The translations under genes and the position numbers were made by a program. A model generated the notes under the pieces. It saw only the letters and a list, made by a program, of their open reading frames with translations. It made no database searches and had not been told where the DNA came from. Below are positions 1 to 64,000 of a DNA stretch of 64,000 nucleotides, one piece after another. The DNA is taken from positions 10,525 to 74,524 of the forward strand of contig JAPPAR010000011.1 of assembly GCA_026705445.1 (NCBI GenBank), given 5' to 3'. How positions within the stretch are numbered: position 1 is the first letter of the stretch; the number at the start of each line of letters is the position of its first letter. This DNA comes from Candidatus Dadabacteria bacterium (GTDB taxonomy: Bacteria > Desulfobacterota_D > UBA1144 > Nemesobacterales > Nemesobacteraceae).

Positions 1-174
1 AGCCAGCTTGGCACGCTCTTCCCTCGCTTCGAGATCAAGGTACAGCGCCCCCGACTCCCCGGCAATATCAAGCGCCAAGGTCGTTTTGCCGACTTGACGC
101 GGGCCGATCAGCGCCACGGCGGCTTGTCGGCCGAGAGCTTTTCTTAGGGAGTGGGAAGCATGACGTTCTATCAT
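1..174 (-). CDS. AAA+ ATPase (DUF4143/AAA_14-type), N-terminal part; gene runs off the window start
   Basis: Reverse-strand translation from the ATG at 172-174 gives MIERHASHSLRKALGRQAAVALIGPRQVGKTTLALD... with a Walker A P-loop (GPRQVGKTT). Same family as the ORF at 2934..4172. Confidence 0.6.
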   Translation of the reverse strand, partial: MIERHASHSLRKALGRQAAVALIGPRQVGKTTLALDIAGESGALYLDLEAREERAKLA

Positions 175-175
175 G

Positions 176-216
176 CTTGCAAATTATACATAGCTATTCT
201 TAATTTACAAGAATAA
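176..216. repeat. 41-bp hairpin element (TTGCAAAT...ATTTACAA arms); a second copy lies at 4266..4306
   Basis: cttgcaaattatAcata-N10-atttAcaagaataa here and cttgcaaattatGcata-N10-atttGcaagaataa at 4266..4306. The arms are conserved and the 10-nt loop differs. Confidence 0.5.
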
Positions 217-353
217 TTTCCGCATAACAGATAAGATACCGTTGAGAGACTGATGTGCAAAGCAAGTCTTTTCATGCCCAGAAAACTACAGATTGAAAAA
301 GTGCGGCTGCTTGTAACCACGGAAATAAAGAACTTCTGTGAACATGACTCTAT

Positions 354-752
354 TCATAGATTGGGATTAGCAACAAAGCGAGCACCCCTTGCTATTTCCA
401 GAGCCAAAAGCTTCCTTGCATCCTTGCCAGGTGGCCAGCCTCTAATATTGGCATGATTGGGATTATCGGTTGTCGGATCGGCTACAACATTTAACGACTG
501 TGACGTCACGTGAGAAACCTCCACATCAGCCCTGCCATGAAGCTTTCTATTTTGCTGCCCGGAAACAATTTCATTTCCGATATCCCAAATTTCATTTTCG
601 GAAAGATTTAAATGGCGGGTAGTTGACAATTCCAGAGGGTCTTCCGGCGGAATGAAGGCATCTTGCTTGACCGTTTGGTCTGCTCTACGATACCACCTTG
701 AGGAAGTGATATATCTCGCCAGAAGCTCATCAGGCAAAACGAAATCCGTCAT
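354..752 (-). CDS. hypothetical protein (132 aa), last gene of an AT-rich three-gene operon
   Basis: ORF overlaps the upstream ORF by 4 nt (ATGA). Low-GC block 350..2300 contrasts with the high-GC flanks. No family recognised with confidence. Confidence 0.4.
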   Translation of the reverse strand: MTDFVLPDELLARYITSSRWYRRADQTVKQDAFIPPEDPLELSTTRHLNLSENEIWDIGNEIVSGQQNRKLHGRADVEVSHVTSQSLNVVADPTTDNPNHANIRGWPPGKDARKLLALEIARGARFVANPNL

Positions 753-1243
753 TCAATCTCCCCGGCAACCTCTCCAATTAAATCCAATAAATCATCGGAA
801 ACAAAAAATGAAACAGGATCCATTCCATGCCTCCGCTTTGCACCAATTATAGCCGCATAATAAACTCCTCCTCCAGGATTAATGCTGATTGAAACGACTC
901 TGGAAGGAGACCTGTACCATTCCAAAGAAATTGCTCCGTCCGGTTCAGCACCTATTTCCGGAGATTCACTGCCCCAAGGAAAAGATTCCAGAAAGATTTT
1001 AGCGTTCCAGAAAACCTCTTTTGTTATGGCTCTCGCCTCTCCTCCGTCCCATCCGTCCACTCCACACTCGTTAAAGGTCTTTTCCAGTTCCCGAAAAACG
1101 CCTCTAGCCCCAAAACCCAAGATATTAGACCTTTGCAAATGAGCAGATAATTCCCTCATTTGCTGGTCTATAAAGTCACCAGCAGAAAAATCCTGACCTG
1201 AGCAACCTGAAATAAGAGGGGAAGATGTTGCAGTTGCCAACAT
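749..1243 (-). CDS. hypothetical protein (164 aa), middle gene of the AT-rich operon
   Basis: ORF abuts the upstream gene (stop at 1245) and overlaps the downstream gene by 4 nt. Confidence 0.4.
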   Translation of the reverse strand: MLATATSSPLISGCSGQDFSAGDFIDQQMRELSAHLQRSNILGFGARGVFRELEKTFNECGVDGWDGGEARAITKEVFWNAKIFLESFPWGSESPEIGAEPDGAISLEWYRSPSRVVSISINPGGGVYYAAIIGAKRRHGMDPVSFFVSDDLLDLIGEVAGEIE

Positions 1244-1244
1244 T

Positions 1245-2000
1245 TTATTTGCATTCCTCCAAGGCTTTCTTTGTTAAATTACTGAAGAAAACTTTATTTT
1301 TTACCCAACGCATTTCATCCATATATTTAGAAACCTGTATTTCACCACAGTTAAGAGATTTTTGCATAAACACATCTATGTCCAACAGCAATCCGGCTTC
1401 TTGCTGAGTCCTTTGAACAGTCTTTATAACATTAACCGAATAGGGAGTCCCCGGAACCTGCAGCACGTCTCGATGCAAGTAGCCTGATAAAAGCCAGTTC
1501 AAACCCTCGATAGGTAGTGGCGGCCTTTTATAATAATCAGCTAATTCAATTCTCTGTCCCTGTTTGATCGCTAGACGGTTTATAAAGCGCAGACCAATTC
1601 TCCCAATTTCAGTTGGTTCTAGCAGTTCACAGTAAATTTTCCAGAGGCGCAACGCTTCTCGGCTAAATTTCTCCCAGTTTTCGTAAGGCTTTAGCCGACT
1701 AAAGACAAATGAATCTTTATTAAACTGTACGACATAAAAACTATCTCCTGACTGGCACTTCAAACCAACGTGGACAAAATCTTTAACTACGTTGGTTCCG
1801 GTCTCGGGTGAAAGCTGAACTTCAGTTTCCTGCACCGTGTCATGCTTCGGGTAATCAGGCAATCGTTCTTCTAACCGGCTTTGTAGACTCGACTCGTCCC
1901 ATTCGGCAGAAGAAACAACTCGAAGATCAAGAACGGCCTCAACAATCGGCGCGCGCGGCAAACGAGGAAATTCTTCTGTTATATCAATAGGGGATTGCAT
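1245..2000 (-). CDS. hypothetical protein (251 aa), first gene of the AT-rich operon
   Basis: Long ORF in a low-GC block. Possibly a conserved-hypothetical family, not verifiable here. Confidence 0.45.
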   Translation of the reverse strand: MQSPIDITEEFPRLPRAPIVEAVLDLRVVSSAEWDESSLQSRLEERLPDYPKHDTVQETEVQLSPETGTNVVKDFVHVGLKCQSGDSFYVVQFNKDSFVFSRLKPYENWEKFSREALRLWKIYCELLEPTEIGRIGLRFINRLAIKQGQRIELADYYKRPPLPIEGLNWLLSGYLHRDVLQVPGTPYSVNVIKTVQRTQQEAGLLLDIDVFMQKSLNCGEIQVSKYMDEMRWVKNKVFFSNLTKKALEECK

Positions 2001-2397
2001 AATCTTTGTTGCTCGTATCCCTTATCACTGTTTTTAAGTTTTTCCTGCCTCCCCATTCTCCACAATTCTCCGATAAGGTTTTTTCTAAATTGATTCCACC
2101 GTCTAAAACCAAGTTGGAGCAAAAAACTAAAGAATACCAAGCGACTCTGCCCGGCTCTAAGCAGGTTCAATAGTAAGCGCAAGATTATTGCCGGTCATAA
2201 TCTTCCACTTCCCTAACCCTAGTGGGAAGAATTTTTAAGAACCCCGCTAGGGTAGCATCAACTTAACAAAACTCCGTCTTACCCGTTTCCTAGGAATTCT
2301 TAGGAAAATTAAACCTTTATTTACTTTAATATAATATTACCGGAGTTCAATATTGACAAGTCTTCTGTCGCTAGCAAATTAAAATGACCGATGCTTT

Positions 2398-2622
2398 TTA
2401 CCAGAGCTTGAAACAAGCGGAAAAAGTACCGATCAATGTACCTAATTGCTTATAATGCCCGACCAGAAGTTTAAGCGAGGAGCAAACAGTAACTTCAGCA
2501 AATTGAATAATACCAGGAAAATCTCTTCCAGGAAAGATGCGCGATCCGGCAAGCAAGGAAACCGGCTTGGGAAGCCGCACCGCCTGGCTCTTGTTGTTCT
2601 TAAACACTTTTACCCTTTCCAT
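2398..2622 (-). pseudogene. vapB-like antitoxin remnant (AbrB/MazE fold). N-terminus duplicated from vapB at 4884..5114, C-terminus divergent, no cognate vapC
   Basis: Internal Met of ORF 2398..2844 gives MERVKVFKNNKSQAVRLPKPVSL, identical over the first 23 aa to the VapB at 4884..5114. DNA is ~90% identical over ~100 nt. The downstream sequence is an unrelated AT-rich block. Confidence 0.5.
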
Positions 2623-2861
2623 CTCCGCTTCCAGACAGGAAGTCCTAACGCATACAGGTGGTAGCAGGTCGCCGAGATATGTCGAGGGCGGAGAGCGCCT
2701 CCAGCGCTCGACTAAAGGGGTGCGTGAAGACTCGACAGCGCGAAATCGGAAAGCGCCTCCCGTGAACGGAAAACATCCCGAATCAAAAAGACGATCGAAA
2801 GCAGCCGGGCGCAGCGGCGAAAAAACGACGAGGCCGGATGACATTACTTGAGAACATTGTC

Positions 2862-2904
2862 TTCTATAAAAACGCGGATATAATTTCTATAAAAACGCGG
2901 ATAT
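2862..2904. repeat. 20-bp direct repeat x2 (ttctataaaaacgcggatat) with a 3-bp spacer, just upstream of the ATPase gene
   Basis: Perfect copies at 2862-2881 and 2885-2904. Confidence 0.6.
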
Positions 2905-2933
2905 GGAAATAACAATACAGCGAGTTTCGGATC

Positions 2934-4172
2934 ATGTCACATTCTTATTTCCGCTGGCAGCGGGACACCTTGAAAAAAGCCCTCGAAACGCGCCGCGTGC
3001 TGTTGCTCTGCGGAGCGCGCCAATGCGGCAAAACCACCCTTGCCAAGGAACTGGTTTCACGGCATATCGCCTACCGCACTCTAGATGATCCGGCCGTACG
3101 GCAGATTGCCGAAACCGACCCGCGAGGCTTCGTGAAGCATTCGGGAAGCACCCTCATCATTGACGAAGTCCAGCGTGCTCCCGACCTGCTTTCCGCAATC
3201 AAGATAAGGGTGGATGAAGATACGAGACCAGGACAATACCTGCTGACGGGTTCAGCCGACATACAGTCTTCCCCCGGAGTACGGGAATCCCTCGCCGGAC
3301 GCATAAGAAAGGTACGGCTGCGTCCGCTCACCCATGGAGAGATTTTAGGAGCGTCTCCGGATTTCCTTGACCGGGCCTTCAGGCAGGATTTCGGGCATCC
3401 CGACCACGCTTACGACCGTGACGCTATGCTGGACATCTCTTTTGGAGGTGGTTTTCCAGAAGCCATTATGCTTGGAGACACAGAGCGAAGATTATGGCAT
3501 CGGGACTACGCGGACGCGCTTGTGGAACGCGACCTCAGGGATCTCGGGCGTATCCAGCGACGCGACGCCATGAGCGAACTGATACACACCCTGGCGGCAT
3601 GGTCGGGCAAGTTCATGGACATTTCATCCATAGGCGCTGGACTTTCCATCGCGCGCTCCACGGTCGAGACATACATAAACGCCCTAGAAGCCTTGTACAT
3701 TGTCGAACGCGTAAGGGCGTGGAAACGCACCGATTACGCGCGGGCGGGGCAACGCCCCAGGCTTTTTATGACTGACTCGGGACTCATGTCTTCGATTCTT
3801 GACTGGGACAGGCAGCAGGTCCGAATGGATGCGGACCGCTCGGGCAAGCTGATCGAAACCTTCATGTTCAACGAAATAGCCGCCCAAGTGGACGCCAATG
3901 CCGGAAGATACAGTCTCTTCCATTACCGTGACCGCGAAAAGCGCGAGATCGACTTCTTGATCGAAAGGGAGGACTGGGCGCTGCTCGGGATTGAGATCAA
4001 GGCGGGCTCGGCCATCGGAACGAACGATTTCAGAAACCTCAGCTGGTTTAAGAAAAACATCGCGCGCGACAGAAAATTTACCGGGGTCGTACTCTATTCG
4101 GGAGAACTCGCGGGTTCCATGGGTGACGGGCTGTGGGCTGTTCCTTTCGGAACAGTCTGGAACCGGCAGTAA
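2934..4172 (+). CDS. AAA+ ATPase, DUF4143 (AAA_14) family
   Basis: 412-aa ORF with Walker A GARQCGKTTLAKE and a Walker B-like LIIDEVQ. The C-terminal part is typical of the DUF4143 ATPase family. Confidence 0.8.
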   Translation: MSHSYFRWQRDTLKKALETRRVLLLCGARQCGKTTLAKELVSRHIAYRTLDDPAVRQIAETDPRGFVKHSGSTLIIDEVQRAPDLLSAIKIRVDEDTRPGQYLLTGSADIQSSPGVRESLAGRIRKVRLRPLTHGEILGASPDFLDRAFRQDFGHPDHAYDRDAMLDISFGGGFPEAIMLGDTERRLWHRDYADALVERDLRDLGRIQRRDAMSELIHTLAAWSGKFMDISSIGAGLSIARSTVETYINALEALYIVERVRAWKRTDYARAGQRPRLFMTDSGLMSSILDWDRQQVRMDADRSGKLIETFMFNEIAAQVDANAGRYSLFHYRDREKREIDFLIEREDWALLGIEIKAGSAIGTNDFRNLSWFKKNIARDRKFTGVVLYSGELAGSMGDGLWAVPFGTVWNRQ

Positions 4173-4265
4173 GCCGGCTGGCTCACCTTGAAAGAGCGAA
4201 ACGCGTGGCGGCCTGTCGCGCGCAACTTCTCCTGCTGCTTGATAAGAGAGATGAAGTTCCGTTAC

Positions 4266-4306
4266 CTTGCAAATTATGCATACGACTGTCTGATTTGCAA
4301 GAATAA
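4266..4306. repeat. second copy of the 41-bp hairpin element (perfect 8-bp stem TTGCAAAT/ATTTGCAA)
   Basis: See 176..216. Lies 94 nt after the ATPase stop. Confidence 0.5.
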
Positions 4307-4482
4307 ACGGCTCGAGGCTCACATACGTAACCAGAAAGAAGAGAGTTTCCTGATCTACCGAGGATAGATTTTCGCACGGCATTAACCACTTGCAGACTTG
4401 TGTCGGCAATCCAGAGATTCGTCGGTTCCTGAAATTTCGGCCTGCTGACCTGATCTCTCGCGCTCCACGAAGAGAAAGAAGC

Positions 4483-4884
4483 CTATTTGCTCCAATCTTC
4501 TATGCGTAATCCGGCCACACGCTTGAATTCCCGGGTGTTATTGGTCACCAGAATGTGCCCGAGCGACCTGGCGTGCCCGGCAATCATCAGGTCATAATGT
4601 CCGATCGGTCTGCCCGAGGCGGCTAATTCCGCCCTGATTTCACCGGAATGAACCGCCGCAGCGTAATCATAGGACAGCACGTGCAGTCTGGCGACAAAAC
4701 CCTCTATATCGTTGAGATTGCGTCTGGGGTTCGCGGACTTTTCCGCTCCATAAACAAGCTCCATCAGGGTTATGGTTGATATGCACACCTGACCGTAATG
4801 AGCAACAAACGCCCTTTTTATCTTCTCGGGCTTATTCTTTATGGTGTAGATAACTATATTGGTGTCCAGCATATACCTGAGCAT
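4483..4884 (-). CDS. vapC: type II toxin VapC (PIN-domain ribonuclease)
   Basis: MLRYMLDTNIVIY... PIN-domain acidic residues. Start overlaps the vapB stop (ATGA). Confidence 0.9.
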   Translation of the reverse strand: MLRYMLDTNIVIYTIKNKPEKIKRAFVAHYGQVCISTITLMELVYGAEKSANPRRNLNDIEGFVARLHVLSYDYAAAVHSGEIRAELAASGRPIGHYDLMIAGHARSLGHILVTNNTREFKRVAGLRIEDWSK

Positions 4885-5114
4885 CAGAAGGGTTCCCTCT
4901 CCTGACTCCCGGTCTGACCGCGCTCATTCATGAAGTCATCCGTAACACCCTCCCCCTCAAACCAGCTGTCCCATGCTTCTCCAGCCGGAGTGATTAAGCG
5001 GGAACGCCCCAAGCGGATAATATCCACTTCCTTTACTGTATCCGGCAAGGAAACCGGTTTGGGAAGCCTCACCGCTTGGCTTTTATTGTTCTTAAAGACT
5101 TTTACCCTTTCCAT
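4884..5114 (-). CDS. vapB: type II antitoxin VapB (AbrB/MazE/SpoVT family)
   Basis: MERVKVFKNNKSQAVRLPKPV is a typical VagC/VapB N-terminus. Lies directly upstream of the overlapping vapC. Confidence 0.85.
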   Translation of the reverse strand: MERVKVFKNNKSQAVRLPKPVSLPDTVKEVDIIRLGRSRLITPAGEAWDSWFEGEGVTDDFMNERGQTGSQEREPF

Positions 5115-5142
5115 CTCTACCTCCAGACAGGAATATACTTAA

Positions 5143-5192
5143 CGTATATACATTGTAGCTGGCTGTTGGGATATGTAAAGAGTATATACGTA
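5143..5192. promoter_or_regulatory. perfect 10-bp inverted repeat (ACGTATATAC ... GTATATACGT) in the vapBC promoter region; candidate VapB operator
   Basis: Inverted repeat at 5143-5152 / 5183-5192, 29-78 nt upstream of the vapB start. Confidence 0.4.
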
Positions 5193-5275
5193 CTTTTTCT
5201 AAAAGCCTCCCCGAGAAAATTCAGAAATTGTGAAAAGTTGAAAAGACCGTTATCTCGAAGCGGGGCTAACTCCTC

Positions 5276-6736
5276 TCACGAACCGTGATATATCGAGAGA
5301 AAAGCGGTGTAGGTGAAACCGAACTGCATAAGCAGCAGAAAGGGAACCCAGATGAAAAATCCCATGTAGAGAACGTATGCCACCTGGAACGTGAAGAAAA
5401 CCGAGAGGGTGACCTCGAAAAAGATGGTAACCCCTTTTGAGGAAACGTAAGCCGAGGTTCTCCACCGGTCCTTCCTGCCCACGACGGCGTACTTGGGCGT
5501 TCTCGCAAAACCCGACGTCCTGCCCAGAACCGCCTCAAGCACGGCCTTGGCGTTGTTAACCGCTATGCCCGCCCCGACGCTCAGCGCAACGGGTATATAC
5601 TTGTAGAACTCCCGCGCCCGGGCGCCGTGGGCCTCGCGGACCGCCAGTATGTAGAACCTTATTATGGCTAAGGTGCCGAGCGCCACCCCCGTGACGCTCG
5701 CTATGAAAAGGTCGTTAAGCCATATCCTCTCCCACAGGAAATTCATGGGTATTATGAGAATTATAGTGGCGAGCAGAAACAGGTAGCTGAAATTGCCGAG
5801 GAGGTGAAATATGCTCTCGGCCTTTACCTTAAACGGGATCCGGGAGTCGCGAAGCACCGACGGCAAAAGCTTCCCTGCCGTCTGGATCCCTCCCTTGACC
5901 CACCTGTGCTGCTGTATCTTAAAGGCGTTCATGTCAACGGGAAGCTCGGCGTCCGATATGACGTCGGGCAGGTAGACTGCCTTCCACCCGTTTATCTGCG
6001 CCCTGTAGCTTAGATCAAGATCCTCGGTCAGGGTGTCGTGCTGCCACCCTCCGCTCTGCTCTATGCACTTCTTGCGGATCACCCCGGCGGTGCCGTTGAA
6101 GTTAAGAAAAAGTCCGTTTCCATGCCGGGCAGCCTGCTCCACCACGAAATGGCCGTCAAGAAGCACCGACTGGGCCTTGGTCAGAAGCGAGTAGTCGCGG
6201 TTAAGATGCCCCCATCTCGTCTGCACTATCCCGACCTCAGGGTCTTCGAAGCACGAAACGGTCCTTCGGAGAAAATCCCTGGGGGGAACAAAATCCGCGT
6301 CGAAAACCGCAAGAAGCTCCCCGCTTGCCTGCGCGCAGCCCGCGGCAAGCGCCCCCGCCTTGTACCCCTCGCGGTTCCCCCTCCGGATGTGCTTTATGTC
6401 GAAACCGGCGGCCCGGAGCTCATCGGTGCAGCGCGCCGCTATGCGGCTTGTGTCATCGGTTGAGTCGTCAAGCACCTGCACCTCGAGCAGGTCACTCGGG
6501 TAGTCGATCGCGCAGACTGCGCGGATGAGCCTCTCGGTCACGTACATCTCGTTATAGACGGGGAGCTGCACCGTGACGCGCGGAAGGGATCCCTGCCCCC
6601 GCGGGGCCGCGGCGCGGCGCGCCTTTGTCCTCGAGTAAAGATGCACCAGGTAGTAGCGGTGAAGACCGAATATGCAGAGAAAAGCGGAGGAGATAATGTA
6701 AAGCAGGGTGCAGAAGTACTTTATAAACTCAAACAA
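5276..6736 (-). CDS. family 2 glycosyltransferase, processive type (cellulose-synthase-like, QxxRW motif)
   Basis: DxD-type motifs (LDDSTDDT, DADF) and QQHRW, with multiple C-terminal transmembrane segments. Confidence 0.8.
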   Translation of the reverse strand: MFEFIKYFCTLLYIISSAFLCIFGLHRYYLVHLYSRTKARRAAAPRGQGSLPRVTVQLPVYNEMYVTERLIRAVCAIDYPSDLLEVQVLDDSTDDTSRIAARCTDELRAAGFDIKHIRRGNREGYKAGALAAGCAQASGELLAVFDADFVPPRDFLRRTVSCFEDPEVGIVQTRWGHLNRDYSLLTKAQSVLLDGHFVVEQAARHGNGLFLNFNGTAGVIRKKCIEQSGGWQHDTLTEDLDLSYRAQINGWKAVYLPDVISDAELPVDMNAFKIQQHRWVKGGIQTAGKLLPSVLRDSRIPFKVKAESIFHLLGNFSYLFLLATIILIIPMNFLWERIWLNDLFIASVTGVALGTLAIIRFYILAVREAHGARAREFYKYIPVALSVGAGIAVNNAKAVLEAVLGRTSGFARTPKYAVVGRKDRWRTSAYVSSKGVTIFFEVTLSVFFTFQVAYVLYMGFFIWVPFLLLMQFGFTYTAFLSIYHGS

Positions 6737-6773
6737 CTCTCAAAACCTCTTATCTTTAAAGACCAGGTCGCCC

Positions 6774-7940
6774 CTACGGTTTGAACTTCGCTATCCTCTC
6801 GGCAGCCTGCTCTATCCTCTGCGTGTCGAACGTCACCGACACCCTGGCGTATCCCTCGCCGCAGTCCCCGAAACCGTTTCCGGGAGTGACGACCACGCCG
6901 GCTTCGGTGAGCATTCTCTCCGAGAACTCTGAAGATGTCATCCCCTCGGGAACCTCGAACCACACGTAGAACGTGGCCTCGGGGACGGTGTACTCTATGC
7001 CCGCTTCCCGAAGGCCGCGGCAGAATATCTCGAGGCGCTCCCTGTAAACCTCTTTTCTCTCCTCAAGCCCGACGGAGCTGTTACGAAGCGCCGTTATGCC
7101 CGCCACCTGGACCGCCTGGAAAACTCCCGAGTCTATGTTCGTCTTTATCTTCCCGAGACCCGCTATGGCCCTCTCGTTTCCCGCGGCGAACGCCAGGCGC
7201 CACCCGGTCATGCTGAAGGTCTTTGAAAGCGAGTGGAACTCGATTCCCACATCCATCGCCCCCGGTATCTCGAGGAAGCTCAGGGGATTTTTTCCGTAAA
7301 ACGCTATCTCCGTGTAGGCGGCGTCGTGGCAGATGAGTATCTCGTTTTCCCGGGCGAAATCGACCACTTCCCCGAAGAACCCCTCGTTGGCAAGAACCGT
7401 CGTCGGATTGTTCGGATAGTTAAGAAACATCAAGACGGCCCGCTTGGCCACATCCGCGGGAATGGCGTCAAGGTCCGGGAGAAAATCGTTTTCCTTAAGA
7501 AGCGGCATCGGGTAGGGAACCCCTCCGGCGAACGTGGTAGAGACCGGGTACACGGGGTATCCGGGATCCGGCACGAGCGCCACATCCCCCGGGTCAACAA
7601 ACGCTAAAGGCGCGTGGGCTACACCTTCCTTGGAACCTATGAGGGTCACTACCTGCTTTGCGGGATCGAGGCTTACCCCGAAGCGCTCTTCGTACCACTC
7701 GGCAGCCGCCTCCCGAAAAGACAGCATGCCCACGTAGGACGGGTAGCGGTGGTGCTCCGGATCTCCGGAGGCCTCGCGAAGCGACTCCACTATGTGCTCC
7801 GGCGTCGGTATGTCCGGGTCGCCCACCCCGAGGTCGATCACGTCTGCCCCCTTCTCGATCAGCTCGTTTTTTTTCCTGTCGATCTCGGCGAAAAGGTATG
7901 GAGGAAGCTGCTCGATTCTCTCCGCCCACTTGATTTTCAT
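6774..7940 (-). CDS. dapL: class I/II aminotransferase, most similar to LL-diaminopimelate aminotransferase (DapL type)
   Basis: MKIKWAERIEQLPPYLFAEIDRKK..., a PLP-lysine context (SLSKTFSMTGWR), and length 388 aa. Confidence 0.7.
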   Translation of the reverse strand: MKIKWAERIEQLPPYLFAEIDRKKNELIEKGADVIDLGVGDPDIPTPEHIVESLREASGDPEHHRYPSYVGMLSFREAAAEWYEERFGVSLDPAKQVVTLIGSKEGVAHAPLAFVDPGDVALVPDPGYPVYPVSTTFAGGVPYPMPLLKENDFLPDLDAIPADVAKRAVLMFLNYPNNPTTVLANEGFFGEVVDFARENEILICHDAAYTEIAFYGKNPLSFLEIPGAMDVGIEFHSLSKTFSMTGWRLAFAAGNERAIAGLGKIKTNIDSGVFQAVQVAGITALRNSSVGLEERKEVYRERLEIFCRGLREAGIEYTVPEATFYVWFEVPEGMTSSEFSERMLTEAGVVVTPGNGFGDCGEGYARVSVTFDTQRIEQAAERIAKFKP

Positions 7941-8196
7941 TTGAAGTCCTCCCGAGGATAGATAGGTCCTGACAAGGCAATAAGGCTAACTTAACGGTGC
8001 CCGATGGGCAAGTGTGATTTTGTGAGGAAAATCTCCTGCGGGAAGCGTTAACCGCCCCTTAACGGGCACTTTACGCCGCTTTGACGAAGATCGGGGATAA
8101 GTAGCGCTCGGGGGCATGTTTAGGGAATTATGTATGTCAACTTAAATACATAATTCCCCATGTTTAACAACGCCCGCAAAAAAGATTAGAATTACA

Positions 8197-9291
8197 TTGC
8201 GCGCGAGGAGAAAAGGTTTGAAGATACTCTACGCAATACAGGGAACCGGAAACGGCCACATAAGCCGCTCAAGAGACGTGATAGCCGAGCTTCGGAAGTC
8301 GGCCGAGGTCGACATTATGGTAAGCGAGCACCAGCACGAAATAGATCTCGGCTTCGAGGTCAAGTACAACCTGCGGGGACTCGGGTTTGTTTTCGGGAAA
8401 AACGGCGGGATCGACTACTACGCCTCGATAAAGAAGGCCCGCTTCGACAAGCTGCTCGGGGACGTAAACGACCTTCCCGTCGGGGATTACGACATGGTGG
8501 TAAGCGACTTCGAGCCCATATCCTCCTGGGCGTGCCGCCTCAAGAAAAGGCCCTGCGTTTCGCTTTCCCACCAGACGTCGTTCGCGTCCCCCAAGACCCC
8601 GAGGCCCGAGAAGCCGAACAAGATAATGGAATTCATAATAAAGTGGTACGCCCCCGTGTGCATACCGCTCGGGCTTCATTTCCGCGAGTACGACAACTTC
8701 ATAAAGACCCCCATAATAAGAAAGGAGCTTCGCCGCTACGAAGTGCGCCGAAACGGCCACTACACGGTCTATCTCCCGAGCTTTGACGAGCACACCCTGA
8801 TCAGGCATCTGAGCAAAATCGACGTGTGCTGGGAGCTTTTCTCAAAACACTACAAGGGAGAGCCCTACACAGAAGGAAACGTCACCGTGTACCCGGTAAG
8901 CTACGAGAAGTTCATAGAAAGCTTCACCGAAAGCGAGGGCATACTCACCAATGCCGGATTCGAGACGCCTTCCGAGGCCCTTTTCCTAGGCAAGAAGCTG
9001 CTCGCGGTGCCGATGAAGGGGCAGTATGAGCAGGAGTGCAACGCGGCGGCGCTTGAGCAGATGGGATTCGAGGTGCTCCACAAGGTGGGCAGCGATTTCG
9101 AAAGCGTCCTTGAGAGATGGGTATCCCTTCCCAGAGCGCAGCCCGAACCCTACAGGGACGTCGTTCCCGACATATCGGAAACCATACTCGCCCTTGCCGA
9201 GCGCTACGGGGGCGAAGAGGAGTTCAGACACCCGACCGGCTCCCCTATCGAAGACGCCGAGCGAAAGGGGCTCCTAGACCTTTTTCTCTGA
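8197..9291 (+). CDS. GT-B glycosyltransferase (MJ1255/TIGR00661-like)
   Basis: N-terminal ILYAIQGTGNGHISRS motif typical of MGT/UDP-glycosyltransferase-like proteins. 364 aa. Confidence 0.55.
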   Translation: MRARRKGLKILYAIQGTGNGHISRSRDVIAELRKSAEVDIMVSEHQHEIDLGFEVKYNLRGLGFVFGKNGGIDYYASIKKARFDKLLGDVNDLPVGDYDMVVSDFEPISSWACRLKKRPCVSLSHQTSFASPKTPRPEKPNKIMEFIIKWYAPVCIPLGLHFREYDNFIKTPIIRKELRRYEVRRNGHYTVYLPSFDEHTLIRHLSKIDVCWELFSKHYKGEPYTEGNVTVYPVSYEKFIESFTESEGILTNAGFETPSEALFLGKKLLAVPMKGQYEQECNAAALEQMGFEVLHKVGSDFESVLERWVSLPRAQPEPYRDVVPDISETILALAERYGGEEEFRHPTGSPIEDAERKGLLDLFL

Positions 9292-9314
9292 GGATAAAAC
9301 CGCGGCGGGGAAAA

Positions 9315-9992
9315 TCAGGGAAGAAAGAACCAGAAGACCGCGATGCCGAGAACCAGCCCCGCCAGCGTCTGGGCCAAGCTGTGGCACCCGAGTCTCACCC
9401 TCGACCACGCGACCAGCAGGGCAAGAGGCGGGATAACGAAAACCAGGGCCTCGTGCGGATGGGCGAACACCGCCGCCCCGAGCGCGCCGATTGCGGCACA
9501 GTGACCGCTTATCTTCCAGTAAAGCGAAACCAGTATCCAGAGGCCCGTAAGCGCAAGGCATAAGTAGCCGAGCGTGACCAAGGCGCCCGGGCCGCCGACG
9601 AAGCCGTAGAGAAGGAGCGACAATACCGAGTAGACGAAAATAACGCTGAGGGGCCTTATCCGCTCCTCCCTCACGCTTATATGGAAATCCGTCACCTTGC
9701 CCTGTCCCATGAGATAGAATATGTAGGCCGTCGGGGCAAGCACGAAAAGCAGCAGGAAAAGAAAAGTCCAGAGAAACTTGGCGGAGTGATCAAGCGAGTA
9801 AGAGCAGAGAATCACCGCGTAGAAAACCACAAGCGCGGGGGAAAAAACGGTGGAGACGAGGTTCGCCGCGCCTACGACCCTACCACCCTCGGCGGGACGC
9901 GGAAACGTGACCTTTTGAGCTATGTTGTCGTTATTAATCATCTTTCCCTGAGCCCTGTATAAAATAAAAACCGCATGGAGCGCAAAAAACAA
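9315..9992 (-). CDS. PAP2-family phosphatase (membrane)
   Basis: PAP2 motifs KISGH and SRVRLGCHS, with multiple transmembrane helices. The true start may be the internal MINNDN. Confidence 0.7.
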   Translation of the reverse strand: MFFALHAVFILYRAQGKMINNDNIAQKVTFPRPAEGGRVVGAANLVSTVFSPALVVFYAVILCSYSLDHSAKFLWTFLFLLLFVLAPTAYIFYLMGQGKVTDFHISVREERIRPLSVIFVYSVLSLLLYGFVGGPGALVTLGYLCLALTGLWILVSLYWKISGHCAAIGALGAAVFAHPHEALVFVIPPLALLVAWSRVRLGCHSLAQTLAGLVLGIAVFWFFLP

Positions 9993-10112
9993 GAGATAAA
10001 CCGAAGGTTTTTCGTTTTTTAATCACCCTTTTAAAAACCGTTAACACGGCCTTAGAGTTGCAGGGCAAAGAGGTTTCTAAAACCTGCGAATAATCTGTAT
10101 AATACCCGACAA

Positions 10113-10934
10113 ATGGCAACAAGATGGAAAAAGAGTCTTCCCGGCGGCCACACGGGGGCAGCATTTGTTCTCTGCGCGCTGGGGACGCTAGTATCGGGAT
10201 ACCTGCTTGTGGCTGACTTCGTGCTCGGGGGCGCGGAGCTTTGCCTTACGGGCAAAGGCTGCGACATGGTAAGGGAGAGCCGGTACTCGAGCATCGGGGG
10301 CATGCCGGTCTCGCTGCTCGGAGTCCTGGGATACGCGGCTATGGTGACCGTTTCCGTCTCGCGCCTTGGGCGGCGGACAAAGTGGAATCTTCTTTTCTGG
10401 CTATCGGCGGCGGCGGTCGGTTTTTCGGCTTACCTCACCTACCTTGAACTTTTCATAATAGAGGCGCTTTGCTCGTGGTGCGTGGCCTCGGCCGCGATCG
10501 CAGTGGCAGTGTTTCTGCTTGCGGCCTCTCAAACGACCGGCAGCGCCATAAAGTCCTTCGGCGGGGCGGCGACGGTGTTCGTCTTGGTGTTTGCCACGTC
10601 TTACTCCATTCATTCCCCCGCCCCGCGGGAGAATCCCCCGTCCGCGGCTACCTTTTACCAGGTGAGCCTCGCGAAATACCTCTCGGAGCGCGGAGCAATC
10701 ATGTACGGCTCATACAACTGCGGTCACTGTCAGAAGCAGAAGGATCTTTTCGGGGGGGCTTTCGACCACATAACCTACGTCGAGTGCAGCCGAAGCGGTC
10801 CAGACTCCAATCCCACCCTCTGCGCGGGCAAGAACATAAAAAGCTACCCCACCTGGGAAATCGGCGAAGAGTTCCACGAGGGGGTAAGAACTCTCGAGCA
10901 GCTCGGGAGGATCTCGGGTTATTCGGGCAAGTGA
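10113..10934 (+). CDS. VKOR (vitamin K epoxide reductase) family protein fused to a periplasmic thioredoxin-like domain
   Basis: Loop cysteine pair (CLTGKGC), active-site CSWC in a transmembrane helix, and a C-terminal Trx-like CGHC. Confidence 0.7.
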   Translation: MATRWKKSLPGGHTGAAFVLCALGTLVSGYLLVADFVLGGAELCLTGKGCDMVRESRYSSIGGMPVSLLGVLGYAAMVTVSVSRLGRRTKWNLLFWLSAAAVGFSAYLTYLELFIIEALCSWCVASAAIAVAVFLLAASQTTGSAIKSFGGAATVFVLVFATSYSIHSPAPRENPPSAATFYQVSLAKYLSERGAIMYGSYNCGHCQKQKDLFGGAFDHITYVECSRSGPDSNPTLCAGKNIKSYPTWEIGEEFHEGVRTLEQLGRISGYSGK

Positions 10935-11059
10935 AAATTCCCCTCTACAAGGTGCTGGGATCACTTGCCATTGCTTTGACAAGGGGCTTTTATAAATTAT
11001 CTTTATCTTAACGTTCCTATTACAACTGAGCCGCTATCGGGGCGGCATTGGGGTGAAGG

Positions 11060-11902
11060 GTGGAAAAAAGAAACGACGGATTATCGTTCATAATATGCTG
11101 TAACAAGTTCGGGTGGACCCGGTCCTGGGGCATAAGCAGGGAACGGTTGCAGTTCGTGCTGGGCGCCTTGGGGATTTTCGTGCTGGGCACGCTTCTCTCA
11201 TTCTTTCTCTCATACAAGTTCTACGGGGAAGCACAAGATATCCGGGCGCAGAAGCAAGCCGAGATAGACGAACTGCTAAGCGCCGTCGAGGCGATGTCGC
11301 ACGACATAATCGTGGACAAGAAACTTGAGGACAAGTTCATAAAAAGGGTCCTTCGTCTCGAGAAAAAGCTTGCCTCCATGGAGAGAACGCTCTCTGAGAA
11401 AAAGCGGAGAAAAGCTCTCCCCGCGGGAGGACGCGGCTTCCAGGCAAGCGATATCGGTCACGATTACTTTGACGCGCTAGAGAAGGACATAGACCGCCTC
11501 GCCAAGGCCATGGACTCCATTCCTTTCGGAAAACCCGCCCGGGGAGGAATCTCTTCGCACTACGGCTACAGGAAATCTCCCTTCTCGGATGCCAGGGAGT
11601 TTCACGGCGGAGTAGATTTCAGGGGGAAAATAGGAGACGAGGTAACGGCCACGGCGGACGGCGTCGTTCACAAGGCCGAGTACGTTAAGGGCTACGGAAA
11701 GCACGTTGTCATCAAGCACAAAAAAGGCTACAAGACTCTCTATGGGCATCTCTCCAAGATAAGTGTCACCAAGGGCCAGAAGGTCGTAGCGGGAGAGAAG
11801 ATAGGGGAACTAGGATCGACGGGCCGTTCAACCGGGCCGCATCTTCACTACGAGATAATAAGGTACGGAAGAAGAATCAACCCCAAAAAATACGTAAGAT
11901 AG
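11060..11902 (+). CDS. M23-family (LytM) peptidoglycan metallo-endopeptidase
   Basis: HGGVDF...GSTGRSTGPHLHYEI is the M23 zinc motif. N-terminal transmembrane and coiled-coil region. Confidence 0.85.
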   Translation: MEKRNDGLSFIICCNKFGWTRSWGISRERLQFVLGALGIFVLGTLLSFFLSYKFYGEAQDIRAQKQAEIDELLSAVEAMSHDIIVDKKLEDKFIKRVLRLEKKLASMERTLSEKKRRKALPAGGRGFQASDIGHDYFDALEKDIDRLAKAMDSIPFGKPARGGISSHYGYRKSPFSDAREFHGGVDFRGKIGDEVTATADGVVHKAEYVKGYGKHVVIKHKKGYKTLYGHLSKISVTKGQKVVAGEKIGELGSTGRSTGPHLHYEIIRYGRRINPKKYVR

Positions 11903-11914
11903 GGGAAAGCCTGT

Positions 11915-12331
11915 ATGTATAACAGCAAACGGAAGAGCAAAAACAATAACTCGGGTGCCGTGGAAACAGTTCTGGGCAAAGGCGTGGTGTTCGAGGGAAT
12001 CATCTCGTGCGAGGGATCGATGAAGGTCGAAGGTGAACTCAAGGGAGACATAAAAGTCGCCAACTCAATCGTGGTGGGCCCTAACGGTTCGGTGACCGGG
12101 GACATAAACGCCAGAGAGGTCATCATATTCGGGAAAGTAACCGGAAAGATAGATGCCGGGGCGCTTGAGATCAAAAGCACGGGAGAAATAACCGGAGAAG
12201 TCCTGATCGAGACCCTGATAACCGAGGCCGGGGGAATCATGAGGGCGAAGTGCGAAATGAAAAGCCCCGCACCGAAAGGCGTAAAGGATAAAGGCCCGGC
12301 TCCCGGCTCCTCCCAAGCGGCGAAACCCTAA
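11915..12331 (+). CDS. bactofilin (DUF583) cytoskeletal protein
   Basis: Repetitive beta-helical VxGxVxG segments (VEGELKGDIKVANSIVVGPNGSVTGDI...). 138 aa, immediately after the M23 gene. Confidence 0.85.
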   Translation: MYNSKRKSKNNNSGAVETVLGKGVVFEGIISCEGSMKVEGELKGDIKVANSIVVGPNGSVTGDINAREVIIFGKVTGKIDAGALEIKSTGEITGEVLIETLITEAGGIMRAKCEMKSPAPKGVKDKGPAPGSSQAAKP

Positions 12332-12786
12332 TGGTGGTGGTGGCTGCGGCGGCTTGCCTCGGGGGGATCGAGGACAGGCGCCGTAACCGATATCCGCGCG
12401 CCCGAGCGGAACTTCAATTCCAAAATCACGCTTTCTTCTATATTGCCCGAGAGCTCCTCTAGCATCACGTGATAGCCTCCCGGCGAAAGGACGACCGACT
12501 TGCCCGCCGGAATCTCAATCGAAGCAACCTTCTTCATTGCCATCGAATCTTCCCTCATCTCCGTAACGTGAAGCGAAGCCGAAGCGGAGCAGCTGCAGCC
12601 CACTTCCAAAAGTTCGTCTCCTGCGGCGGCGGGGTTCTCAATAACCATGTAGGCAGCGGTCACGGAAGCACCAGGGGGATTTTGTCTTACCCACGGGTCC
12701 TTGACGGAGACCTCCCCCATGCTCCAAGCCAGGGGAGCAACAAGAAAGAAAACAGCTAAAACGATCAGGGCTTTTCTTACGTTCAT
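12328..12786 (-). CDS. copper chaperone PCu(A)C (DUF461)
   Basis: Signal peptide and the PCuAC family pattern, with a C-terminal His tail (HHHH). Confidence 0.75.
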   Translation of the reverse strand: MNVRKALIVLAVFFLVAPLAWSMGEVSVKDPWVRQNPPGASVTAAYMVIENPAAAGDELLEVGCSCSASASLHVTEMREDSMAMKKVASIEIPAGKSVVLSPGGYHVMLEELSGNIEESVILELKFRSGARISVTAPVLDPPEASRRSHHHH

Positions 12787-12792
12787 GGGTAC

Positions 12793-13383
12793 CTACAGAA
12801 GAAGGCGTTTTACGTCGCCTGCTATTTTCTCTGGATCAAGCTTTTCCTTGGGGTAGCGAAGCATCATCTCGCCTCCGGGACCTATCAGGTAAACCGCGGG
12901 GGAATGAACTACCCCGTAGTCTGACTCTGAGGTCCCCTGCTCCTTTGAATAAAAGGTTCCGCAGGCGTCGTTTACCTGCTTTATAGACTGCTCTGGACCC
13001 GTGAGGCCCACTATGCGGTCGTGGAAAAACGGAACGTAGGTCCCGAGTTTGGCCACGGTGTCGCGCTCCGGGTCAACGGTTATGAAAAGCGCCACGACCC
13101 CCTCGTCTCCCACAAGATCAAGCACCTCTCCCAGCATACCCAGGGTGGTGGGACACACGTCCGGACAGTTCGTAAACCCGAAGTTAAGCAGTATGACCTT
13201 GTCCGAGTGGTCGGAGAGAGAGAACTCTCGGTTCTGGTGGTCAGTCAGGAAAAAATCAAAGGCGGGTCGGCGATACTCATCCCCGTGGAAGCTCCCCTTG
13301 TCCGTGCCGAGGAACCAAAGGACCGCAACCCACACGAGAGCGATCAGCGCCAAAGCGGTCAAAAGCTGGTAGTTCCGTTTCAT
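12793..13383 (-). CDS. SCO1/SenC family copper chaperone (thioredoxin fold)
   Basis: CPDVCP motif, N-terminal membrane anchor, family length. Confidence 0.85.
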   Translation of the reverse strand: MKRNYQLLTALALIALVWVAVLWFLGTDKGSFHGDEYRRPAFDFFLTDHQNREFSLSDHSDKVILLNFGFTNCPDVCPTTLGMLGEVLDLVGDEGVVALFITVDPERDTVAKLGTYVPFFHDRIVGLTGPEQSIKQVNDACGTFYSKEQGTSESDYGVVHSPAVYLIGPGGEMMLRYPKEKLDPEKIAGDVKRLLL

Positions 13384-13661
13384 TTGAAGTAACTCCGTAA
13401 CAGGTTAGGGCAGAAAATATACACCACCTTTCCGATTAGACAAAAAAAAGAGCGCCTCAGGGGGGCCGAGGCGCTCTTCCTAACAAAAAGGAGGATGAAG
13501 GATGAGTATTGATCAATGTTTTTAATCAACGCTATAAAATATAAGTAATTTACTTAAACTGTCAAGAGAAAATTAAAAAAATTTTAAAACGGCAAAAAAA
13601 AGCGGGCAGGGCGCCCGTGCGCCGTGCCCGCTTCGTGGTTTCTGCCAGGTAGAGGCGGATT

Positions 13662-15613
<1,952 letters not shown>

Positions 15614-15650
15614 CTCTAATACCTCCTTTTTAACTTTTTAAAGCTTGTCT

Positions 15651-15673
15651 GGCACTTGCGCCTTCCAAGTGCC
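15651..15673 (-). promoter_or_regulatory. CIRCE-like inverted repeat (GGCACTTG-N7-CAAGTGCC) upstream of groES; candidate HrcA operator
   Basis: 8-7-8 inverted repeat 38 nt upstream of the groES start. The GCACT core resembles CIRCE (TTAGCACTC-N9-GAGTGCTAA). A perfect TTGACA -35 hexamer lies upstream on the coding strand (plus 15703-15708). Confidence 0.5.
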
Positions 15674-15930
15674 AACTATAAAGTAAGCACGTTTTTGCGG
15701 GTGTCAAGGGATGGAGGGAAAAAAGAGGGCCTGAAGGCGTCTTGCGGGAGAGTTAAAAAGTTTGAGGCAGTCAGCGGACGAGCCGGGACGACCTCGTTAC
15801 TCCTTCTACGCATGGCAGATGAGATGGCACAATAATACCGTAATACCGTCTGCAGAATCGAATGTCGAGCATCATTTTCCGGCAAAGTGCAATTGCTGCG
15901 AGCTAATTCCCCCATTTGTCCCGGAAGAGT

Positions 15931-16170
15931 TCACCGGGCAGGACCGGAAACGGTCCGCCGCTTTGTGGGACCGGAATTGCCGAGTCGTCCCCGGTCTTTC
16001 TCCGCAACCGCCTCTTCCATCAGGAAGTCGAGCTTTCCGGATGATGAGTCCTTTTCGATTTCCTCTTCCCACTGTTTCCAGTCCTTCTCGGAGAACCACT
16101 CGCGCAGATGGATGTAATCCTCTTTGGAAAAAGCCGAGATGGCGGATTTTATTTCTTCTACCGTTGACAT
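15931..16170 (-). CDS. small hypothetical protein (79 aa), possibly antitoxin-like
   Basis: ORF downstream of mazF in the same orientation. Acidic helical protein, no family assigned. Confidence 0.3.
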   Translation of the reverse strand: MSTVEEIKSAISAFSKEDYIHLREWFSEKDWKQWEEEIEKDSSSGKLDFLMEEAVAEKDRGRLGNSGPTKRRTVSGPAR

Positions 16171-16268
16171 AACAACAAACCGTCCTGCTGCTCAGGTAAT
16201 GTTAACTGGATAGTAAATATTTCGATTCAATCCGTAAAGAGCGTTAGAGGTCGCCTTGATATTTTTCT

Positions 16269-16604
16269 TCAGTCGCCGTAGGTAAACATTTCCCGTAACA
16301 CCCCTGCCACCTCCCGCGCGCGCGTGTCCGGCAGGACACCCAGCCGTCTGACTAGGCGAGACTTGTCCACGGTCCTTATCTGATCGAGTACCACTTGGCC
16401 TTTTTTCCGCTGAAAGGTGACATTTACGCGACTGGGGTAATCCCGTTGCGTCGACGTCATAGGCGCTATTATGACCGTGTTAATGTACCGGTTCATCTCA
16501 TCCGGCGAGATCACTACGCATGGCCGCATCTTCTGGATTTCCGATCCCTGTGCGGGATCCAGGTTGACCAGATATATATCATATCGCCGAACTTGCTTTA
16601 CCAT
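16269..16604 (-). CDS. mazF: type II toxin MazF/PemK endoribonuclease
   Basis: RYDIYLVNLDPAQGSEIQKMRPCVVIS... TVIIAPMTS... VLDQIRTVDKSRL are PemK/MazF signatures. Confidence 0.9.
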   Translation of the reverse strand: MVKQVRRYDIYLVNLDPAQGSEIQKMRPCVVISPDEMNRYINTVIIAPMTSTQRDYPSRVNVTFQRKKGQVVLDQIRTVDKSRLVRRLGVLPDTRAREVAGVLREMFTYGD

Positions 16605-16849
16605 GTCCAGTCCTCGGCATCAAAGTCGTTTTCAAGCGCATCGGGAACCAGCGACACATCGTCACCGACGGCCACCATTTTTTCAAAAGCAACACTCCAA
16701 CCCTCGCGCACGCTCCGCACAGGCGCAAGCACGATGACTCCGTTCTCAACACGCATCTCCAACTCGTCGCCGAGGCCGCACTGCTTGATAACCGACGAAG
16801 GGATACGAATTCCCTTCGAGTTACCAATAGATATCAGATTAATCTTCAT
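16598..16849 (-). CDS. mazE: antitoxin MazE (SpoVT/AbrB fold)
   Basis: MKINLISIGNSKGIRIPSSVIKQCGL... overlaps mazF by 7 nt. Confidence 0.85.
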   Translation of the reverse strand: MKINLISIGNSKGIRIPSSVIKQCGLGDELEMRVENGVIVLAPVRSVREGWSVAFEKMVAVGDDVSLVPDALENDFDAEDWTW

Positions 16850-16968
16850 GTGTTTGCCTCTTTGTATAATTACATTGTAATCACTAGACAGGCAAATTTC
16901 AAGGACAGTGGTATAGAAGTGATCAGCTTGTAAAGAGCGTTGCCCGTATATCTCTAGATTGAGAGCTT

Positions 16969-19572
16969 TTATTTTTTCGCCTTCTCAGAAAGCTCGATCA
17001 GTTTCTCTAGCGCTTCCATGGGAGTCATGTTCATGGGATCAAGGATTGCAAGATCCTCTGTGAGAAGCTCTTCTTTCCTAAACGCAGTCTCAGATTCTTT
17101 ATCCAGTTCCGTATCGAAAAGAAGAAGCTGCCCGCCTAGCATCGACTGGGAAAGCCCGGCCTTGAATTTCTCAAGGGAAAAAAGAACCTTCCTCGCGGAA
17201 TTAAGAACCTTCGCGGGAACCCCGGCAAGCCGGGCCACCTGTATCCCGTAGCTGTGGCTCGTCGCGCCCGGGACGAGCTTTCGGAGAAACAGTATCTCCC
17301 CTCCCTCCTCCTTTACCGCTACGTTGGAGTTGGTGATCCCGGGCTTTACGTCCGCCAGGTTCGACAGCTCGTGGTAGTGGGTGGCAAAAAGAGTAAGGGG
17401 CCCCAAGTCGTAGAGATACTCTGAAACCGCCCACGCTATGCTCATCCCGTCAAAGGTGCTCGTGCCCCGCCCGATCTCATCAAGTATGACGAGGCTCCTC
17501 GGGGTGGCGTTTTGCAGTATGTGCGCAGTCTCAACCATCTCGACCATGAAAGTTGAACGTCCCGCAGTGAGATTATCAGACGCCCCCACCCTTGAAAAAA
17601 TACGGTCGACTATCCCGAGCCTTGCCGTCCGGGCCGGAACGAAGCTTCCCATCTGGGCCATCAGCGATATGAGAGCCACCTGCCTTATGAGAGTCGACTT
17701 GCCGGACATGTTGGGCCCCGTGATGATCATGAAGCGTTTGTCCTCTGAATCGAGGGTGACGTCGTTCGGAACGAACCCCCTCTCAAGGCCCATCCTCTCG
17801 ACCACAGGGTGGCGGGAGTCTTTGAGTTCGATTGCGGGGCGCGGGACAAATTCCGGCCTGCAGTAACCGTAGCGCGACGCAATCTCTCCCATGGAGCAGA
17901 AAACATCCGTCTCCGCGACCACGGCCGCCGTGGCCTTTACGCGCGGGGCCTCGACGGCCGCCTGCTTTCGCACCTCCTCGAAAAGCGAGGCCTCAAGCTC
18001 GGCTATACGCTCCGCCGCGGTGAGTATCTGCTCTTCGTATTCCTTAAGTTCGGGGGAGATGAAGCGTTCGCTTCCCGAAAGGGTCTGTCTTCTTGAGTAA
18101 TCCTCGGGTACCGAAGAAAGCTTGGAGTTTGTAACCTCGATGTAGTAGCCGAATACCCTGTTGTACCCGATCTTTAGGTTGGCTATCCCCGTTCTCTCCC
18201 TCTCCCGCCCCTCAAGCTCGGATATCCATTTCCGCCCGTCGCCCTGGATCTTGCGCAGCCGGTCAAGCTCGGGGGAGAATCCTTCCCTTATAACCCCTCC
18301 CTCCCGCGCGGAAACTGGCGGCACCTCAACAAGGGCGCCCTCCAAGTAACCGCGGAGGTCTCGGAAGTCATCCATCCTCCCGCAAAGCGACGCAAGGGTT
18401 TCTGAACTAAAATCCAACATAGCGTCGCGGAGTTTTTCTATGTAAAACGAGGAATCCCGAAGCGATGCAAGATCCCTGGGTCTTGCGGAAGGGGTCTCGA
18501 TCCTGTGGATCAGCCTCTCAAGATCCCCGACTTTCCCGAGCGCCGCCACGAGATCTTTTCTCGCGGAAAGGTTTTCAAGCAATTCCCCCGCGGCTTCCTG
18601 CCTTTTCTCTATCTCTTCTGCGTCAAGCAGGGGGTAGCTCATCCAGCGGTGAAGTAGCCTCGCTCCCATTGGAGAGCGGGTCTCGTCCATTACGCCGAGC
18701 AGCGAGTGCTTAAGGGATCCTTCAATTGAACTTCGAAGCTCGAGGTTCCTCGCGGTCCACTCGTCTATTTTCATGTAGTCGACCGTGTCGTAGTACTTGG
18801 GGAACTCTACCTCCGGCATGAAGTCCTTCTGCGTTTCCCGGAGGTAATCGAAAAGCACCCCACAGGCACGGACACATCCAAGCTCTTTTTCGATCTCAAA
18901 GGCTTCGAGAGTAAGAACCGAGAAACCATCAGTGAGAATTTCCCTGCATCTCTCGAATTCCCACTTCCAGGAATCAACCTTCGTTACGAGCGTACAGGGA
19001 TTTGCGTCAAGCAGGGGTTTAAGCCAAGGAGGTTCCGCGTCGGAATCCGGGACCAGAATTTCCCTTGGGTCGATACTGGCAATTTCCGAGATAAGGTCTT
19101 CAGGCGAGCGGAAAAAGGATGTCCTGAACTCCCCTGTCGAGATGTCGCAGAAGGAAAGCCCGAAGCCGTCTTTTTCCTCGGCCACGCACGCGAGGAAATT
19201 GTTGCTTTTCGATTCGAGGTTCTCCGAGTCAAGAACTGCTCCGGGAGTAAGAACCCTGACGACCTTTCTGTCCACGAGCCCTTTTGTTTTCTTCTGGTCA
19301 CTTACCTGTTCGCAGACCGCCACCTTCTTTCCGCTTGCGAGAAGCTTCGATATGTGGGGCTCGGCACTGTGGAAGGGAACGCCGCAGAGGGGCACCGGGT
19401 TTTTCTTCGAACGGTCCCTTGAGGTGAGCGCTATTCCGAGTATTTCCGACGCGGTTTTCGCGTCGTCGTAGAACATTTCGTAGAAATCCCCGAGCCTGAA
19501 AAAAAGTATTGCGTCCGGATACTCCTTCTTTACGCTTAGATACTGACTCATAAGAGGGGTCTGTAAACTCAT
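16969..19572 (-). CDS. mutS: DNA mismatch repair protein MutS
   Basis: N-terminal TPLMSQY...FYEMF mismatch-binding domain, Walker A GPNMSGKST, 867 aa. Confidence 0.98.
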   Translation of the reverse strand: MSLQTPLMSQYLSVKKEYPDAILFFRLGDFYEMFYDDAKTASEILGIALTSRDRSKKNPVPLCGVPFHSAEPHISKLLASGKKVAVCEQVSDQKKTKGLVDRKVVRVLTPGAVLDSENLESKSNNFLACVAEEKDGFGLSFCDISTGEFRTSFFRSPEDLISEIASIDPREILVPDSDAEPPWLKPLLDANPCTLVTKVDSWKWEFERCREILTDGFSVLTLEAFEIEKELGCVRACGVLFDYLRETQKDFMPEVEFPKYYDTVDYMKIDEWTARNLELRSSIEGSLKHSLLGVMDETRSPMGARLLHRWMSYPLLDAEEIEKRQEAAGELLENLSARKDLVAALGKVGDLERLIHRIETPSARPRDLASLRDSSFYIEKLRDAMLDFSSETLASLCGRMDDFRDLRGYLEGALVEVPPVSAREGGVIREGFSPELDRLRKIQGDGRKWISELEGRERERTGIANLKIGYNRVFGYYIEVTNSKLSSVPEDYSRRQTLSGSERFISPELKEYEEQILTAAERIAELEASLFEEVRKQAAVEAPRVKATAAVVAETDVFCSMGEIASRYGYCRPEFVPRPAIELKDSRHPVVERMGLERGFVPNDVTLDSEDKRFMIITGPNMSGKSTLIRQVALISLMAQMGSFVPARTARLGIVDRIFSRVGASDNLTAGRSTFMVEMVETAHILQNATPRSLVILDEIGRGTSTFDGMSIAWAVSEYLYDLGPLTLFATHYHELSNLADVKPGITNSNVAVKEEGGEILFLRKLVPGATSHSYGIQVARLAGVPAKVLNSARKVLFSLEKFKAGLSQSMLGGQLLLFDTELDKESETAFRKEELLTEDLAILDPMNMTPMEALEKLIELSEKAKK

Positions 19573-19759
19573 GCAAGTACTATTATACAGAATTTAACGG
19601 TGCGGCGGAAACGGCGAAAGGGGGCATAACGGTGCGAGACGACGCCATTGTCCAAAGCTTTTAAAGATTGGTACGGTTTAAGAACATGCGCAGGGAAGGG
19701 CCTGATCGGATATAATTGCGTAAAAGTTTATTTCAAATACCGGTAGCCGATACCTCCAT

Positions 19760-20392
19760 CGTCCTCATCCGCACGACATCGTCACGGCAACACACGGCAG
19801 ACGTAGAGGTAGATGAAACCTGCGTCAGGAGAAATACCACAACATGCACACTTAAAAGAAGCTCGCGTGTCAGGAGCCGGAGCGCAGGACAAGACCCCTG
19901 TTGTGGCAATTAAGGAAAGAGAGAGAAAGAAGGTTAGGGCGAAGGTTGCCGAAGCGGTTTCAAGTATCACGCTTCGGAGAATGGTGCAAGAAACCGTACC
20001 CGAAGGCACCACAGTTTACACGGATCAGAACTACGGGTACAAAGGGCTCGCGAAAAAGAACTGCAGGCACGAGGCGTAAACCACTCAGCCGGAGAATACA
20101 TAAAAGGACAGAATCACACCACACGCAAGGCATAGAGTCCTTTTGGTTTATGCTCAAAAGAGGGCTCGCTGGAGTTTACCGCAAGATGAGCAAAAAGCGC
20201 CTTCAATGCTATATAGATGAGTATGCGGGAAGGCACAACATCCGCCCGCTCGCCTCTATCGAGCAGATAGATGCCGTTATTGAGGCAATGAACGGGAAAA
20301 GACTCAAGTACAAAGACCTGATTCAATGGAAGGGTCGGCATGGTGGAACATATTCAGCCGGGACTTGCGGAAAACCGGCACCGATCCTCTGA
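19760..20392 (+). pseudogene. IS1595-family transposase remnant (DDE domain only; at least 3 frameshifts and an in-frame stop; N-terminus absent)
   Basis: VEVDETCV (frame 1), KTPVVAIKERE...VYTDQNYGY (frame 2), VNHSAGEYIKGQNHT (frame 3) and HTQGIESFWFMLKRG...YIDEYAGRHN (frame 1) together reconstitute the IS1595 DDE core across frames. Only ~140 nt separate it from mutS, so the Zn-ribbon/HTH N-terminus is missing. Confidence 0.7.
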
Positions 20393-20522
20393 TAATAACA
20401 GGGAGGAGAACAAAAAGAGGGGCCGGGCGATGATACCAACCTTACTCGAAGAGAAAAAAAAGGGGGCCATTTCCAAAGGAGAGCGGAAACTCGCCTACCC
20501 GAAGTGTTAACAAACCGGCACA

Positions 20523-20562
20523 CTAAAAAGCGCGGCAACCGGGGTTACCGGAAACCGCGCTT
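20523..20562 (-). terminator. intrinsic terminator after the RTX gene (hairpin AAGCGCGG...CCGCGCTT followed by T-tract on the minus strand)
   Basis: 8-bp GC-rich stem with a nested CCGG/CCGG pair, then TTTTTA on the coding strand. Confidence 0.6.
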
Positions 20563-20598
20563 AAAAACAAAAAAACAAGTTAGCTCCGTCGCCTCCCC

Positions 20599-39163: not shown

Positions 39164-39544
39164 ATGAAAACCGGAATCCTGCTCGCAACACTTGTCTTTT
39201 CCTGCGCGCTCTTTCTCGCGCCCCACGCTTCCCGGGCTGCCGACAGCGCTAAGGGACAGGAAATCTACAACGTCTACTGCGCTACCTGCCACGGCCTCAC
39301 GGGGCTTGGCGACGGAGTCGCGGCCGCCGCTCTTGACCCCAAGCCGAGGGACCTCTCGAGCGCCGCGATCCTCGAGACCTATACGGACGAGTACCTGGTT
39401 AACGTGATAACAAACGGCGGAGCGGCGGTCGGCAAGTCCCCGATGATGACCGCCTGGGCCGGGATAATAAGCCCCGAGGACATAGACAACCTGGTGGCGC
39501 ACATAAGGCAGAACCTCTGCAAGTGCGAGTACAAAAAGCAGTAG
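39164..39544 (+). CDS. class I c-type cytochrome (monohaem, CATCH)
   Basis: Signal peptide MKTGILLATLVFSCALFLAPHASRA, haem-binding CATCHG, ~126 aa. RBS GAAGGGAGG upstream of the ATG at 39164; the longest ORF starts at 39065. Confidence 0.8.
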   Translation: MKTGILLATLVFSCALFLAPHASRAADSAKGQEIYNVYCATCHGLTGLGDGVAAAALDPKPRDLSSAAILETYTDEYLVNVITNGGAAVGKSPMMTAWAGIISPEDIDNLVAHIRQNLCKCEYKKQ

Positions 39545-39590
39545 CATAAAAAAGCGCGGTCCCCTCTCAGTAAAGACTCAGTAAGGAAGC

Positions 39591-39968
39591 CGCGCCCTTT
39601 TCCTTATATATAAGCCCTCAGACTCCCTTTTCCTCAAGACCCGGGGGAAGTTCTCCGTAATAGGGAGAGTCCTCCTCGTACATCTCAAGGACCCTCTCCT
39701 TGGGCATGTCGCACATATCTTCCGTGAAACCGAACATCCTGCATATGTGGCGAAGCTCCTCCTCCCTTCCCGGAAGCGGGTCCATGGGCTGTATCAGTTT
39801 CTCCCCCTCAAGCTCCTTCCGCACGTCCTGGTTCTCGGCAAGCGGAGTTCCGTACTCGTTTGAGTGATAGAGCCTGTCGAACCTCTTCCTCGGTCTCTGC
39901 CCAGGGTCCTCGGCCGCATATCCCACCGTCATGAGCCAGATGGGAACTATGTTCTCGGGAGTCCCGAG
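39591..39968. repeat. ~380-bp direct repeat, copy A (intergenic plus 3' 124 codons of the nitroreductase gene); copy B at 44350..44730
   Basis: ~95% identity by eye between 39591-39968 and 44350-44730. The last ~52 nt of the cytochrome c gene (39491-39544) recur at 39980-40031. Confidence 0.8.
39618..39968 (-). pseudogene. nitroreductase 3' fragment (duplicate of the C-terminal 117 aa of 44380..45261)
   Basis: LGTPENIVPIWLMTVGY...LPPGLEEKGV is near-identical to the C-terminus of the full gene. The N-terminus (MRHHVLYV) comes from the junction and the duplicated cytochrome c end. Confidence 0.75.
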
Positions 39969-40041
39969 GACATACAAAACGTGGTGGCGCACATAAGGCA
40001 GAACTTCCGCAAGTGCGAGTGCAGGAAGTAGGGAGAATTTG

Positions 40042-42828
40042 TCAGATTGATAGCGGCGTTGTTTTCGGCAACATCTTTTTTTTCTCCGAGAACCTCTTCC
40101 TTATATCAATTACGGCTTGAGTGATCTCTGCGGGCAGGGATTCGAGTTCCTCTCCCGTTTCCGCCCGCACCGCGTGCCAGAGCGGTTCCATGGTTTCAGT
40201 CAGGGCAGGATGGCTTTCCATTATCTGCATGACCTGCTGGCTCCAGCCGGCCGCCGCGAGATTGATCAGGGATTCCGTCAGACCATGCGTGTTCCAGCAC
40301 TGTTGGCCGACGGCGACGGAAAGCGCTCGGTCAAGTTTTTCCAGGGCTGCCATCCAGTTCCCGCAGCGGGCCAGTACATCGGAGACCGCATGAAACGCGG
40401 CAGGGTCTTCCGGCATCAGCTCCGCTGCGCGGCAAGCGTAGCGTTTCGCTTCTTCCAGGCGCGCAGCCTCGTCACCCCCGAGAATCGCTTCCGCCCTGAC
40501 GCGCCAGGCCTCGCCACACTCGGGGTCAAGCTCCACTGCTTTTTTGCAGCCCGATTCCGAGTCGTCATAATATCCCAGCGAGTTGGCAATATTGCTCTTG
40601 GTGGCCAGCAGTCTGGCGAATTTCCGACGCGTATCCACCGGGTCATCCACATAAACATATTCTGAAAACCGGTCGCAGGAAATGATCCAGTCTTCAAACC
40701 GCCCCAGTTCCAAGTACGCCGTGTCCAGAGCGAACAACGCCAGACCGGCACCGTAACGTAATGTTATCGAGTCATCGGTACGAACATATTGAGTGAAATT
40801 TTCCAAAATGGACACAGCTTCATCATAACGCTTTTGTGCGACAAGAGCGTTTCCTCTCTCGGCAAGCGTCTTGAGAAATGTCAGGCGTAACAATTCCGGA
40901 TCTTCCGGACAGACATATTGCGAGACCTGCCGCCAGATCGCGAGAGCTTCTTCATGATGATCCGCTTCCAAGAGAAGTTTGCCATGAACCCGAATCAACT
41001 CAGTAGCTACATAGCGCAGGGGATGCGGGTCATCCTGGTTTACAAGTTCCCAAATTTTTGCAATAACGCTTAAGACATCGCCAGAATTTTCCAAGGCGAG
41101 AAGGACTCCAGCCTCCCCCGTCAGAGCTCCAAGCGCGCAAATCTGCAATTGTGCGGGGTCATCGGGACCGACAGCCTCGGTTACATGCCTGAACGCATCG
41201 AGGGCATCCTCAAAATGCCTTCTTCCCCTTAGTGCCGAGCCAAGAAGAACCCAAGCAAAAAGATTATCCGGTTCTCGCCTGATTGCCCCTCTGCACTCGG
41301 TTTCCGCCTCCACGAAGCGTTCAGATTGGAGTAGTTCGATGCCGCGACAGACCTTATCCGAAAAACAATCCAAACCTAGCTGGTAGTGCCGGGAAAGGTC
41401 CCGCACTATTTCGCCAAATGCTGACACGTTCGCGCCGATAGAATTGATTATCAGGCTAAAGGCCTTCTTCATCCAGTCTTCGCGTTCCGCGAAATCACTG
41501 TCGTTCGCCGCATAGGGGATCAGGGCTCCAAGCAGTTCAGGCGCCTCTTCATCCTTAGAGACCCCGCTGCTTAACTTCTCAAGAGTCGCCAGATACATCG
41601 ACCGCATCGGAACCGGGCCGAACAGATCGTTGAGGAAGTCTACCAGCAGCTTCAGGCGTCGATATCCCCGCCGCGAGAAACGCAGCAGGAAGTAGATGTT
41701 GTAGAACCGGTCGGCAACCTCGTACCGGATACGCTTTTCCCTCTCTGGCCGCGCTTCCCTGGCGTATCCCTTGTCCACCAGCTGCTTGAGCTGGGCGCTT
41801 GTGTGAGATGAGGAAAGCCTGGCCGCGGCGGATACTTCCTTCGCGAGCATGGGACTCCATCCCTCCGCAAGGCAATGAAACACCTTTCGGGACTGTGTCG
41901 GCAGCTCCTCAATGCGGGACTTGAAGTACGGAGTCTGTTCGTCGATCAGCTGTTCTAGATCCTTGAACGCGGAACCGAGCGGCGACTCAACCAGAATTCC
42001 GTAGGTCAGCACCAGCAGCCGCGGGTTTCCTCCGGTCAGGCGGCGCATGGTCTCGATTCGCCCGCGTTCGCGGCTCAGTGTCTCGGCAATTTTAGTTTTG
42101 CATTCACGTTCTGCGAGGGCCCGGAAGATCTGAAGATACTCTTCGCGCCCAAGACCTTCCAGAAGAAAAACCCGGAAAAACTCGTAGAACGGTTCGCCGC
42201 GGTGCTGTATGGCCTCAAAGACGGCGTTTGCGGAACCGATCAGCAGTATCTCCGGATGTTCGATCAACGCGGCCCGCAAAGCGTGGACTTCGCGCTCATC
42301 ACCCAGTTGTGAGAAAACGATGTCAAGATTTTCGACAAACAGAATCAGCCTCTTTCCGCTTTCTCGGGAGAAATCAATAAGAACCGAGAGCGCGTACGCG
42401 GCAAGGCGCTGCGGATCCTTCTCGTCGGCCGAAAGCGCTTCTGCCTTGTCCTCCCATCGGGAATCCCGAGTGGCGCGGGTCAGGTGATGCAGGGCCGTAA
42501 GCCAGAAATCCGCCAGGTCGGTCACCTGATAGCTTTCCTCGTGAAACGCCACGGGCTGCCATGCTTCTGCAAGATCGGGCGTTTCGCGTACCGCCTGGAG
42601 AAACCGCAGACCGAGGGTGGTTTTGCCCATCCCCCGCGAACCGACAAGCAGCATGTGCTGGCACGGTCGGTCGGTTTTCTGCTCGTCCAAGAGGCGAAGC
42701 ATCTCAGTGAGGGTCTCCTGACGGGCGACGAAGGAAGCCTTGAGTTCTTCCGGGGAGAGTTGGGCCGGGTTGTAGATACGTCTTTGCTTCATGGCTCCAT
42801 CCCCCCTGACCGGTTTTTCCGCCACCAC
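40042..42828 (-). CDS. ORC/Cdc6-like AAA ATPase (Arch_ATPase type) with a winged helix and a long C-terminal TPR array; STAND-like NTPase
   Basis: Walker A LLVGSRGMGKTTL, Walker B RLILFVENLD, winged-helix segment, then ~450 aa of TPR-like repeats. 928 aa. Overlaps the upstream ATPase gene by 40 nt. Confidence 0.75.
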   Translation of the reverse strand: MVAEKPVRGDGAMKQRRIYNPAQLSPEELKASFVARQETLTEMLRLLDEQKTDRPCQHMLLVGSRGMGKTTLGLRFLQAVRETPDLAEAWQPVAFHEESYQVTDLADFWLTALHHLTRATRDSRWEDKAEALSADEKDPQRLAAYALSVLIDFSRESGKRLILFVENLDIVFSQLGDEREVHALRAALIEHPEILLIGSANAVFEAIQHRGEPFYEFFRVFLLEGLGREEYLQIFRALAERECKTKIAETLSRERGRIETMRRLTGGNPRLLVLTYGILVESPLGSAFKDLEQLIDEQTPYFKSRIEELPTQSRKVFHCLAEGWSPMLAKEVSAAARLSSSHTSAQLKQLVDKGYAREARPEREKRIRYEVADRFYNIYFLLRFSRRGYRRLKLLVDFLNDLFGPVPMRSMYLATLEKLSSGVSKDEEAPELLGALIPYAANDSDFAEREDWMKKAFSLIINSIGANVSAFGEIVRDLSRHYQLGLDCFSDKVCRGIELLQSERFVEAETECRGAIRREPDNLFAWVLLGSALRGRRHFEDALDAFRHVTEAVGPDDPAQLQICALGALTGEAGVLLALENSGDVLSVIAKIWELVNQDDPHPLRYVATELIRVHGKLLLEADHHEEALAIWRQVSQYVCPEDPELLRLTFLKTLAERGNALVAQKRYDEAVSILENFTQYVRTDDSITLRYGAGLALFALDTAYLELGRFEDWIISCDRFSEYVYVDDPVDTRRKFARLLATKSNIANSLGYYDDSESGCKKAVELDPECGEAWRVRAEAILGGDEAARLEEAKRYACRAAELMPEDPAAFHAVSDVLARCGNWMAALEKLDRALSVAVGQQCWNTHGLTESLINLAAAGWSQQVMQIMESHPALTETMEPLWHAVRAETGEELESLPAEITQAVIDIRKRFSEKKKMLPKTTPLSI

Positions 42829-44000
42829 TCCCTAAGCAGGTTCGATCTGAAACACACATGGGAGCCATCCCGCCGCACGTACCCGTCCGATTCCAGATTG
42901 CGAAGCGCCGAGAGAAGCTCGCTTTCGCCCTGCCGGGTCAGTTTCTCAATATCCGAGATGCGCGCACCGTCTCTCCGCCGACAGGCGTGATTGAGTATGT
43001 CGTGCGCCGCTTCCTGCTCGTCTGCGTCAAGCATGATTTCCAAGCGGGCTGCGTAATGGTCAAGATGAGGCGTGCCGCCAGGTCCCGTAAGCCTTTCCGT
43101 GAAGCATCGCTCTATTGCACTTTCGGAAACGCGCGAGGGGTCCCCATTGCAGGATTGGCGAAGGGTCGAAAAAAACAGTTGCAGGTGATAGGGAACCGGA
43201 TCCGAGAGGAGGTCGAGAATTTGTGAGACGCTACGTTCGTCCATGCGGAAGCCATAACTGTCTCCAAGCTCCTCCAGAAACTTAACTGCGACATCCCGGT
43301 CCCATGAATCCAGCTGGAAAGGGGCCAGATCGTTTATTAATCCCGAAAGAGCAAAGCGTCTGAGAACGCCTTCAAGCCCGATGGACCCGCCGATCAGTGT
43401 GCACACCTTCCCGCGCATCTGCGGAGACTGGCGCCAGCGCCGGAGCCCGGACAGCAGCAACTCGACATCATGTTTTCCCTCGAGGGTTTTCAGCATGCGC
43501 GAGACGAGTATCGGAAACTCGTCGAGGATGATCAGGAGGCTGCGACCGGGATCCGGCAGACTCTCAAGACGTTCAAGAAGCTGATCCGCTGTACGTTTCC
43601 AGTCCCGGCCGATCGCCCTTTTGAGTTCAATGCGGACTTTTTCGATGCTGACGGAAACTTCGGAAAAGGAAAATGTGCTCTTGAGCGTGTCTACTACGGT
43701 CTTTGCGAACGGAATTTTTTCGATGCCTCGGCGGTACTCCGGGTTCACCGCCAGAGCGGCGACAATTGCCGCCAAGCAATCCGCCGAATCTTCGGCACCT
43801 TCAACATCCACATAAAAGACATCCCAGTTTTCCCGAGGTTCGCGACGAAGTTCCAACATGAGGCTGGTCTTCCCGACCCGTCGCGGGGCAAGCATCAGAA
43901 CATGCTCTCCCTGCTCCAGTTTTTCCCATAGCAGTTCCAGTTCGGATTCTCGTCCGTAGAGGTCTTCGCCGATTACCGCCTGTCCTGTAATGTTTTGCAT
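42789..44000 (-). CDS. ORC/Cdc6-like AAA ATPase (Arch_ATPase + DUF234-like winged-helix C-terminus)
   Basis: Walker A LMLAPRRVGKTSL, Walker B LLIILDEFP. 403 aa. First gene of a two-gene operon with the ATPase-TPR gene. Confidence 0.75.
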   Translation of the reverse strand: MQNITGQAVIGEDLYGRESELELLWEKLEQGEHVLMLAPRRVGKTSLMLELRREPRENWDVFYVDVEGAEDSADCLAAIVAALAVNPEYRRGIEKIPFAKTVVDTLKSTFSFSEVSVSIEKVRIELKRAIGRDWKRTADQLLERLESLPDPGRSLLIILDEFPILVSRMLKTLEGKHDVELLLSGLRRWRQSPQMRGKVCTLIGGSIGLEGVLRRFALSGLINDLAPFQLDSWDRDVAVKFLEELGDSYGFRMDERSVSQILDLLSDPVPYHLQLFFSTLRQSCNGDPSRVSESAIERCFTERLTGPGGTPHLDHYAARLEIMLDADEQEAAHDILNHACRRRDGARISDIEKLTRQGESELLSALRNLESDGYVRRDGSHVCFRSNLLREWWRKNRSGGMEP

Positions 44001-44349
44001 CCGCTCGACTCCCGTTCAGATCAGGATGGAAAACAGAATACATGACAAGGGGTTTTTTGGCAATAAACTTTTTGGCAAAAAGTTTATTGCCATAGGGGAA
44101 TCCACAGAAGATGCTATCGTCGCACTTCCACGAAATCCAAGGCAATCATTCAGGTCCAGAAAACCCGACAGACGCACAGTCAGTTTTTCAGCACAGCGGA
44201 AAACGGCGAAACACTATACACCCAAAGCGTAGTCACCATCACTCATCGCCTTTCGCCCAAGGACATGTCCGCCACGCACTTTCCTAGCCTCGCTCGCTCA
44301 TCAGAAGCTCCTTCTCCCGCAGCCTCCCAGCCACTTTTTTTTCTTCTCG

Positions 44350-44730
44350 CGCGCCCTTTTCCTTATTATATATAAGAGCTCAGACTCCCCTTTCCTCAAG
44401 GCCCGGGGGAAGTTCCCCGTAATAGGGAGAGTCCTCCTCGTACATCTCAAGGACCTTATCCTTCGGCATGTCGCACATATCTTCCGTGAAACCGAACATC
44501 CTGCATATGTGGCGAAGCTCCTCCTCCCTTCCCGGAAGCGGGTCCATGGGCTGTATCAGTTTCTCCCCCTCAAGCTCCTTCCGCACGTCCTGGTTCTCGG
44601 CAAGCGGAGTTCCGTACTCGTTTGAGTGATAGAGCCTGTCGAACCTCTTCCTCGGTCTCTGGCCGGGATCCTCGGCCGGGTATCCCACCGTCATGAGCCA
44701 GATGGGAACTATGTTCTCGGGGGTCCCGAG
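44350..44730. repeat. ~380-bp direct repeat, copy B (within the intact nitroreductase gene and its downstream region)
   Basis: See 39591..39968. Confidence 0.8.
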
Positions 44731-45261
44731 AACCTTCGGGAACTCAGCCGGCTTTCTGCCCGTGGCTATAAGGCAGCACCCGAGGCCCAGGTCAGTGGCC
44801 GCGAGCATGGCGTTCGCTATTGCCTGGCCCGCCTCGACCCTTAGAAGATCCTCCGCCCTGTCCTTGGGAAAACTCATGAGCCTCGGATAGGTGCTCTCGG
44901 TAAGTATCTTGTAGGTCCAGCCGTGAGCGGCGGTTATGGCCCTCGCGGGAAACAGCACCTGGAAGGTCTGTATGAGCTCCTTGTACCAGGCGTCTAGGTT
45001 TATGAGCCACGCCACGATAATCGGGGCCTGGCGCAGGTGAATCTCGTTAAAAGCGGATCCGCATTCAACTATCTTCTCGAATTTCTCCGGGGGATAGGTC
45101 CTTTTGTCTATGACTATCGCCTCGGTCGAGTTGCAGTTGCCCTGGCAGGAGCAGTAGCGCGCCGCCTGGAGCATCTTCTGTATTTTCCAGTCCTCAACCT
45201 CTTTCCAGGGCTTATAGAACCTAAAGCTTCTCCTGGTGCCCATTGCTTCAAAAACTTCCAT
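44380..45261 (-). CDS. nitroreductase-family flavoprotein
   Basis: N-terminal RRSFRFY motif, nitroreductase-fold length and pattern, 293 aa. Confidence 0.7.
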   Translation of the reverse strand: MEVFEAMGTRRSFRFYKPWKEVEDWKIQKMLQAARYCSCQGNCNSTEAIVIDKRTYPPEKFEKIVECGSAFNEIHLRQAPIIVAWLINLDAWYKELIQTFQVLFPARAITAAHGWTYKILTESTYPRLMSFPKDRAEDLLRVEAGQAIANAMLAATDLGLGCCLIATGRKPAEFPKVLGTPENIVPIWLMTVGYPAEDPGQRPRKRFDRLYHSNEYGTPLAENQDVRKELEGEKLIQPMDPLPGREEELRHICRMFGFTEDMCDMPKDKVLEMYEEDSPYYGELPPGLEERGV

Positions 45262-45317
45262 GTGAAATCCCTCCTCTATCTCTGGTTTGTTCTCTAAAAA
45301 TTTCTTCCCCGCCGCGC

Positions 45318-46082
45318 CTAAAGAGTGGTCCAGCCCCCGTCTATAACGAGATCGGAGCCCGTAACGTACCGGGCCTCGTCCGAAGCTAGGTAAAGCACCG
45401 AGTGGGCCACCTCCTCCGCCTCGGCCCTTCTCACAAGGGGAATCATGTCGGCCGCTATCGCGTCGAGCTGCTCCTCCGCGTCAGGAGGGTTCCCCATGAA
45501 CTCGGGGTCCATCTTGGTCTTTATGTAGCCGGGACAGACGGAGTTAGTCCTTATGTTGTCTTTCGCGTGATCAAGGGCCATGCTTCTCGTTATTTGCCTC
45601 ACGGCTCCCTTGGAAGCGTTGTACGCAACGCAGCCCTCCATCCCCACGATGCCGAGCACGCTTGAGTTGTTGATTATGGAACCCCCGCCGTGCTTTGCCA
45701 TGAGCGGAACCACGTACTTGCTTACGAGAAAAACCCCCTTCACGTTTATGTCGATCGTGCGGTCCCAGACCTCGTTAGAGGTCGTTACCACCGTGCCGCC
45801 CTCAAGGATCCCGGCGTTGTTAAACAGTATGTCGACCCTTCCGAAATCTCCGTAGAAGGCCTCTACCACCCTCCTTACGTCATCTTCCTTGGAAACGTCC
45901 CCGGGATAGGCCTTTATCTCCCCGGGACCCGGGTTCTCGGCCACCACTTCGTCAAGCCGCTCCGCGGTCCTGGACATTATGCCCACGTTGGCGCCTTCTG
46001 CTGAGAACAAAAGCGCCGTAGCTTTTCCTATTCCCTCTCCCCCGCCCGTTATGAGCGCCGTTTTTCCATCAAGTCTTCCCAT
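45318..46082 (-). CDS. short-chain dehydrogenase/reductase (SDR) family oxidoreductase
   Basis: TGGGEGIGKA Rossmann motif and the YxxxK catalytic motif (YNASKGAV). Confidence 0.9.
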   Translation of the reverse strand: MGRLDGKTALITGGGEGIGKATALLFSAEGANVGIMSRTAERLDEVVAENPGPGEIKAYPGDVSKEDDVRRVVEAFYGDFGRVDILFNNAGILEGGTVVTTSNEVWDRTIDINVKGVFLVSKYVVPLMAKHGGGSIINNSSVLGIVGMEGCVAYNASKGAVRQITRSMALDHAKDNIRTNSVCPGYIKTKMDPEFMGNPPDAEEQLDAIAADMIPLVRRAEAEEVAHSVLYLASDEARYVTGSDLVIDGGWTTL

Positions 46083-46410
46083 TTTTTCCTCCTTGCTTGT
46101 GTTTTAGAGCTTCTTCTCAACCTTTATATTATATAATAGGAATTAGTTTCAAGAGCCAAAAAAAACTTTATTTTTCACCCAAGTACATTTTTCCATATCA
46201 GGTAGCGCCGTCTAATTATCCGTGTGAATTCCCGAAAACATCCAAGGAAAATCAAGAGCAGAGCAGTTTATTAAGTACGAATAAGTTATCGCGTTAGGTA
46301 TATTTTTATACGTCAACTTACCAACACTATTAAATGAGAATGCAATACGAGTGTTTGTGCTTAATGGCATAACCAAAACGATAAAACGGGAAACAACAAT
46401 CTGGATATGA

Positions 46411-47319
46411 ATGAGGTGCTGCATGGCAGAAAGCCTTCCTTTCGAGCCTGATGACTTGGACCAGAAAACCGTATCTCCCTTAAAGGAACTAGGGGCGTAT
46501 GAAGCGTTATGGGATCAAAAGGGCATGTCCTTCAAAAAAATTTCCGAAATGCACCAAGGCCGCTGGGAATCGTCTCTTTCTGATTTTGTGGACGAAGCCA
46601 TTGCCTACGAGTTTGCCGGTCGTGTTCGCAGTTTGTTCGACGAGTCTGGGATTGACAAGTTCGGCGTTTGTGTTCGTGGTACGGGAGAATACCCCAAAGG
46701 CCTCTATGACGCCGTTTATCCGGTTGAATTGCTTTATTTTCAGGGATTGTGGGGTCTGGTTTTCACAAGATCAGTTGCGGTCGTGGGTACGCGCAAGCCG
46801 TCCGAAAAGGGAGTTGCTCGTACGCGCCGCCTTGTCAGAAACTTGGTGGAAAACAATTTCACCATAGTTTCAGGGTTAGCTTCTGGAATCGACACCGTCG
46901 CACACACTACAGCGATTGAGTCTGGAGGCCGGACCATAGGAGTAATTGGCACCCCGATTTCAAAATTCTATCCAAAGGAAAATGTTGAGCTTCAGAAGAA
47001 AATAGCAAAGGAGCATTTGCTTGTAAGCCAAATTCCAGTATGCCGTTACTTGCGGCAGGGGCCGCGCGGGAATCGGCTATTCTTTCCAGAGCGTAATATA
47101 ACGATGTCCGCACTTGCCGAAGCAACTATTATTGTCGAGGCTGGCGAAACATCAGGAACTCTGGTTCAAGCTGCCGCGGCTCTTAAACAGGGAAGGAAAT
47201 TATTCATCCTTGATAATTGTTTTTGCAATTCCACTCTCACTTGGCCAAGAACTTTTCTTGAGAAAGGCGCTATAAGGGTTGCTGATTACGAAGATATAAG
47301 GAGACATCTTGGCTCTTAG
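46411..47319 (+). CDS. DprA/Smf-like (SLOG/DNA_processg_A Rossmann) domain protein
   Basis: VAVVGTRKPS...IVSGLASGIDTVAHTTAIESGGRTIGVIGTPI...IVEAGETSGTLVQAAAALKQGRKLF is the DprA-type Rossmann core. AT-rich; overlaps the next gene by 11 nt. Confidence 0.7.
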   Translation: MRCCMAESLPFEPDDLDQKTVSPLKELGAYEALWDQKGMSFKKISEMHQGRWESSLSDFVDEAIAYEFAGRVRSLFDESGIDKFGVCVRGTGEYPKGLYDAVYPVELLYFQGLWGLVFTRSVAVVGTRKPSEKGVARTRRLVRNLVENNFTIVSGLASGIDTVAHTTAIESGGRTIGVIGTPISKFYPKENVELQKKIAKEHLLVSQIPVCRYLRQGPRGNRLFFPERNITMSALAEATIIVEAGETSGTLVQAAAALKQGRKLFILDNCFCNSTLTWPRTFLEKGAIRVADYEDIRRHLGS

Positions 47320-47941
47320 GCTCTGCAAGATTGATGATCTCTTACGAAGCGATCATTTATATCTTACGGAAGATGATCATTGCTTTTTTTTTCGGGAATA
47401 TACCGCAAACAAGAGCTACGATTACGGCGAAACTAACGACCTAATTCAGAATTTTAAGAAAGAGCTAGATAAAAAAGGTACATCTCAATGGAAATACAAG
47501 GGAAAGGCAATAAACAAAATAGCGGAAGAATTTCGGGAATCGTTAAAAGCGGAATGGTTTGAGGAATACACCTTAGTTCCGATTCCACCATCAAAATCAA
47601 AAGAAGACCCACTCTATGACGATCGTATGGTTCAAATGCTTAAGATTTTTGGGCAAGGGCTTAACCTTGATATCCGTGAATTGGTCCTGCAACGCGAAAG
47701 TACCCCACCATTTCACAAAATCACCCCTCGTCCACCTTGGGAAGACCTAGTTGATAACTATTACATTGACGAAAATATCGCAAATCCTGAACCGAAAAAG
47801 ATTATTTTATTTGATGACCTTCTCACTGAAGGCGCACATTTCAAAGCTGCCCAACATGTTCTTGAGAAGAGATATCCCGGCATAATTACCAGAGGGGTTT
47901 TTATAGCACGACGAGTATATGCGGATGCCGAAGAAATTTAA
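47309..47941 (+). CDS. phosphoribosyltransferase (type I PRTase)-like protein
   Basis: PRPP-binding motif IILFDDLLTEGAHF. 210 aa, translationally coupled to the DprA-like gene. Confidence 0.7.
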   Translation: MALRLCKIDDLLRSDHLYLTEDDHCFFFREYTANKSYDYGETNDLIQNFKKELDKKGTSQWKYKGKAINKIAEEFRESLKAEWFEEYTLVPIPPSKSKEDPLYDDRMVQMLKIFGQGLNLDIRELVLQRESTPPFHKITPRPPWEDLVDNYYIDENIANPEPKKIILFDDLLTEGAHFKAAQHVLEKRYPGIITRGVFIARRVYADAEEI

Positions 47942-48088
47942 GAAAGAACTCTGAAGCAACTCATATAGAGCTATAGGTGGCTTGATTAACGTATCTGCCG
48001 TAGAAATATACGCAGGAATATAAAGTGGTTGCCTTACAGCGTTGGAGTTCGGCCGCAGGGAAATCAAGAACTATTTCTTTGGCAGGAT

Positions 48089-48134
48089 CGTATATAATAA
48101 TCCATTATGAGCAACGGGAAATCCTTTATGATAG
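48089..48134. repeat. duplicated copy of the nitrilase promoter and first 8 codons (direct repeat with 49035..49080)
   Basis: gtatataataatccattatgagcaacgggaaatcctt here and gtataataacccattatgagcaacggaaaatcctt at 49035..49080. The repeats flank the HEPN/MNT cassette. Confidence 0.75.
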
Positions 48135-48229
48135 GTGGAGTCCGGCTTCAGGTTCTTTCCGAAATCCTCCACCGCAGTCACGAGGAGCTTCGCCGGGAAG
48201 ACAGGACTTGGCAATGAAGGATCGTTTTC

Positions 48230-48652
48230 ATGATTGAATACGACAAATTTCAAAATTCCCTGAAACGCCTTGAGGAACAGTACGGAAATTACCGTGCCAT
48301 AGAGAACTCTGACCTGGATTCGATAATGTGGGAAGCTGTGGCCGAGTCGGTCATACACAGGTTTGAGGTCTGTTACGACTGCCTATGGGAGGTGCTGAGA
48401 CGCCACCTCGCAGAGGAGCTCGGCGTTCCAGATGCCCCAAACAGCCCGAAACCTGTTTTCAGACTGGCCTTTGAAAACAACCTTCTCCCCTCACCGATCG
48501 AAAAATGGCTTGATTACGCAAACAGCCGCATCAATACAAGCCATGACTATGATGAGGGAAAGGCCAGAAGATGCCTTGGAATCATAAGCAGCTTTATTGA
48601 CAATGCCACAGGTCTTTACGAAACAATGAGCGGAGAAACATGGAAACAGTAA
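48230..48652 (+). CDS. nucleotidyltransferase substrate-binding protein, HI0074 family (HEPN-like toxin of a HEPN/MNT pair)
   Basis: Family pattern (NTase_sub_bind), 140 aa, overlaps the downstream MNT gene by 13 nt. Confidence 0.7.
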   Translation: MIEYDKFQNSLKRLEEQYGNYRAIENSDLDSIMWEAVAESVIHRFEVCYDCLWEVLRRHLAEELGVPDAPNSPKPVFRLAFENNLLPSPIEKWLDYANSRINTSHDYDEGKARRCLGIISSFIDNATGLYETMSGETWKQ

Positions 48653-48957
48653 AAGCTATTGATATCTCTTCTGAGCAGCGCGGCGTTCTTCTTGCGCTGC
48701 TTAAAAAGCATCTTCCGAATACCCGCGTCTGGGTATACGGTTCCCGCGCGAGGCTTGCCGCGAAAAAGAGTTCGGACCTCGACATGGTGGTATTTGCCGG
48801 AAGCGGACAGAGAAGACAGGTCGGCGATCTTCGGGAAGCTCTTGAACAGAGCGATCTTCCGTTTCGGGTGGACCTGTTCGTGTGGGATGACATGCCGGAG
48901 AGATTCCGGGAGAAAATTGAAGGTGACCACGTAACCCTTGTTTCCCCTGACCACTAA
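48640..48957 (+). CDS. minimal nucleotidyltransferase (MNT, HI0073-like antitoxin)
   Basis: GSRARLAAKKSSDLDMVVF is the GS-x9-13-DxD nucleotidyltransferase motif. 105 aa. Confidence 0.8.
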   Translation: METVKAIDISSEQRGVLLALLKKHLPNTRVWVYGSRARLAAKKSSDLDMVVFAGSGQRRQVGDLREALEQSDLPFRVDLFVWDDMPERFREKIEGDHVTLVSPDH

Positions 48958-49034
48958 ACGCAGGCGGGAGGGTCATGCTCTGGTTCCAAAGAGAGACGCA
49001 AACTCAAAATGAATCTGCATTTTCCCTGAGTTCC

Positions 49035-49080
49035 GTTGTATAATAACCCATTATGAGCAACGGAAAATCCTTCACGGCGG
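49035..49080. repeat. native nitrilase promoter/start; second copy of the direct repeat
   Basis: See 48089..48134. Confidence 0.75.
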
Positions 49081-49958
49081 CTGCGGTGCAGGCAGCTCCC
49101 GTTTTTCTCGACAGAAAGGGCACGGTCGACAAGGTCCTCAGGCTTATAAAGGAAACAGCGGGAAACGGGGCTGAACTCGTGGTTTTCCCCGAGGCCTTCA
49201 TACCCACCTATCCCTACTGGCCGAAGGATCTCGGGTTCGGGGCCGAGAAAAAGCTCACCATGGACGCCCACGTCGAGCTACACAGAAACTCGGTCGAGGT
49301 TCCCGGGGAGGACACCAAAAGAATCGGCAATGCGGCGAAGCGGGCCAAGACCTGCGTCGTAATAGGGGTTAACGAAAAAGAGGGAGGAACCCTCTACAAC
49401 ACCATACTCTACTTCGGCAAGGACGGTTCCCTTCTCGGAAGGCACAGAAAGCTGATGTCGATTGACAGCGAGAAATGCGTATGGGCGAACGGAACCGCCG
49501 AGGACGTGAGGGTGTTTGACACCGAAATCGGGAAAATAGGGGGACTTTTCTGCTACGAGCACCACATGACCCTTGAGAAGTACGCGATGTTCACCAAGGG
49601 GGAGCAGGTGCACGTGGGTCTCTGGGGAGGACACTCGTTCGTTAAGGACACGATGGATTTCGCGAGCCGACAGTACGCGTTTGAGGGACAGGTGTTCGTC
49701 ATAATCTCAGCCGGCTTCATAGAAGAGGATATGATTCCCGACTCCTTTCCCCTGAAGGAGCATACGATCTGGGATTACCCCGGGGGAAGCGGCATAATAA
49801 ACCCCAGGGGACAGTACATAATCGGCCCCGTATACGGAAAGGAAGAGATTCTCTACGCGGAGATCGAGCTTGACCAGATAATAAGGGCAAAGACCGTAAT
49901 AGACTCCGTGGGGCATTTCTCAAGGCCGGACATATTCCGATTCGAGATAATGGAGTGA
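49053..49958 (+). CDS. carbon-nitrogen hydrolase (nitrilase/aliphatic amidase superfamily)
   Basis: Catalytic E-K-C context (FPEAF..., RKL..., GGLFCYEH). 301 aa. Confidence 0.85.
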   Translation: MSNGKSFTAAAVQAAPVFLDRKGTVDKVLRLIKETAGNGAELVVFPEAFIPTYPYWPKDLGFGAEKKLTMDAHVELHRNSVEVPGEDTKRIGNAAKRAKTCVVIGVNEKEGGTLYNTILYFGKDGSLLGRHRKLMSIDSEKCVWANGTAEDVRVFDTEIGKIGGLFCYEHHMTLEKYAMFTKGEQVHVGLWGGHSFVKDTMDFASRQYAFEGQVFVIISAGFIEEDMIPDSFPLKEHTIWDYPGGSGIINPRGQYIIGPVYGKEEILYAEIELDQIIRAKTVIDSVGHFSRPDIFRFEIME

Positions 49959-50203
49959 TGTTGCTTCGGGCAATCCGCCTTTATTTATTCAGTGATGTCC
50001 CATTCCCTGCCGACAGGCAAGGTCAAGTCCACACCCGGTGAGATAGTTACAGTACCCTTTAACGAACCGGAAATACGTGAGAAAAAACTGGATTCAGCCT
50101 CATCTTTAGGCTCGACCCGAGCGGGTTGTTTTTCTCCGTTCTCAGGTGACAGCTTGTGTCCAGACATTTCGGTAACTCCTTTACATGGTTAGTTTCTAAT
50201 GAA

Positions 50204-50842
50204 TTACGACTTAGCAAACGAAATCAGGGAATCATAGATACCAGAGTCAGCCTCACGCAGTGCCGCAATATAGCGTTCGCGGACATCTTCAGACGCAGTG
50301 AGGTCGGCACCACCGCCCCATGTGAGTTTTTCACCACCATATTTGGCAACTATTACATCGGCAAGCAAGCGCGCGTGTCGGCCGTTGCCGTTCGGAAAAA
50401 GGTGAATTTTCACTAACCGGTGATGAAAAATAACGGCCAGTTCAGCAACACCGTAGGTATTGTGTTCCAGCCAATAAGCGGCATCGTCCAGCAACTTGCG
50501 AAATTCGGTCTGGATGAGGGAATAGTTGACGCCGATGTTTTTGTCGGATTTTCGGTACTGACCTGCCCATTTCCAGACACGACCGAACATGCGCTTATGA
50601 AGGTTCAGGATAAATTTCTCCGAAAAAATATTCTGTTTCGATGCCAAAACAGATTTCCGCATTACCCATCTCCGGGCTTCAAGAATATTTTCCCGCTCGA
50701 AACGGTCCAGATCTTCACGCATTAATATGGTGGGAACGAGATGTTCCTTCTCTTCCTCGCTAAGCGGGGTCTGGCCCTCTGTATAACGATACTGAACCAT
50801 TTCAGTCCCACAGACTGATGGCAGGGTTGCGCACCAACTCAT
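50204..50842 (-). CDS. Fic/Doc-family protein ('mobile mystery protein B')
   Basis: Fic motif HLFPNGNGRHARLLADV. The true start is probably MVQYRYTEG, which overlaps the partner gene. Confidence 0.8.
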   Translation of the reverse strand: MSWCATLPSVCGTEMVQYRYTEGQTPLSEEEKEHLVPTILMREDLDRFERENILEARRWVMRKSVLASKQNIFSEKFILNLHKRMFGRVWKWAGQYRKSDKNIGVNYSLIQTEFRKLLDDAAYWLEHNTYGVAELAVIFHHRLVKIHLFPNGNGRHARLLADVIVAKYGGEKLTWGGGADLTASEDVRERYIAALREADSGIYDSLISFAKS

Positions 50843-51251
50843 CAGCGATTTGGGCGGTTTTCTCCTGCCTGTCGCCTACATCCTGCGCTTCAAGCATCAT
50901 GCTGTGGTCCACAGGATCAACGATATCACGAGCCTTTCTGAGCGCCTGCTTGCGCACGATGTTCCGCAAGGAGCCATCATTTGGAACAAAAACATAAACG
51001 AGCCTGCAATCCAATGCTTCAGCCGCCTTGCGAAGCGACCTAAGTGTAATCGCATCATTGATCTCGTTTTTCTCCAAACGAGCGGCGGATTGCTGTGTGA
51101 TTCCTATACGTTCCGCCATCTGACGAACGCTCATGCCAAGCGAGGTGCGGACAGCACGAATCCAACCGCCAGAGGGACGGTCGCAAACATTCACTCTGGA
51201 AAGGTGGTCATCCAGCGTCTGCAATTGCATATACTTAAATTTGTTTGTCAT
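50802..51251 (-). CDS. XRE-type HTH protein ('mobile mystery protein A')
   Basis: HTH (MSVRQMAERIGITQQSAARLE) and the family pattern, immediately upstream of the Fic gene. Confidence 0.75.
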   Translation of the reverse strand: MTNKFKYMQLQTLDDHLSRVNVCDRPSGGWIRAVRTSLGMSVRQMAERIGITQQSAARLEKNEINDAITLRSLRKAAEALDCRLVYVFVPNDGSLRNIVRKQALRKARDIVDPVDHSMMLEAQDVGDRQEKTAQIADELVRNPAISLWD

Positions 51252-51482
51252 ATCACAGCCTATATTCTGTAAGTAAAACCAATGTTAACAGGATAAAAGC
51301 TGTAAGTCAAGGATAAAATTACAGAATATAATCTGTGACTAGATTTAGGCTTGATTTCCCAAAGCCCTTCGACAATAACGCTGAAAAGAATATAGAAGTG
51401 GCCAAATTTCTATATTTGCAGATATGTTCTGCTTGCTAAATCCCATTTTTTACAGAAACCAAAATTGTCAAAGACGAAAAGC

Positions 51483-51556
51483 TGGCTGGGGCACTAGGAT
51501 TCGAACCTAGACTAGCGGATCCAGAGTCCGCTGTACTGCCGTTATACGATGCCCCA
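51483..51556 (-). tRNA. tRNA-Gln (anticodon CTG), CCA encoded
   Basis: Cloverleaf: acceptor TGGGGCA/TGCCCCA, anticodon loop CTCTGGA, T-arm GGTTCGAATCC. AT-rich DNA begins immediately at its 3' end. Confidence 0.85.
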
Positions 51557-51668
51557 GAATGCGGAGAAAAGATTATTGACTCTAAACTCCGCGGTGTCAA
51601 ACCAAAGCAAACTCCCGCGGCCGGGGTTGATTACCGGCTGACATCTGATAAATTAAGCGGATACGGAG

Positions 51669-52064
51669 GTGGCGCCCGCAAAGGCCGCGCGGCGTTTCTG
51701 GCCAATGGACGAACCGAGCCCGGAAATCCTCGAGACTTTCGAGAACAAAAACCCGGAGAGGGATTACGAAATCGAGATATCGTGTCCCGAGTTCACCTGC
51801 GTTTGCCCGAAAACGGGGCAGCCGGACTTTGCGACCATCACAATAAAGTACGTACCCGACAGGCTCTGCGTGGAACTTAAGTCCCTTAAGCTCTACATGT
51901 TCTCCTACAGGAACACGGGCGAGTTCCACGAGCACGTGACGAACAGGATCCTTAACGATTTCGTCTCCGCGTGCGATCCGAGGTCGGTCGAGGTGACGGG
52001 CGACTTCAACGTCCGCGGCGGAATAAAGACGGTAGTACGGGCCTCACACAGAAAAGACGCCTGA
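51669..52064 (+). CDS. queF: NADPH-dependent 7-cyano-7-deazaguanine reductase (type I QueF)
   Basis: QueF motif E(L)KSLKLY and the Cys-containing CPKTGQPD. The start is probably the internal MDEPSPE. Confidence 0.85.
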
Positions 52065-52085
52065 ACTTCCCGGGCCCAAGACAGC

Positions 52086-52895
52086 ATGTACGTAAAAACC
52101 CAGGTAATAATCACTGGAACGCTAATATTCCTTATAATTCTGGTCGCGATTTTCGCGCCCGCCCTCTCCCCCTACGAGTACGACCAGACGAATTTCGCAA
52201 ACGCGCTTCGCGCCCCCGATTCCGTGCACCTCATGGGAACGGACCAGGAGGGACGCGATCTTCTGAGCAGGGTAATCCACGGTTCGAGGATATCGATCGC
52301 GGTCGCCGTGGGGACCGCCGCGATGGCCCTTGTCATCGGAACGGTCCTCGGGGCCGTCTCGGGATACGCCGGGGGGAAAACGGACGAGCTGATAATGCGC
52401 ACGGTCGACGTGTTCTACGCCGTCCCGGATCTTCTGCTGATAGTCCTTCTCACTCTCGTTATCGGAACGGGGGTTACGGGCATCGTAATATCGCTCGGAG
52501 TGATATCGTGGATGAGGGTCGCCAGGATAGTGAGGGGAAGCGTGCTTCAGATAAAGTCGTTTGAGTACGTTGAGTCCGCAAGGGCGCTCGGGGCCTCGCC
52601 GCGTATCATTCTCGCAAGGCACATACTTCCTAACACGCTAAGTCCCCTCATAGTCACCGTCACGTTTTCGGTCCCTTACGCAATCCTCACCGAATCCACG
52701 CTCAGCTTTCTCGGCCTTGGTATATCTCCGCCTGAGGCGAGCTGGGGCACGCTTGCGAGCACCGGGTGGCAGGGAATAAGGACCTTCCCCCACCTTATAG
52801 TGTTTCCAAGCATCGCGATTTTCATAACGGCGCTTTCCTTTAATCTCTTCGGGGAAGGCATAAGAGACCTTCTGGCCACGGAGAACTCAAGGTGA
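52086..52895 (+). CDS. ABC transporter permease, OppC/DppC family
   Basis: EAA-like loop and 6 transmembrane segments. N-terminal DppC-type extension. Confidence 0.85.
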   Translation: MYVKTQVIITGTLIFLIILVAIFAPALSPYEYDQTNFANALRAPDSVHLMGTDQEGRDLLSRVIHGSRISIAVAVGTAAMALVIGTVLGAVSGYAGGKTDELIMRTVDVFYAVPDLLLIVLLTLVIGTGVTGIVISLGVISWMRVARIVRGSVLQIKSFEYVESARALGASPRIILARHILPNTLSPLIVTVTFSVPYAILTESTLSFLGLGISPPEASWGTLASTGWQGIRTFPHLIVFPSIAIFITALSFNLFGEGIRDLLATENSR

Positions 52896-54934
52896 TGGAT
52901 CCGAGAAAAGCAGCTCTCAGCGTCTTTCTCCTTGCCCTGCTTCTCCTCGCCGCCGCGGCCGAGGGCGCGCGCGCCAACCACGTCGACTGCGAAAAAGTCC
53001 TGCAATCCACCGAGAAAACCCTCGAGGCGCGGTTTCTCAAGGTTCACTGCCACGCCCGGGAGCGGCAGCACGCCGAGGTGCACGGGGCTCTCGCCGAGAT
53101 AAAGGATAAGCTCATCTTTATAGAGGATTATCTGCTTTACTACGAAGCGGAGGCAGCTTTAGGCCTCGGGCAGAAGGAGAGGGCAGAGGCGCTTTTCCTG
53201 AAGATACTGAAACACCACCCGGACTCGGCGATCGGCCATGACGCCCGTGAGCGGCTTGCTGAAATCCACCTCGAGAACGATCGCCACGCGGAGGCGGAAA
53301 AAACATACTCCCATCTTGCCCAGCGGACCGACAGCAGGTGGAAAAAAGCCGTTTACCTGAAAAACCTCGGCGAAATAAAGGAGAGACAGGGAGACTTCCC
53401 CGCGGCCTCCGAGATATTCGAGAGGATATGGGCAGAGCACCCGGAGGTAAGCTTCTCGGATTACGCATTCGAGCTTCACAAGAAAAACGGAAAAGTCTTT
53501 ACCCCTTCGCCGCAGCAGTTTGAAAAAAGAGGGGACGTCATGTTCGAGGCCGGCAACTGGGAGGGGGCGCTTGAGGCCTTCTCCGGAGCGCCGCGAACAA
53601 ACGCGGTAAGAACGAAAACCGGCATCTGCCTCTACAGGCTTTCCAGGTTTCCCGAAGCCCTGAAGGTATTCTCGGGGATCGATTCCCCGAAGGCCTTTTA
53701 CTGGAGGGGCGTGACTCTCATGAGCATGGAGAAAGAAGAGGAGGCCATAGGCGTTTTCGAGAGACTCCACAGGCTAAACCCCAAAAGCTCCTGGACGTCC
53801 AAGTCGCTTCTTAAGGCTGCGAGGCTTCGCCACCTGCGCAACGAGCCTGAAGAGGCCCACCGGCTCTACCGCCTCGTTATCGAGAAATACCCCGGAAGGG
53901 AAGAGGCCCAGGAAAGCGCGTGGAACATCGGGTGGATGCACTACAGCAAAAAGGAGTACGCAAAGGCCGCCGAGGCTTTCTCCGACCGCGCCTGGGCGAG
54001 GGGGAGGGACCGGGAGCGCTTTCTTTACTGGTACGCTAGGGCGTCCGAGCGGGCGGGAGACAAGCCCGGGGCGCTGTTCGCGCTCGGAGATCTCGCCGAG
54101 TCCCCGAAAATCACCTACTACTCGGCTCTTGCGAAGATGAGGCTCGGGGAAAACATGCTCCCCACCCCGCCTCCCGCCGCTGCCTGGTCGGGGGACCCTT
54201 TCGGGAAAAATCCCGCGCTTAAAAAATTTCTTTTCTTCGCCAAGGCCGGGGTATATGATCTTGCCCTCAGGGAAGCCGAGCTTCTTCGGCCCCGGGCGAA
54301 AACGCGCGCGCAGCGCCTTTACCTCGCCTCTCTTTACCTGCAGGCACAGGACTACAAAACCTCAATAACCCTGGCAAACGGCGTCAGGTCCCCCGAGGCG
54401 CTCCGCCTCTCCTTCCCTAAGGGCTTCGAGGAGCGGGTGAAAGTTTTTTCGCGCAAATACACGCTTGACGAGTTCCTGGTCTACTCCGTCATAAGGGAAG
54501 AAAGCCATTTCGACAAGGAGGCGGTTTCGGTTTCCGACGCCAGGGGGCTCATGCAGCTTCTTCCCTCGACGGCTCTTGAGACGGCACCCAAGGCGGGTCT
54601 TAGCAATTTCCAGGCTTCCCAGCTTTTCTCTCCCGATATAAACCTTGAACTGGGATGCTATTACCTGAGCTGGCTGCTTGAGATCTTCGAGGGCAACTTC
54701 GCCTTAAGCCTGGCCGGCTATAACGGCGGCCCCACAAGCGCCAAGACGTGGTATGAGAAAAACGATGCGCTCGATATTGACGAATTCATAGAGGAAATCC
54801 CCTTTGAGCAGTCAAGGAACTACGTAAAGAAAATCATAAGGAGCTACGTCGCTTACGAGGCGGTCTACGGAAGGGAGAAAGATCAGTTCTCAAGGCAGAG
54901 CTTCGAGAAGTTCCTCAAGATCATGAGCCCGTAG
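52892..54934 (+). CDS. slt: soluble lytic murein transglycosylase (Slt70-like: superhelical N-terminus + SLT domain)
   Basis: C-terminal SLT motif ES...GLMQL...AYNGG. Signal peptide. 680 aa. Confidence 0.85.
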   Translation: MMDPRKAALSVFLLALLLLAAAAEGARANHVDCEKVLQSTEKTLEARFLKVHCHARERQHAEVHGALAEIKDKLIFIEDYLLYYEAEAALGLGQKERAEALFLKILKHHPDSAIGHDARERLAEIHLENDRHAEAEKTYSHLAQRTDSRWKKAVYLKNLGEIKERQGDFPAASEIFERIWAEHPEVSFSDYAFELHKKNGKVFTPSPQQFEKRGDVMFEAGNWEGALEAFSGAPRTNAVRTKTGICLYRLSRFPEALKVFSGIDSPKAFYWRGVTLMSMEKEEEAIGVFERLHRLNPKSSWTSKSLLKAARLRHLRNEPEEAHRLYRLVIEKYPGREEAQESAWNIGWMHYSKKEYAKAAEAFSDRAWARGRDRERFLYWYARASERAGDKPGALFALGDLAESPKITYYSALAKMRLGENMLPTPPPAAAWSGDPFGKNPALKKFLFFAKAGVYDLALREAELLRPRAKTRAQRLYLASLYLQAQDYKTSITLANGVRSPEALRLSFPKGFEERVKVFSRKYTLDEFLVYSVIREESHFDKEAVSVSDARGLMQLLPSTALETAPKAGLSNFQASQLFSPDINLELGCYYLSWLLEIFEGNFALSLAGYNGGPTSAKTWYEKNDALDIDEFIEEIPFEQSRNYVKKIIRSYVAYEAVYGREKDQFSRQSFEKFLKIMSP

Positions 54935-55503
54935 TCAGAACTTTTTTCAGGGTGGAACTGAAAGGCGGAAAGATTCCCCGATATGACTCCCGCCTCGAAC
55001 TCACCCCCGTAATCGGAAAGCAGAACGCCGACGCCGGGATCGTCCGAAACCACGTGGTAGGAGTGAACGAAGTAAAACCAGCTTTGCTGCGGTATCCCTT
55101 CGAGTATGCGGGCTTGCTCGGGCGCGCTCACCCTGTTCCAGCCCATGTGGGGCACCTTCAGTTTCTTTTCCTCGACACGGAACCGAACGACCTTCCCTTT
55201 AAGAATCCCAAGGCCCTCTTCTCCGGGAGCTTCCTCGCTTGATTCGAACAGAACCTGAAAGCCGAGGCATATGCCCAGAAAGGGCCGCCCGCTTTCGATA
55301 AAATCCTTTATTGGCCCGGTCATTGAGCGCTCGCGAAGGTTCCTCACGCAGTCGCCGAAAGCCCCGACCCCGGGAACCACGAGGCCGCTTGAGCCCTCTA
55401 TGTCGCCCGGATCCTCGGTAACGCGGACCTCTATACCCTGGGAGGTAAAGCTCTTCTCGACGCTTCTCAGATTCCCCATCCCGTAATCCACGATGGAAAT
55501 CAC
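54883..55503 (-). CDS. hisH: imidazole glycerol phosphate synthase, glutamine amidotransferase subunit
   Basis: GVGAFG, catalytic GICLGFQ, C-terminal H..E. Confidence 0.95.
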   Translation of the reverse strand: MISIVDYGMGNLRSVEKSFTSQGIEVRVTEDPGDIEGSSGLVVPGVGAFGDCVRNLRERSMTGPIKDFIESGRPFLGICLGFQVLFESSEEAPGEEGLGILKGKVVRFRVEEKKLKVPHMGWNRVSAPEQARILEGIPQQSWFYFVHSYHVVSDDPGVGVLLSDYGGEFEAGVISGNLSAFQFHPEKSSDYGLMILRNFSKLCLEN

Positions 55504-56090
55504 TAGAGCGTCCCCTTGGTCGAGGGAATATCGTTGCGGCGCCCGTCAAGCGCCGAGGCTACATCCATGGATCTTCCCAGAGCCTTGAACATGGCCTCTA
55601 TTATGTGGTGCAGGTTCGTTCCGTGGCGAAACTCGATGTGCAGGTTGCAGCGAAGCGAGTTCGTGAGGGACTTGAAGAACTCCTCTGCAAGCTCCGAGTC
55701 AAAGTCCCCGACCTTGCCCGCGGGAATCTCTCCCTTGAAAACGAAGCAGGGCCTGTCGCTCAGGTCAACCGCCACAACAACAAGCGCGTCGTCAAAAGGG
55801 ATTACGGCGTGCCCGTACCTGGTGATTCCCCTCTTGTCTCCCAGGGCTTCTGAGAAAGCTTCCCCGAGCGCTATCCCGACATCCTCCACGGTGTGGTGGA
55901 AATCAACGTCGATGTCCCCTTCGGCCTTGACCGTGAGGTCGAAGTAGCCGTGCTTTGCGAGCTGGCTCAGCATGTGGTCGAAAAACGGCACCCCTGTAGA
56001 GATATCGAATTTCCCGGTTCCGTCGAGATCAAGCTCGACGCTGGCGCTGACTTCGGATGTTTCTCTTTTTAAAACGGCTTTGCGGGTCAT
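55503..56090 (-). CDS. hisB: imidazoleglycerol-phosphate dehydratase
   Basis: DxHH metal motifs (DVDFHHTVED, HIEF). 195 aa. Confidence 0.95.
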   Translation of the reverse strand: MTRKAVLKRETSEVSASVELDLDGTGKFDISTGVPFFDHMLSQLAKHGYFDLTVKAEGDIDVDFHHTVEDVGIALGEAFSEALGDKRGITRYGHAVIPFDDALVVVAVDLSDRPCFVFKGEIPAGKVGDFDSELAEEFFKSLTNSLRCNLHIEFRHGTNLHHIIEAMFKALGRSMDVASALDGRRNDIPSTKGTL

Positions 56091-56296
56091 TGTTAGACTG
56101 GGCTCCTTTCTTCGCGGCGTAGCGGCTAGTTTCCGCTAATCATTCTATATACAGGCATCTTTTATTGTCAATAAACCCGAGACAACTTGCACGAGGCGGG
56201 TTCTCCGTTTTATCCCAACTGTGGAATTGCGCTTCCCCTTGATTTTCACCCTACGGAAATGCGCTTTGCCTTAATCTTCCGTTCCGGTTCCTGCGA

Positions 56297-56527
56297 TCAG
56301 GCAAGGTCGAAGGCCTGTTGCATGCCAAGCCAAGTTCTCGGAGTTGAACCGAACGCCTTTGACAACCGGCAGGCCATCTCAACGGAAACGGATGCCTTTG
56401 CGTTGACAAGATTGGAAAGTGTCTTGTGCGTGACTCCCAAAATTTCAGCGCACTCGGTAATCGACAGATTCAGTGGTTTCATGCAATCCTCGCGCACTAT
56501 GATGCCCGGATGCACTGGATTTTTCAT
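56297..56527 (-). CDS. higA: HigA-family antitoxin (XRE HTH), orphan
   Basis: IHPGEIL-type N-terminus (NPVHPGIIVRE), HTH ECAEILGVTHKTLSNL. No higB ORF upstream. Confidence 0.65.
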   Translation of the reverse strand: MKNPVHPGIIVREDCMKPLNLSITECAEILGVTHKTLSNLVNAKASVSVEMACRLSKAFGSTPRTWLGMQQAFDLA

Positions 56528-56652
56528 TGCTATAATTCCTCTTCTTCAATCATAATATTGAACATTAATAGTAATCCAAGCAATTGACATCCCCAACCCG
56601 CAATTTTTTCTGTTTTTCAAGCTGTGCTTTTATTGTATAGAATAGTGCGTGG

Positions 56653-57357
56653 TTGGAGGCCCGCCACAGCGAGGTAGCAGTTTTGAAATTCATATTGGTT
56701 CCCGTAAAAGATCTTTCAAGGGCAAACGAAAGACTTGCCTCGGTGCTCAGCAACAAGCAGAGAACCGAGCTTGCCTACGTAATGCTGGAAGACGTGTTCT
56801 CCGCGGTCGGCGAATCGAAGCTCGCCGACAACAAAGTCGTTGTTACGCTCGACAGGAAGGCGGAGAAAATGGCCCTTGAGGAGGGGTTTGACGTAATAAG
56901 GGAGGAGAGCCAGCTCGGGGAGAGCTCTTCGGTTGATCTTGCGATCCAGGTCTGCAGAAAAATGGGCGCGAAATCCGTGCTCGTAATCCCGGGCGACGCC
57001 CCTTTAATAACCGGCGAGGACCTCGACTCCGTCCTTGAGAAAGAGAAGAAAGGCAAGTCCGTGATCCTCGTTCCCTCAGAAGATGAGCTCGGCACAAACG
57101 CCATACTGAGAAAACCTCCCGACAGCATACCCTCGATGTTCGGAAACGACAGCTTCAGGAAACACAGGGAGGAGGCCGAGCGCAGATACGTGCCCTGCGA
57201 CGTCTACAGAAACTTCAATATCAGCATCGACATCGACGAGCCCGGGGACATAGAGACTTTCTCCCACCACGGCTCCCACACCAAGACCTACAGAAAACTT
57301 CTGGAACTGGGATTAATAAAGGAAGAAGCGGGAAAAAACGGGGCGGCGGCCGGCTGA
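56653..57357 (+). CDS. cofC: 2-phospho-L-lactate guanylyltransferase (CofC/FbiD-like, MobA-like NTP-transferase)
   Basis: ILVPVKDLSRANERLASVLS...MLEDV closely follows the CofC N-terminal pattern. The start codon is uncertain. Confidence 0.65.
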   Translation: MEARHSEVAVLKFILVPVKDLSRANERLASVLSNKQRTELAYVMLEDVFSAVGESKLADNKVVVTLDRKAEKMALEEGFDVIREESQLGESSSVDLAIQVCRKMGAKSVLVIPGDAPLITGEDLDSVLEKEKKGKSVILVPSEDELGTNAILRKPPDSIPSMFGNDSFRKHREEAERRYVPCDVYRNFNISIDIDEPGDIETFSHHGSHTKTYRKLLELGLIKEEAGKNGAAAG

Positions 57358-57470
57358 TTTGGACAGAGCCGGGGTCACGACAATTTCCCCTGAACCCTCG
57401 CGTCCGTGCGTTGAATCCTCACGGAGTTCCGGTATAATTTCCTGCTTTTCGAATTACCTTTTTTTCCGGG

Positions 57471-57542
57471 GGCGGCGTAGCTCAGGGGTAGAGCGGGGCT
57501 CTCATAAGGCCTGTGTCGGTGGTTCGAACCCACCCGTCGCCA
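57471..57542 (+). tRNA. tRNA-Met (anticodon CAT)
   Basis: Acceptor GGCGGCG/CGTCGCC, anticodon loop CTCATAA, T-arm GGTGGTTCGAACCCACC. No encoded CCA. Confidence 0.85.
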
Positions 57543-57550
57543 CTTCCCCG

Positions 57551-57949
57551 CTACTCTTCTTCTTCGAAATCCAAAGAGGCGGAATTTATGCAGTACCTAA
57601 GCCCTGTGGGCTTGGGGCCGTCGGGGAAAACATGTCCCAAGTGGGCGTCGCACTTTGAGCAGAGAACCTCGGTTCTCGTCATCCCGTGGGAATGATCGGA
57701 CTTCTCCGCCACGTTCTCCCGCGAGACGGGCTCCCAGAAGCTCGGCCATCCCGTGCCGGAATCGAACTTCTCTGAGAAACGGAAAAGCTTCTGCCCGCAG
57801 CACACGCAGGTGTACATCCCCTTTTCGTGATGGTCGTGGTACTTTCCGGTAAAGGCCCTCTCGGTGCCCTTCTTCCTCGTAACAAGAAACTCCTCGGGGG
57901 AGAGCTCCTCCTGCCACTGCTCGTCCGTCTTCTTCATCTTCTCAGACAT
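57551..57949 (-). CDS. msrB: peptide-methionine (R)-S-oxide reductase
   Basis: Two CxxC zinc motifs and the RYCINSASL catalytic region. 132 aa. Confidence 0.95.
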
Positions 57950-57956
57950 TGTCTGC

Positions 57957-58811
57957 TCACTCCCTGAGATCCCTCTTTGAATCCCGGGCCTCCCTCAAAA
58001 GAACTGTCAGATTTTCTACATTACCGGAGGCGACGGCTTTTTCAATTTCCCCGAGCTTTCCCGCGAAGCTGCGGATGGCATCCAGCAGCGCCTCGCGGTT
58101 CTCGATGAAAATACCGGCCCACATCTCGGGGGAGCTGCCGGCGATTCTGGTGAAGTCGGCAAGGCCCCCGCCCGAAAAATCAAAAAGATTTCTGTCTCCT
58201 CCCCTCGAAGCCACCGCACTCACAAGCGAGTAGGCGACCGCGTGGGGAAGATGGCTTACGAGCGAAAAGACCTCATCATGGGATTCGGGATCCATCTCGA
58301 CCACCTCGCTTCCAACGAGTGAAAAAAGCGCCCTCACCGTGGAGAGAGCTTCGGGGCTGGTGCTTTCCGTGGGAGTGACAATGCATCTTTTCCCTGAGAA
58401 AAGACCGGGATCAGACTCCGTGACGCCGGATGTTTCCCTCCCCGCGATGGGATGGGCCCCGACAAAGCGGATATTCCGGGGGCCCTTTTCCATTTCCCTC
58501 ACCACAGAAGCCTTCACGCTTCCCACGTCGCAGACCACCGTGTCGGGGGAAACGAATCCGGAAACTTCCCCGGCCACCTGCGCTATGGTGTCGACGTAGG
58601 TCGCGACGACAACTATTTCCGACCCCGACATGCCGGGGCCGATTTCAGAAGCGCCCGTGTCCGTGATCCCGTTTTCAAGGGCGAAGCGGAGTGACTCAGT
58701 GTCCCGCTCGACCCCGAAGACTTCCCCGACTTCCCCCGATTCGCGAAGGGCCGCCGCGAGGGAACCTCCTATAAGGCCGAGACCTACCACCGCCACTTTT
58801 TCAAAAGTCAT
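57957..58811 (-). CDS. tyrA: prephenate/arogenate dehydrogenase
   Basis: N-terminal Rossmann [14 protein letters not shown] and the TyrA family pattern. Confidence 0.85.
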
Positions 58812-59911
58812 CTTCTGAGAATTCTCCCAAGCGATTCAATGAATTTTTCGTTTTCGCTGTCGAGGCCGAAACTTACCCTCAGGTGCGTTTTAAGTCCGTA
58901 GCCGCCCACCGGCCTCGTTATCACCCCGTCGCGAAGAAGCGCCTCGTAAACCGGCATCGGATCCCTCTCGAGATCCACGAGAAGGAAATTCGTATGAGAC
59001 TCAGTGTACCTGACCCCAAGTTCGCCCAGCTTCTCGCGCAGATACTCCTTTGCCGTGCGGTTAAGCTTCCTTGAGCGGGCGACGTGTCTATCGTCGTCAA
59101 GCGCTGCGCAGGCCGCCGCCTGCGCGGCCGAGTTCACGTTAAACGGCTCCCTTACCCGGTCCATGTAGGAAACCGCCTCTTTTGACGCAACCCCGTAGCC
59201 GACCCTGAGCCCCGCAAGACCGTAAATCTTGGAGAAGGTCCTCACCGTCACGAGCGATTCGCGTACCGAGTGGTAGCGAAGCGTGTCCGGATACTCGGGG
59301 TCGTCCACGTACTCGAAATAGGCTTCGTCCACGAGTATCAGCACGTTCTCGGGAACCCGCTCGAGGAACCACTCGAACTCATCCCTTCTCACTATCGTCC
59401 CGGTGGGGTTGTTCGGATTCGCGATGTAGATGATCTTCGTTTTCTCGGTCACCAGGGAAAGCATGTCCTCGAGGTCGTGCGTGAGATCCGGCATCCGGGA
59501 GACGACGTGCGAGCACCCGAGCGACTGTGTGACGATCGGGTAGACGATAAACGCGTGGCGTCCGTAGATGGCCTCGTCCCCGGGCTCGAGAAAGGTTCTT
59601 GCGACGATCTCTATCACCTCGTTCGAGCCGTTGCCGATTACTATCGTGTCCTCGGGAACCCCGAGCTTCTCGGAAAGTTTCCGGCGGAGCTCAAAGCAAC
59701 ACCCGTCGGGATAAAGGTTTACCTTCGAGACGTGTTCTGAAAGCGCTTCTTTTGCAAGCGGGGAGGGGCCGAGGGGGTTTTCGTTCGAAGCCATCTTGGC
59801 CGCGCCCCGGATTCCGAGTTCCCGCTCGAGCTCCTCGATCGGCTTTCCCGGAATATAGGGAATAAGGTTCTTTACGCTTGCTCTTGGTTCCATGGGGGGT
59901 TCGTCCGCCAA
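58808..59911 (-). CDS. hisC: histidinol-phosphate/aromatic aminotransferase
   Basis: Class II aminotransferase with the HisC pattern (NENPLGPSP..., YPDG). 367 aa. Confidence 0.85.
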   Translation of the reverse strand: MADEPPMEPRASVKNLIPYIPGKPIEELERELGIRGAAKMASNENPLGPSPLAKEALSEHVSKVNLYPDGCCFELRRKLSEKLGVPEDTIVIGNGSNEVIEIVARTFLEPGDEAIYGRHAFIVYPIVTQSLGCSHVVSRMPDLTHDLEDMLSLVTEKTKIIYIANPNNPTGTIVRRDEFEWFLERVPENVLILVDEAYFEYVDDPEYPDTLRYHSVRESLVTVRTFSKIYGLAGLRVGYGVASKEAVSYMDRVREPFNVNSAAQAAACAALDDDRHVARSRKLNRTAKEYLREKLGELGVRYTESHTNFLLVDLERDPMPVYEALLRDGVITRPVGGYGLKTHLRVSFGLDSENEKFIESLGRILRR

Positions 59912-59923
59912 GCCCGCCCGCCG

Positions 59924-61009
59924 TCAGCCCGGCACTTCGGCGGGATAGGATCCCAGCACTTTGAGGAAAACGCAGTTGGCTTCCACCCTCTCGAGGGCCT
60001 CCTTTACAGCCTCCTCTTCGCGGTGTCCCGAGAAGTCGGCGAAAAACACGTACTCCCACTGCCCGTCGCGCGAGGGTCTGGACTCGATTTTGGTGAGGTT
60101 TATGCCGGATTCGGAAAAGGGGAGGAAAAACGTCGCGTGAAGCGCTCCCGGCTCATCCTTGACGGAAAAGGCGATCGAAGTCTTGTCCTCTCCGCTCGGG
60201 GGAGGTTTCTCCCTTCCCACCACCACGAACCGGGTCGTGTTGCGCGGGCTGTCCTCTATGTAGCTCTGTATCGTCTTCAGGTTGTATATCGACCCTGAGA
60301 ACTCGCTTGCGATCGCGGCGACGCTCTCGTCCCTCGCGGCTATTTTCGCCGCCGCCGCGGTGCTCGGGGTCTCAAGAAGCGCGACGCCGTAGAGGTTCGA
60401 GGCAATCCATTTCCTGCACTGCCCGAGGGCGTGGGGATGCGAGGCCACAGTCCTTATTTTACTGGCGTCCCCGTCAATGGAGAGCAGGAAGTGTTCAATA
60501 CGCTCGAAACACTCGGACGAGACGTCAAGGTCCCACCGGACGAGCATGTCTAGCACGTCCCCCACCGAGCCCTCAACCGAATTCTCGACGGGTACTATGC
60601 CGAAATCGGCCCTCTGGCTGTGCACCTCCTCGAACACATCCTCGAGGCTGTTTACGGGAAAAAACTCCGAGGCGGCACCGAACTTCCGAAACGCCGCCTG
60701 GTTTGAGAAGCTGCCCGCGGGTCCGAGGTAGGCGACTTTCTCCTGGTGCTGAAGGGACCTGCAGCGCGATATTATCTCCCTGAAAATAAGAAGGACGTCC
60801 TCGTCGGAGAGGGGGCCGGTGTTGGTTTCCGCTATCTTGCCCTCCACCTCGCTTTCCCTGCTCCGGTCGTAAATTCCCAAAAGATCCTTTTTCTTGAGTG
60901 CGCTTACCTCTATCGCAAGCTCGGCCCGCTTGTTTATAAGTTCAAGCAGCTCGGAGTCAATGGCGTCTATTTTTTTTCTTACGTCGGAAAGTTCTTTTTT
61001 GGAGTCCAT
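59924..61009 (-). CDS. pheA: bifunctional chorismate mutase/prephenate dehydratase (P-protein)
   Basis: N-terminal chorismate mutase helix (LRKKIDAIDSELLELINKRAEL), PDT domain, C-terminal ACT domain. Confidence 0.9.
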   Translation of the reverse strand: MDSKKELSDVRKKIDAIDSELLELINKRAELAIEVSALKKKDLLGIYDRSRESEVEGKIAETNTGPLSDEDVLLIFREIISRCRSLQHQEKVAYLGPAGSFSNQAAFRKFGAASEFFPVNSLEDVFEEVHSQRADFGIVPVENSVEGSVGDVLDMLVRWDLDVSSECFERIEHFLLSIDGDASKIRTVASHPHALGQCRKWIASNLYGVALLETPSTAAAAKIAARDESVAAIASEFSGSIYNLKTIQSYIEDSPRNTTRFVVVGREKPPPSGEDKTSIAFSVKDEPGALHATFFLPFSESGINLTKIESRPSRDGQWEYVFFADFSGHREEEAVKEALERVEANCVFLKVLGSYPAEVPG

Positions 61010-61098
61010 TATCCAGTCTTAAGGAGAATATTTTTGAGAAGGATAGCGAGGGGGTAGGGCAAAGTCAAATAGCCCGCGAGGGGGTAAAAACGGGACTC

Positions 61099-62019
61099 TT
61101 AACTGCCCCCGTTCCCCTTTAAAATCCTGGGCTCCGCAAGCGTTCCCCGGATTCTTCCGGAGAAGCTGCCGTCTCCGCGGGAACCAAGAAAACTGCCGAC
61201 AAGAGCAAGCTTCACATCCTCTGGAGAAGGCCTGAATGTAACGGAGAGATCAAGGGCGGCCCCCTTTCTTAAGCGAAGCGGAGACGGGGCTTTTCCCTCC
61301 GCCTGCAGGGAGAGCTGCGGGTTCGTGAGGGAAAGCTTCTCGACCCGCGATTCAAAGCGGTTGGCGGTGCCGCGAAGCACGACGCTCAGGTTCCTGTACT
61401 CCTCCCCCACCTCAAACCCCTGCACCTTGTCTATGGCAACCGAAAGAGAAGGAGAGGACACCAGGTATTCCATCTTCGATATCCCTCCGCTTTCCCCCTC
61501 CCCGATAAGCTTTATGGTTCCGTCCATCTTCCCGCTAAGAGATACCCCTCCGTCTCCCAGAAAAAGACGTGAAACGGTCGAGGATTCGACGGAATTTATG
61601 TCCACCTCCGCGCTTGTGACGCTTTTTTTCTTCATGTTCTGTGAAACCTTGCCGTCTATCTTCCCGCCGTAGGCATCAACGGAGAAGGAAATCTTGGTGT
61701 CGTCGGAGAAAATAACGGACAGAAGCCCGGCGCTCACCCTGGCCCTGTCAATCACAAGCGGCTCCCTTTCCCCGAGGATCACTCGGATGTCCCTGAGCTC
61801 AATCGAGGAAAGACCCTTCAGGTCCGCATCCCCTATCAGAACCGGAACCGGGGAATTGCTCTGTATCTCGAAGATGATCCTTCTTTCGACCGAGTCCCTT
61901 GGAAACCCCAGAAGAAGAAAAAGAAGAAAAAACGCGAAGAAAACTCCGATGTAGAGACGGACGGAGATTTTCTCCGGCATTTTGATTCTGGTCTTTATCT
62001 TCATCTTTTCTCCGCTCAC
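61099..62019 (-). CDS. gspN: type II secretion system protein N-like
   Basis: Position after gspL-gspM. N-terminal transmembrane helix, family size. Confidence 0.45.
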   Translation of the reverse strand: MSGEKMKIKTRIKMPEKISVRLYIGVFFAFFLLFLLLGFPRDSVERRIIFEIQSNSPVPVLIGDADLKGLSSIELRDIRVILGEREPLVIDRARVSAGLLSVIFSDDTKISFSVDAYGGKIDGKVSQNMKKKSVTSAEVDINSVESSTVSRLFLGDGGVSLSGKMDGTIKLIGEGESGGISKMEYLVSSPSLSVAIDKVQGFEVGEEYRNLSVVLRGTANRFESRVEKLSLTNPQLSLQAEGKAPSPLRLRKGAALDLSVTFRPSPEDVKLALVGSFLGSRGDGSFSGRIRGTLAEPRILKGNGGS

Positions 62020-62654
62020 GATTCACTGAAAGAAAAAGTGGATAGTCGGAACGAAACGTCAGTCAGGTTGGGGTTGTCGAACCTGGTTTTTATCCTAAGG
62101 TCCGAGACCTTGAGTATGGTCTTGCTTCTCTGAAAGGTATAGAGAACGTTGAACACCCTTGGGACGGGCACCTTGTTTATCTTGACCAGGACCGCTCTTT
62201 CCCGGTTTATCCCTTTCCCCCTGACCGACGGGTTTGTTCCCTTTATGGAAAATGAGCGGGGGTCTATGCCGTTTCTTACGAGCGCTTTCTCCGCAACCGA
62301 AATAAGCGCATCCCTCTCCTCTTTCATCGAACCGCTAAACTCGGCCAGGAGATCCCTGGAGTAGCGGTACTCCTCCTTAATGGACCTCATCTCGCTTAGC
62401 TGCAGTCTCACCTGGCTTACCTCGCTTTTTACCTCGGAACCCCCGGGGAAAACCGCCCTGTAGGCGGAAAAGAGTATGAAAACGGCAAGGGCTGCGGCAG
62501 CTATCTTGAGGGCGCGGATATCCCTCGCGGAGAATTGTCCCCTGTCTATGAGCTCCCTTACCCTTCGCGCCAAGGGTTCGGCTCTTCCCAGAACCGCCGA
62601 GAGAAGGGATTTGAGTCCCTGCACCAGTCTTTGCACCAGCTCCTTCATTTTCAC
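62016..62654 (-). CDS. gspM: type II secretion system protein M-like
   Basis: Single transmembrane helix and coiled coil, translationally coupled to gspL and gspN. Confidence 0.5.
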   Translation of the reverse strand: MKMKELVQRLVQGLKSLLSAVLGRAEPLARRVRELIDRGQFSARDIRALKIAAAALAVFILFSAYRAVFPGGSEVKSEVSQVRLQLSEMRSIKEEYRYSRDLLAEFSGSMKEERDALISVAEKALVRNGIDPRSFSIKGTNPSVRGKGINRERAVLVKINKVPVPRVFNVLYTFQRSKTILKVSDLRIKTRFDNPNLTDVSFRLSTFSFSES

Positions 62655-64000
62655 CTGACGACCATTGATATTTCGAATTTCAAACCGCTGCTAATGGCCT
62701 TTCCAACCTGCCCCATCTTCACCTGGGTGAAGCTGCCGGACTCCGAGAAGGCTTTCTCTATCGACGCTATCTCCTCGTAGGAATCGCTCCTGCCCCATAT
62801 CTTGGTCTTGCCCCCGTCCTCGATCCTTATTTCGTCAACGGAGAAACTCACGTCCCTCGGAATGGCGGCGGAAACCGCCGTCAGCACCTCAAGCGGGCTG
62901 TGGGCCCCTCTTACCTGCTTCAGTATGTCGAGCTTTCGGTTGATGACTTCAAGCTTCCCCCTGTAAAAAGCAACCGGGTCCTGCGTCCCCGCGGCCTGCG
63001 GAAACTCCCTCCTGAGATCCATCTCCATCTCGGAGCGTATGGAACTCATCTTGCTCCTGGCGGAGACCACTTCCGTCACGCGCCCGAAAACAAACACAAG
63101 AAGCAGGGCGGCGCACAGGGCGACGGGAACCCGAAATTCCTTCAATAAAACCCCCGCCATCCCCCGCGGCCTGTATCCGTCCCTTCTCAGGTTGAGTCTT
63201 CCTCCCTTGCCGTAGGAACCTCCGTAAAGCGCAAGAGCGTACGCCCTTGCGAAAAAAGGAGAGTCATTGTGGCCGAGCTGCTCTATGAAAATTCTTTTCA
63301 CTTCCCGGCCGAGCTGCTCGGTAAGTTCTTTTGTAACTCCATCCACCTCGCATATCCCTCCGGTGAGAACCAGGTTCTTTACCTCCTCTCCCGTCTCTCC
63401 CTCAAAGTAGCGTATAGTGTTTCTTATCTCTTCTGTGATGAAGCGGCAGCTTTCAAGAAACCCCTTCCTCTTCTCCTCGTCGCTGTTTATCTGCTCCAAG
63501 TCGAGGTCATCCGCGGCAAGGGATTTTTTCATTCTCTCGAGGGAGTCGTCGCAGTTCCTCACCCTGCTGAGCCCGCTTTCGTCAAAAAACGAGAAATTGA
63601 GGTGGTCCTGGTCGGCGTCTATAAGGAGAAGCGGTCTCGGCCCTTCAATAAGTTCCCCCAGAGAAGAAAACGCAACCGGTGTGAAAGTCACCTGGTCCGG
63701 ATCCACACCAGACTCCCGCAGGGAGCCCAGATAGCCCTCAAACGCCTCCTTCTCAAAAGCGGGAACGATGATCTCGGCCCCTTCCGGTTTCCTCACCTCG
63801 TGGTAGTCGGACAGCACGTCCTCTCCCAGGGTGAACCCGGTTGAGTTCTCAAGCTCGAAGCGGAAAACTCGCCTGAGCTTCTTTGAATCGGTGAAGGGAA
63901 ATTTGAGAACCCTGAGAAGAAGCGGGGAAGAGCAGATTCCGGTAACGGCTCTGGTCCCGAGAGAAATTTTGTCTTTGAGAAAAGCTGACGTGTCGCCGCT
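62651..64000 (-). CDS. gspL: type II secretion system protein L (N-terminus runs off the window end)
   Basis: Cytoplasmic actin-like domain, transmembrane helix and periplasmic domain. The frame stays open upstream of the annotated Met to position 64000. Confidence 0.6.
   Translation of the reverse strand, partial: SGDTSAFLKDKISLGTRAVTGICSSPLLLRVLKFPFTDSKKLRRVFRFELENSTGFTLGEDVLSDYHEVRKPEGAEIIVPAFEKEAFEGYLGSLRESGVDPDQVTFTPVAFSSLGELIEGPRPLLLIDADQDHLNFSFFDESGLSRVRNCDDSLERMKKSLAADDLDLEQINSDEEKRKGFLESCRFITEEIRNTIRYFEGETGEEVKNLVLTGGICEVDGVTKELTEQLGREVKRIFIEQLGHNDSPFFARAYALALYGGSYGKGGRLNLRRDGYRPRGMAGVLLKEFRVPVALCAALLLVFVFGRVTEVVSARSKMSSIRSEMEMDLRREFPQAAGTQDPVAFYRGKLEVINRKLDILKQVRGAHSPLEVLTAVSAAIPRDVSFSVDEIRIEDGGKTKIWGRSDSYEEIASIEKAFSESGSFTQVKMGQVGKAISSGLKFEISMVVR

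Follow-up and report, generated by a model that had tools for sequence, protein, structure and literature searches.

What is a compact, low-GC operon of three small genes doing beside a vapB remnant in a Candidatus Dadabacteria genome, and how did it come to lie there? Analysis of this locus, which occupies one end of a 64-kb stretch of DNA (referred to here as the window), indicates that the operon most probably encodes a toxin-antitoxin or phage-defence system that has not been characterised before. Somewhat less firmly, we favour the more specific reading that it is a tripartite module of the toxin-antitoxin or abortive-infection type, carried at 258-2364 as a self-contained mobile cassette.

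An ORF check placed all three genes on the minus strand, in the order gene 1 (1245-2000, 251 aa), gene 2 (749-1243, 164 aa) and gene 3 (354-752, 132 aa). Genes 1 and 2 are separated by a 1-nt gap (TAA-A-ATG) and genes 2 and 3 overlap by 4 nt (ATGA), while the GC content is 42.9% over 217-2552 and 44.2% over the three genes, compared to 52.6% for the whole window and 56% for the neighbouring genes. The overlap, the short gap and the low GC content point to the coupling and foreign origin of the operon, bearing out the original observation of a tightly coupled, low-GC operon. Small, adjacent, co-directional and translationally coupled genes with low GC content and mobile contexts also match the generic architecture of type II toxin-antitoxin loci. 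A promoter scan revealed a candidate minus-strand promoter and leader upstream of gene 1 (2001-2364; −35 TTGTCA at 2359, −10 TATTAT ending at 2331), giving a 5′ leader of ~330 nt that travels with the cassette, since blastn and nhmmer homology to the copies in Dadabacteria and Thermodesulfobacteriota reaches 2340-2364. A terminator-like hairpin followed by a T-run (303-320, minus strand) lies 34 nt past the gene 3 stop codon, within the DNA common to other genomes, which starts at 258. The cassette would therefore comprise its own promoter, leader, three translationally coupled genes and terminator. The plus-strand gene at 2934-4172, encoding a 412-aa AAA_14/DUF4143 ATPase that matches the PADLOC candidate PDC-S01 (E 4e-135), is a neighbour of the three-gene module and does not belong to it.

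The three proteins had been described as lacking any confident family assignment, which proved wrong for gene 1. Residues 13-249 of its 251-aa product match NCBIfam TIGR04255 with 117.8 bits (cut-off 30, E 6.7e-34). The protein is built of two beta-alpha-beta(n)-alpha repeats with a topology resembling TBP and guanidino-kinase, the fold matches being weak (TM below 0.4) and SecB not being among them. Gene 2 had no match in Pfam, NCBIfam or the PDB; its product has a conserved core (C..GWDG...PE.GAEPDG.I.LEWY), and its gene invariably lies between genes 1 and 3 in three-gene loci. No antitoxin DNA-binding domain was recognisable in the three-gene form of this middle protein.

Gene 3 has a confidently predicted ADP-ribosyltransferase (ART) superfamily fold (pLDDT 93), and its structural matches include DarT, RES, ParT and MbcT, bearing out, for the last gene of the operon, the earlier suggestion of an ART or RES family. 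The conserved residues R13 (strand 1), S43 (strand 2) and H100 (in NPxH) were mapped by secondary-structure order rather than by superposition; in the same mapping the conserved Glu before strand 5 is absent and NPxH100 is conserved there instead, giving a set of R, S and H as opposed to the canonical R-S-E or H-Y-E. Pfam gave neither a DUF4433 nor a RES match. Among its families a signal came only from DUF7886, itself uncharacterised, which was detected in 11 of 35 gene 3 family members (best E 7e-6); the copy in the window scored 19.3 bits, below the gathering threshold of 27.

Comparison across genomes revealed that the three genes are inherited together. Among the 71 loci from species-representative genomes that offer room upstream, 67 have the TIGR04255, middle and ART-like genes contiguous, in that order and on one strand, and all 53 metagenome loci that were seeded from gene 1 and had room showed the same order; going by record titles, the module occurs in at least ten bacterial phyla. 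Rare two-gene variants without TIGR04255 retain the middle and ART-like genes, suggesting that these two form the core pair, and their middle protein gains an N-terminal extension. In one such variant (L060) the extension resembles a ribbon-helix-helix by eye only, with a weak match to MazE6 (E 0.14) as its sole hit in the PDB and no match in Pfam. Premature stops were confined to gene 3: the 99%-identical L003/L004 copy and L036 carry a nonsense or frameshift lesion in gene 3 with genes 1 and 2 open, L067 carries a gene 3 lesion with gene 2 open and gene 1 off the contig, and L078 has a stop in gene 3 and has also lost gene 1. This pattern of decay is indirect evidence that gene 3 may be toxic and its toxicity neutralised.

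The existence of variants without TIGR04255, the ATGA overlap of genes 2 and 3 and the TBP-like topology of TIGR04255 would suit a reading in which genes 2 and 3 alone make up a conventional type II toxin-antitoxin pair, with TIGR04255 a co-transcribed passenger or a transcription factor that exerts no control over the toxin. We regard this as unlikely, given that all three genes keep together, closely spaced and in an unchanging order, in different phyla, and that TIGR04255 elsewhere precedes unrelated toxin genes. The last gene of an operon headed by TIGR04255 encodes a HEPN protein in Thermus and, in Vibrio, what is annotated as a zeta toxin, and in Acinetobacter and Rhodococcus TIGR04255 has HTH or regulator genes downstream of it; these instances of partner swapping come from a few plasmid loci and in part from depositors' annotation. 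Because of this co-occurrence across phyla and these unrelated toxin partners, a functional partner fits TIGR04255 better than a passenger.

The module resides in mobile and defence-island contexts. In one, type I restriction-modification genes, PDDEXK and DUF4365 adjoin it; in another, SNF2/PLD and an MmeI-type enzyme lie on one side and a methyltransferase, MvaI/BcnI and DndB on the other. Other copies accompany TIR and OLD-like ATPase genes, sit inside F-type conjugation gene clusters, close a P2-like prophage record from Ralstonia or occur on IMG/VR contigs, and certain contexts contained no defence genes at all. Homologues of gene 3 were not found in plasmid and phage collections, and the only phage record with the module has a divergent version, is marked UNVERIFIED and carries the genes at its very end. 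Together with the co-inheritance across phyla, these contexts support the proposal of a self-contained, horizontally moving module resembling toxin or defence systems. ARTs that target host proteins are a known cargo of mobile elements, and the module was found repeatedly within or next to F-type transfer gene clusters, raising the alternative that it is conjugative-element cargo whose ART-like enzyme modifies a host or defence protein without killing, aiding transfer or countering host defence. We consider this quite unlikely, as numerous copies occupy restriction-modification islands of the chromosome that have no transfer genes and TIGR04255 is elsewhere paired with the classical HEPN and zeta toxins.

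Gene 3 also matched KptA/Tpt1 chains (179-206 residues), a resemblance that would suit a nucleic-acid repair or modification pathway in which a kinase- or ligase-like TIGR04255 enzyme works with a Tpt1/KptA-like NAD+-dependent transferase. Tpt1/KptA enzymes are two-lobed proteins of ~180 aa, and their N-terminal RNA lobe carries most of the Arg-His-Arg-Arg tetrad. Since gene 3 encodes a single domain of 132 aa, of which only 92 residues align, it would lack the N-terminal RNA-binding lobe bearing most of the tetrad, and identity with Tpt1/KptA RNA 2′-phosphotransferase was rejected. The repair pathway is very unlikely on other grounds as well, including the patchy, horizontal distribution of the low-GC module in mobile elements and defence islands, the decay of gene 3 through nonsense mutation and the weakness of the gene 1 fold matches. 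It is highly improbable that gene 3 belongs with polymorphic toxins that are exported or act by contact, such as Tse2, Tne2 or the Rhs C-terminal ART toxins, and has gene 2 as its immunity gene, despite a lipobox-like ISGC in gene 2, as the Cys of this motif is not conserved, a protein of 132 aa barely exceeds the fold itself and leaves no room for a trafficking domain (none was found in Pfam), secretion-system genes do not consistently adjoin the module, and the putative immunity gene lies upstream of the toxin gene, whereas in polymorphic toxin loci it usually lies downstream.

How the cassette came to lie beside vapB can be read from its boundaries. The sequence at 2553-2641 matches 5045-5133 with 90% identity over 89 nt, which blastn extends to 81% over 132 nt, and corresponds to part of the intact minus-strand vapBC pair at 4483-5114 (vapC 4483-4884, NF010285, E 7e-62; vapB 4884-5114, NF040493, E 2e-31). 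The remnant forms the start of a chimeric 74-aa ORF (2398-2622, minus strand, ATG at 2622), whose first 23 codons (2554-2622) encode MERVKVFKNNKSQAVRLPKPVSL, identical to the intact VapB, and the DNA upstream of 2622, up to ~2682, is vapB-like too. Only these 23 codons are kept and no vapC follows them, confirming the predicted loss of the vapB 3′ part and vapC. Homology to the intact vapBC unit breaks off abruptly at 2552/2553 and at 216/217. To judge from these breakpoints, the cassette replaced the vapB 3′ part and vapC between two conserved flanks, in agreement with the proposed insertion into a second vapBC copy, and the site of replacement appears to be one of two vapBC-ATPase units in the Candidatus Dadabacteria genome, beside an integrated conjugative element.

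A pair of 41-bp elements had been noted at 176-216 and 4266-4306, with conserved arms (TTGCAAAT / ATTT(A/G)CAA), and proposed as a candidate recombination site or regulatory hairpin bounding a ~4.1-kb segment. The pair exists: the two copies share 31 of 41 bases (76%), are direct repeats 4090 nt apart and are the only copies in the 64 kb, with none in 100 shuffles, which argues against a genome-wide REP-like repeat. A promoter scan of the minus strand suggested a different identity, with TTGTAA and TATAAT spaced by 16 nt and an inverted repeat in copy 1, and TTGCAA and CATAAT spaced by 16 nt in copy 2. The promoter-like sequence of copy 1 ends 8 nt upstream of the start codon (ATG at 174) of an AAA_14/DUF4143 ATPase gene, which occupies 1-174 of the minus strand before running off the window (its length of 390 aa was taken from locus L001). 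In the 70 nt past copy 2 (~4195-4265), a colinear CGACA(A/G)GCCGCC lies at the same offset as in this gene, a likeness that 68 of 2000 shuffles scored equally well, and this stretch may be a degenerate remnant of the 5′ end of another such ATPase gene. We therefore assign the element as a putative σ70-type promoter of the ATPase gene (copy 1) and a relic copy of it (copy 2). There is only a slim chance that the elements are recombination sites or footprints of Campbell-type integration delimiting a 4.1-kb insert: direct repeats flanking foreign-looking DNA, each with an internal inverted repeat that makes a weak hairpin (copy 1, z −0.8 to −1.9; copy 2, z −2.3 to −3.5), would suit such an origin, but the copies are only 76% identical, each is a −35/−10 promoter at the start of an ATPase gene or its relic, no recombinase gene adjoins the element within the window, and cassette homology to other genomes covers 258-2364 only, in genomes that lack the element.

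Comparison with known systems revealed partial likenesses. CmdTAC, an anti-phage toxin-antitoxin-chaperone system of three components whose toxin is an mRNA ADP-ribosyltransferase (PMC11618068), likewise has three co-transcribed genes, one of them ART-fold, with a small partner and a third accessory protein, in mobile or defence loci, and provides a precedent for an accessory subunit gating an ART toxin. However, the sequences show no similarity, the CmdTAC genes run T-A-C as opposed to accessory-middle-ART, CmdT has an H-Y-[E/D/Q] triad (PMC11618068) where R, S and H are conserved in gene 3, and CmdC is SecB-like, in contrast to the TBP and guanidino-kinase topologies of TIGR04255. Like the SecB-like chaperones of TAC systems, TIGR04255 is found next to toxins of unrelated kinds (ART-like, HEPN and zeta, at few loci), although its fold and gene position differ from theirs. 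DarTG, Xre-RES, ParST and MbcTA share a small ART-superfamily toxin gene beside a neutralising partner, the role proposed here for gene 2, but have other conserved residues and no counterpart of the TIGR04255 gene; moreover, the module has neither the macrodomain of DarG nor the Xre/DUF2384 antitoxin of Xre-RES and ParST. PDC-M32, an untested PADLOC candidate that is merely listed in PMC12429752, was weakly matched by the middle protein (PDC-M32A, about 260-340 of 375) and by gene 3 (PDC-M32B, in both the window and the Ralstonia copies), and five divergent middle proteins weakly but repeatedly matched the C-terminal part of PDC-M32A (E 1e-4 to 0.04). With E values of 1e-3 and 1.6e-3, an A match of 60 of 375 positions and three genes in place of two with a 375-aa A protein that TIGR04255 does not match, the module falls outside PDC-M32.

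We propose that gene 3 is a minimal ART-fold enzyme acting as the toxic effector, which probably modifies or depletes a cellular target using NAD+, that gene 2 would be its cognate neutraliser, an antitoxin or adaptor, and that TIGR04255 would be a conserved accessory subunit, serving as sensor, regulator or stabiliser and paired with other toxin types elsewhere. What the data establish is the order of the genes, the ART fold, the strict joint inheritance of all three, the contexts in mobile DNA and defence islands and the exchange of downstream partners; toxicity, neutralisation, NAD+ use and any anti-phage role are what we infer. More tentatively, and as a possibility we hold to be doubtful, TIGR04255 may mark a class of tripartite conflict systems that has so far gone unrecognised, in which a conserved pseudo-dimeric lead subunit senses the trigger, or stabilises or gates the adaptor, and so controls interchangeable toxins. 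If so, these toxins would include a new R-S-H clade of ART-fold proteins, HEPN RNases and zeta-type kinases, and the operon from Dadabacteria would belong to the largest branch.

Examination of the low-GC DNA near the left end of the window revealed three genes on the minus strand, encoding proteins of 251 amino acids (gene 1, 1245-2000), 164 amino acids (gene 2, 749-1243) and 132 amino acids (gene 3, 354-752). The genes are tightly coupled: a single base separates the TAA of gene 1 from the ATG of gene 2, as read from the sequence, and an ATGA overlap joins genes 2 and 3. The G+C content is 42.9% in 217-2552, compared to 52.6% for the whole window and ~56% for the flanking genes. The three ORFs are as described in the original prediction. 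A σ70-like promoter (TTGTCA-17-TATTAT, 2359-2331, minus strand) lies ~330 nt 5′ of gene 1, and gene 3 is followed by a terminator-like hairpin and T-run (320-303, minus strand). DNA-level homology with copies from Dadabacteria and Thermodesulfobacteriota spans 258-2364, taking in the promoter, leader, genes 1-3 and terminator, and the ~330-nt leader (2001-2364) is kept at 74-86% in these copies. In an RNAalifold analysis of six close leader sequences, covariation contributed only −4.2 of −42.9 kcal/mol, which leaves a structured RNA in the 5′ leader unproven. An Rfam search of window positions 1-6000 with an E cut-off of 1 found nothing. The leader also contains a small ORF (2157-2198, minus strand) with the conserved start M(T/A)G(N/S)NL.L and several synonymous changes, which ends at a TAG after 13 codons in the window versus 23-29 codons in relatives.

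Comparative analysis indicated that the three genes travel as a unit. A search seeded with gene 3 recovered 80 loci in species-representative genomes of at least ten phyla, and the order found here was contiguous and on one strand in 67 of the 71 loci with room upstream. Each of the 53 metagenome loci that came from a gene 1-seeded search and had enough room showed the identical order. The neighborhoods of the module included type I restriction-modification genes with PDDEXK and DUF4365 genes; a position between SNF2/PLD and MmeI-type enzyme genes on one side and methyltransferase, MvaI/BcnI and DndB genes on the other; TIR and OLD-like ATPase genes; F-type transfer clusters; a terminase fragment; and, at some loci, nothing notable. 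A Ralstonia P2-like prophage record ends with a divergent version of the three-gene module, and IMG/VR contigs carry further divergent versions. The plasmid and phage collections searched yielded no gene 3 homologues, and a copy of the module in a Klebsiella MAG had no DNA match in E. coli genomes. On a Thermodesulfobacteriota chromosome (L013, 6882-9585), a decayed copy lies in an F-type transfer cluster, directly next to a hipBA pair; an IS (rve) gene occupies the gene 1 position, and a truncated 129-aa gene 2 is all that remains.

Gene 3 encodes an ADP-ribosyltransferase (ART)-like protein, for which sequence searches of Pfam, NCBIfam, PADLOC and PDB returned nothing significant. A profile search with an E cut-off of 1e-3 identified 2,348 cluster representatives, most of them 125-145 aa long. 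R13 in strand 1 is invariant throughout this set, and near-invariant positions are S43 in strand 2, H100 ahead of strand 5 and W106-P107. The usual ART catalytic Glu is not conserved; gene 3 thus appears to encode an ART-fold enzyme that lacks this residue, and its chemistry and target may therefore be unusual. Pfam DUF7886 gave a sub-threshold match in 11 of 35 gene 3 members; in the library searched, no paper turned up under DUF7886 or PF25377.

Gene 2 had no family or structural match in Pfam, NCBIfam or PDB and nothing significant in PADLOC. Five divergent members weakly matched the C-terminal part of the PADLOC candidate component PDC-M32A. A lipoprotein reading of gene 2, based on the motif ISGC, fails for lack of conservation of its Cys.

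Gene 1 belongs to the TIGR04255 family (117.8 bits against a cut-off of 30); the library searched likewise gave no paper under TIGR04255 or IPR026349. Its model (pLDDT 83) contains two beta-alpha-beta(n)-alpha repeats, and Foldseek returned TBP (E 3e-4) and arginine kinase with TM-scores < 0.4, a likeness that is, as judged from the model, topological only. The polar residues E21, Y106, W109, R138, D207 and D209 are invariant across very divergent members, which suggests a putative ligand or partner site.

Three kinds of variation bear on the roles of these proteins. First, more distantly related TIGR04255 genes lead operons that have other partners downstream. On Thermus pTB1 (L103) the two genes that follow are a hypothetical gene and a HEPN protein gene (Pfam E 4e-6), and on Vibrio plasmid CP063527 (L195) a hypothetical gene and an annotated zeta toxin gene with a Walker A motif. 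In Acinetobacter and Rhodococcus, HTH or regulator genes come next, and in Methylocystis TIGR04255 adjoins an annotated abortive-infection gene. Second, two Planctomycetota loci (L060, 5448-6375; L074, 5513-6384) keep the middle and ART-like genes and lack TIGR04255. In both, the middle protein is extended at its N terminus by ~45 aa that look ribbon-helix-helix-like by eye; the sole PDB match was MazE6 (E 0.14), and Pfam and NCBIfam did not confirm this domain in the L060 protein. Third, gene 3 is interrupted by a premature stop or frameshift at L003/L004, L036, L067 and L078. In L003/L004 and L036 both other genes are still open, as is gene 2 in L067. In L003/L004 (1553-1951, GCA_009837205.1) the cassette copy is 99% identical to that of the window and the lesion converts W56 to a stop. 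Together, the swapped partners, two-gene variants and gene 3 lesions fit a scheme in which gene 3 would be the toxic effector, gene 2 its neutralizer or adaptor, and TIGR04255 a conserved accessory common to different toxins. Plasmid-borne TIGR04255 loci as a set (L195, L103, L194, L192, L193 and L102) have other downstream genes (zeta toxin, HEPN, HTH/regulator and unknowns), and the L003/L004 copy, from another Dadabacteria MAG, lies in a different neighborhood, where fragments of an OLD-like ATPase type and a TIR_2 protein are encoded.

Analysis of the flanking DNA supported the proposal that the cassette entered a second vapBC copy. The vapB remnant upstream of gene 1 is real, sharing 23 identical codons with the intact vapB, with a 90% match over 89 nt and 81% over 132 nt when the upstream region is included. 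Homology between the two vapBC-ATPase units ends sharply at 2552/2553 and 216/217, and the same two kinds of flank enclose the 3′ part of vapB, vapC and a spacer (4307-5044) in one unit and the 2.3-kb low-GC cassette in the other. The cassette has therefore replaced the toxin-antitoxin genes of the second unit.

The 41-bp element was also part of the original prediction, as a candidate recombination site or regulatory hairpin bracketing the segment. Its two copies (176-216 and 4266-4306, minus strand) are real, with 31 of 41 bases identical, and none arose in shuffled sequence. A REP-like repeat is rejected, as a search for further copies found only these two in 64 kb. The recombination-site reading was also rejected, since the element reads as a −35/−10 promoter at the start of an ATPase gene. 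On the minus strand, copy 1 reads TTGTAA-16 nt-TATAAT, and its end lies 8 nt ahead of the start codon (ATG at 174) of an AAA_14/DUF4143 ATPase gene. This gene is cut off by the window edge and is complete (390 aa) in the longer contig L001. Copy 2 reads TTGCAA-16-CATAAT. The apparent arms arise because TTGCAA is self-reverse-complementary and present both at the −35 position and right after the −10, and the copy 1 hairpin is weak. Among all fetched loci, the element is confined to copies of this Dadabacteria locus; in every copy that includes the adjoining DNA, the 390-aa ATPase gene follows immediately downstream of it. The ~70 nt after copy 2 show a colinear likeness to the ATPase 5′ end (CGACA(A/G)GCCGCC at the same offset) that 68 of 2000 shuffles matched, making this stretch a marginal candidate for a relic of that end. 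We conclude that the element is a promoter that may include an operator, accompanied by a relic copy.

The other ATPase gene, encoding a 412-aa DUF4143 protein (2934-4172, plus strand), matches the PADLOC candidate PDC-S01 (E 4e-135) and is a separate neighbor of the three-gene module. Just upstream, a perfect 20-bp direct repeat, TTCTATAAAAACGCGGATAT (two copies with a 3-nt spacer, 2862-2904, plus strand), overlaps a predicted promoter, TTGTCT-16-TATAAT (2857-2884), and may be an operator or iteron. The region containing it (2687-2915) is 74% identical over 230 nt to L001 13007-13236, just past the left window end and downstream of the 390-aa ATPase gene, and is a third duplicated segment of the mosaic. 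Left of the window, just past the 390-aa ATPase gene, L001 12000-20756 encodes TrbC_Ftype, TraU, a T4SS coupling protein and a phage-type integrase, which places the locus at the cargo edge of an integrated conjugative element. A tRNA/att site search found no tRNA genes in window positions 1-12000 or in contigs L001-L003.

Among known systems, the closest functional analogue of the module is the three-gene CmdTAC, in which an ART toxin is combined with an antitoxin and a SecB-like chaperone (PMC11618068). However, the module lacks a SecB-like protein and the H-Y-[E/D/Q] motif and has another gene order. It likewise falls outside DarTG, Xre-RES, Tpt1 and DUF7886. Nor is it a member of PDC-M32, which appeared in the literature search only as a list entry; gene 2 weakly resembles PDC-M32A, and gene 3 matched PDC-M32B weakly in two of the five divergent members matching PDC-M32A. 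PDC-M32, itself a candidate system, is therefore a distant cousin of the module. On balance we lean slightly toward filing the module as a new form of ART-toxin toxin-antitoxin or abortive-infection systems, its functions all being ones that we infer. The observation behind the original prediction is confirmed; its interpretation stands as to an ART-type toxin or defense-like cassette replacing part of a vapBC copy, and fails as to the 41-bp element.

Recognizing the 41-bp hairpin as a promoter removes a false lead, and the locus, lying at the edge of a conjugative element, emerges as a mosaic of swapped defense and toxin-antitoxin cassettes. If our reading is right, three uncharacterized families, namely TIGR04255, the middle protein and the DUF7886-related ART-like clade (about 2,300 clusters at 50% identity), would acquire a joint function in one widespread module of environmental bacteria, including Planctomycetota, Nitrospirota, Proteobacteria and sponge symbionts, and TIGR04255 may represent a new kind of accessory subunit common to different toxins.

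Follow-up and report, generated by a model that had tools for sequence, protein, structure and literature searches.

In Escherichia coli, linear DNA that is homologous to the chromosome at one end only yields mostly single-crossover products, in which 109-950 bp of the homologous segment are duplicated (PMC3240628). Such products can be explained by circularization of the fragment followed by one crossover, which gives an insertion flanked by a partial duplication (Amarir-Bouhram, Goin & Petit 2011, PMC3240628). In the homology-facilitated illegitimate recombination (HFIR) of naturally transformable bacteria, homology anchors one end, while the other is joined illegitimately at a G+C-rich microhomology of 3-10 bp, and in the classical form the recipient DNA beyond the anchor is deleted (summarised in PMC3240628). 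In T6SS effector, Rhs and CDI displacement arrays, successive imports that recombine on a conserved anchor leave strings of displaced 3' fragments and immunity genes behind (Kirchberger et al. 2017, PMC5361080). In defence islands and other variable hotspots, one pair of core genes brackets either an empty site or varied cargo across relatives, and in integrons cassettes are stacked at one site while older ones are displaced.

The window studied here, a stretch of 64,000 nt from a sponge-associated Candidatus Dadabacteria, contains a cassette of two ATPase genes between a nitroreductase gene and a cytochrome c gene, flanked by direct repeats. The duplicated segment is of 380 bp and, as in the E. 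coli system, no site-specific recombinase is present, although an engineered plasmid fragment was used there, whereas here a natural exchange between sister lineages of an uncultured symbiont is proposed and the circle is a conjectured one. As in HFIR, one homologous anchor is paired with one microhomology join (the 8-nt block GTCCCGAG), but here the join lies back within the anchor gene, and 380 bp are duplicated as a result. Unlike in the T6SS, Rhs and CDI arrays, the anchors are redox genes (a c-type cytochrome and a nitroreductase) rather than polymorphic toxins, and the cargo is a separate operon rather than a C-terminal tip with its immunity gene. With defence islands and variable hotspots the locus shares the bracketing pair of core genes, although the ATPase pair matches known anti-phage systems only weakly; with integrons it shares the stacking of cassettes, but integrase, attC and attI are lacking and the breakpoints are irregular. 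We hold it probable, at roughly 0.75, that, rather than being the ends of a mobile element, the repeats are a recombination scar, left at a variable hotspot by import of the cassette from a sister lineage. The scar is ordinary in kind and unusually well documented. The empty, clean and scarred states of the site are all sampled.

The features of the locus are presented in Table 1. The two anchor genes are convergent, with a native gap of about 75 nt. Orthologues of the nitroreductase, at 73-99% identity, account for 64 of the 65 loci returned, all in the Dadabacteria clade, and the 65th match is a protein of an archaeon at 27% identity. The cytochrome c gene is annotated as 126 aa in all public assemblies, and the open reading frame start at 39065 represents an upstream extension. 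At its 3' end it has the allele of the empty site (...CTG GTG...AAA AAG CAG TAG), the same as in L019, a relative in which the site is empty. The spacer that follows, sp44, is a 95% match (blastn) to its counterpart at the empty site of L019. It has a folding energy of -29.8 kcal/mol (z -4.3), with U6 after the fold, and is probably a bidirectional terminator for the two convergent genes.

Table 1. Features of the locus, in window coordinates.
Feature	Position	Strand	Remark
Resident cytochrome c gene, 126 aa with signal peptide	39164-39544	+	Pfam Cytochrome_CBB3/Cytochrom_C
A, resident cytochrome c 3' tail, codons 103-126	39470-39541	+	86% to second copy 39960-40031
sp44, native spacer of the empty site; hairpin between A-run and T-run	39545-39588	.	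only beside copy B
B, orphan nitroreductase 3' fragment, reading frame intact	39589-39968	-	
A', apparent decayed remnant of a second cytochrome c allele, codons 103-125 + stop	39960-40031	+	
Novel junction at the 8-nt block GTCCCGAG	39961-39968	.	nitroreductase codon 177 joined to cytochrome c codon 103
Cargo gene 2, 928-aa AAA_16 ATPase with TPR array, STAND-like	40042-42828	-	Pfam
Cargo gene 1, 403-aa PF01637/AAA_16-like ATPase	42789-44000	-	Pfam
Cassette leader: promoter-like site, 35-nt palindromic region, relics of older cargo	44001-44349	-	
B', repeat copy within the intact nitroreductase gene	44350-44731	-	
Intact nitroreductase-family gene, 293 aa; one of two core anchors	44380-45261	-	Pfam PF00881

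By direct reading and blastn, B and B' are 95.5% identical over 381 columns, with one 3-nt indel, and a repeat search yielded an ungapped core (39604-39903 against 44366-44665) at 97% identity. Both copies comprise nitroreductase codons 177-293 plus 30 nt downstream, and they are spaced 4,762 nt apart. Repeats so long and so similar cannot have arisen by chance. The repeat search also aligned the cytochrome c tail copies A and A' over 72 nt. The first-pass annotation, made from the letters of the window and a list of open reading frames, had described a long direct repeat at ~95%, which is borne out with slightly wider limits; the recurrence of the cytochrome c tail, which it had put at ~52 nt, is confirmed at the greater length given above, and the gene order is exactly as described there.

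Given that the differences between B and B' are mostly synonymous (nine synonymous against four non-synonymous changes, dN/dS 0.12, pS 0.12, p = 0.0003 against neutral decay), the two copies are distinct functional alleles from different lineages. The B' of the window is 96.9% identical to L019, and in L003, a locus of the same layout as the window (type iv), a 300-nt scan window over most of B' is 98.7% identical to L019. The resident tail A is 97-99% identical to the empty-site L019 and to the nitroreductase-side cytochrome c fragments of L018 and L022. In A', the diagnostic states GTG, TTC and an absent terminal CAG codon are those of L023, L016, L018 and L043, in which the cytochrome c gene abuts the large ATPase gene. 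A' is 90-92% identical to such cassette-abutting genes versus 86% to the resident tail, with 5-6 private changes. Judging from these bases, A' derives from the cytochrome c allele that other species carry next to the ATPase pair.

At the novel junction, bases up to 39959 are of nitroreductase type, and those at 39960 and 39969 are of cytochrome c type; when B' and the cytochrome c alleles are set against the junction in a three-way comparison, the block in between proves common to the nitroreductase and cytochrome c parents. At the other side, the outer cassette boundary (44349/44350) cuts the native terminator past its left arm, with GGGCGCG before the cut and CGAGAAG after it, and this boundary is common to the window, L023 and L034. 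The left insert boundary of the window is identical to that of L023. The cassette is thus delimited by one extended-homology boundary, in the nitroreductase 3' region, and by one microhomology boundary, whose length is within the 3-10 bp range.

These results bear on a reading in which a segment of ~490 bp, reaching from the tail of cytochrome c to codon 177 of the nitroreductase, was duplicated in tandem within the genome, and the ATPase pair later entered the second copy. The tail copies are indeed 490 nt apart, and a microhomology junction suits slipped or tandem duplication. However, A' is the cassette-linked allele rather than the resident one, the synonymous bias between B and B' is unlike the decay of a duplicate, the cassette takes the place of the 44-nt spacer instead of interrupting it, and the left boundary is inherited from an L023-type arrangement. 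At least two events would also be needed where one suffices, and we regard a tandem duplication as quite improbable.

Import from a sister lineage is in turn weakened by the detailed distribution of variants. The SNP states of B and B', compared against 20 strains and all 18 window-type loci, form a mosaic with no clean assignment to donor and recipient. The 3' zone of B' agrees with L019 at 7 of the 7 sites there that differ between B and B', and the adjacent 3' zone of B is unlike L019, a pattern that needs later conversion or allelic replacement under either of the simple routes considered below. The within-genome identity of the central 197 nt of the two copies, which looks like concerted evolution, may be due to gene conversion or to de Bruijn graph smoothing and is given no weight here.

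The reliability of the assembly was considered given that all type-iv assemblies are short-read metagenomes, for which the phase of SNPs within the copies is less certain than the existence of the copies. In the case of an artefact, empty-site and cassette-bearing strains would have been stitched into a chimeric contig at the shared repeat, and both the short reads and the smoothed appearance of the central-zone haplotypes in some assemblies would agree with it. Nevertheless, a chimera is unable to make the junction of codon 177 with codon 103. The same gene order, junction and B-specific edge SNPs are present in 18 of 18 type-iv loci, which include overlapping stretches of one record and hence represent about a dozen separate public assemblies, from several assemblers, studies and samples. 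In addition, the Logan contig L008 spans the junction by 30 nt, and two sublineages at 3-6% background divergence share it. An artefact is therefore hardly credible, and is the least probable of the readings considered. The divergence between the copies, which the first-pass annotation took as an argument against a trivial assembly duplication, does reflect foreign origin.

The unique insert between A' and B' spans 4,318 nt (40032-44349) and its G+C content matches the core flanks. According to Pfam, it contains only the two ATPase genes, which overlap by 40 nt, and no integrase, transposase, recombinase, replicon or phage genes. The leader, whose palindrome (44058-44092) has a 16-bp stem, is conserved in every carrier, where it precedes the 403-aa gene. 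Similarity searches of the insert yielded no match to phages, and matches to plasmids at only 24-32% identity.

A total of 395 homologues of the 403-aa protein were found. In each of the three that were sampled (75%, 62% and 61% identical), an AAA_16+TPR partner gene comes next, and these sampled homologues belong to other bacterial phyla, several from sponge metagenomes; more distant ATPase pairs are located on Clostridium and Moraxella plasmids. Neighbours of the homologues in other phyla include type I-F CRISPR-Cas, HipA, SLFN/Schlafen-like and toxin-antitoxin genes, a genomic context that is no more than suggestive of a defence role. PADLOC yielded weak partial matches only for the 403-aa protein (mad8 at 2e-5) and none for the 928-aa protein, and sequence searches of PADLOC, NCBIfam and PDB for the identity of the ATPases returned only generic AAA/TPR matches and, with weak similarity, the PF01637 ATPase 2qen. 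Given that the two-ATPase operon, so far unnamed, is widespread, has such neighbours in other phyla and fits no defence-system model, it is a reasonable candidate for functional testing.

The gene content also bears on whether the insert is a self-mobile integrative element, such as a prophage remnant, an integrative plasmid or an ICE-like island, that was inserted site-specifically, the repeats being attL and attR. Elements that target gene 3' ends look alike, in that an insert is bracketed by direct repeats of target-gene 3' sequence, as is the case here. Yet integrase, transposase and replication genes are all missing from the insert, which carries the two ATPase genes alone. Its phage matches are absent and its plasmid matches remote, and the repeats, 380 bp long, are two alleles that have diverged, in contrast to a short core of identical sequence. 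Moreover, the same cassette is found at this site without repeats (L023) or with other breakpoints (L018/L020, L016, L043, L015). A tnpB gene is located nearby (37896-39062) and is missing from sublineages with the identical scar, which counts against an integrative element and led us to reject mobilisation by tnpB/IS605. We consider a self-mobile element very improbable. For annotation, this means that the locus should not be labelled as a prophage, plasmid or island insertion, and that the 119-124-aa "hypothetical protein" beside cytochrome c in public assemblies is the orphan nitroreductase fragment.

The site between the nitroreductase and cytochrome c genes was compared across about 40 related species. 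It is empty in 10, holds the cassette in 8 and other cargo in more than 10, including SLFN-like genes, IS, a reverse transcriptase and a metallo-beta-lactamase-fold (MBL) gene. In L023, the ATPase pair directly abuts a full cytochrome c gene with no duplication, while in L018, L020, L016, L043 and L015 the cassette has cytochrome c fragments, in a mirror-image arrangement, towards the nitroreductase. At least seven distinct junctions were found; their breakpoints are all different, and fall within either the final ~100 nt of cytochrome c or the 3' part of the nitroreductase. Anchor-gene fragments are present in the window and in L011, L015, L016, L018, L020, L022, L025, L027, L034, L043, L078 and L082, and as many as two fragments, of either cytochrome c or the nitroreductase, lie beside the intact gene. 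In L078 and L082, an extra nitroreductase fragment (codons 239-293) is stacked on the window-type layout. As far as these genomes indicate, the gap is a variable hotspot that repeatedly gains and exchanges cargo. The locus thereby offers a natural case of cargo transfer between uncultured symbiont lineages with no dedicated mobility genes, in which at least seven microhomology or illegitimate joins are gathered at one hotspot.

The closest sampled relative for both flanks is L019, to which they are 94-98.7% identical. Since the site is empty in L019, the ATPase pair is not ancestral to the lineage of the window. The first-pass annotation had noted that relatives with an ancestral, unduplicated pair would speak against an insertion; the pair does occur without duplication in relatives, but it is not ancestral here. 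The cassette, in turn, is closest to those of L023, L043 and L015, the nearest sampled one being only ~93% identical at the protein level. None of the sampled genomes is the donor itself.

The following sequence of events would yield the observed layout. The recipient would have been the lineage of the window with an empty site, like L019, and the donor a sister lineage with the two-ATPase cassette between the same genes, abutting a full cytochrome c gene as in L023, with a cytochrome c allele expected to end in ...DIQNVVAHIRQNFRKCECRK. On one side, ordinary homologous exchange would have taken place in the 3' region of the nitroreductase. At the other end, a break inside the donor cytochrome c at codon 103 would have been joined to nitroreductase codon 177 at the shared 8-nt block. 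The product would then read cytochrome c, native terminator, B, junction, A', cassette and intact nitroreductase (B'). The whole scarred module has later moved from one sublineage to another through homology of its flanks.

As for the intermediate, the microhomology may have closed the fragment into a circle, which a single RecA crossover then integrated (Campbell topology); alternatively, the DNA may have stayed linear and entered by one-ended exchange or template switching. The two are indistinguishable from sequence alone, and we weight them about equally. The Campbell-type single crossover proposed in the first-pass annotation is thus upheld in part: the layout fits a circle carrying the cytochrome c end, the ATPase pair and the nitroreductase 3' part, and the donor arrangement it predicts exists in L023, with the same left boundary, but there is no sign of an episome. 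An episome or integrative element finds no support: recombinase, replicon and phage genes are lacking, as is any close plasmid or phage relative, and the repeats are not att sites. The duplication in the window agrees with the single-crossover class of PMC3240628. Other genomes hold cytochrome c remnants of 25-46 nt, a length at which a single crossover would not be efficient, and these are better fitted by the linear route; no single route accounts for all scars.

The polarity assumed above, with an empty recipient and a cassette-bearing donor, could also be reversed. A genome with the order nitroreductase, cassette, cytochrome c would then have taken empty-site DNA from a sister strain, with homology upstream of cytochrome c and an illegitimate end at cytochrome c codon 103; its old cytochrome c would have been truncated, and an orphan nitroreductase fragment, the terminator and a new cytochrome c added. 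This yields the identical product in one step, and accounts for the contiguity of B, sp44 and cytochrome c as well as for the likeness of B' to the genomic background. Nevertheless, the site is empty in L019, which is closest on either flank, and sampled relatives resemble the cassette less than they do the flanks. We hold the reversed polarity to be unlikely, though it is a variant of the preferred import, by the same mechanism.

More speculatively, the gap could be a recombinase-free cassette-stacking site. Species would hand on modules, the two-gene ATPase system among them, through homologous recombination at one end, with a dated scar left at every import, and the repeats would let RecA excise the cassette reversibly. 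Although we lean against this broader proposal, if true it would allow one transfer after another to be read from the locus. In principle, homologous recombination between the 380-bp direct repeats could delete the cassette; a search of JGI metagenome contigs with a 21-mer of the native spacer, aimed at empty-site or excised forms, returned 0 matches. Between type-iv sublineages, cargo gene 2 is mosaic, at 88-96% nucleotide identity, and its neighbour is at 99.8%. The neighbours of the hotspot include ShosTA, HicAB and SLFN-like genes as well as IS elements.

The repeat finder paired positions 39604-39903 with 44366-44665 (97% identity, ungapped), and sequence reading with blastn extended this match to B, an orphan 3' fragment of the nitroreductase gene, and B', the corresponding part of the intact gene (95.5% identity, a single 3-nt indel). 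The gene order on the + strand was read from ORFs and Pfam matches, and is presented in the table together with other features. Both the direct repeats of about 380 bp and the gene order described in the first-pass annotation were borne out by these methods. The recurrence of the cytochrome c end was also present, but as a copy of 72 nt (A', against the resident tail A; 86% identity) and not of ~52 nt. In public assemblies the orphan fragment, whose frame is unbroken, is called as a hypothetical protein of 119-124 aa, with a start codon located antisense to A'.

Features of the window and of the nitroreductase-cytochrome c interval in related loci
Feature	Locus	Positions	Strand	Remarks
Island, ~13.6 kb	window	24030-37672		upstream of cytochrome c
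Group II intron D1-D4-6	window	26809-27025	minus	inside the island; Rfam RF02005, 115 bits
Sole remnant of Rdx gene	window	37672-37826
tnpB element (IS605 OrfB/Cas12f-like)	window	37826-39080		upstream of cytochrome c
tnpB	window	37896-39062
Cytochrome c (resident)	window	39164-39544
A, resident cytochrome c tail	window	39470-39541
Spacer, 44 nt	window			between resident cytochrome c and B
B, nitroreductase 3' fragment	window	39589-39968	minus	codons 177-293
Orphan fragment ORF	window	39618-39992	minus
A', second cytochrome c tail	window	39960-40031
928-aa AAA_16+TPR ATPase	window	40042-42828	minus	Pfam
403-aa PF01637-like ATPase	window	42789-44000	minus	Pfam
Leader, 349 nt	window			between 403-aa ATPase gene and intact nitroreductase
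Palindromic region, 35 nt	window	44058-44092
Small decayed ORF, 3' end	window	44150-44260		in leader
B'	window	44350-44731
Intact nitroreductase, 293 aa	window	44380-45261	minus	Pfam; includes B'
Short-chain dehydrogenase (SDR)	window			next after intact nitroreductase
ShosTA pair	window	46411-47941		two genes past intact nitroreductase
Nucleotidyltransferase / NTase-substrate-binding pair	window	48128-49039		insertion relative to L003
HTH-Fic pair	window	49958-51479		insertion relative to L003
State (i), empty site, 73-89 nt	L012, L013, L017, L019, L021, L024, L026, L031, L038, L066
State (ii), ATPase pair between both genes, no duplication	L023
State (iii), ATPase pair and cytochrome c 3' fragment beside nitroreductase	L018, L020, L016
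State (iii) variant, very short cytochrome c remnants	L043, L015
State (iv), window layout	L001-L007, L014, L076-L085
SLFN-like cargo	L020	15368-16627		also L022, L027, L029, L030, L032, L033, L034
Third nitroreductase fragment and MBL-fold cassette	L078	11196-11700
Third nitroreductase fragment and MBL-fold cassette	L082	7310-7700
Longer form of decayed leader ORF	L034	10300-10600		also L016, L058

Exact-protein look-ups recovered the window layout from many public assemblies that differ in study, sample and assembler, namely Logan contigs, two megahit assemblies, three GenBank genome assemblies and the sets ROBB21, ENGE20 and SHAF22. The junction and the B-specific edge SNPs are identical in 18/18 window-type loci, which amount to about a dozen separate assemblies given that several loci overlap within one record, and a Logan contig (L008) crosses the A'/B junction by 30 nt. 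A strain chimera was rejected, since it could not newly fuse nitroreductase codon 177 to cytochrome c codon 103. Hence, the layout with both repeat copies is genuine and not an assembly product. Given that all window-type assemblies are short-read, the fine SNP phase inside the repeats is treated cautiously. We take ROBB21, ENGE20, SHAF22 and the GenBank RHO/CAR bins to be sponge-microbiome data sets, and the organism would accordingly be sponge-associated.

Scanning species-representative genomes with the nitroreductase protein yielded 65 loci, nearly all from Candidatus Dadabacteria (under Thermodesulfobacteriota at NCBI) and many on complete long-read chromosomes. Window proteins were mapped onto these loci and the nitroreductase-cytochrome c interval was extracted, which is a variable hotspot with five states. 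State (v) comprises other cargo: a recurrent Schlafen AlbA_2 + HATPase_c_4 (SLFN-like) protein of 405-421 aa, IS66 and IS4/5 transposases, a group II intron reverse transcriptase, a DruA-like/Tn5 protein, and a cassette with a metallo-beta-lactamase-fold (MBL) protein. The SLFN-like protein is the commonest alternative cargo adjoining cytochrome c. No integrase was found among the representative hotspot cargo proteins scanned (10 of 49 clusters). Comparison with related genomes lacking the insert, a check proposed in the first-pass annotation, yielded ten empty-site loci, and in L023 the ATPase pair without duplication. The event is well documented, since relatives preserve the site empty, clean and scarred. 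A search of JGI contigs for the native spacer gave no match, and none of the matches listed (10 places of 21 contigs) was an empty-site contig with the window's exact cytochrome c allele.

Allele comparison separates two kinds of cytochrome c 3' end: the empty-site kind (...AAC CTG GTG...TAC AAA AAG CAG TAG), carried by the resident gene of the window and by L019 and L020, and the cassette-adjacent kind (...AAC GTG GTG...TAC AAG AAG TAG, the last codon missing), found in L023, L016, L018, L043 and L025. A' carries the GTG, lacks the last codon, has TTC in common with L023, and is 90-92% identical to cassette-adjacent tails versus 86% to its own genome's tail. Given these allele states and identities, A' is the remnant of a cytochrome c gene that came with the cassette (the two ATPase genes and their leader), the resident gene not being its source. 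The 44-nt spacer beside B is 95% identical to the empty-site spacer of L019, and is the native spacer of the empty site. It holds a strong predicted hairpin between an A-run and a T-run, which the outer cassette boundary (44349/44350) cuts after the left arm; the boundary sequence GGGCGCG/CGAGAAG... is common to the window, L023 and L034. Between the coding parts of B and B' there are 9 synonymous and 4 non-synonymous substitutions (dN/dS 0.12, pS 0.12, p = 0.0003 versus the neutral expectation). Since changes of this type build up in genes that function, B and B' are alleles of two lineages, and not a duplicate that decayed in place. In sliding nearest-neighbour scans of one window-type locus, both flanks are nearest to the empty-site species L019 (94-98.7%), while the cassette is nearest to L023/L043/L015 (92-97%). 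The G+C content of the cassette matches that of the core flanks, which fits exchange within the clade.

Across the junction the sequence is CTCGGG-A-GTCCCGAG-G-ACATA in the product, compared with CTCGGG-G-GTCCCGAG-A-ACC in the nitroreductase parent and ATAATA-A-GTCCCGAG-G-ACATA in the cytochrome c parent. The 8-nt block GTCCCGAG (39961-39968) is present in both parents; the single bases flanking it in the product are of cytochrome c type, and everything left of 39960 is of nitroreductase type. The codon 177/codon 103 join is a typical microhomology join. The layout is most simply explained by one homologous exchange within the nitroreductase gene region and one microhomology join at the other end; together they would have brought leader, cassette and the tail of the donor cytochrome c gene to a site that was empty. 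The reverse polarity, with a cassette-bearing recipient and an empty-site donor, yields an identical product, yet we consider it unlikely. For the proposed event the topology is that deduced in the first-pass annotation, a single crossover with a circle. In a circular route, the incoming fragment would close on itself at the microhomology, and RecA would then integrate it through one crossover inside the 380-bp homology; in a linear route, a one-ended exchange or template switch would fall back into the anchor gene. For linear DNA homologous at one end, the prevailing outcome in E. coli was single-crossover integration of the circularised fragment, with 109-950-bp duplications of the homologous segment, whereas true homology-facilitated illegitimate recombination (HFIR) gave deletions with 3-10-bp microhomologies (PMC3240628). 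These outcomes favour the circular route for the window. SNP phasing of B/B' gave no choice between the two routes, which we consider about equally probable.

Other genomes carry different scars. L018, L020 and L022 have one common join of cytochrome c (~88 nt kept) to the cassette leader, and L027 a distinct join at nearly the same place. The cytochrome c remnant is about 46 nt in L016, 45 nt in L015 and 25 nt in L043, with a different partner sequence in each. Such scars of 25-46 nt are too short for efficient crossover, which favours the linear route for those genomes. A'-like relics lie directly behind the large ATPase gene in L011, L015 and L016, and L034 has a relic of the nitroreductase end 1 kb away from the gene. 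L078 and L082, both window-type, have in addition nitroreductase codons 239-293 as a third fragment, whose junction with the MBL-fold cassette reads ...GTCATAAC/ATGGACCCG; this is a second scar stacked upon the first. Given that the irregular joins, at least seven of them independent, all fall within the 3' part of one or other anchor gene, they point to general rather than site-specific recombination. An integrative element was rejected, as no recombinase or replicon genes in the insert, no conserved att cores and no close plasmid/phage similarity were found.

The window scar behaves like the single-crossover/HFIR class of recombination products. The event is of a known kind, and this instance is new. 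The locus resembles displacement arrays at T6SS effector-immunity, Rhs and CDI loci (PMC5361080), although its anchors are ordinary genes and its cargo is an independent operon. Possibly, the hotspot stacks cassettes without any recombinase, and the module it carries is an undescribed, defence-like one.

Two window-type sublineages were compared. Against a background identity of 93.5-97.7%, they are 99.8% identical in the 403-aa gene, 98.9% in the leader, 100% in A' and 98.7-100% in cytochrome c; from this excess, the scarred module has spread by flank homology. The 928-aa gene is a mosaic relative to L002/L003/L080/L085 (identity 96% over the 5' third, 88% over the middle third and 92% over the 3' third), which suggests its TPR part was swapped between sublineages. 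A central haplotype is common to B and B' in some genomes and different in others, and in L003, L002 and L085, B carries B' states over tracts of three lengths. These tracts look like gene conversion, with assembly smoothing as an alternative.

The 403-aa protein has 395 homologues. Three were sampled (75%, 62% and 61% identical, including Desulfurellaceae and an Acidobacteria genome assembly), and an 841-907-aa AAA_16+TPR partner follows in 3/3. The Acidobacteria homologue also occurs in the ENGE20 metagenome set, a source of window-type Dadabacteria contigs too. The pair's neighbours include a type I-F CRISPR-Cas locus and a Schlafen-like gene, of the same family as the SLFN-like hotspot cargo, in L090 (a Desulfurellaceae contig), and HipA, DUF4143 and NERD-kinase in L088. 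Plasmids of Clostridium and Moraxella carry remoter pairs (24-32% identity), in one case adjoining Qat defence genes. PADLOC, NCBIfam and PDB sequence searches returned no match naming the two-ATPase system. The pair is a conserved two-gene NTPase module in a defence-like context, and may have a defence role.

In the leader, the palindromic region forms a predicted hairpin with a 16-bp stem (core GGCAATAAACTTTTTGCCAAAAAGTTTATTGCC), overlaps the -35 element of a promoter-like site that precedes the 403-aa gene, and recurs with small changes in all genomes that have the cassette leader. This region is a possible operator. The small decayed ORF (...LFGTWPGDPDDGFEEAVDGLRHR) is possibly left over from an older antitoxin-like cargo gene.

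Core genes of the window are interspersed with many small toxin-antitoxin-like cassettes. The complete ShosTA anti-phage pair (PADLOC: DprA-like ShosA 2.8e-94, ShosT 3.5e-47) has a G+C of 0.39-0.49, below that of core genes, and is missing from most related species. The ~13.6-kb island holds HicB-like genes along with the gene for a PIN-TPR-GreABC protein of 2008 aa. Neither this island nor the tnpB element occurs in L003 or L019.

What the first reader, a model, noticed from the sequence alone, without database searches (positions are those of the whole stretch)
40042..44000. Overlapping pair of ORC/Cdc6-like AAA ATPases, the second with a ~450-aa TPR array
Two paralogous Arch_ATPase-type P-loop proteins form a tight two-gene operon with a 40-nt overlap: 403 aa with a winged-helix/DUF234-like C-terminus, and 928 aa with a winged helix plus a long TPR array.

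NTPase + TPR architecture is that of STAND sensors (as in Avs antiviral proteins). However, there is no nuclease or other effector domain on either protein.

The mobile context suggests a signalling or defense module whose effector may be supplied elsewhere, or an uncharacterised two-component ATPase system.
Basis: partly seen in the sequence, partly recalled or inferred. Interest (0 to 1): 0.55.

Follow-up and report, generated by a model that had tools for sequence, protein, structure and literature searches.

The report
Mobile self-regulated two-ATPase sensor cassette
This is a 4-kb mobile cassette with two translationally coupled ATP-switch proteins, one carrying a TPR sensor array, and its own conserved DNA operator; the three parts stay together across many bacterial phyla, often beside anti-phage genes, so it is probably an uncharacterised defence or sensing module whose output is unknown.

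Summary
The two genes are real. Gene A is 42789-44000 (-), 403 aa. Gene B almost certainly starts at the ATG at 42792 (916 aa), so the overlap is the 4-nt ATGA, not 40 nt.

A-then-B is kept in 83 of 83 loci, down to 24-30% identity, and on plasmids of cultured bacteria. There is no conserved third gene and no effector domain.

It has TTG[C/G]CAA cores exactly 15 nt apart in 49 of 50 close relatives. The distant clade has 16-nt dyad repeats instead.

Operator, A and B move as one ~4-kb cassette with sharp ends. It is accessory, sometimes decayed, and in roughly a fifth of loci lies next to known defence genes. It is absent from PADLOC and from the phage collections.

My best reading is an autoregulated, effector-less STAND/ORC-like conflict sensor (confidence 0.45). 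The main rivals are a plain ligand-gated transcription factor and an ORC-like replication module.

The parts
44035..44093 (-). Operator array overlapping the promoter of the operon. Exact TTGCCAA cores lie at 44078-44072 and 44063-44057, 15 nt apart. Degenerate copies lie 15 nt further out on each side: TGGCAAT at ~44093-44087 and TTGTCAT at ~44048-44042. The promoter-like site is -35 TTGCCA (44063-44058), a 17-nt spacer, then -10 TATTCT (44040-44035). The ATG of A is at 44000.
   Evidence: Sequence. The promoter scan is. The double core has 2 overlapping matches in the 64-kb window against 0.01 expected. Two exact cores 15 nt apart occur in 49 of 50 distinct upstream regions of close relatives. 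In 1.31 Mb of related loci the double core occurs only at this position. The distant clade has 16-nt dyad repeats at the same place.
42789..44000 (-). Gene A: a 403-aa P-loop NTPase of the ATPase_2 (Arch_ATPase/DUF234-like) fold with a C-terminal winged helix. Walker A is LAPRRVGKTS. Walker B is LLIILDEF (D160 E161). It carries the family motif GGSIGLEG and the conserved tail FRSNLLREWWRK.
40042..42792 (-). Gene B: 916 aa, starting at the ATG at 42792 (ATGA overlap with A's stop). It is an AAA_16 / ORC-Cdc6-like NTPase with a winged helix, a TPR array and a conserved tail. Walker A is GSRGMGKTT (42642-42616). Walker B is LILFVENLD, i.e. hhhh[D/E]N.D throughout the family.
41668..41895 (-). B residues ~300-375: an ArsR/MarR-like winged helix-turn-helix with putative recognition helix LSSSHTSAQLKQLVDKGY. 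It is followed by the family-wide basic motif YEVADRFYNIYFLLRFSRR. This is my candidate for the operator-binding element (inferred).
   Evidence: Weak Pfam matches in the window protein (HTH_IclR, MarR_2, HTH_5, HTH_27). Some homologues reach threshold: MarR 28.9 bits and HTH_5 23.0 bits in L081, DprA_WH 30.3 bits in L072. The recognition helix differs between clades that have different operators: SSSHxS, DVNxVS and ERGxAS.
40243..41355 (-). B residues ~480-850: a TPR-like helical repeat array and the fastest-evolving part of the protein. Its length varies between homologues, and it is largely deleted in some.
   Evidence: TPR families and PDB TPR matches. Identity to homologues is 27-45% here against 65-84% in residues 1-400. 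B lengths range from 497 to 1099 aa in the close clade. There is no DNA-level tandem repeat.
40078..40242 (-). B residues ~851-905: a conserved C-terminal helical tail (MEPLWHAVRAETGEELESLPAEI). Its function is unknown.
   Evidence: The tail is conserved in the close clade. It is recognisable in the 30% clade as W.PL.EAL.A...G...YL.R.APE[VI]R.PAE. Versions of B that have lost the TPRs still keep it.

Best explanation
**Shown.** Window 40042-44093 is one self-contained genetic unit. It consists of a promoter-overlapping operator array and two translationally coupled NTPase genes. The unit is inherited and horizontally moved as a ~4-kb cassette. It is accessory and sometimes decayed. It has no conserved partner gene and no enzymatic effector domain. 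It is recurrently found beside known anti-phage systems.

**Inferred mechanism.**
- B is a STAND/ORC-like switch.
- Its ArsR/MarR-like winged helix, alone or with A, binds the 15-16-bp repeat array. This represses the operon and anchors the complex on DNA.
- Its variable TPR array senses a ligand, most likely a protein or peptide from an invading phage or plasmid.
- Ligand plus ATP drives hetero-oligomerisation with A, the ATPase_2-fold partner made in fixed ratio through the ATGA coupling.

**Output (inferred).** Since no effector is encoded, the output is either the nucleoprotein or ATPase assembly itself, for example blocking replication or transcription of target DNA, or the recruitment of a host factor. 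I read it as an uncharacterised anti-mobile-element defence or conflict module of the STAND/ORC-like kind.
For: **Pairing and coupling.**
- A is followed by B in 83 of 83 loci.
- The 4-nt overlap is present in 70 of 83.
- The pair is also kept at 24-26% identity on plasmids of Segatella copri, Moraxella osloensis and Clostridium.
- There is no conserved third gene.

**Operator.**
- It is found in 49 of 50 close-clade upstream regions.
- It occurs nowhere else in 1.31 Mb of related loci.
- It overlaps the -35 hexamer.
- The 30% clade has 16-nt dyad repeats instead (19 of 23 loci).
- Plasmid homologues have further variants.
- B's recognition helix changes along with the operator.

**Cassette.** DNA identity of 72-89% starts about 84 nt before A and ends about 25 nt after B, with unrelated flanks.

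**Accessory nature.**
- Some copies are disrupted or lack the TPRs.
- One contig carries two copies.
- In Dadabacteria the cassette sits in a variable hotspot between nitroreductase and cytochrome c. Relatives also hold HEC-01, GajA and an RT there.

**Defence neighbours.** Among the three nearest ORFs on each side I found type I-F and I-E CRISPR-Cas, Hma, DISARM, HEC-01, AbiEi, MADS and RmrA. By my estimate this affects about 9-12 of ~48 loci. Lee et al. 2026 use a background of 1.5% (PMC13581612). The binomial P is 7e-7 to 7e-12.

**Sensor-like evolution.** The TPR region evolves about twice as fast as the NTPase.

**Precedent.** A mobile two-gene operon in which both proteins are STAND NTPases has been predicted as a counter-invader system (nSTAND2, PMC8195603).
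Against: - No experiment bears on this, and no effector is present.
- No PADLOC family matches either protein.
- Many loci lie among ordinary metabolic genes. The defence association is therefore partial. My per-locus count is an estimate from family-level tallies, not a DefenseFinder run.
- A and the NTPase of B are unusually conserved for immune sensors, at 57-63% and 65-84% identity across loci labelled as different phyla.
- The operator and winged helix would equally suit a plain transcription factor.
- Which protein binds the operator has not been shown.
- No homologue was found in 50,697 phage records or in IMG/VR. That is neutral for defence.
Confidence: 0.45

Rival explanations
1. The pair is a ligand-gated transcription regulator of the STAND type, like MalT, AfsR or IniR, with no immune role. 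The TPR array senses a metabolite or peptide. The ATP-bound A/B oligomer binds the repeat array and controls transcription of its own operon and of unlinked targets.
For: - The operator array overlaps the promoter and co-varies with the protein clade.
- B has an ArsR/MarR-like winged helix.
- There is no effector domain.
- Many neighbours are metabolic genes.
- Sequence conservation is high.
- Non-immune STAND transcription factors are interspersed with defence clades (PMC13581612).
Against: - The double operator occurs nowhere else in the 64-kb window or in 1.31 Mb of flanks.
- No neighbouring gene is conserved that could be the target.
- The unit moves as a cassette into unrelated contexts and decays.
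- Known defence genes are enriched next to it.
- A second full ATPase partner is not a feature of the MalT-type regulators that I know of.
Confidence: 0.25
2. The pair is an ORC/Cdc6-like initiator pair with its own iteron- or ORB-like origin. It would be the replication or maintenance module of a minimal mobile element, with the tandem repeats as the origin and the two ATPases as a heterodimeric initiator.
For: - Tandem dyad repeats lie directly beside the initiator-like genes.
- The repeats mark one sharp end of the mobile unit.
- Homologues occur on plasmids.
Against: - There are only 2-4 repeats. They coincide with the -35/-10 region and sit 25-85 nt from the start codon, as expected for autoregulation.
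- No helicase, primase or recombinase is linked.
- Copies sit singly in Mb-scale chromosomal contigs.
- The Moraxella and Sphingobium plasmids are typed with other replicons.
- Nothing was found in the phage or IMG/VR collections.
- A long, variable TPR sensor is not expected in an initiator.
Confidence: 0.1
3. The pair is a host-interaction factor of sponge symbionts: a 'eukaryote-like' TPR protein, with its ATPase partner, that acts on sponge cells.
For: - The close clade (47-63% identity for A outside Dadabacteria) comes almost wholly from MAGs whose isolate names point to sponge and other aquatic-symbiosis projects. This is my inference from the names.
- TPR proteins are enriched in sponge-associated MAGs (PMC8163846).
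- LRR and Sel1 genes lie nearby in two loci.
Against: - Nothing in the Pfam, NCBIfam or PADLOC scans points to secretion or membrane association. Signal peptides were not tested directly.
- The unit has its own DNA operator.
- Homologous pairs occur in Enhygromyxa salina, in MAGs labelled Acidobacteria, Polyangiaceae, Verrucomicrobiota and Methylococcaceae, and on plasmids of Segatella, Moraxella and Clostridium.
Confidence: 0.05

Closest known systems
Archaeal ATPase_2 (Arch_ATPase, PF01637) / DUF234 proteins: PAB2304 (2qen) and SSO1545 (2fna)
   Different: In the window protein the sequence match is below Pfam's threshold (25.2 bits against 33.2). A is always coupled to a second, TPR-bearing NTPase and to an operator. 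As far as I know, the archaeal proteins are stand-alone and of unknown function.
Archaeal Orc1/Cdc6 initiators, including the Orc1-1/Orc1-3 heterodimer on origin DNA (2qby)
   Different: The pair is bacterial, mobile and accessory. B carries a ~370-aa TPR array and a conserved tail. The repeats coincide with the promoter. There is no link to replication genes.
Avs, bNACHT and other antiviral STAND NTPases
   Same: B has a central NTPase, a winged helix and a C-terminal TPR-like sensor that evolves faster than the NTPase. The pair is often near defence genes.
   Different: There is no N-terminal effector, and no PADLOC Avs or NLR model matches. A second ATPase is obligatory. The operator is conserved. 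The NTPase lies nearer to ATPase_2/ORC than to classical NACHT or AP-ATPase.
The mobile two-gene operon of two nSTAND2 NTPases predicted as a counter-invader system (Kaur et al. 2021, PMC8195603)
   Same: It is a mobile two-gene operon whose constant core is two STAND-type NTPases, presumed to form a hetero-multimer.
   Different: In nSTAND2 one partner has eroded NTP-binding motifs and is fused to variable effectors (GT4, HEPN). Here both partners keep Walker A, no effector is fused, B carries TPRs, and no nSTAND2 match appeared in the Pfam scans.
STAND transcription factors: MalT, AfsR/SARP-type and IniR
   Different: They are single proteins with a dedicated LuxR, BTAD or other DNA-binding domain and a defined regulon. 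Here there are two proteins, the winged helix of the NTPase module is the only DNA-binding candidate, and only the operon's own promoter carries sites.

Membership tests
Pfam ATPase_2 (PF01637), gene A | Sequence score at or above the Pfam gathering threshold (33.2 bits) | tested here: not met
   The window protein scores 25.2 bits. Of the three plasmid homologues, Clostridium reaches threshold (34.5 bits), while Segatella (30.3) and Moraxella (26.8) do not.
Pfam ATPase_2 (PF01637), gene A | The fold of the solved family members: P-loop domain, helical lid and C-terminal winged helix | tested here: met
STAND NTPases, gene B | NTPase + helical domain + winged helix, followed by C-terminal repeats | tested here: met
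   AAA_16 scores 41.5 bits against a cut-off of 32.6, with TPR families as well. The model shows the winged helix at ~299-360 and repeats at ~480-850. One homologue passes nSTAND_NTPase5 (35.3 bits against 34).
STAND NTPases, gene B | Walker B of the hhhhD[D/E] type | tested here: inconclusive
   The family has hhhh[D/E]N.D (LILFVENLD, LVLLVDNVD). From my own knowledge this resembles the NACHT D-x-x-D/E arrangement. Hydrolysis competence cannot be read from the sequence.
Avs (antiviral STAND) families | An N-terminal or C-terminal effector domain (nuclease, protease, SIR2, TIR and so on) | tested here: not met
   Neither protein has such a domain in Pfam, NCBIfam or PADLOC. The NTPase starts within ~30 residues of the N-terminus in both.
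Avs (antiviral STAND) families | A match to a curated Avs or NLR model | tested here: not met
   In PADLOC-DB v2, B has 0 families at E <= 0.01, and A has only mad8 (2.3e-5) and weak PDC-S hits. Distant homologues behave the same way.
Avs (antiviral STAND) families | Activation by a phage protein and protection from phage | not testable with these tools
   This needs co-expression and plaque assays.
ORC/Cdc6 initiators | An AAA+ initiator-type fold with a C-terminal winged helix | tested here: met
ORC/Cdc6 initiators | Sequence membership (the Pfam ORC-CDC6-like family, PF24389, or Cdc6 families) | tested here: not met
   B scores 20.4 bits against a cut-off of 27, and over only 43 of 571 profile positions. 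One homologue reaches 31.3 bits over the same short stretch.
ORC/Cdc6 initiators | Origin binding and helicase loading | not testable with these tools
   Repeats lie next to the genes, but no replication gene is linked.
Known anti-phage systems (PADLOC-DB v2.0.0) | Both proteins match the models of one named system | tested here: not met
nSTAND2 two-gene system (Kaur et al. 2021) | One partner with eroded NTP-binding motifs, fused to variable effectors (GT4, HEPN) | tested here: not met
   Both partners keep GKT/S Walker A motifs throughout the family, and no effector is fused. The description is from PMC8195603. I did not check whether Pfam holds an nSTAND2 model.

The most novel reading that the evidence does not exclude
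The pair is an effector-less immune or mobile-element-control system in which a DNA-anchored hetero-oligomer of two ORC/STAND-like ATPases is itself the effector. On sensing a ligand through the TPR array it would assemble on DNA and block replication or transcription. Alternatively, it is a bacterial ORC-like initiator pair that forms, with its repeat array, a new kind of minimal mobile replicon. Either would be a mode of action not described for bacterial STAND systems.
Probability: 0.12. Interest if true: 0.8.

Novelty: new variant of a known kind. Interest (0 to 1): 0.55.

Why it matters
**If it is a defence system.** It would add a two-ATPase, effector-less, DNA-anchored design to the STAND/NLR repertoire. 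It would also raise the question of how an immune sensor works without a nuclease, protease, NADase or pore.

**Testable handles.**
- The co-varying operator gives a cis element that is easy to test.
- Homologous pairs exist in cultured strains: Enhygromyxa salina DSM 15201, Segatella copri DSM 18205, Moraxella osloensis and Clostridium estertheticum. Experiments are therefore feasible.

**Gene flow.** The close clade is shared at 72-89% DNA identity between loci with unrelated flanks. By their record titles these loci come from MAGs of several phyla, apparently in one habitat (sponge and other aquatic-symbiosis MAGs, inferred from isolate names). This is a clean case of cassette-level gene flow without a recognisable recombinase.

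**A function for the family.** It would also give a first functional context for the large and uncharacterised ATPase_2/DUF234 family.

Tried and rejected
- **Known systems.** PADLOC and NCBIfam give nothing beyond weak P-loop-level hits for A, B and four distant homologous pairs.
- **Phage carriage.** There are no relatives in IMG/VR or in 50,697 phage records.
- **A third conserved gene or effector.** Clustering all ORFs within +-10 kb of 83 loci gives nothing beyond lineage synteny.
- **Paralogy of A and B.** hhalign aligns only the P-loop.
- **DNA-level tandem repeats in the TPR region.** None found.
- **Terminal inverted repeats or a recombinase at the cassette ends.** The ends are sharp, but I saw no repeat between the left end and the 110 nt after B.
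- **Counting defence neighbours by BLAST with single seeds.** This was too insensitive. I used family-level PADLOC tallies instead, which do not give exact per-locus counts.
- **Literature.** I found no paper describing this pair. The DUF234 search was swamped by DUF2345 papers. The supplementary clade tables of Lee et al. 2026 are not held, so I could not check whether B's clade is among their 589.
- **'Inactive' B.** I considered calling B an inactive ATPase because its Walker B is E-N. I rejected that claim because the motif resembles the NACHT D-x-x-D arrangement.
- **An A-like gene upstream of the solo B-like genes** on the Agrobacterium, Sphingobium and Mycobacterium plasmids. None found.


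Full report
**Observation.** The minus strand carries two ORFs at the stated coordinates: 42789..44000 (403 aa, ATG) and 40042..42828 (928 aa from a GTG). The junction reads GGAGCC-ATGA-AGC. An ATG at 42792 overlaps the TGA of the first gene. A public protein of 916 aa is 100% identical over its whole length (P0121, labelled Candidatus Dadabacteria). Gene calls on five public contigs that carry both genes use that start, giving a 4-nt overlap. The same 4-nt overlap occurs in 70 of 83 homologous loci. So the '40-nt overlap' and '928 aa' are artefacts of taking the longest ORF. The real arrangement is classic ATGA translational coupling.

**Gene A.**
- Pfam gives only sub-threshold matches: ATPase_2 25.2 bits, plus AAA_22, AAA_16 and nSTAND6.
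- Walker A (LAPRRVGKTS), Walker B (LDEF), a GGSIGLEG motif and a C-terminal FRSNLLREWWRK motif are invariant in the close clade.
- They remain recognisable in 30%-identity and plasmid homologues.

**Gene B.**
- It has AAA_16 above threshold (41.5 bits) and many TPR families.
- Its model (pLDDT 77; the lid region is poor) shows an NTPase, a winged helix at ~299-360, about 370 residues of helical repeats and a C-terminal helical tail.
- Walker B is hhhh[D/E]N.D throughout the family.
- A and B align to each other only around the P-loop (hhalign, 88% probability, 66 columns). 'Paralogous' is therefore weakly supported at best.
- Neither protein has an effector domain, and neither matches a named defence system. 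In PADLOC, B has no hit and A has mad8 at 2e-5.

**Conservation of the pair.**
- Both families have hundreds of relatives. Many contig lengths coincide between the two hit lists.
- A scan of one genome per species found 184 relatives of A, of which 77 loci were fetched.
- Together with loci from exact look-ups, 83 of 83 loci have a B homologue immediately downstream on the same strand.
- This includes a clade at only ~30% identity, in which B keeps the NTPase + winged helix + TPR architecture.
- At 24-26% identity the pair recurs on plasmids:
  - Segatella copri DSM 18205: A plus a 298-aa B without TPRs, beside WYL and DUF262 genes.
  - Moraxella osloensis: beside Qat genes and an N6-methylase.
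  - Clostridium estertheticum: A plus a 943-aa TPR protein.
- Clustering all ORFs within 10 kb shows no third conserved gene.
- An exhaustive search of 1.84 billion cluster representatives gives 255 clusters at E <= 1e-30 and 1140 at E <= 1e-10. The family is real but not large.
- Two rare fusions put an AbiEi-type wHTH, or an AlbA_2 + HATPase_c_4 module, in front of A.
- B-like proteins without A occur beside Pycsar-like cyclases on Agrobacterium and Sphingobium plasmids.

- Upstream of A the window reads ATGGCAATAAAC-TTTTTGCCAAAAAG-TTTATTGCCAAAAAAC-CCCTTGTCATG-TATTCT.
- Two exact TTGCCAA cores lie 15 nt apart (44078-44072 and 44063-44057), with degenerate copies 15 nt further out on each side.
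- The second core is the -35 hexamer of the only promoter-like site on this strand: TTGCCA, 17 nt, TATTCT.
- In 49 of 50 distinct upstream regions of the close clade, two exact TTG[C/G]CAA cores sit exactly 15 nt apart, 60-85 nt before the ATG.
- In 1.31 Mb of those loci the double core occurs nowhere else. In the 64-kb window it is unique, against 0.01 expected.
- The 30% clade has a different element at the same place: 2-4 tandem 16-nt units with dyad symmetry, ACAACA-N4-TGTTGT. Enhygromyxa salina has four perfect copies. In 19 of 23 loci the best period is exactly 16.
- The plasmid homologues have further variants, for example AACTATAAAATTATAGTT in Moraxella.
- An operator that changes with the protein clade shows that the module recognises its own promoter sequence-specifically.
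- B's winged helix looks like an ArsR/MarR recognition unit (LSSSHTSAQLKQLVDKGY). Its first residues differ between operator classes: SSSHxS, DVNxVS and ERGxAS.
- A's third helix is hydrophobic and acidic, and it varies less with operator class. I therefore favour B as the binder. This is inference.

**Mobility and accessory nature.**
- Between loci with unrelated flanks, DNA identity of 72-89% begins about 84 nt before A, at the first operator repeat, and ends about 25 nt after B's stop.
- No recombinase lies inside, and I saw no terminal repeats.
- Several copies are disrupted: frameshifted B in L011, N-terminally broken A in L049-L056, and B versions that have lost most TPRs.
- One contig holds two copies.
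- In Dadabacteria the cassette sits between a nitroreductase gene and a cytochrome c gene.
  - Relatives show SDR-NR-[A-B]-cyt c. In some, a 43-89-nt cyt c 3' fragment lies before A. In some, extra genes are inserted after B.
  - The window and L007 carry a 381-nt duplicate of the nitroreductase 3' end and a 72-nt cyt c fragment after B.
  - The extra genes in that hotspot are HEC-01A/B (6e-155 and 3e-68), the N-terminal half of GajA (9e-127; profile positions 1-309 of 604), a reverse transcriptase and an AlbA_2 protein.

**Defence association.**
- The window itself has, within 10 kb, Shosta (3e-94 and 3e-47) and TnpB. It also has HicB-like, MNT-like NTase and Fic pairs, and a 2008-aa PIN-TPR-GreAB-C protein.
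- Among the three nearest ORFs on each side of 48 dereplicated loci, PADLOC finds strong hits:
  - type I-F and I-E CRISPR-Cas;
  - a complete Hma;
  - DISARM DrmA and DrmD;
  - HEC-01 (four proteins);
  - AbiEi, MADS mad2/mad3 and RmrA.
- The tool reports families rather than loci. I therefore estimate that 9-12 of 48 loci are affected.
- Against the 1.5% background used by Lee et al. 2026 (PMC13581612), the binomial P is 7e-7 to 7e-12.
- Many other neighbours are ordinary metabolic genes. The association is real but partial.

**Distribution.**
- Outside Dadabacteria, the close clade has 47-63% identity for A and 40-54% for B.
- By record titles it spans MAGs labelled Dadabacteria, Binatia, Latescibacterota, Spirochaetia, Acidobacteria and Desulfurellaceae.
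- It also includes Alpha- and Gammaproteobacteria.
- Isolate names such as RHO1_bin, COS2_bin and SB0661_bin, and the UUID-named long-read MAGs, point to sponge and other aquatic-symbiosis projects.
- The phyla match those listed for sponge MAGs by Robbins et al. 2021 (PMC8163846).
- This habitat link is my inference from the names, not a checked fact. Some taxonomic labels are inconsistent: L014 and L023 share their flanks but carry different labels.

**Evolutionary pattern within B.** Residues 1-400 are 65-84% identical to homologues and the repeat region is 27-45% identical. The last ~60 residues rise again to 55-67%. That tail is conserved even in the 30% clade and in B versions that lack TPRs. 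Its role is unexplained.

**Interpretation.**
- Shown: this is a self-contained, mobile, accessory unit of operator + ATPase_2-fold NTPase + ORC/STAND-like NTPase with a winged helix, TPRs and a tail. The genes are translationally coupled, and there is no effector and no conserved partner.
- Inferred:
  - B, perhaps with A, represses the operon by binding the repeat array.
  - The TPR array senses a ligand.
  - ATP-dependent assembly with A gives the output.
- Given the cassette behaviour, the decay, the hotspot context and the enrichment of defence neighbours, I favour an anti-mobile-element conflict module (0.45).
- The same anatomy fits a ligand-gated transcription factor without an immune role (0.25).
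- Less well, it fits an ORC-like initiator pair with its own origin (0.10).
- It could also be a host-interaction TPR factor of symbionts (0.05).
- The nearest described concept is the mobile two-gene operon of two nSTAND2 NTPases predicted by Kaur et al. 2021 (PMC8195603). That system has one eroded NTPase fused to GT4 or HEPN effectors, which is not the case here.

**Verdict.**
It needs correcting on the overlap, the length of B and the paralogy.
This is not an Avs and not any named system.
- It is best filed as a new variant within STAND/ORC-like NTPase modules. It is uncharacterised, has a clear cis element, and has cultured sources for testing.

Noticed in passing
window 46411-47941 (+): A complete Shosta anti-phage system: ShosA (DprA-like, PADLOC 2.8e-94) and ShosT (PRTase-like, 3.5e-47), with overlapping genes. 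It lies 2.4 kb from gene A, separated from it only by an SDR gene and a nitroreductase gene.
   Followed up: partly
window 39591-39968 and 44350-44730; also 39960-40031: A 381-nt direct repeat (95.5% identity) flanks the cassette. The downstream copy is a stranded 3' fragment of the nitroreductase gene 44380-45261. Next to it is a 72-nt copy (86% identity) of the 3' end of the cytochrome c gene 39065-39544. Relatives show simpler versions of the same hotspot, so this looks like a recombination scar from cassette insertion or exchange.
   Followed up: partly
window 37896-39062 (+): An IS200/IS605-type TnpB RNA-guided nuclease gene (NCBIfam guided_TnpB, 200 bits), with no TnpA beside it. Two other 388-aa ORFs (6774-7940 and 62651-63817) have the same length but are not DNA repeats of it. 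I did not examine them.
   Followed up: no
window 27577-33603 (+): A 2008-aa ORF. Its public counterpart carries the Pfam families HTH_upst_double_PIN, PIN-TPR-GreABC and Permuted_GreAB-C, which mark a giant conflict-system protein. HicB-like genes follow at 33731-34813.
   Followed up: no
window 48093-48126 and 49039-49072: Two copies (94% identity) of a 34-nt sequence, 946 nt apart, bracket a two-gene nucleotidyltransferase / NTase_sub_bind (MNT-HEPN-like) pair at ~48230-48957. This may be a small cassette with repeated ends.
   Followed up: no
window 34882-36525 (+): A 547-aa ORF between the HicB-like genes and TnpB. It has no match in PADLOC, NCBIfam or the precomputed Pfam hits. Two small unannotated genes follow at 36631-37278.
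   Followed up: no
window 50204-51251 (-): An HTH_3 gene followed by a Fic-domain gene, which looks like a toxin-antitoxin pair. It adds to the density of conflict genes in this 25-kb stretch.
   Followed up: no
L009 14358-16977; L010 14433-16939; L011 16960-20119 (Dadabacteria relatives): The same hotspot between nitroreductase and cytochrome c holds other defence genes in relatives: HEC-01A/B, a GajA gene apparently split by a 410-aa ORF of TnpB-like size that I did not scan, a reverse transcriptase and an AlbA_2 protein. The locus is a defence-island hotspot in this lineage.
   Followed up: partly
L001, L014-L016, L023, L025, L026, about 10-30 nt before the start of A: In one subclade of the cassette the 5' UTR contains TCTCCACAGGAGA, a short hairpin that would include the Shine-Dalgarno sequence. 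This may be an extra layer of translational control. It is absent from the window's version.
   Followed up: no
L093 (Agrobacterium pAtCFBP7129a) 1283-9192; L094/L096 (Sphingobium baderi plasmid): Solo B-like NTPase-TPR proteins (30-32% identity in the NTPase) lie beside adenylate/guanylate cyclase genes. The Agrobacterium locus also has a ThiF-family gene. The Sphingobium plasmid also carries a Pycsar effector, AbiE, TIR, and E1/E2 and JAB genes. Relatives of B may therefore work with cyclase-based systems.
   Followed up: partly

What the first reader, a model, noticed from the sequence alone, without database searches (positions are those of the whole stretch)
46411..47941. AT-rich DprA/SLOG-like + phosphoribosyltransferase two-gene cassette
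A DprA-type Rossmann (SLOG-like) protein is translationally coupled (11-nt overlap) to a type I PRTase with an intact PRPP-binding loop. The pair sits in a ~40% GC block within a ~58% GC genome, between the core SDR gene and a TA cassette, on an island that ends at tRNA-Gln.

DprA-like + PRTase pairs have been reported among candidate anti-phage systems in phage-satellite hotspots (recalled from the literature; mechanism unknown). SLOG + PRTase combinations are predicted nucleotide-modifying conflict systems.

This would be an instance in a distant lineage, and it is not a DNA-uptake dprA.
Basis: partly seen in the sequence, partly recalled or inferred. Interest (0 to 1): 0.65.

Follow-up and report, generated by a model that had tools for sequence, protein, structure and literature searches.

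The report
Shosta (ShosA–ShosT) anti-phage toxin–antitoxin cassette
The two overlapping genes are a copy of the already described Shosta (ShosTA) anti-phage toxin–antitoxin system, here in a sponge-associated Dadabacteria genome and in the common short form whose toxin lacks the extra domain of the E. coli version that has been studied; it is a sound but ordinary find.

Summary
Two same-strand ORFs, 46411–47319 (DprA-like; likely true start 46423) and 47309–47941 (PRTase-like; TTG start 5 nt after an AAGGAG), overlap by 11 nt.

PADLOC models identify them near full length as ShosA (2.8e-94) and ShosT (3.5e-47). Its mechanism has since been studied in E. coli (2025, 2026).

- The ShosA→ShosT order holds in 80/80 genome loci and 50/54 viral loci, with overlapping frames in 78/80.
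- The cassette (~1.96 kb, bordered by a 9-bp repeat) is missing from the same site in closely related strains. It has GC3 0.36–0.47 against 0.71–0.74 in its neighbours, and both genes are under purifying selection.
- The same pair occurs on P2-like Burkholderia phages, prophage contigs and plasmids.

The toxin here is a 210-aa PRTase-only form without the pyrophosphatase domain of E. coli ShosT (424 aa). It shares only motifs with E. coli ShosT and is structurally closest to the competence protein ComFC.

The GC contrast was overstated (44.6% against 52.6%). The "island ending at tRNA-Gln" is three independently variable cassettes.

Verdict: a new member of a known kind; interest is low to moderate.

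The parts
46130..46138 (.). Left copy of the 9-bp direct repeat TATATAATA bordering the ShosAT cassette. Strains without the cassette have a single copy at this site.
   Evidence: The 9-mer occurs only twice in the 64-kb window, at the two cassette borders (0.15 expected per strand). There is one copy in L144, L145 and L170.
46139..46422 (+). AT-rich (about 34% GC) upstream region of the cassette. It presumably holds the promoter and the ShosA ribosome-binding site (GAGG at 46413-46416).
   Evidence: Composition; sequence. The only sigma-70-like matches in this upstream gap (46103-46132) lie just outside the cassette, and the count is no better than in shuffles. The promoter is therefore inferred, not shown.
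46411..47319 (+). shosA: DprA-like antitoxin, with a SAM-like helical N-domain at about residues 23-78 and a DprA Rossmann domain at about 85-300. The longest ORF starts at 46411; the likely true start is ATG 46423 (298 aa).
   Evidence: PADLOC ShosA PDLC03961 2.8e-94, residues 25-300 against model positions 16-293 of 303. Pfam PF02481 2.6e-54. AF2 pLDDT 84, with Foldseek hits to 3uqz, 8zva and 3maj. Gene callers give 298 aa. dN/dS 0.04 against L001.
47298..47303 (+). Shine-Dalgarno AAGGAG for shosT, inside the 3' end of shosA and 5 nt before the TTG start (translational coupling).
   Evidence: Sequence. Overlapping frames are found in 78/80 related loci.
47309..47941 (+). shosT (short form): a 210-aa single-domain PRTase-fold toxin with PRPP loop 165-IILFDDLLTEGAHF-178. 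It has no pyrophosphatase/HAD domain and no zinc finger.
47942..48090 (+). 3' non-coding tail of the cassette. It is predicted to be structured, and no canonical intrinsic terminator was found.
   Evidence: MFE -36 kcal/mol for 47942-48095, with no shuffle control.
48091..48099 (.). Right copy of the TATATAATA direct repeat. It is also the start of the 34-nt repeat that flanks the neighbouring HepT/MNT cassette.

Best explanation
This is a Shosta (ShosTA) toxin-antitoxin/abortive-infection module of the short-toxin subtype. It was acquired horizontally as a ~1.96-kb two-gene cassette in a variable hot spot between an SDR gene and a CN-hydrolase gene of a Candidatus Dadabacteria genome.

Proposed working, inferred from the E. 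coli system:
1. The two genes are co-transcribed and translationally coupled, so antitoxin and toxin are made together.
2. ShosT is a PRPP-dependent phosphoribosyltransferase whose activity is toxic. In E. coli it disturbs purine metabolism and causes DNA damage, duplications and filamentation.
3. ShosA is a dimeric DprA-like ssDNA-binding protein. It does not bind the toxin but counteracts its damage through RecA-dependent recombination and repair (a type IV toxin-antitoxin system).
4. During phage infection, ShosA function is lost. This happens either because host expression is shut off and ShosA decays, or because phage ssDNA or replication intermediates titrate it away from RecA.
5. ShosT then kills or arrests the cell before the phage completes its cycle.

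Shown here: identity of both proteins, the conserved pairing and coupling, conservation of the PRPP-binding aspartates and two ssDNA-binding arginines, purifying selection, strain-variable presence, and carriage on phages and plasmids.

Inferred only: toxicity, the antitoxin mode, the trigger, and anti-phage activity in this organism and for this short subtype.
For: Family identity:
- PADLOC ShosA 2.8e-94 and ShosT 3.5e-47, both near full length.
- The same two models also match the experimentally validated E. coli pair from Peduovirus P24C9, at 2.4e-85 and 1.8e-53.
- Control: bona fide E. coli Smf/DprA scores 195 bits on the ShosA model (Rossmann domain only) and 295.6 bits on TIGR00732. The window protein scores 313.8 and 164.6, like E. 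coli ShosA at 171.

Pairing and coupling:
- ShosA lies directly upstream of ShosT on the same strand in 80/80 genome loci across many phyla and in 50/54 IMG/VR loci.
- The stop and start overlap by 4-47 nt in 78/80 loci. In the window, AAGGAG is followed by 5 nt and then TTG.

Conserved functional residues:
- D169/D170 are invariant and align with E. coli D331/D332, whose mutation abolishes toxicity (PMC11961720, PMC12961424).
- ShosA R128 and R228 are invariant and align with the ssDNA-binding arginines. K189 aligns with the RecA-contact residue K200.

Structure:
- The ShosT model's best Foldseek PDB hit is E. coli ShosT 8zvd (E 4.4e-6, probability 1.0).
- The ShosA model matches S. pneumoniae DprA and E. 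coli ShosA over their full length.

Accessory and mobile nature:
- Related strains L144 and L145 (flanking genes 94-97% identical) have SDR, then HepT/MNT, then CN hydrolase, with no ShosAT. L001 has ShosAT without HepT/MNT.
- A 9-bp repeat borders the cassette.
- GC3 is 0.36-0.47 against 0.71-0.74.
- The same pair occurs on Burkholderia P2-like phages, E. coli and rhizobial plasmids, and 54 viral contigs.

Selection: dN/dS is 0.04 for ShosA and 0.15 for ShosT.
Against: - No experiment was found for the short subtype; all mechanistic work read used the 424-aa E. coli toxin. The original Kimelman 2012 ShosTA paper could not be read.
- Sequence similarity to E. coli ShosT is confined to short motifs. 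A profile of short ShosT does not find the ShosT PDB chains even at E 10, and hhalign probability is 4%.
- The PADLOC ShosT model appears to be built from a mixture of short and long forms, so the shared hit is weaker proof of orthology than it looks.
- The pyrophosphatase domain that drives the E. coli reaction forward is absent.
- The window ShosA has no long disordered C-terminal tail of the kind that makes E. coli ShosA unstable. The R206 RecA contact is an invariant Q here. The trigger and neutralisation details may therefore differ.
Confidence: 0.85

Rival explanations
1. The pair is a DNA-uptake/transformation module: a DprA plus a ComFC-like protein that handle incoming ssDNA together, not a defence system.
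Against: The ComF score is 14.4 bits against a cut-off of 233.55. The conserved 4-Cys zinc finger that ComFC needs for DNA internalisation is absent; only one Cys is invariant. TIGR00732 dprA is below its cut-off, while genuine Smf is well above it. The cassette is missing from near-identical strains, differs in composition from the host, and is carried by temperate phages and plasmids. No comEC/comEA-type genes lie beside it.
Confidence: 0.04
2. It is a plain addiction/stabilisation toxin-antitoxin module that maintains the variable hot spot or a mobile element, with no role in phage defence in this host.
For: The module sits among other toxin-antitoxin pairs (HepT/MNT, Fic/HTH) in a region of cassette turnover. 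ShosTA was first described as a toxin-antitoxin pair (Kimelman 2012, as cited). It also occurs on plasmids.
Against: E. coli homologues protect against T7, lambda and other phages (PMC9122126, PMC11961720). The short pair sits in P2-like phage accessory regions that are known defence hotspots. The two roles are not exclusive.
Confidence: 0.08
3. It is a nucleotide-sensing SLOG + PRTase conflict system. The SLOG-fold protein would bind a nucleotide-derived signal and the PRTase would make or modify a nucleotide messenger, rather than acting through DNA damage and repair.
For: There is a weak Pfam SLOG LDcluster4 hit (1.8e-07). The ShosA model also resembles LOG and Moco-carrier SLOG proteins at lower rank. 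The acceptor substrate of ShosT is still unknown, even in E. coli.
Against: The DprA-specific features dominate: full-length DprA architecture, conserved ssDNA-binding arginines, and the YPKxN motif. E. coli ShosA works through ssDNA and RecA binding (PMC12961424).
Confidence: 0.03

Closest known systems
Shosta/ShosTA of E. coli (KTE181, APEC O1, P2-like prophage hotspot; PDB 8ZVA-8ZVD, 9VZO)
   Same: It has the same two-gene architecture and order (DprA-like gene, then PRTase gene, same strand), seen in Peduovirus P24C9. Both proteins hit the same PADLOC models. ShosA has the SAM-like + Rossmann architecture. The PRPP-loop DD pair and the TEG..H signature are shared, along with collinear EDxH and EDP(x)Y motifs. 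The ShosT structure is the best Foldseek PDB match. Both are carried by P2-like phages.
   Different: The toxin is 210 aa rather than 424 aa and has no N-terminal HAD-like pyrophosphatase domain. Sequence identity is about 13-15%, and profile searches do not connect the two. ShosA identity is about 32%, there is no long disordered C-terminal tail, and the R206 RecA contact is replaced by an invariant Q. In the word-limited search the short form is about six times more common: 649 against 111 clusters at 90% identity. No experiment on the short form was found in the papers read.
ComFC/ComF (natural transformation; H. pylori 7P0H) together with DprA
   Different: The window protein has no 4-Cys zinc finger, and its PRPP loop ends in an invariant His instead of the TTGTT signature. 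Its scores lie far below the family cut-off, and it sits in a mobile, strain-variable context rather than a competence regulon.
PsyrTA (RqlHI) and retron PRTase effectors
   Same: These are also defence or toxin-antitoxin systems that use a DprA-like antitoxin (PsyrA) or a PRTase effector. PsyrA is a secondary PADLOC hit (9.2e-25).
   Different: The PsyrA score is far lower than the ShosA score, and there is no PsyrT match. No reverse transcriptase or retron ncRNA lies nearby; Rfam finds only the tRNA.

Membership tests
Shosta/ShosTA defence system | A DprA-like protein matching the ShosA profile | tested here: met
   PDLC03961 at 313.8 bits, 2.8e-94, covering model positions 16-293 of 303. 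The genuine DprA control (E. coli Smf) scores only 195 bits, over the Rossmann part alone.
Shosta/ShosTA defence system | A PRTase-domain protein matching the ShosT profile | tested here: met
   PDLC03962 at 159.2 bits, 3.5e-47, covering model positions 4-212 of 237. The same model matches validated E. coli ShosT at 1.8e-53. Caveat: the model appears to mix short and long forms.
Shosta/ShosTA defence system | The two genes adjacent and co-oriented as one operon | tested here: met
   An 11-nt overlap in the window. The arrangement holds in 80/80 genome loci and 50/54 viral loci, and the order is the same in the E. coli P2-like phage.
Shosta/ShosTA defence system | PRPP-binding residues needed for toxicity (E. 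coli D331/D332; also R285, K280, H240) | tested here: met
   D169/D170 are invariant and aligned with D331/D332. Assigning H136 and R141 to K280 and R285 is only a spacing-based guess.
Shosta/ShosTA defence system | ShosA ssDNA-binding arginines and RecA-contact residues (E. coli R139, R234; K200, R206) | tested here: inconclusive
   R128 and R228 are invariant and aligned, and K189 aligns with K200. The R206 position is an invariant Q, and the R261 position is also Q.
Shosta/ShosTA defence system | N-terminal pyrophosphatase (HAD-like) domain fused to the PRTase, as in the characterised E. coli ShosT | tested here: not met
   The protein is 210 aa, and its homologues are 205-225 aa. The alignment starts at E. 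coli residue ~172, the domain boundary. Long forms carry HAD Pfam hits. This feature belongs to the studied subtype, not to the HMM-based family definition.
Shosta/ShosTA defence system | Toxicity of ShosT, rescue by ShosA, and protection against phage | not testable with these tools
   This needs cloning and phage challenge. The only indirect support is purifying selection and the mobile, variable context.
Bona fide DprA/Smf (TIGR00732, PRK10736) | Score above the curated equivalog cut-off | tested here: not met
   TIGR00732 scores 164.5 bits against a cut-off of 191.15; PRK10736 scores 127 against 495. E. coli Smf scores 295.6 and 705.8.
Bona fide DprA/Smf (TIGR00732, PRK10736) | SAM + Rossmann core, with or without a C-terminal winged-helix domain | tested here: met
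   The model aligns over all 283 residues of S. pneumoniae DprA. There is no C-terminal winged-helix domain, because the protein ends at residue 302. Architecture alone does not distinguish ShosA from DprA.
Bona fide DprA/Smf (TIGR00732, PRK10736) | A stable core-genome gene, present in related strains | tested here: not met
   It is absent from the same site in L144 and L145, and its GC3 is 0.47 against 0.71-0.74 in the neighbours.
ComF/ComFC family (TIGR00201) | 4-Cys zinc finger at the N-terminus | tested here: not met
   Only C25 is invariant in the 39-sequence alignment. ComFC has C3, C6, C15 and C18.
ComF/ComFC family (TIGR00201) | Family profile score above the cut-off | tested here: not met
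   14.4 bits against 233.55. The best E-value among 39 homologues is 1e-06.
ComF/ComFC family (TIGR00201) | ComF-type PRT fold | tested here: met
Type I PRTase (Pfam PF00156) | Gathering score for the domain; PRPP loop | tested here: inconclusive
   PF00156 scores 13.1 bits against a cut-off of 26.3. The PRPP loop and the fold are nevertheless present.

The most novel reading that the evidence does not exclude
The short-form Shosta, the majority form in nature, may be an exapted copy of the DprA-ComFC ssDNA-handling pair of natural transformation. Its 210-aa ComFC-like, pyrophosphatase-less toxin would then work differently from E. coli ShosT, for example by acting on or together with ssDNA or DprA-bound intermediates rather than by draining purine metabolism. 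ShosA would be the direct sensor of phage ssDNA. Under this reading, current E. coli-based models describe only a minority variant.
Probability: 0.15. Interest if true: 0.55.

Novelty: new member of a known kind. Interest (0 to 1): 0.27.

Why it matters
As an instance, it adds a Shosta system to a poorly studied lineage (sponge-associated Candidatus Dadabacteria). It also gives a clean natural case of presence or absence at a small cassette hot spot.

More generally, the analysis shows that the form found here is much more common in sequence databases than the 424-aa E. coli form on which all mechanistic work rests. It also shows that its nearest structural relative is ComFC. Anyone generalising the E. 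coli model (pyrophosphatase-coupled PRTase, C-terminal degron on ShosA) should test a short-form system. That is a useful pointer, not a surprise for the field.

Tried and rejected
- Sequence searches of the ShosT-like protein against the PDB, alone and as a 39-sequence profile, gave no ShosT hit and only PRPP-loop matches to PyrR, APRT and OPRT. hhalign against E. coli ShosT aligned only 45 columns at 4% probability. The link had to come from structure and motifs.
- Kimelman 2012 (PMC3317161) is not held. I could not establish whether the original ShosTA pair was short or long. A text search for ShosTA with Shewanella returned only false matches.
- I looked for a tRNA-Gln-derived att repeat or an integrase to support a single integrated island, and found neither. 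Comparison with L001, L144 and L145 showed three independent cassettes instead.
- I looked for mobile-element ends. The cassette's non-coding ends have no other copies in the window or in any fetched locus, there are no terminal inverted repeats, and the left end folds weakly. An IS605-type cargo transposon is not supported, although a TnpB element uses the same insertion point in L177.
- Exact-sequence look-up of the SDR protein gave only contigs with the same arrangement, so no empty site. The empty site came from the metagenome scan with the CN hydrolase.
- Promoter and terminator scans gave nothing above the shuffle expectation. Rfam found only the tRNA.
- There is no second DprA or PRTase paralogue in the window.
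Full report
**1. The observation**

The ORF scan finds 46411..47319 (+, 302 aa, ATG) and 47309..47941 (+, 210 aa, TTG), overlapping by 11 nt. The junction reads ...AAGGAG(47298-47303)-ACATC-TTG(47309)...TAG(47317-47319). The second gene therefore has a perfect Shine-Dalgarno sequence inside the end of the first.

The first gene probably starts at ATG 46423, giving 298 aa. GAGG lies 6 nt upstream, the closest homologue is 298 aa, and gene callers on identical contigs aa.

Composition:
- The window is 52.6% GC and the two-gene block 44.6% (ShosA 48.0%, ShosT 39.8%).
- The upstream spacer is 33.8% GC.
- About 6.6% of equal-sized windows are lower.
- The contrast is far stronger at third codon positions: 0.47 and 0.36, against 0.71-0.74 for the SDR, nitroreductase and CN-hydrolase genes.

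The neighbours are as described: an SDR upstream on the opposite strand, and a HepT (NTase_sub_bind) + MNT pair downstream. tRNA-Gln lies at 51483-51556 on the minus strand.

**2. What the proteins are**

ORF1 matches Pfam DNA_processg_A (2.6e-54) with a weak SLOG cluster-4 hit. ORF2 has no Pfam or NCBIfam hit at 0.01. Against PADLOC-DB, ORF1 is ShosA (PDLC03961, 313.8 bits, 2.8e-94, model positions 16-293 of 303). ORF2 is ShosT (PDLC03962, 159.2 bits, 3.5e-47, positions 4-212 of 237).

Shosta/ShosTA has this history:
- Kimelman 2012 described it as a toxin-antitoxin pair.
- Rousset 2022 reported it as "DprA + PRTase" from the P2 hotspot, protecting against T7 and lambda (PMC9122126).
- Millman 2022 listed it among new defence systems.
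- It has since been dissected structurally (PMC11961720; PMC12961424).

The mechanism is no longer unknown.

**3. Specificity control**

DprA-like proteins resemble each other, so I scored genuine E. coli Smf/DprA as a control. It gets 195 bits on the ShosA model, over the Rossmann part only. It gets 295.6 bits on TIGR00732 (cut-off 191.15) and 705.8 on PRK10736.

The window protein scores 313.8 on ShosA and 164.6 on TIGR00732, below the cut-off. That is the same pattern as validated E. coli ShosA (171.0) and a short-type ShosA from an E. coli plasmid (165.8).

**4. Conservation of the pair**

- The ShosT-like protein has 649 relatives (clusters at 90% identity) in the word-limited search; the 120 listed are 181-238 aa, almost all 205-238 aa.
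- A profile of 39 of them finds 2,947 representatives at E ≤ 1e-3 and 840 at E ≤ 1e-30 among 1.84 billion. The top 150 are nearly all 200-230 aa.
- In 80 of 80 genome loci a ShosA homologue lies directly upstream on the same strand. These loci span Acidobacteriota, several Proteobacteria classes, Chloroflexota, Binatia, Cyanobacteria, candidate phyla radiation (CPR) lineages and Dadabacteria.
- In 78 of 80 loci the ShosA stop overlaps the ShosT start by 4-47 nt.
- Of 54 IMG/VR viral contigs that carry the gene, 50 have ShosA directly upstream; 3 are truncated and 1 is rearranged.
- The pair is annotated on P2-like Burkholderia phages (Mana, PhiBP82.2), on a Ralstonia and a Pseudomonas phage, and on plasmids of E. 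coli, Enterobacter, Rhizobium and Sinorhizobium.

**5. Relation to the characterised E. coli system**

The E. coli pair in Peduovirus P24C9 has the same order, ShosA (349 aa as annotated) then ShosT (424 aa). Its residue numbering matches the papers: H240, K280, R285, D331, D332. E. coli ShosT has an N-terminal HAD-like pyrophosphatase domain (residues 1-164) and a PRTase domain (165-424).

The window toxin corresponds to the PRTase domain only. At the sequence level the relationship is thin:
- phmmer and a family profile do not find the ShosT PDB chains.
- BLASTP aligns 49 residues around the PRPP loop.
- hhalign gives 4% probability.

Other evidence supports the link:
- A Smith-Waterman alignment is collinear over the whole domain. 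It lines up EDxH (window 21-24, E. coli ~175-178), EDP(x)Y (99-103, 243-246) and IILFDDLLTEG-AH against ILVIDDFCTEGNAH.
- The AF2 model (pLDDT 89.5) has E. coli ShosT 8zvd as its best Foldseek PDB hit (E 4.4e-6, probability 1.0, TM 0.48). H. pylori ComF and two further ShosT entries follow.
- The E. coli proteins also hit the PADLOC models that the window proteins hit (2.4e-85 and 1.8e-53). Their best models are separate ones, PDLC02997 and PDLC03012. PADLOC thus treats both forms as Shosta, with what appear to be mixed profiles.

Long-form ShosT has 111 clusters in the same kind of search. The short form therefore appears to be the more common one.

**6. ComFC**

ComFC is a 191-aa zinc-finger + PRT protein. 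It binds ssDNA and, in S. pneumoniae and C. jejuni, interacts with DprA (PMC9005727). The window protein is not a ComF:
- It scores 14 bits against a cut-off of 233.
- The four zinc-finger cysteines are missing; only C25 is invariant.
- The PRPP loop ends in an invariant His.

Both Shosta partners nevertheless have transformation proteins as their nearest cellular relatives. This suggests the system derives from that pair. Neither mechanistic paper mentions ComF. I treat this as an inference about origin, not function.

**7. ShosA anatomy**

The AF2 model (pLDDT 84) has these parts:
- residues 1-19 disordered;
- a helical domain at about 23-78;
- a Rossmann domain at about 85-300.

It aligns over all of S. 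pneumoniae DprA (9.4e-22), over E. coli ShosA 8zva (4e-19) and over R. palustris DprA. So it has the SAM-like N-domain, as E. coli ShosA does, and lacks only the C-terminal winged-helix domain found in some DprA proteins. It also lacks a long disordered C-terminal tail like the one that destabilises E. coli ShosA.

Residue conservation:
- R128 (GTR) and R228 (RN) are invariant and align with the ssDNA-binding arginines.
- K189 aligns with the RecA-contact residue K200.
- The R206 and R261 positions are invariant Q.

**8. Genomic setting**

The closest genome locus is a Candidatus Dadabacteria metagenome-assembled genome (MAG), isolate RHO1_bin_23 (L001), at about 96.8% DNA identity.

- L001 is collinear with window 41321-48128, so ShosAT is present.
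- L001 lacks 48129-49038 (HepT/MNT) and 49959-51477 (Fic + HTH).
- Metagenome contigs L144 and L145, whose flanking genes are 94-97% identical, have SDR, then HepT/MNT, then CN hydrolase, with no ShosAT.
- L170 carries HepT/MNT plus three ORFs of unknown family at this site. L177 carries a TnpB element.
- The 9-mer TATATAATA occurs only twice in the window, at 46130-46138 and 48091-48099. These are the two borders of the ShosAT cassette. ShosAT-free strains have one copy there.

The cassette is thus a ~1.96-kb accessory insertion in a small hot spot, not part of one island anchored on tRNA-Gln.

Between the window and L001, dN/dS is 0.04 for ShosA and 0.15 for ShosT, similar to the neighbouring genes. 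Both genes are being maintained.

**9. Mechanism**

By homology with the E. coli system I propose the following:
1. ShosA and ShosT are expressed together.
2. ShosT carries out a PRPP-dependent toxic reaction.
3. ShosA neutralises it indirectly, through ssDNA binding and RecA.
4. Infection removes ShosA function, releasing the toxin.

What is shown here:
- The two-gene architecture and the translational coupling.
- The conserved catalytic and DNA-binding residues.
- Purifying selection on both genes.
- Mobility of the cassette.

The activities themselves are inferred. The missing pyrophosphatase domain is compatible with toxicity, because the R56A pyrophosphatase mutant of E. coli ShosT is only marginally less toxic. 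The missing C-terminal tail and the changed RecA contact mean the trigger may differ.

**10. Rivals**

- A true competence pair is disfavoured by the sub-threshold scores, the missing zinc finger, the strain-variable and phage- or plasmid-borne distribution, and the composition.
- A pure addiction module cannot be excluded without experiments, but it is not exclusive with defence.
- A SLOG nucleotide-sensor reading has only a weak Pfam hit in its favour.

**11. Verdict**

This is a correctly spotted system, already named and detectable by standard tools: a new member of a known kind in an unusual host. The points of modest added value are the short, pyrophosphatase-less, ComFC-like toxin subtype, for which I found no experimental test although it is the commoner form, and the clean insertion-site comparison.

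Noticed in passing
window 48093-48126 and 49039-49072 (cassette 48129-49038): The HepT/MNT toxin-antitoxin cassette is flanked by a 34-nt direct repeat (94% identical). The repeat duplicates the -10-like box, 5' UTR and first codons (MSNGKSF) of the CN-hydrolase gene. The related genome L001 has one copy and no cassette.
   Followed up: partly
window 46130-46138 / 48091-48099; L177:1113-2430; L170:4517-7000: The same TATATAATA point upstream of the CN-hydrolase gene receives different cargo in different strains. The window and L001 have ShosAT; L177 has a TnpB (IS605 OrfB/Cas12f-like) element; L170 has three ORFs (212, 245 and 155 aa) with no Pfam or PADLOC match. The insertion mechanism is unexplained; no recombinase or terminal repeats were seen.
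   Followed up: partly
window 49959-51477: A Fic/Doc (PADLOC PDC-S04, SoFic-like) + HTH antitoxin cassette lies between the CN-hydrolase stop and the 3' end of tRNA-Gln. It is absent from L001 and present in L144 and L145. A 20-nt palindrome (51253-51272 / 51319-51338) sits upstream of the HTH gene and looks like an operator.
   Followed up: partly
window 27577-33603 (+): A 2008-aa protein with HTH_upstream_double_PIN, PIN-TPR-GreABC and Permuted GreAB-C domains. It is a member of the predicted TPR-GreAB-C-PIN conflict systems.
   Followed up: no
window 40042-42828 (-) and 42789-44000 (-): A 928-aa AAA_16 + TPR (STAND-like) protein overlaps a 403-aa ATPase_2-type ATPase (weak PADLOC mad8 hit). 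This may be another defence or signalling pair, about 2.4 kb upstream of the Shosta cassette beyond the nitroreductase and SDR genes.
   Followed up: no
window 37896-39062 (+): An IS605-type TnpB (OrfB_IS605 + Cas12f1-like TNB), 388 aa. Two other ORFs in the window are also 388 aa long, but they are unrelated (an aminotransferase and an unknown).
   Followed up: partly
window 1-2700 and 2934-4172: A second low-GC block (about 42% GC, the lowest in the window) holds a 251-aa ORF (1245-2000, minus strand) with no Pfam hit. Next to it is an AAA_14 + DUF4143 ATPase.
   Followed up: no
L098 (IMG/VR 3300005534_000378): This is the one viral locus where the ShosA homologue lies downstream on the opposite strand instead of directly upstream of ShosT. 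It is either a rearranged or a differently organised variant.
   Followed up: no

What the first reader, a model, noticed from the sequence alone, without database searches (positions are those of the whole stretch)
48089..49080. HEPN/MNT toxin-antitoxin cassette inserted with duplication of the nitrilase promoter and start
The -10-like TATAATAA box plus the first eight codons of the nitrilase gene (ATGAGCAACGG(A/G)AAATCCTT) occur twice, at 48089-48134 and 49035-49080. The copies are in direct orientation and bracket the HI0074/HI0073-type TA pair.

The upstream copy now heads a short 37-codon ORF ending just before the toxin gene. This looks like a site-specific or microhomology-mediated cassette insertion that copied ~45 bp of target.
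Basis: seen in the sequence. Interest (0 to 1): 0.5.

Follow-up and report, generated by a model that had tools for sequence, protein, structure and literature searches.

The report
Old toxin-antitoxin insertion duplicating nitrilase promoter
A toxin-antitoxin gene pair sits in front of a nitrilase gene in a sponge-associated bacterium, flanked by two copies of the nitrilase promoter and start; related genomes show this is an old, inherited insertion in a spot where defence genes often land, which is fairly ordinary.

Summary
The repeat is real. A 34-nt core (48093-48126 and 49039-49072, 32/34 identical, none expected by chance) lies in direct orientation around an intact HEPN/MNT pair of the HI0074/HI0073 type.

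Of 30 related Candidatus Dadabacteria genome loci, 19 have the short-chain dehydrogenase (SDR) and nitrilase genes back to back. They are separated by 66 bp and carry one copy of the motif. This is the empty site, so "insertion with duplication" is supported.

The event is old, not recent:
- Synonymous divergence of HEPN (0.31) and MNT (0.40) matches that of nitrilase (0.35).
- Cassette and flank distances correlate (r = 0.91).
- All duplication-type loci share junction features.
- Close relatives of the cassette were found only at this locus.

The original duplication was longer, about 65-110 bp. Only the -10 box plus the first seven codons stayed conserved. The upstream copy most plausibly promotes the TA operon. 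Its 36-codon ORF is not conserved in frame.

The interval is an insertion hotspot. ShosTA, TnpB elements, an ATPase pair and others occur there in other genomes, and the window carries ShosTA plus HEPN/MNT in tandem.

I found no evidence for a dedicated site-specific cassette system. This is a new member of a known kind, of modest interest.

The parts
45318..46082 (-). Short-chain dehydrogenase (SDR). This is the conserved left flank of the variable interval.
   Evidence: Pfam adh_short_C2 E=7e-65. It is adjacent to nitrilase in the empty-site genomes.
46128..46137 (.). SDR-proximal copy of the palindromic -10 box ATTATATAAT, which reads TATAAT on both strands. It marks the left junction of the ShosTA insertion.
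   Evidence: Sequence. TATATAATA occurs 4 times in the window against 0.05 expected. In ShosTA loci homology to the ancestral intergenic region ends right after TATATAATA.
46411..47941 (+). ShosTA defence pair, made of DprA-like ShosA (46411-47319) and PRTase-like ShosT (47309-47941). It is a separate cassette inserted at the -10 box.
   Evidence: PADLOC ShosA E=2.8e-94 and ShosT E=3.5e-47. It is present alone at the same site in L019 and L063.
48089..48134 (+). Repeat copy A (core 48093-48126): the -10 box plus ATG and the first 7 nitrilase codons. It now lies upstream of the TA operon.
   Evidence: In genomes without ShosTA the same copy sits about 50 bp from the SDR start, inside the ancestral intergenic region.
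48107..48217 (+). 36-aa ORF opened by the duplicated nitrilase start. It is probably non-functional as a peptide.
   Evidence: In the orthologous cassettes the lengths are 21-42 aa (20 aa in the derivative locus L011), the frames differ relative to HEPN, and only MSNGKSF is shared.
48137..48170 (+). Conserved leader segment with an imperfect palindrome, GGAGTCCGG..TTCCGAAATCCTCC. The block TTCCGAAATCCT (48158-48169) is invariant. It is a candidate operator or RNA stem.
   Evidence: Alignment of 7 leaders. In the window the RNA fold is not better than shuffles (z=-0.35).
48230..48652 (+). HEPN toxin gene of the NTase_sub_bind / HI0074 type. It carries RINTSH (Rx4H) at residue 100.
   Evidence: Pfam PF08780 E=2.5e-22. 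PDB 1JOG E=1.1e-5. Motif. dN/dS 0.18.
48640..48957 (+). MNT antitoxin gene, a minimal nucleotidyltransferase of the HI0073 type. It carries GSX10DXD at residue 34 and overlaps HEPN by 13 nt.
   Evidence: Pfam Polbeta/NTP_transf_2. PDB 1NO5 E=2.5e-15. Motif. dN/dS 0.20.
49008..49038 (+). Right end of the cassette: a diverged second copy of the ancestral intergenic segment (-45 to -15).
   Evidence: It aligns to the ancestral CCTGC-T-run-CAA..TTCCG segment. L-R similarity of this segment is significant in 6 of 9 relatives (z 2.9-4.9). It is not significant in the window, because ShosTA replaced the upstream side of copy A.
49035..49080 (+). Repeat copy B (core 49039-49072): the working -10 box, ATG and first codons of nitrilase.
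   Evidence: TATAAT lies 8 nt before the ATG with no Shine-Dalgarno sequence, and this is conserved in all close relatives, including the outgroups L037 and L038.
49053..49958 (+). Nitrilase / CN-hydrolase. This core gene is the right flank of the variable interval.
   Evidence: Pfam PF00795 E=2.2e-53, with the domain starting at residue 8. 59 orthologous loci were found. dN/dS 0.05.

Best explanation
In an ancestor of this group of sponge-associated Candidatus Dadabacteria, a HEPN/MNT (type VII, HI0074/HI0073-like) toxin-antitoxin pair was inserted once into the 5' edge of the nitrilase gene. The pair probably derives from the kind that sits inside type I restriction-modification operons.

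The event duplicated roughly 65-110 bp. That stretch covers most of the 66-bp divergent SDR-nitrilase intergenic region, including its palindromic -10 box ATTATATAAT, plus the first codons of nitrilase. As a result both flanking core genes kept a promoter and nitrilase kept its start.

Since then the cassette has stayed at this locus:
- It co-diverged with the flanks under purifying selection.
- It was remodelled internally in some lineages.
- It is absent from many lineages. The likely causes are recombination between the two repeat copies, which restores the empty site exactly, or replacement by an empty allele through homologous recombination in the flanking genes.

The inner parts of the duplication decayed. 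The 34-46 bp seen today survived because it is functional in both places. The right copy is the apparently leaderless promoter and start of nitrilase. The left copy serves as promoter of the TA operon and, in genomes lacking ShosTA, of SDR on the other strand. The 36-codon ORF is a relic of the duplicated start codon.

In this window a second cassette, ShosTA, lies in the -10 box between SDR and copy A. The layout is therefore -10 box / ShosTA / -10 box + start / HEPN-MNT / -10 box + start / nitrilase.

Shown by the analysis: the repeat, the empty site, the common origin, the age, the selection and the hotspot. Inferred: promoter activity, leaderless translation, the way the cassette is lost, and the molecular mechanism of the founding event.
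For: - Repeat: the core is 32/34 identical, with 0 expected by chance.
- Empty site: 19 of 30 syntenic genome loci have SDR and nitrilase 66 bp apart with one motif copy, including the outgroups L035-L038.
- Position of the copies: in 8 other genome loci, and in the 3 metagenome contigs L070-L072, a second motif copy lies next to SDR and the insert lies between the copies.
- Longer duplication: L-R homology from -45 to -15 has z 2.9-4.9 in 6 of 9 genomes and reaches +67 in L034 (z=14).
- One origin: six of the seven direct HEPN/MNT loci aligned share the derived right junction CGCTGTATAATAA, and the window has CGTTGTATAATAA. L011 keeps the HEPN/MNT leader down to the HEPN start region, and L018 keeps the MNT C-terminus, although their genes were replaced.
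- Age: dS is 0.31 for HEPN, 0.40 for MNT and 0.35 for nitrilase in the same genomes. TA and flank distances correlate at r=0.91.
- Function retained: dN/dS is 0.18 and 0.20, all orthologues are intact, and the Rx4H and GSX10DXD motifs are present.
- Core constrained: L and R differ by 0.127 on average within a genome, far below dS.
- Residency: HEPN relatives of at least 78% identity were found only at this locus. The next relatives (64% or less) lie in other contexts without the motif, and in L075, the one checked by Pfam, between hsdM and hsdS.
- Stability: all 11 contigs that carry the exact ShosT also have HEPN/MNT next to it.
Against: - Presence and absence are interleaved on the flank tree. 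One gain therefore needs about ten losses or allele replacements, none of which I observed directly.
- L017 and L027 have TA genes closer to each other (0.081) than their flanks are (0.125 and 0.095), which hints at some lateral exchange.
- L034 has a different left junction (+67 instead of about +27 to +42) and a different leader. This needs either gene conversion or a second, independent insertion.
- Promoter function is only inferred. The simple sigma-70 scan did not call either TATAAT box, because the -35 matches are poor.
- No transcript data are available.
Confidence: 0.72

Rival explanations
1. The 34-bp core is an att-like site for a recombinase acting in trans (integrase, Xer-like or integron-like). 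Small promoterless cassettes are repeatedly captured and excised at the nitrilase 5' end, and each integration regenerates the core on both sides.
For: The two ends carry a nearly identical core. The flanks next to the core look element-borne: the right-end segment and the leader travel with the cassette. Several different gene sets occupy the same interval. The distribution across the tree is patchy. L034 has a different left junction.
Against: - The cassette is as old as the flanks, and close relatives occur only at this locus.
- The motif has 0 hits in viral contigs, and the window has no third full copy.
- The different contents of L011 and L018 derive from the HEPN/MNT cassette by internal replacement, not by new captures.
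- The extra genes in L024, L034 and L072 carry no additional motif copy.
- ShosTA and TnpB use other junctions inside the -10 box.
- No integrase was found among the 10 large window ORFs tested, and there are no inverted repeats at the cassette ends.
Confidence: 0.1
2. The founding event was a Campbell-type single crossover. A circular DNA carrying HEPN/MNT plus about 100 bp of homology to the SDR-nitrilase junction integrated by ordinary homologous recombination. This is a mechanistic sub-variant of the best explanation, not an alternative to the history it describes.
For: The geometry fits. The left copy is host upstream sequence joined to cassette-borne downstream sequence. The right copy is cassette-borne upstream sequence (a diverged intergenic copy) joined to the host nitrilase. 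Repeats of this length are enough for RecA-dependent recombination (established knowledge).
Against: It requires an earlier molecule that already joined the TA pair to nitrilase-upstream DNA, and no such donor context was found. The founding event is too old to leave discriminating traces.
Confidence: 0.25
3. The two copies are not a duplication. They are independent instances of a common strong promoter motif that happen to be followed by similar starts.
For: TATATAATA-type boxes recur in this genome: 4 in the window, one of them at an unrelated place, 44364-44372.
Against: Identity continues through 21 nt of coding sequence. It extends to -45 in relatives and to +67 in L034. The empty sites have exactly one copy.
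Confidence: 0.02
4. The 36-codon ORF headed by copy A is a genuine third gene, such as a leader peptide or small regulator of the TA pair.
For: The ORF is open for 36-42 codons in 5 of the 6 HEPN/MNT loci examined, and it often ends at or within a few nt of the HEPN start.
Against: The reading frame relative to HEPN differs between species (0, 1 or 2). Lengths range from 21 to 42 codons (20 in the derivative locus L011), and the peptide sequence after residue 7 is unrelated between frames. The HEPN start region ATGATTGA carries stop codons in both alternative frames, so ending there is automatic. There is no Pfam or PADLOC hit.
Confidence: 0.05

Closest known systems
HEPN/MNT type VII toxin-antitoxin pairs (H. 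influenzae HI0074/HI0073; Shewanella SO_3165/SO_3166)
   Same: There are two small adjacent, overlapping genes. The HEPN protein belongs to the NTase_sub_bind family and carries Rx4-6H. The minimal nucleotidyltransferase carries GSX10DXD. Both match the HI0074 and HI0073 structures by sequence.
   Different: The activity (RNase toxin neutralised by AMPylation) is not tested here. The pair is chromosomally fixed at one locus across a group of species and is expressed, by inference, from a duplicated host promoter.
Defence or integration hotspots between conserved core genes (as described for E. coli and Pseudomonas pan-genomes; from my own knowledge)
   Same: The core flanks (SDR and nitrilase) are the same in related genomes, but the content between them varies: nothing, HEPN/MNT, ShosTA, TnpB, an AAA_15/21 ATPase pair, or unknown genes. 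A second variable interval lies between nitrilase and tRNA-Gln.
   Different: The hotspot is a 66-bp divergent promoter region. The insertions that survive keep a copy of the -10 box on each side. No integrase or mobile-element backbone accompanies them.
Integrative elements that carry a replacement end of their target gene (phage 21 and e14 in icd, islands in the 3' ends of tRNA genes; from my own knowledge)
   Same: The insert is flanked by direct repeats made of the target gene's end. The gene is reconstituted by the element-side copy, and the displaced fragment decays.
   Different: Here it is the 5' end plus the promoter that is duplicated. The insert is only about 0.95 kb, it has no integrase, and I found no sign of current mobility.
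Integron gene cassettes
   Same: Small, mostly promoterless gene units lie downstream of a resident promoter, and TA cassettes are common cargo in integrons.
   Different: There is no attC-like imperfect palindrome, no IntI gene was found, additional cassettes carry no repeat, and all loci trace to one origin.

Membership tests
HEPN/MNT (type VII) toxin-antitoxin | HEPN-domain protein with an Rx4-6H motif | tested here: met
   PF08780 E=2.5e-22. RINTSH at residue 100. 1JOG/HI0074 E=1.1e-5.
HEPN/MNT (type VII) toxin-antitoxin | Minimal nucleotidyltransferase with a GSX10DXD motif | tested here: met
   PF18765 and PF01909. GSRARLAAKKSSDLD at residue 34. 1NO5/HI0073 E=2.5e-15.
HEPN/MNT (type VII) toxin-antitoxin | The two genes are adjacent and co-oriented in one operon | tested here: met
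   48230-48652 and 48640-48957 overlap by 13 nt. The same arrangement occurs in 7 other species-level loci.
HEPN/MNT (type VII) toxin-antitoxin | HEPN is a toxic RNase that MNT neutralises by AMPylation | not testable with these tools
   This needs expression and biochemical assays.
Integron cassette array | attC recombination site (imperfect inverted repeats) at each cassette end | tested here: not met
   No inverted repeat lies at the cassette ends. The leader fold is not better than shuffles. The extra genes in L024, L034 and L072 have no repeat copy.
Integron cassette array | Adjacent IntI tyrosine recombinase with attI and the Pc promoter | tested here: not met
   The genes adjacent to the interval are SDR, ShosTA, nitrilase, Fic and an HTH protein. 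None of the 10 large window ORFs tested is a recombinase other than one TnpB. The scan of the window was not exhaustive.
Transposon or IS insertion | Short target duplication of fixed length, terminal inverted repeats, and a transposase | tested here: not met
   The duplication is 34 nt or more, originally about 65-110 nt. There are no terminal inverted repeats, and the insert holds no transposase.
Integrase-mediated integrative element (attL/attR) | Direct repeats with an identical core flanking the insert | tested here: met
Integrase-mediated integrative element (attL/attR) | An integrase encoded by the element or nearby, and the element found in other contexts or in excised form | tested here: not met
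   The insert holds only HEPN and MNT. No close relative was found outside this locus. There are no viral hits. No excised variant appears among 11 same-strain contigs.
Core-gene-flanked defence/TA hotspot | Conserved flanking core genes with variable, often defence-related content across related genomes, including empty sites | tested here: met
   19 loci are empty and 11 are occupied among 30 genome loci, with at least 5 content types.
ShosTA defence system (neighbouring cassette) | DprA-like ShosA plus PRTase-like ShosT as a gene pair | tested here: met
   PADLOC ShosA E=2.8e-94 and ShosT E=3.5e-47. Pfam DNA_processg_A E=2.6e-54.

The most novel reading that the evidence does not exclude
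The conserved core (-10 box plus the first seven nitrilase codons) is a working recombination joint. Through a host recombinase, or through short-homology RecA recombination, cassettes would be looped out and re-captured at the nitrilase 5' end. This would make a minimal, integrase-less, promoter-supplying cassette acceptor in these sponge symbionts. It would explain the patchy presence and absence, the L017/L027 cassette similarity and the different L034 junction.
Probability: 0.08. Interest if true: 0.65.

Novelty: new member of a known kind. Interest (0 to 1): 0.3.

Why it matters
This is a clean natural example of how a tiny divergent promoter region between two core genes can accept selfish or defence cassettes without killing either neighbour. 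The insertions that survive re-create the promoter and gene start on both sides. The duplicated host promoter is then available to drive the newcomer. The repeats also give a built-in route to scarless loss, which may explain why TA and defence content differs between closely related symbiont species. The practical value is for annotating Dadabacteria MAGs: repeat-induced contig breaks, spurious small ORFs, and nitrilase start calls that differ between pipelines (290 and 301 aa).

Tried and rejected
- Same-strain contigs (L001-L010, L086-L088) are 99.8-100% identical to the window, so they say nothing about the empty site.
- L007 has a different upstream sequence, but its first 472 nt are an unrelated GC-rich sequence that matched nothing else fetched. 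I treated it as a probable chimeric assembly.
- I tested whether the TA leader beyond +27 derives from nitrilase coding sequence. It is not significant except in L034.
- I looked for an RNA structure or a known RNA family in the leader and repeats. The only Rfam hit is the tRNA, and the fold z-score is -0.35.
- The sigma-70 consensus scan does not call the TATAAT boxes, because the -35 matches are weak. It therefore gives no independent support for promoter function.
- I looked for tRNA-derived direct repeats around the Fic/HTH insert and found none.
- The motif has 0 hits in viral contigs.
- Two literature searches found nothing specific to this locus.
- I considered and rejected three readings, for the reasons given under Membership tests and Rival explanations: an integron-like array, a transposon target duplication, and a real small gene.

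Full report
**Observation**

A 34-nt core, TATAATAAYCCATTATGAGCAACGGRAAATCCTT, lies at 48093-48126 and 49039-49072 in direct orientation and is 32/34 identical. These are the only two matches in the 64-kb window at up to 3 mismatches, and none is expected in shuffled sequence. In this window similarity ends at both edges.

The start-to-start spacing is 946 bp. Between the copies lie an ORF of 36 codons plus stop (48107-48217), a 140-aa gene (48230-48652) and a 105-aa gene (48640-48957) that overlaps it by 13 nt. Seven codons (MSNGKSF) are shared with nitrilase, not eight. Independent assemblies from several samples show the same structure at 99.8-100% identity, so it is not an artefact.

**Gene content**

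- The 140-aa protein is a HEPN protein of the NTase_sub_bind family (PF08780, E=2.5e-22). It matches HI0074 (1JOG, E=1.1e-5) and has RINTSH at residue 100.
- The 105-aa protein is a minimal nucleotidyltransferase (Polbeta/NTP_transf_2). It matches HI0073 (1NO5, E=2.5e-15) and has GSX10DXD at residue 34.
- Downstream is a CN-hydrolase/nitrilase (49053-49958), whose Pfam domain begins at residue 8.
- Upstream are a ShosTA pair (46411-47941; PADLOC E=2.8e-94 and 3.5e-47) and, on the other strand, a short-chain dehydrogenase, SDR (45318-46082).
- Beyond nitrilase lie a Fic/HTH pair on the minus strand, tRNA-Gln (51483-51556, minus strand) and QueF.

**The empty site**

A scan of one genome per species found 59 nitrilase loci. 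Nearly all are in MAGs labelled Candidatus Dadabacteria or Thermodesulfobacteriota, and a few carry other labels. In 30 of them SDR is syntenic.

In 19 of those 30, SDR and nitrilase are divergent neighbours only 66 bp apart, with a single copy of the motif. The 19 include the outgroups L035-L038. The ancestral intergenic region reads:

CAT(SDR start)-...GCTTCGGGTnnnnACCCTGC-T-run-CAAGTTTC-ATTATATAAT-AACCCATT-ATGAGCAACGGAAAATCCTTTACGGCGGC

ATTATATAAT is a perfect palindrome that reads TATAAT on both strands. On the nitrilase side it ends 8 nt before the ATG and there is no Shine-Dalgarno sequence. This arrangement is conserved even in the outgroups L037 and L038. By inference the region is a back-to-back promoter pair and the nitrilase mRNA is leaderless.

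**The duplication in relatives**

Eight other genome loci (L011, L017, L018, L021, L024, L027, L034, L065) and three metagenome contigs (L070-L072) have a second motif copy. It sits next to SDR inside an otherwise ancestral intergenic region, and the insert lies between the two copies.

The duplication is longer than it appears in the window:
- The segment just upstream of the right copy (-45 to -15) is a diverged copy of the ancestral intergenic region. The similarity is significant in 6 of 9 genomes (z 2.9-4.9; alignment).
- In L034 the left copy follows the nitrilase coding sequence to +67 (z=14).
- In L021, L027 and L065 weaker homology reaches about +42 to +50.

The founding event therefore duplicated about 65-110 bp, which is nearly the whole intergenic region plus the first codons. 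In the window the upstream half of copy A is missing because ShosTA lies there.

**One old event, not repeated hopping**

- Six of the seven direct HEPN/MNT loci aligned share the derived right junction CGCTGTATAATAA, and the window has CGTTGTATAATAA. They also share a conserved leader.
- L011 carries an unrelated 168-aa membrane protein, yet it keeps the HEPN/MNT leader down to the HEPN start region and the cassette's right end.
- L018 has a ShosA-like gene in place of HEPN and the MNT N-terminus, and keeps the MNT C-terminus and right end. These are internal replacements, not new captures.
- Synonymous divergence among the same genomes is 0.31 (HEPN), 0.40 (MNT) and 0.35 (nitrilase). dN/dS is 0.18, 0.20 and 0.05.
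- Pairwise nucleotide distances of the TA pair track those of the flanks (r=0.91).
- HEPN relatives of at least 78% identity were found only at this locus. The next relatives (64% or less) lie elsewhere and carry no motif. In L075, the one checked by Pfam, the pair sits between hsdM and hsdS of a type I restriction-modification operon.
- The motif has no hit in viral contigs.
- All 11 contigs that encode the exact ShosT of this strain also have HEPN/MNT next to it.

The cassette is thus as old as the divergence of these species. It is functional and resident.

**Why the core survives**

Within a genome the two cores differ by 0.127 on average, well below the synonymous divergence between lineages that split after the duplication. 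The core is therefore constrained, or occasionally homogenised. L034's two copies share a lineage-specific GTA at codon 4, which suggests gene conversion there.

The simplest reading is functional. The right copy is the promoter and start of nitrilase. The left copy is the promoter for the TA operon and, where ShosTA is absent, for SDR through the palindrome.

The small ORF is a relic. Its frame relative to HEPN is 0, 1 or 2 in different species, its length is 21-42 codons (20 in the derivative locus L011), and only the first seven residues are shared. The HEPN start region ATGATTGA contains stops in both other frames, so termination there is automatic.

**Patchy distribution and hotspot behaviour**

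Occupied and empty loci are interleaved on the SDR+nitrilase tree. With one gain this needs about ten losses or allele replacements. Recombination between the direct repeats would restore the empty site exactly.

L063 carries ShosTA only. Its single motif copy has copy A's upstream side and its TATAATAATCC variant, followed by nitrilase sequence. This is what a window-like locus would leave after such a deletion, although insertion into an L063-like locus fits equally well. L017 and L027 have TA genes closer to each other than their flanks are, so some exchange by homologous recombination is likely.

Independent insertions also hit the same 66 bp:
- ShosTA (window, L019, L063) has junctions right after TATATAATA. 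That 9-mer is repeated at 46130-46138 and 48091-48099.
- An intact TnpB element sits there in L023, and a degraded one in L065.
- L024 has an AAA_15/AAA_21 ATPase plus a partner gene behind MNT.

These extra units carry no additional copy of the 34-nt motif. This argues against an integron-like array. Because only 66 bp separate two conserved genes, any insertion that survives must leave both genes a promoter. Survivorship alone can therefore explain why the insertions seen here are promoter-duplicating.

**Mechanism**

Sequence cannot tell how the founding event happened. The geometry fits three routes:
- a Campbell-type single crossover of a circle carrying about 100 bp of homology;
- integrase-mediated attP x attB recombination with a long shared core;
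- a repair- or replication-associated duplication around inserted DNA.

Against an active site-specific system are the age, the single origin, the absence of other contexts, the variable left junction, the lack of inverted repeats and the absence of a recombinase among the neighbours and the 10 large window ORFs tested, other than one TnpB (not exhaustive). I give that reading about 0.1.

**Comparison with known systems**

- The pair meets the sequence-level criteria of HEPN/MNT type VII TA systems. Its activity is untested.
- The locus behaves like the core-gene-flanked defence hotspots described in other bacteria (my own knowledge).
- The duplicated gene end recalls integrative elements that carry a replacement end of their target gene, such as phage 21 and e14 in icd (my own knowledge). 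Here, however, it is the 5' end plus the promoter, on a 0.95-kb insert without an integrase.
- It fails the integron and transposon membership tests.

**Verdict**

This is an old, inherited TA insertion with a decayed promoter-and-start duplication in a promoter-region hotspot, not a recent site-specific hop. I rate it a new member of a known kind, with interest about 0.3.

Noticed in passing
window 46128-48099 (ShosTA 46411-47941); L019, L063: A ShosTA defence pair lies inside the palindromic -10 box between SDR and copy A. It is flanked by the 9-mer TATATAATA (46130-46138 and 48091-48099). In the ShosTA-bearing genomes the 45 nt next to SDR are much more diverged from the ancestral intergenic region than in the other genomes.
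   Followed up: partly
window 49959-51556 (Fic 50204-50842, HTH 50802-51251, tRNA-Gln 51483-51556, all on the minus strand): There is a second variable interval between the nitrilase stop and the 3' end of tRNA-Gln. It holds a Fic/HTH pair here and in some relatives, other content or several kb in others, and only about 40-90 bp in L013, L015, L020 and L063. I found no tRNA-derived direct repeat in the window.
   Followed up: partly
L023 5716-6957 (minus strand); L065 5750-6950; window 37896-39062: An intact IS605-family TnpB (OrfB_IS605 plus Cas12f1-like TNB domains) is inserted at the same -10 box in L023, and a degraded copy is there in L065. The window carries its own TnpB elsewhere, 27% identical to the L023 protein.
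   Followed up: partly
window 48137-48170; leaders of L017, L021, L024, L027, L070, L072: The TA leader holds a conserved imperfect palindrome (GGTTTCGG-N7-CCGAAATCC in relatives) with the invariant block TTCCGAAATCCT at 48158-48169. It may be an operator for TA autoregulation. The RNA fold in the window is not better than shuffles.
   Followed up: partly
L073-L083 (checked by Pfam in L075: 2322-3998 and 4780-6087): The next-closest HEPN/MNT relatives (50-64% identity) mostly follow a coding sequence that ends just before HEPN. In L075 that gene is hsdM and the gene after MNT is hsdS, so the pair lies inside a type I restriction-modification operon. This is a likely ancestral context for the cassette.
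   Followed up: partly
L024 4506-6481; L011 6199-6705; L034 6286-6900: Other cargo occurs in the same interval in relatives: an AAA_15/AAA_21 ATPase with a 199-aa partner (defence-like), a 168-aa membrane protein, and a 204-aa putative lipoprotein. The last three proteins have no Pfam hit.
   Followed up: no
L007 1-472: One metagenome contig joins the ShosT C-terminal half to an unrelated GC-rich sequence. It is probably a chimeric assembly.
   Followed up: yes
window 27577-33603; 33989-34813; 2934-4172; 40042-44000: Several other features were not examined beyond single hits. There is a 2008-aa ORF. A HicB-like antitoxin protein is encoded at 33989-34813. An AAA_14/DUF4143 ATPase is at 2934-4172. 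An AAA_16/TPR protein (916 aa as called in L003) with a 403-aa partner lies upstream of the nitroreductase gene next to SDR.
   Followed up: no
L003/L004/L086 against L001/L087 gene calls for nitrilase: Different pipelines call the same nitrilase as 290 aa (internal start) or 301 aa. Conservation of the ATG 8 nt after TATAAT, and a Pfam domain that starts at residue 8, favour the 301-aa start at 49053.
   Followed up: yes
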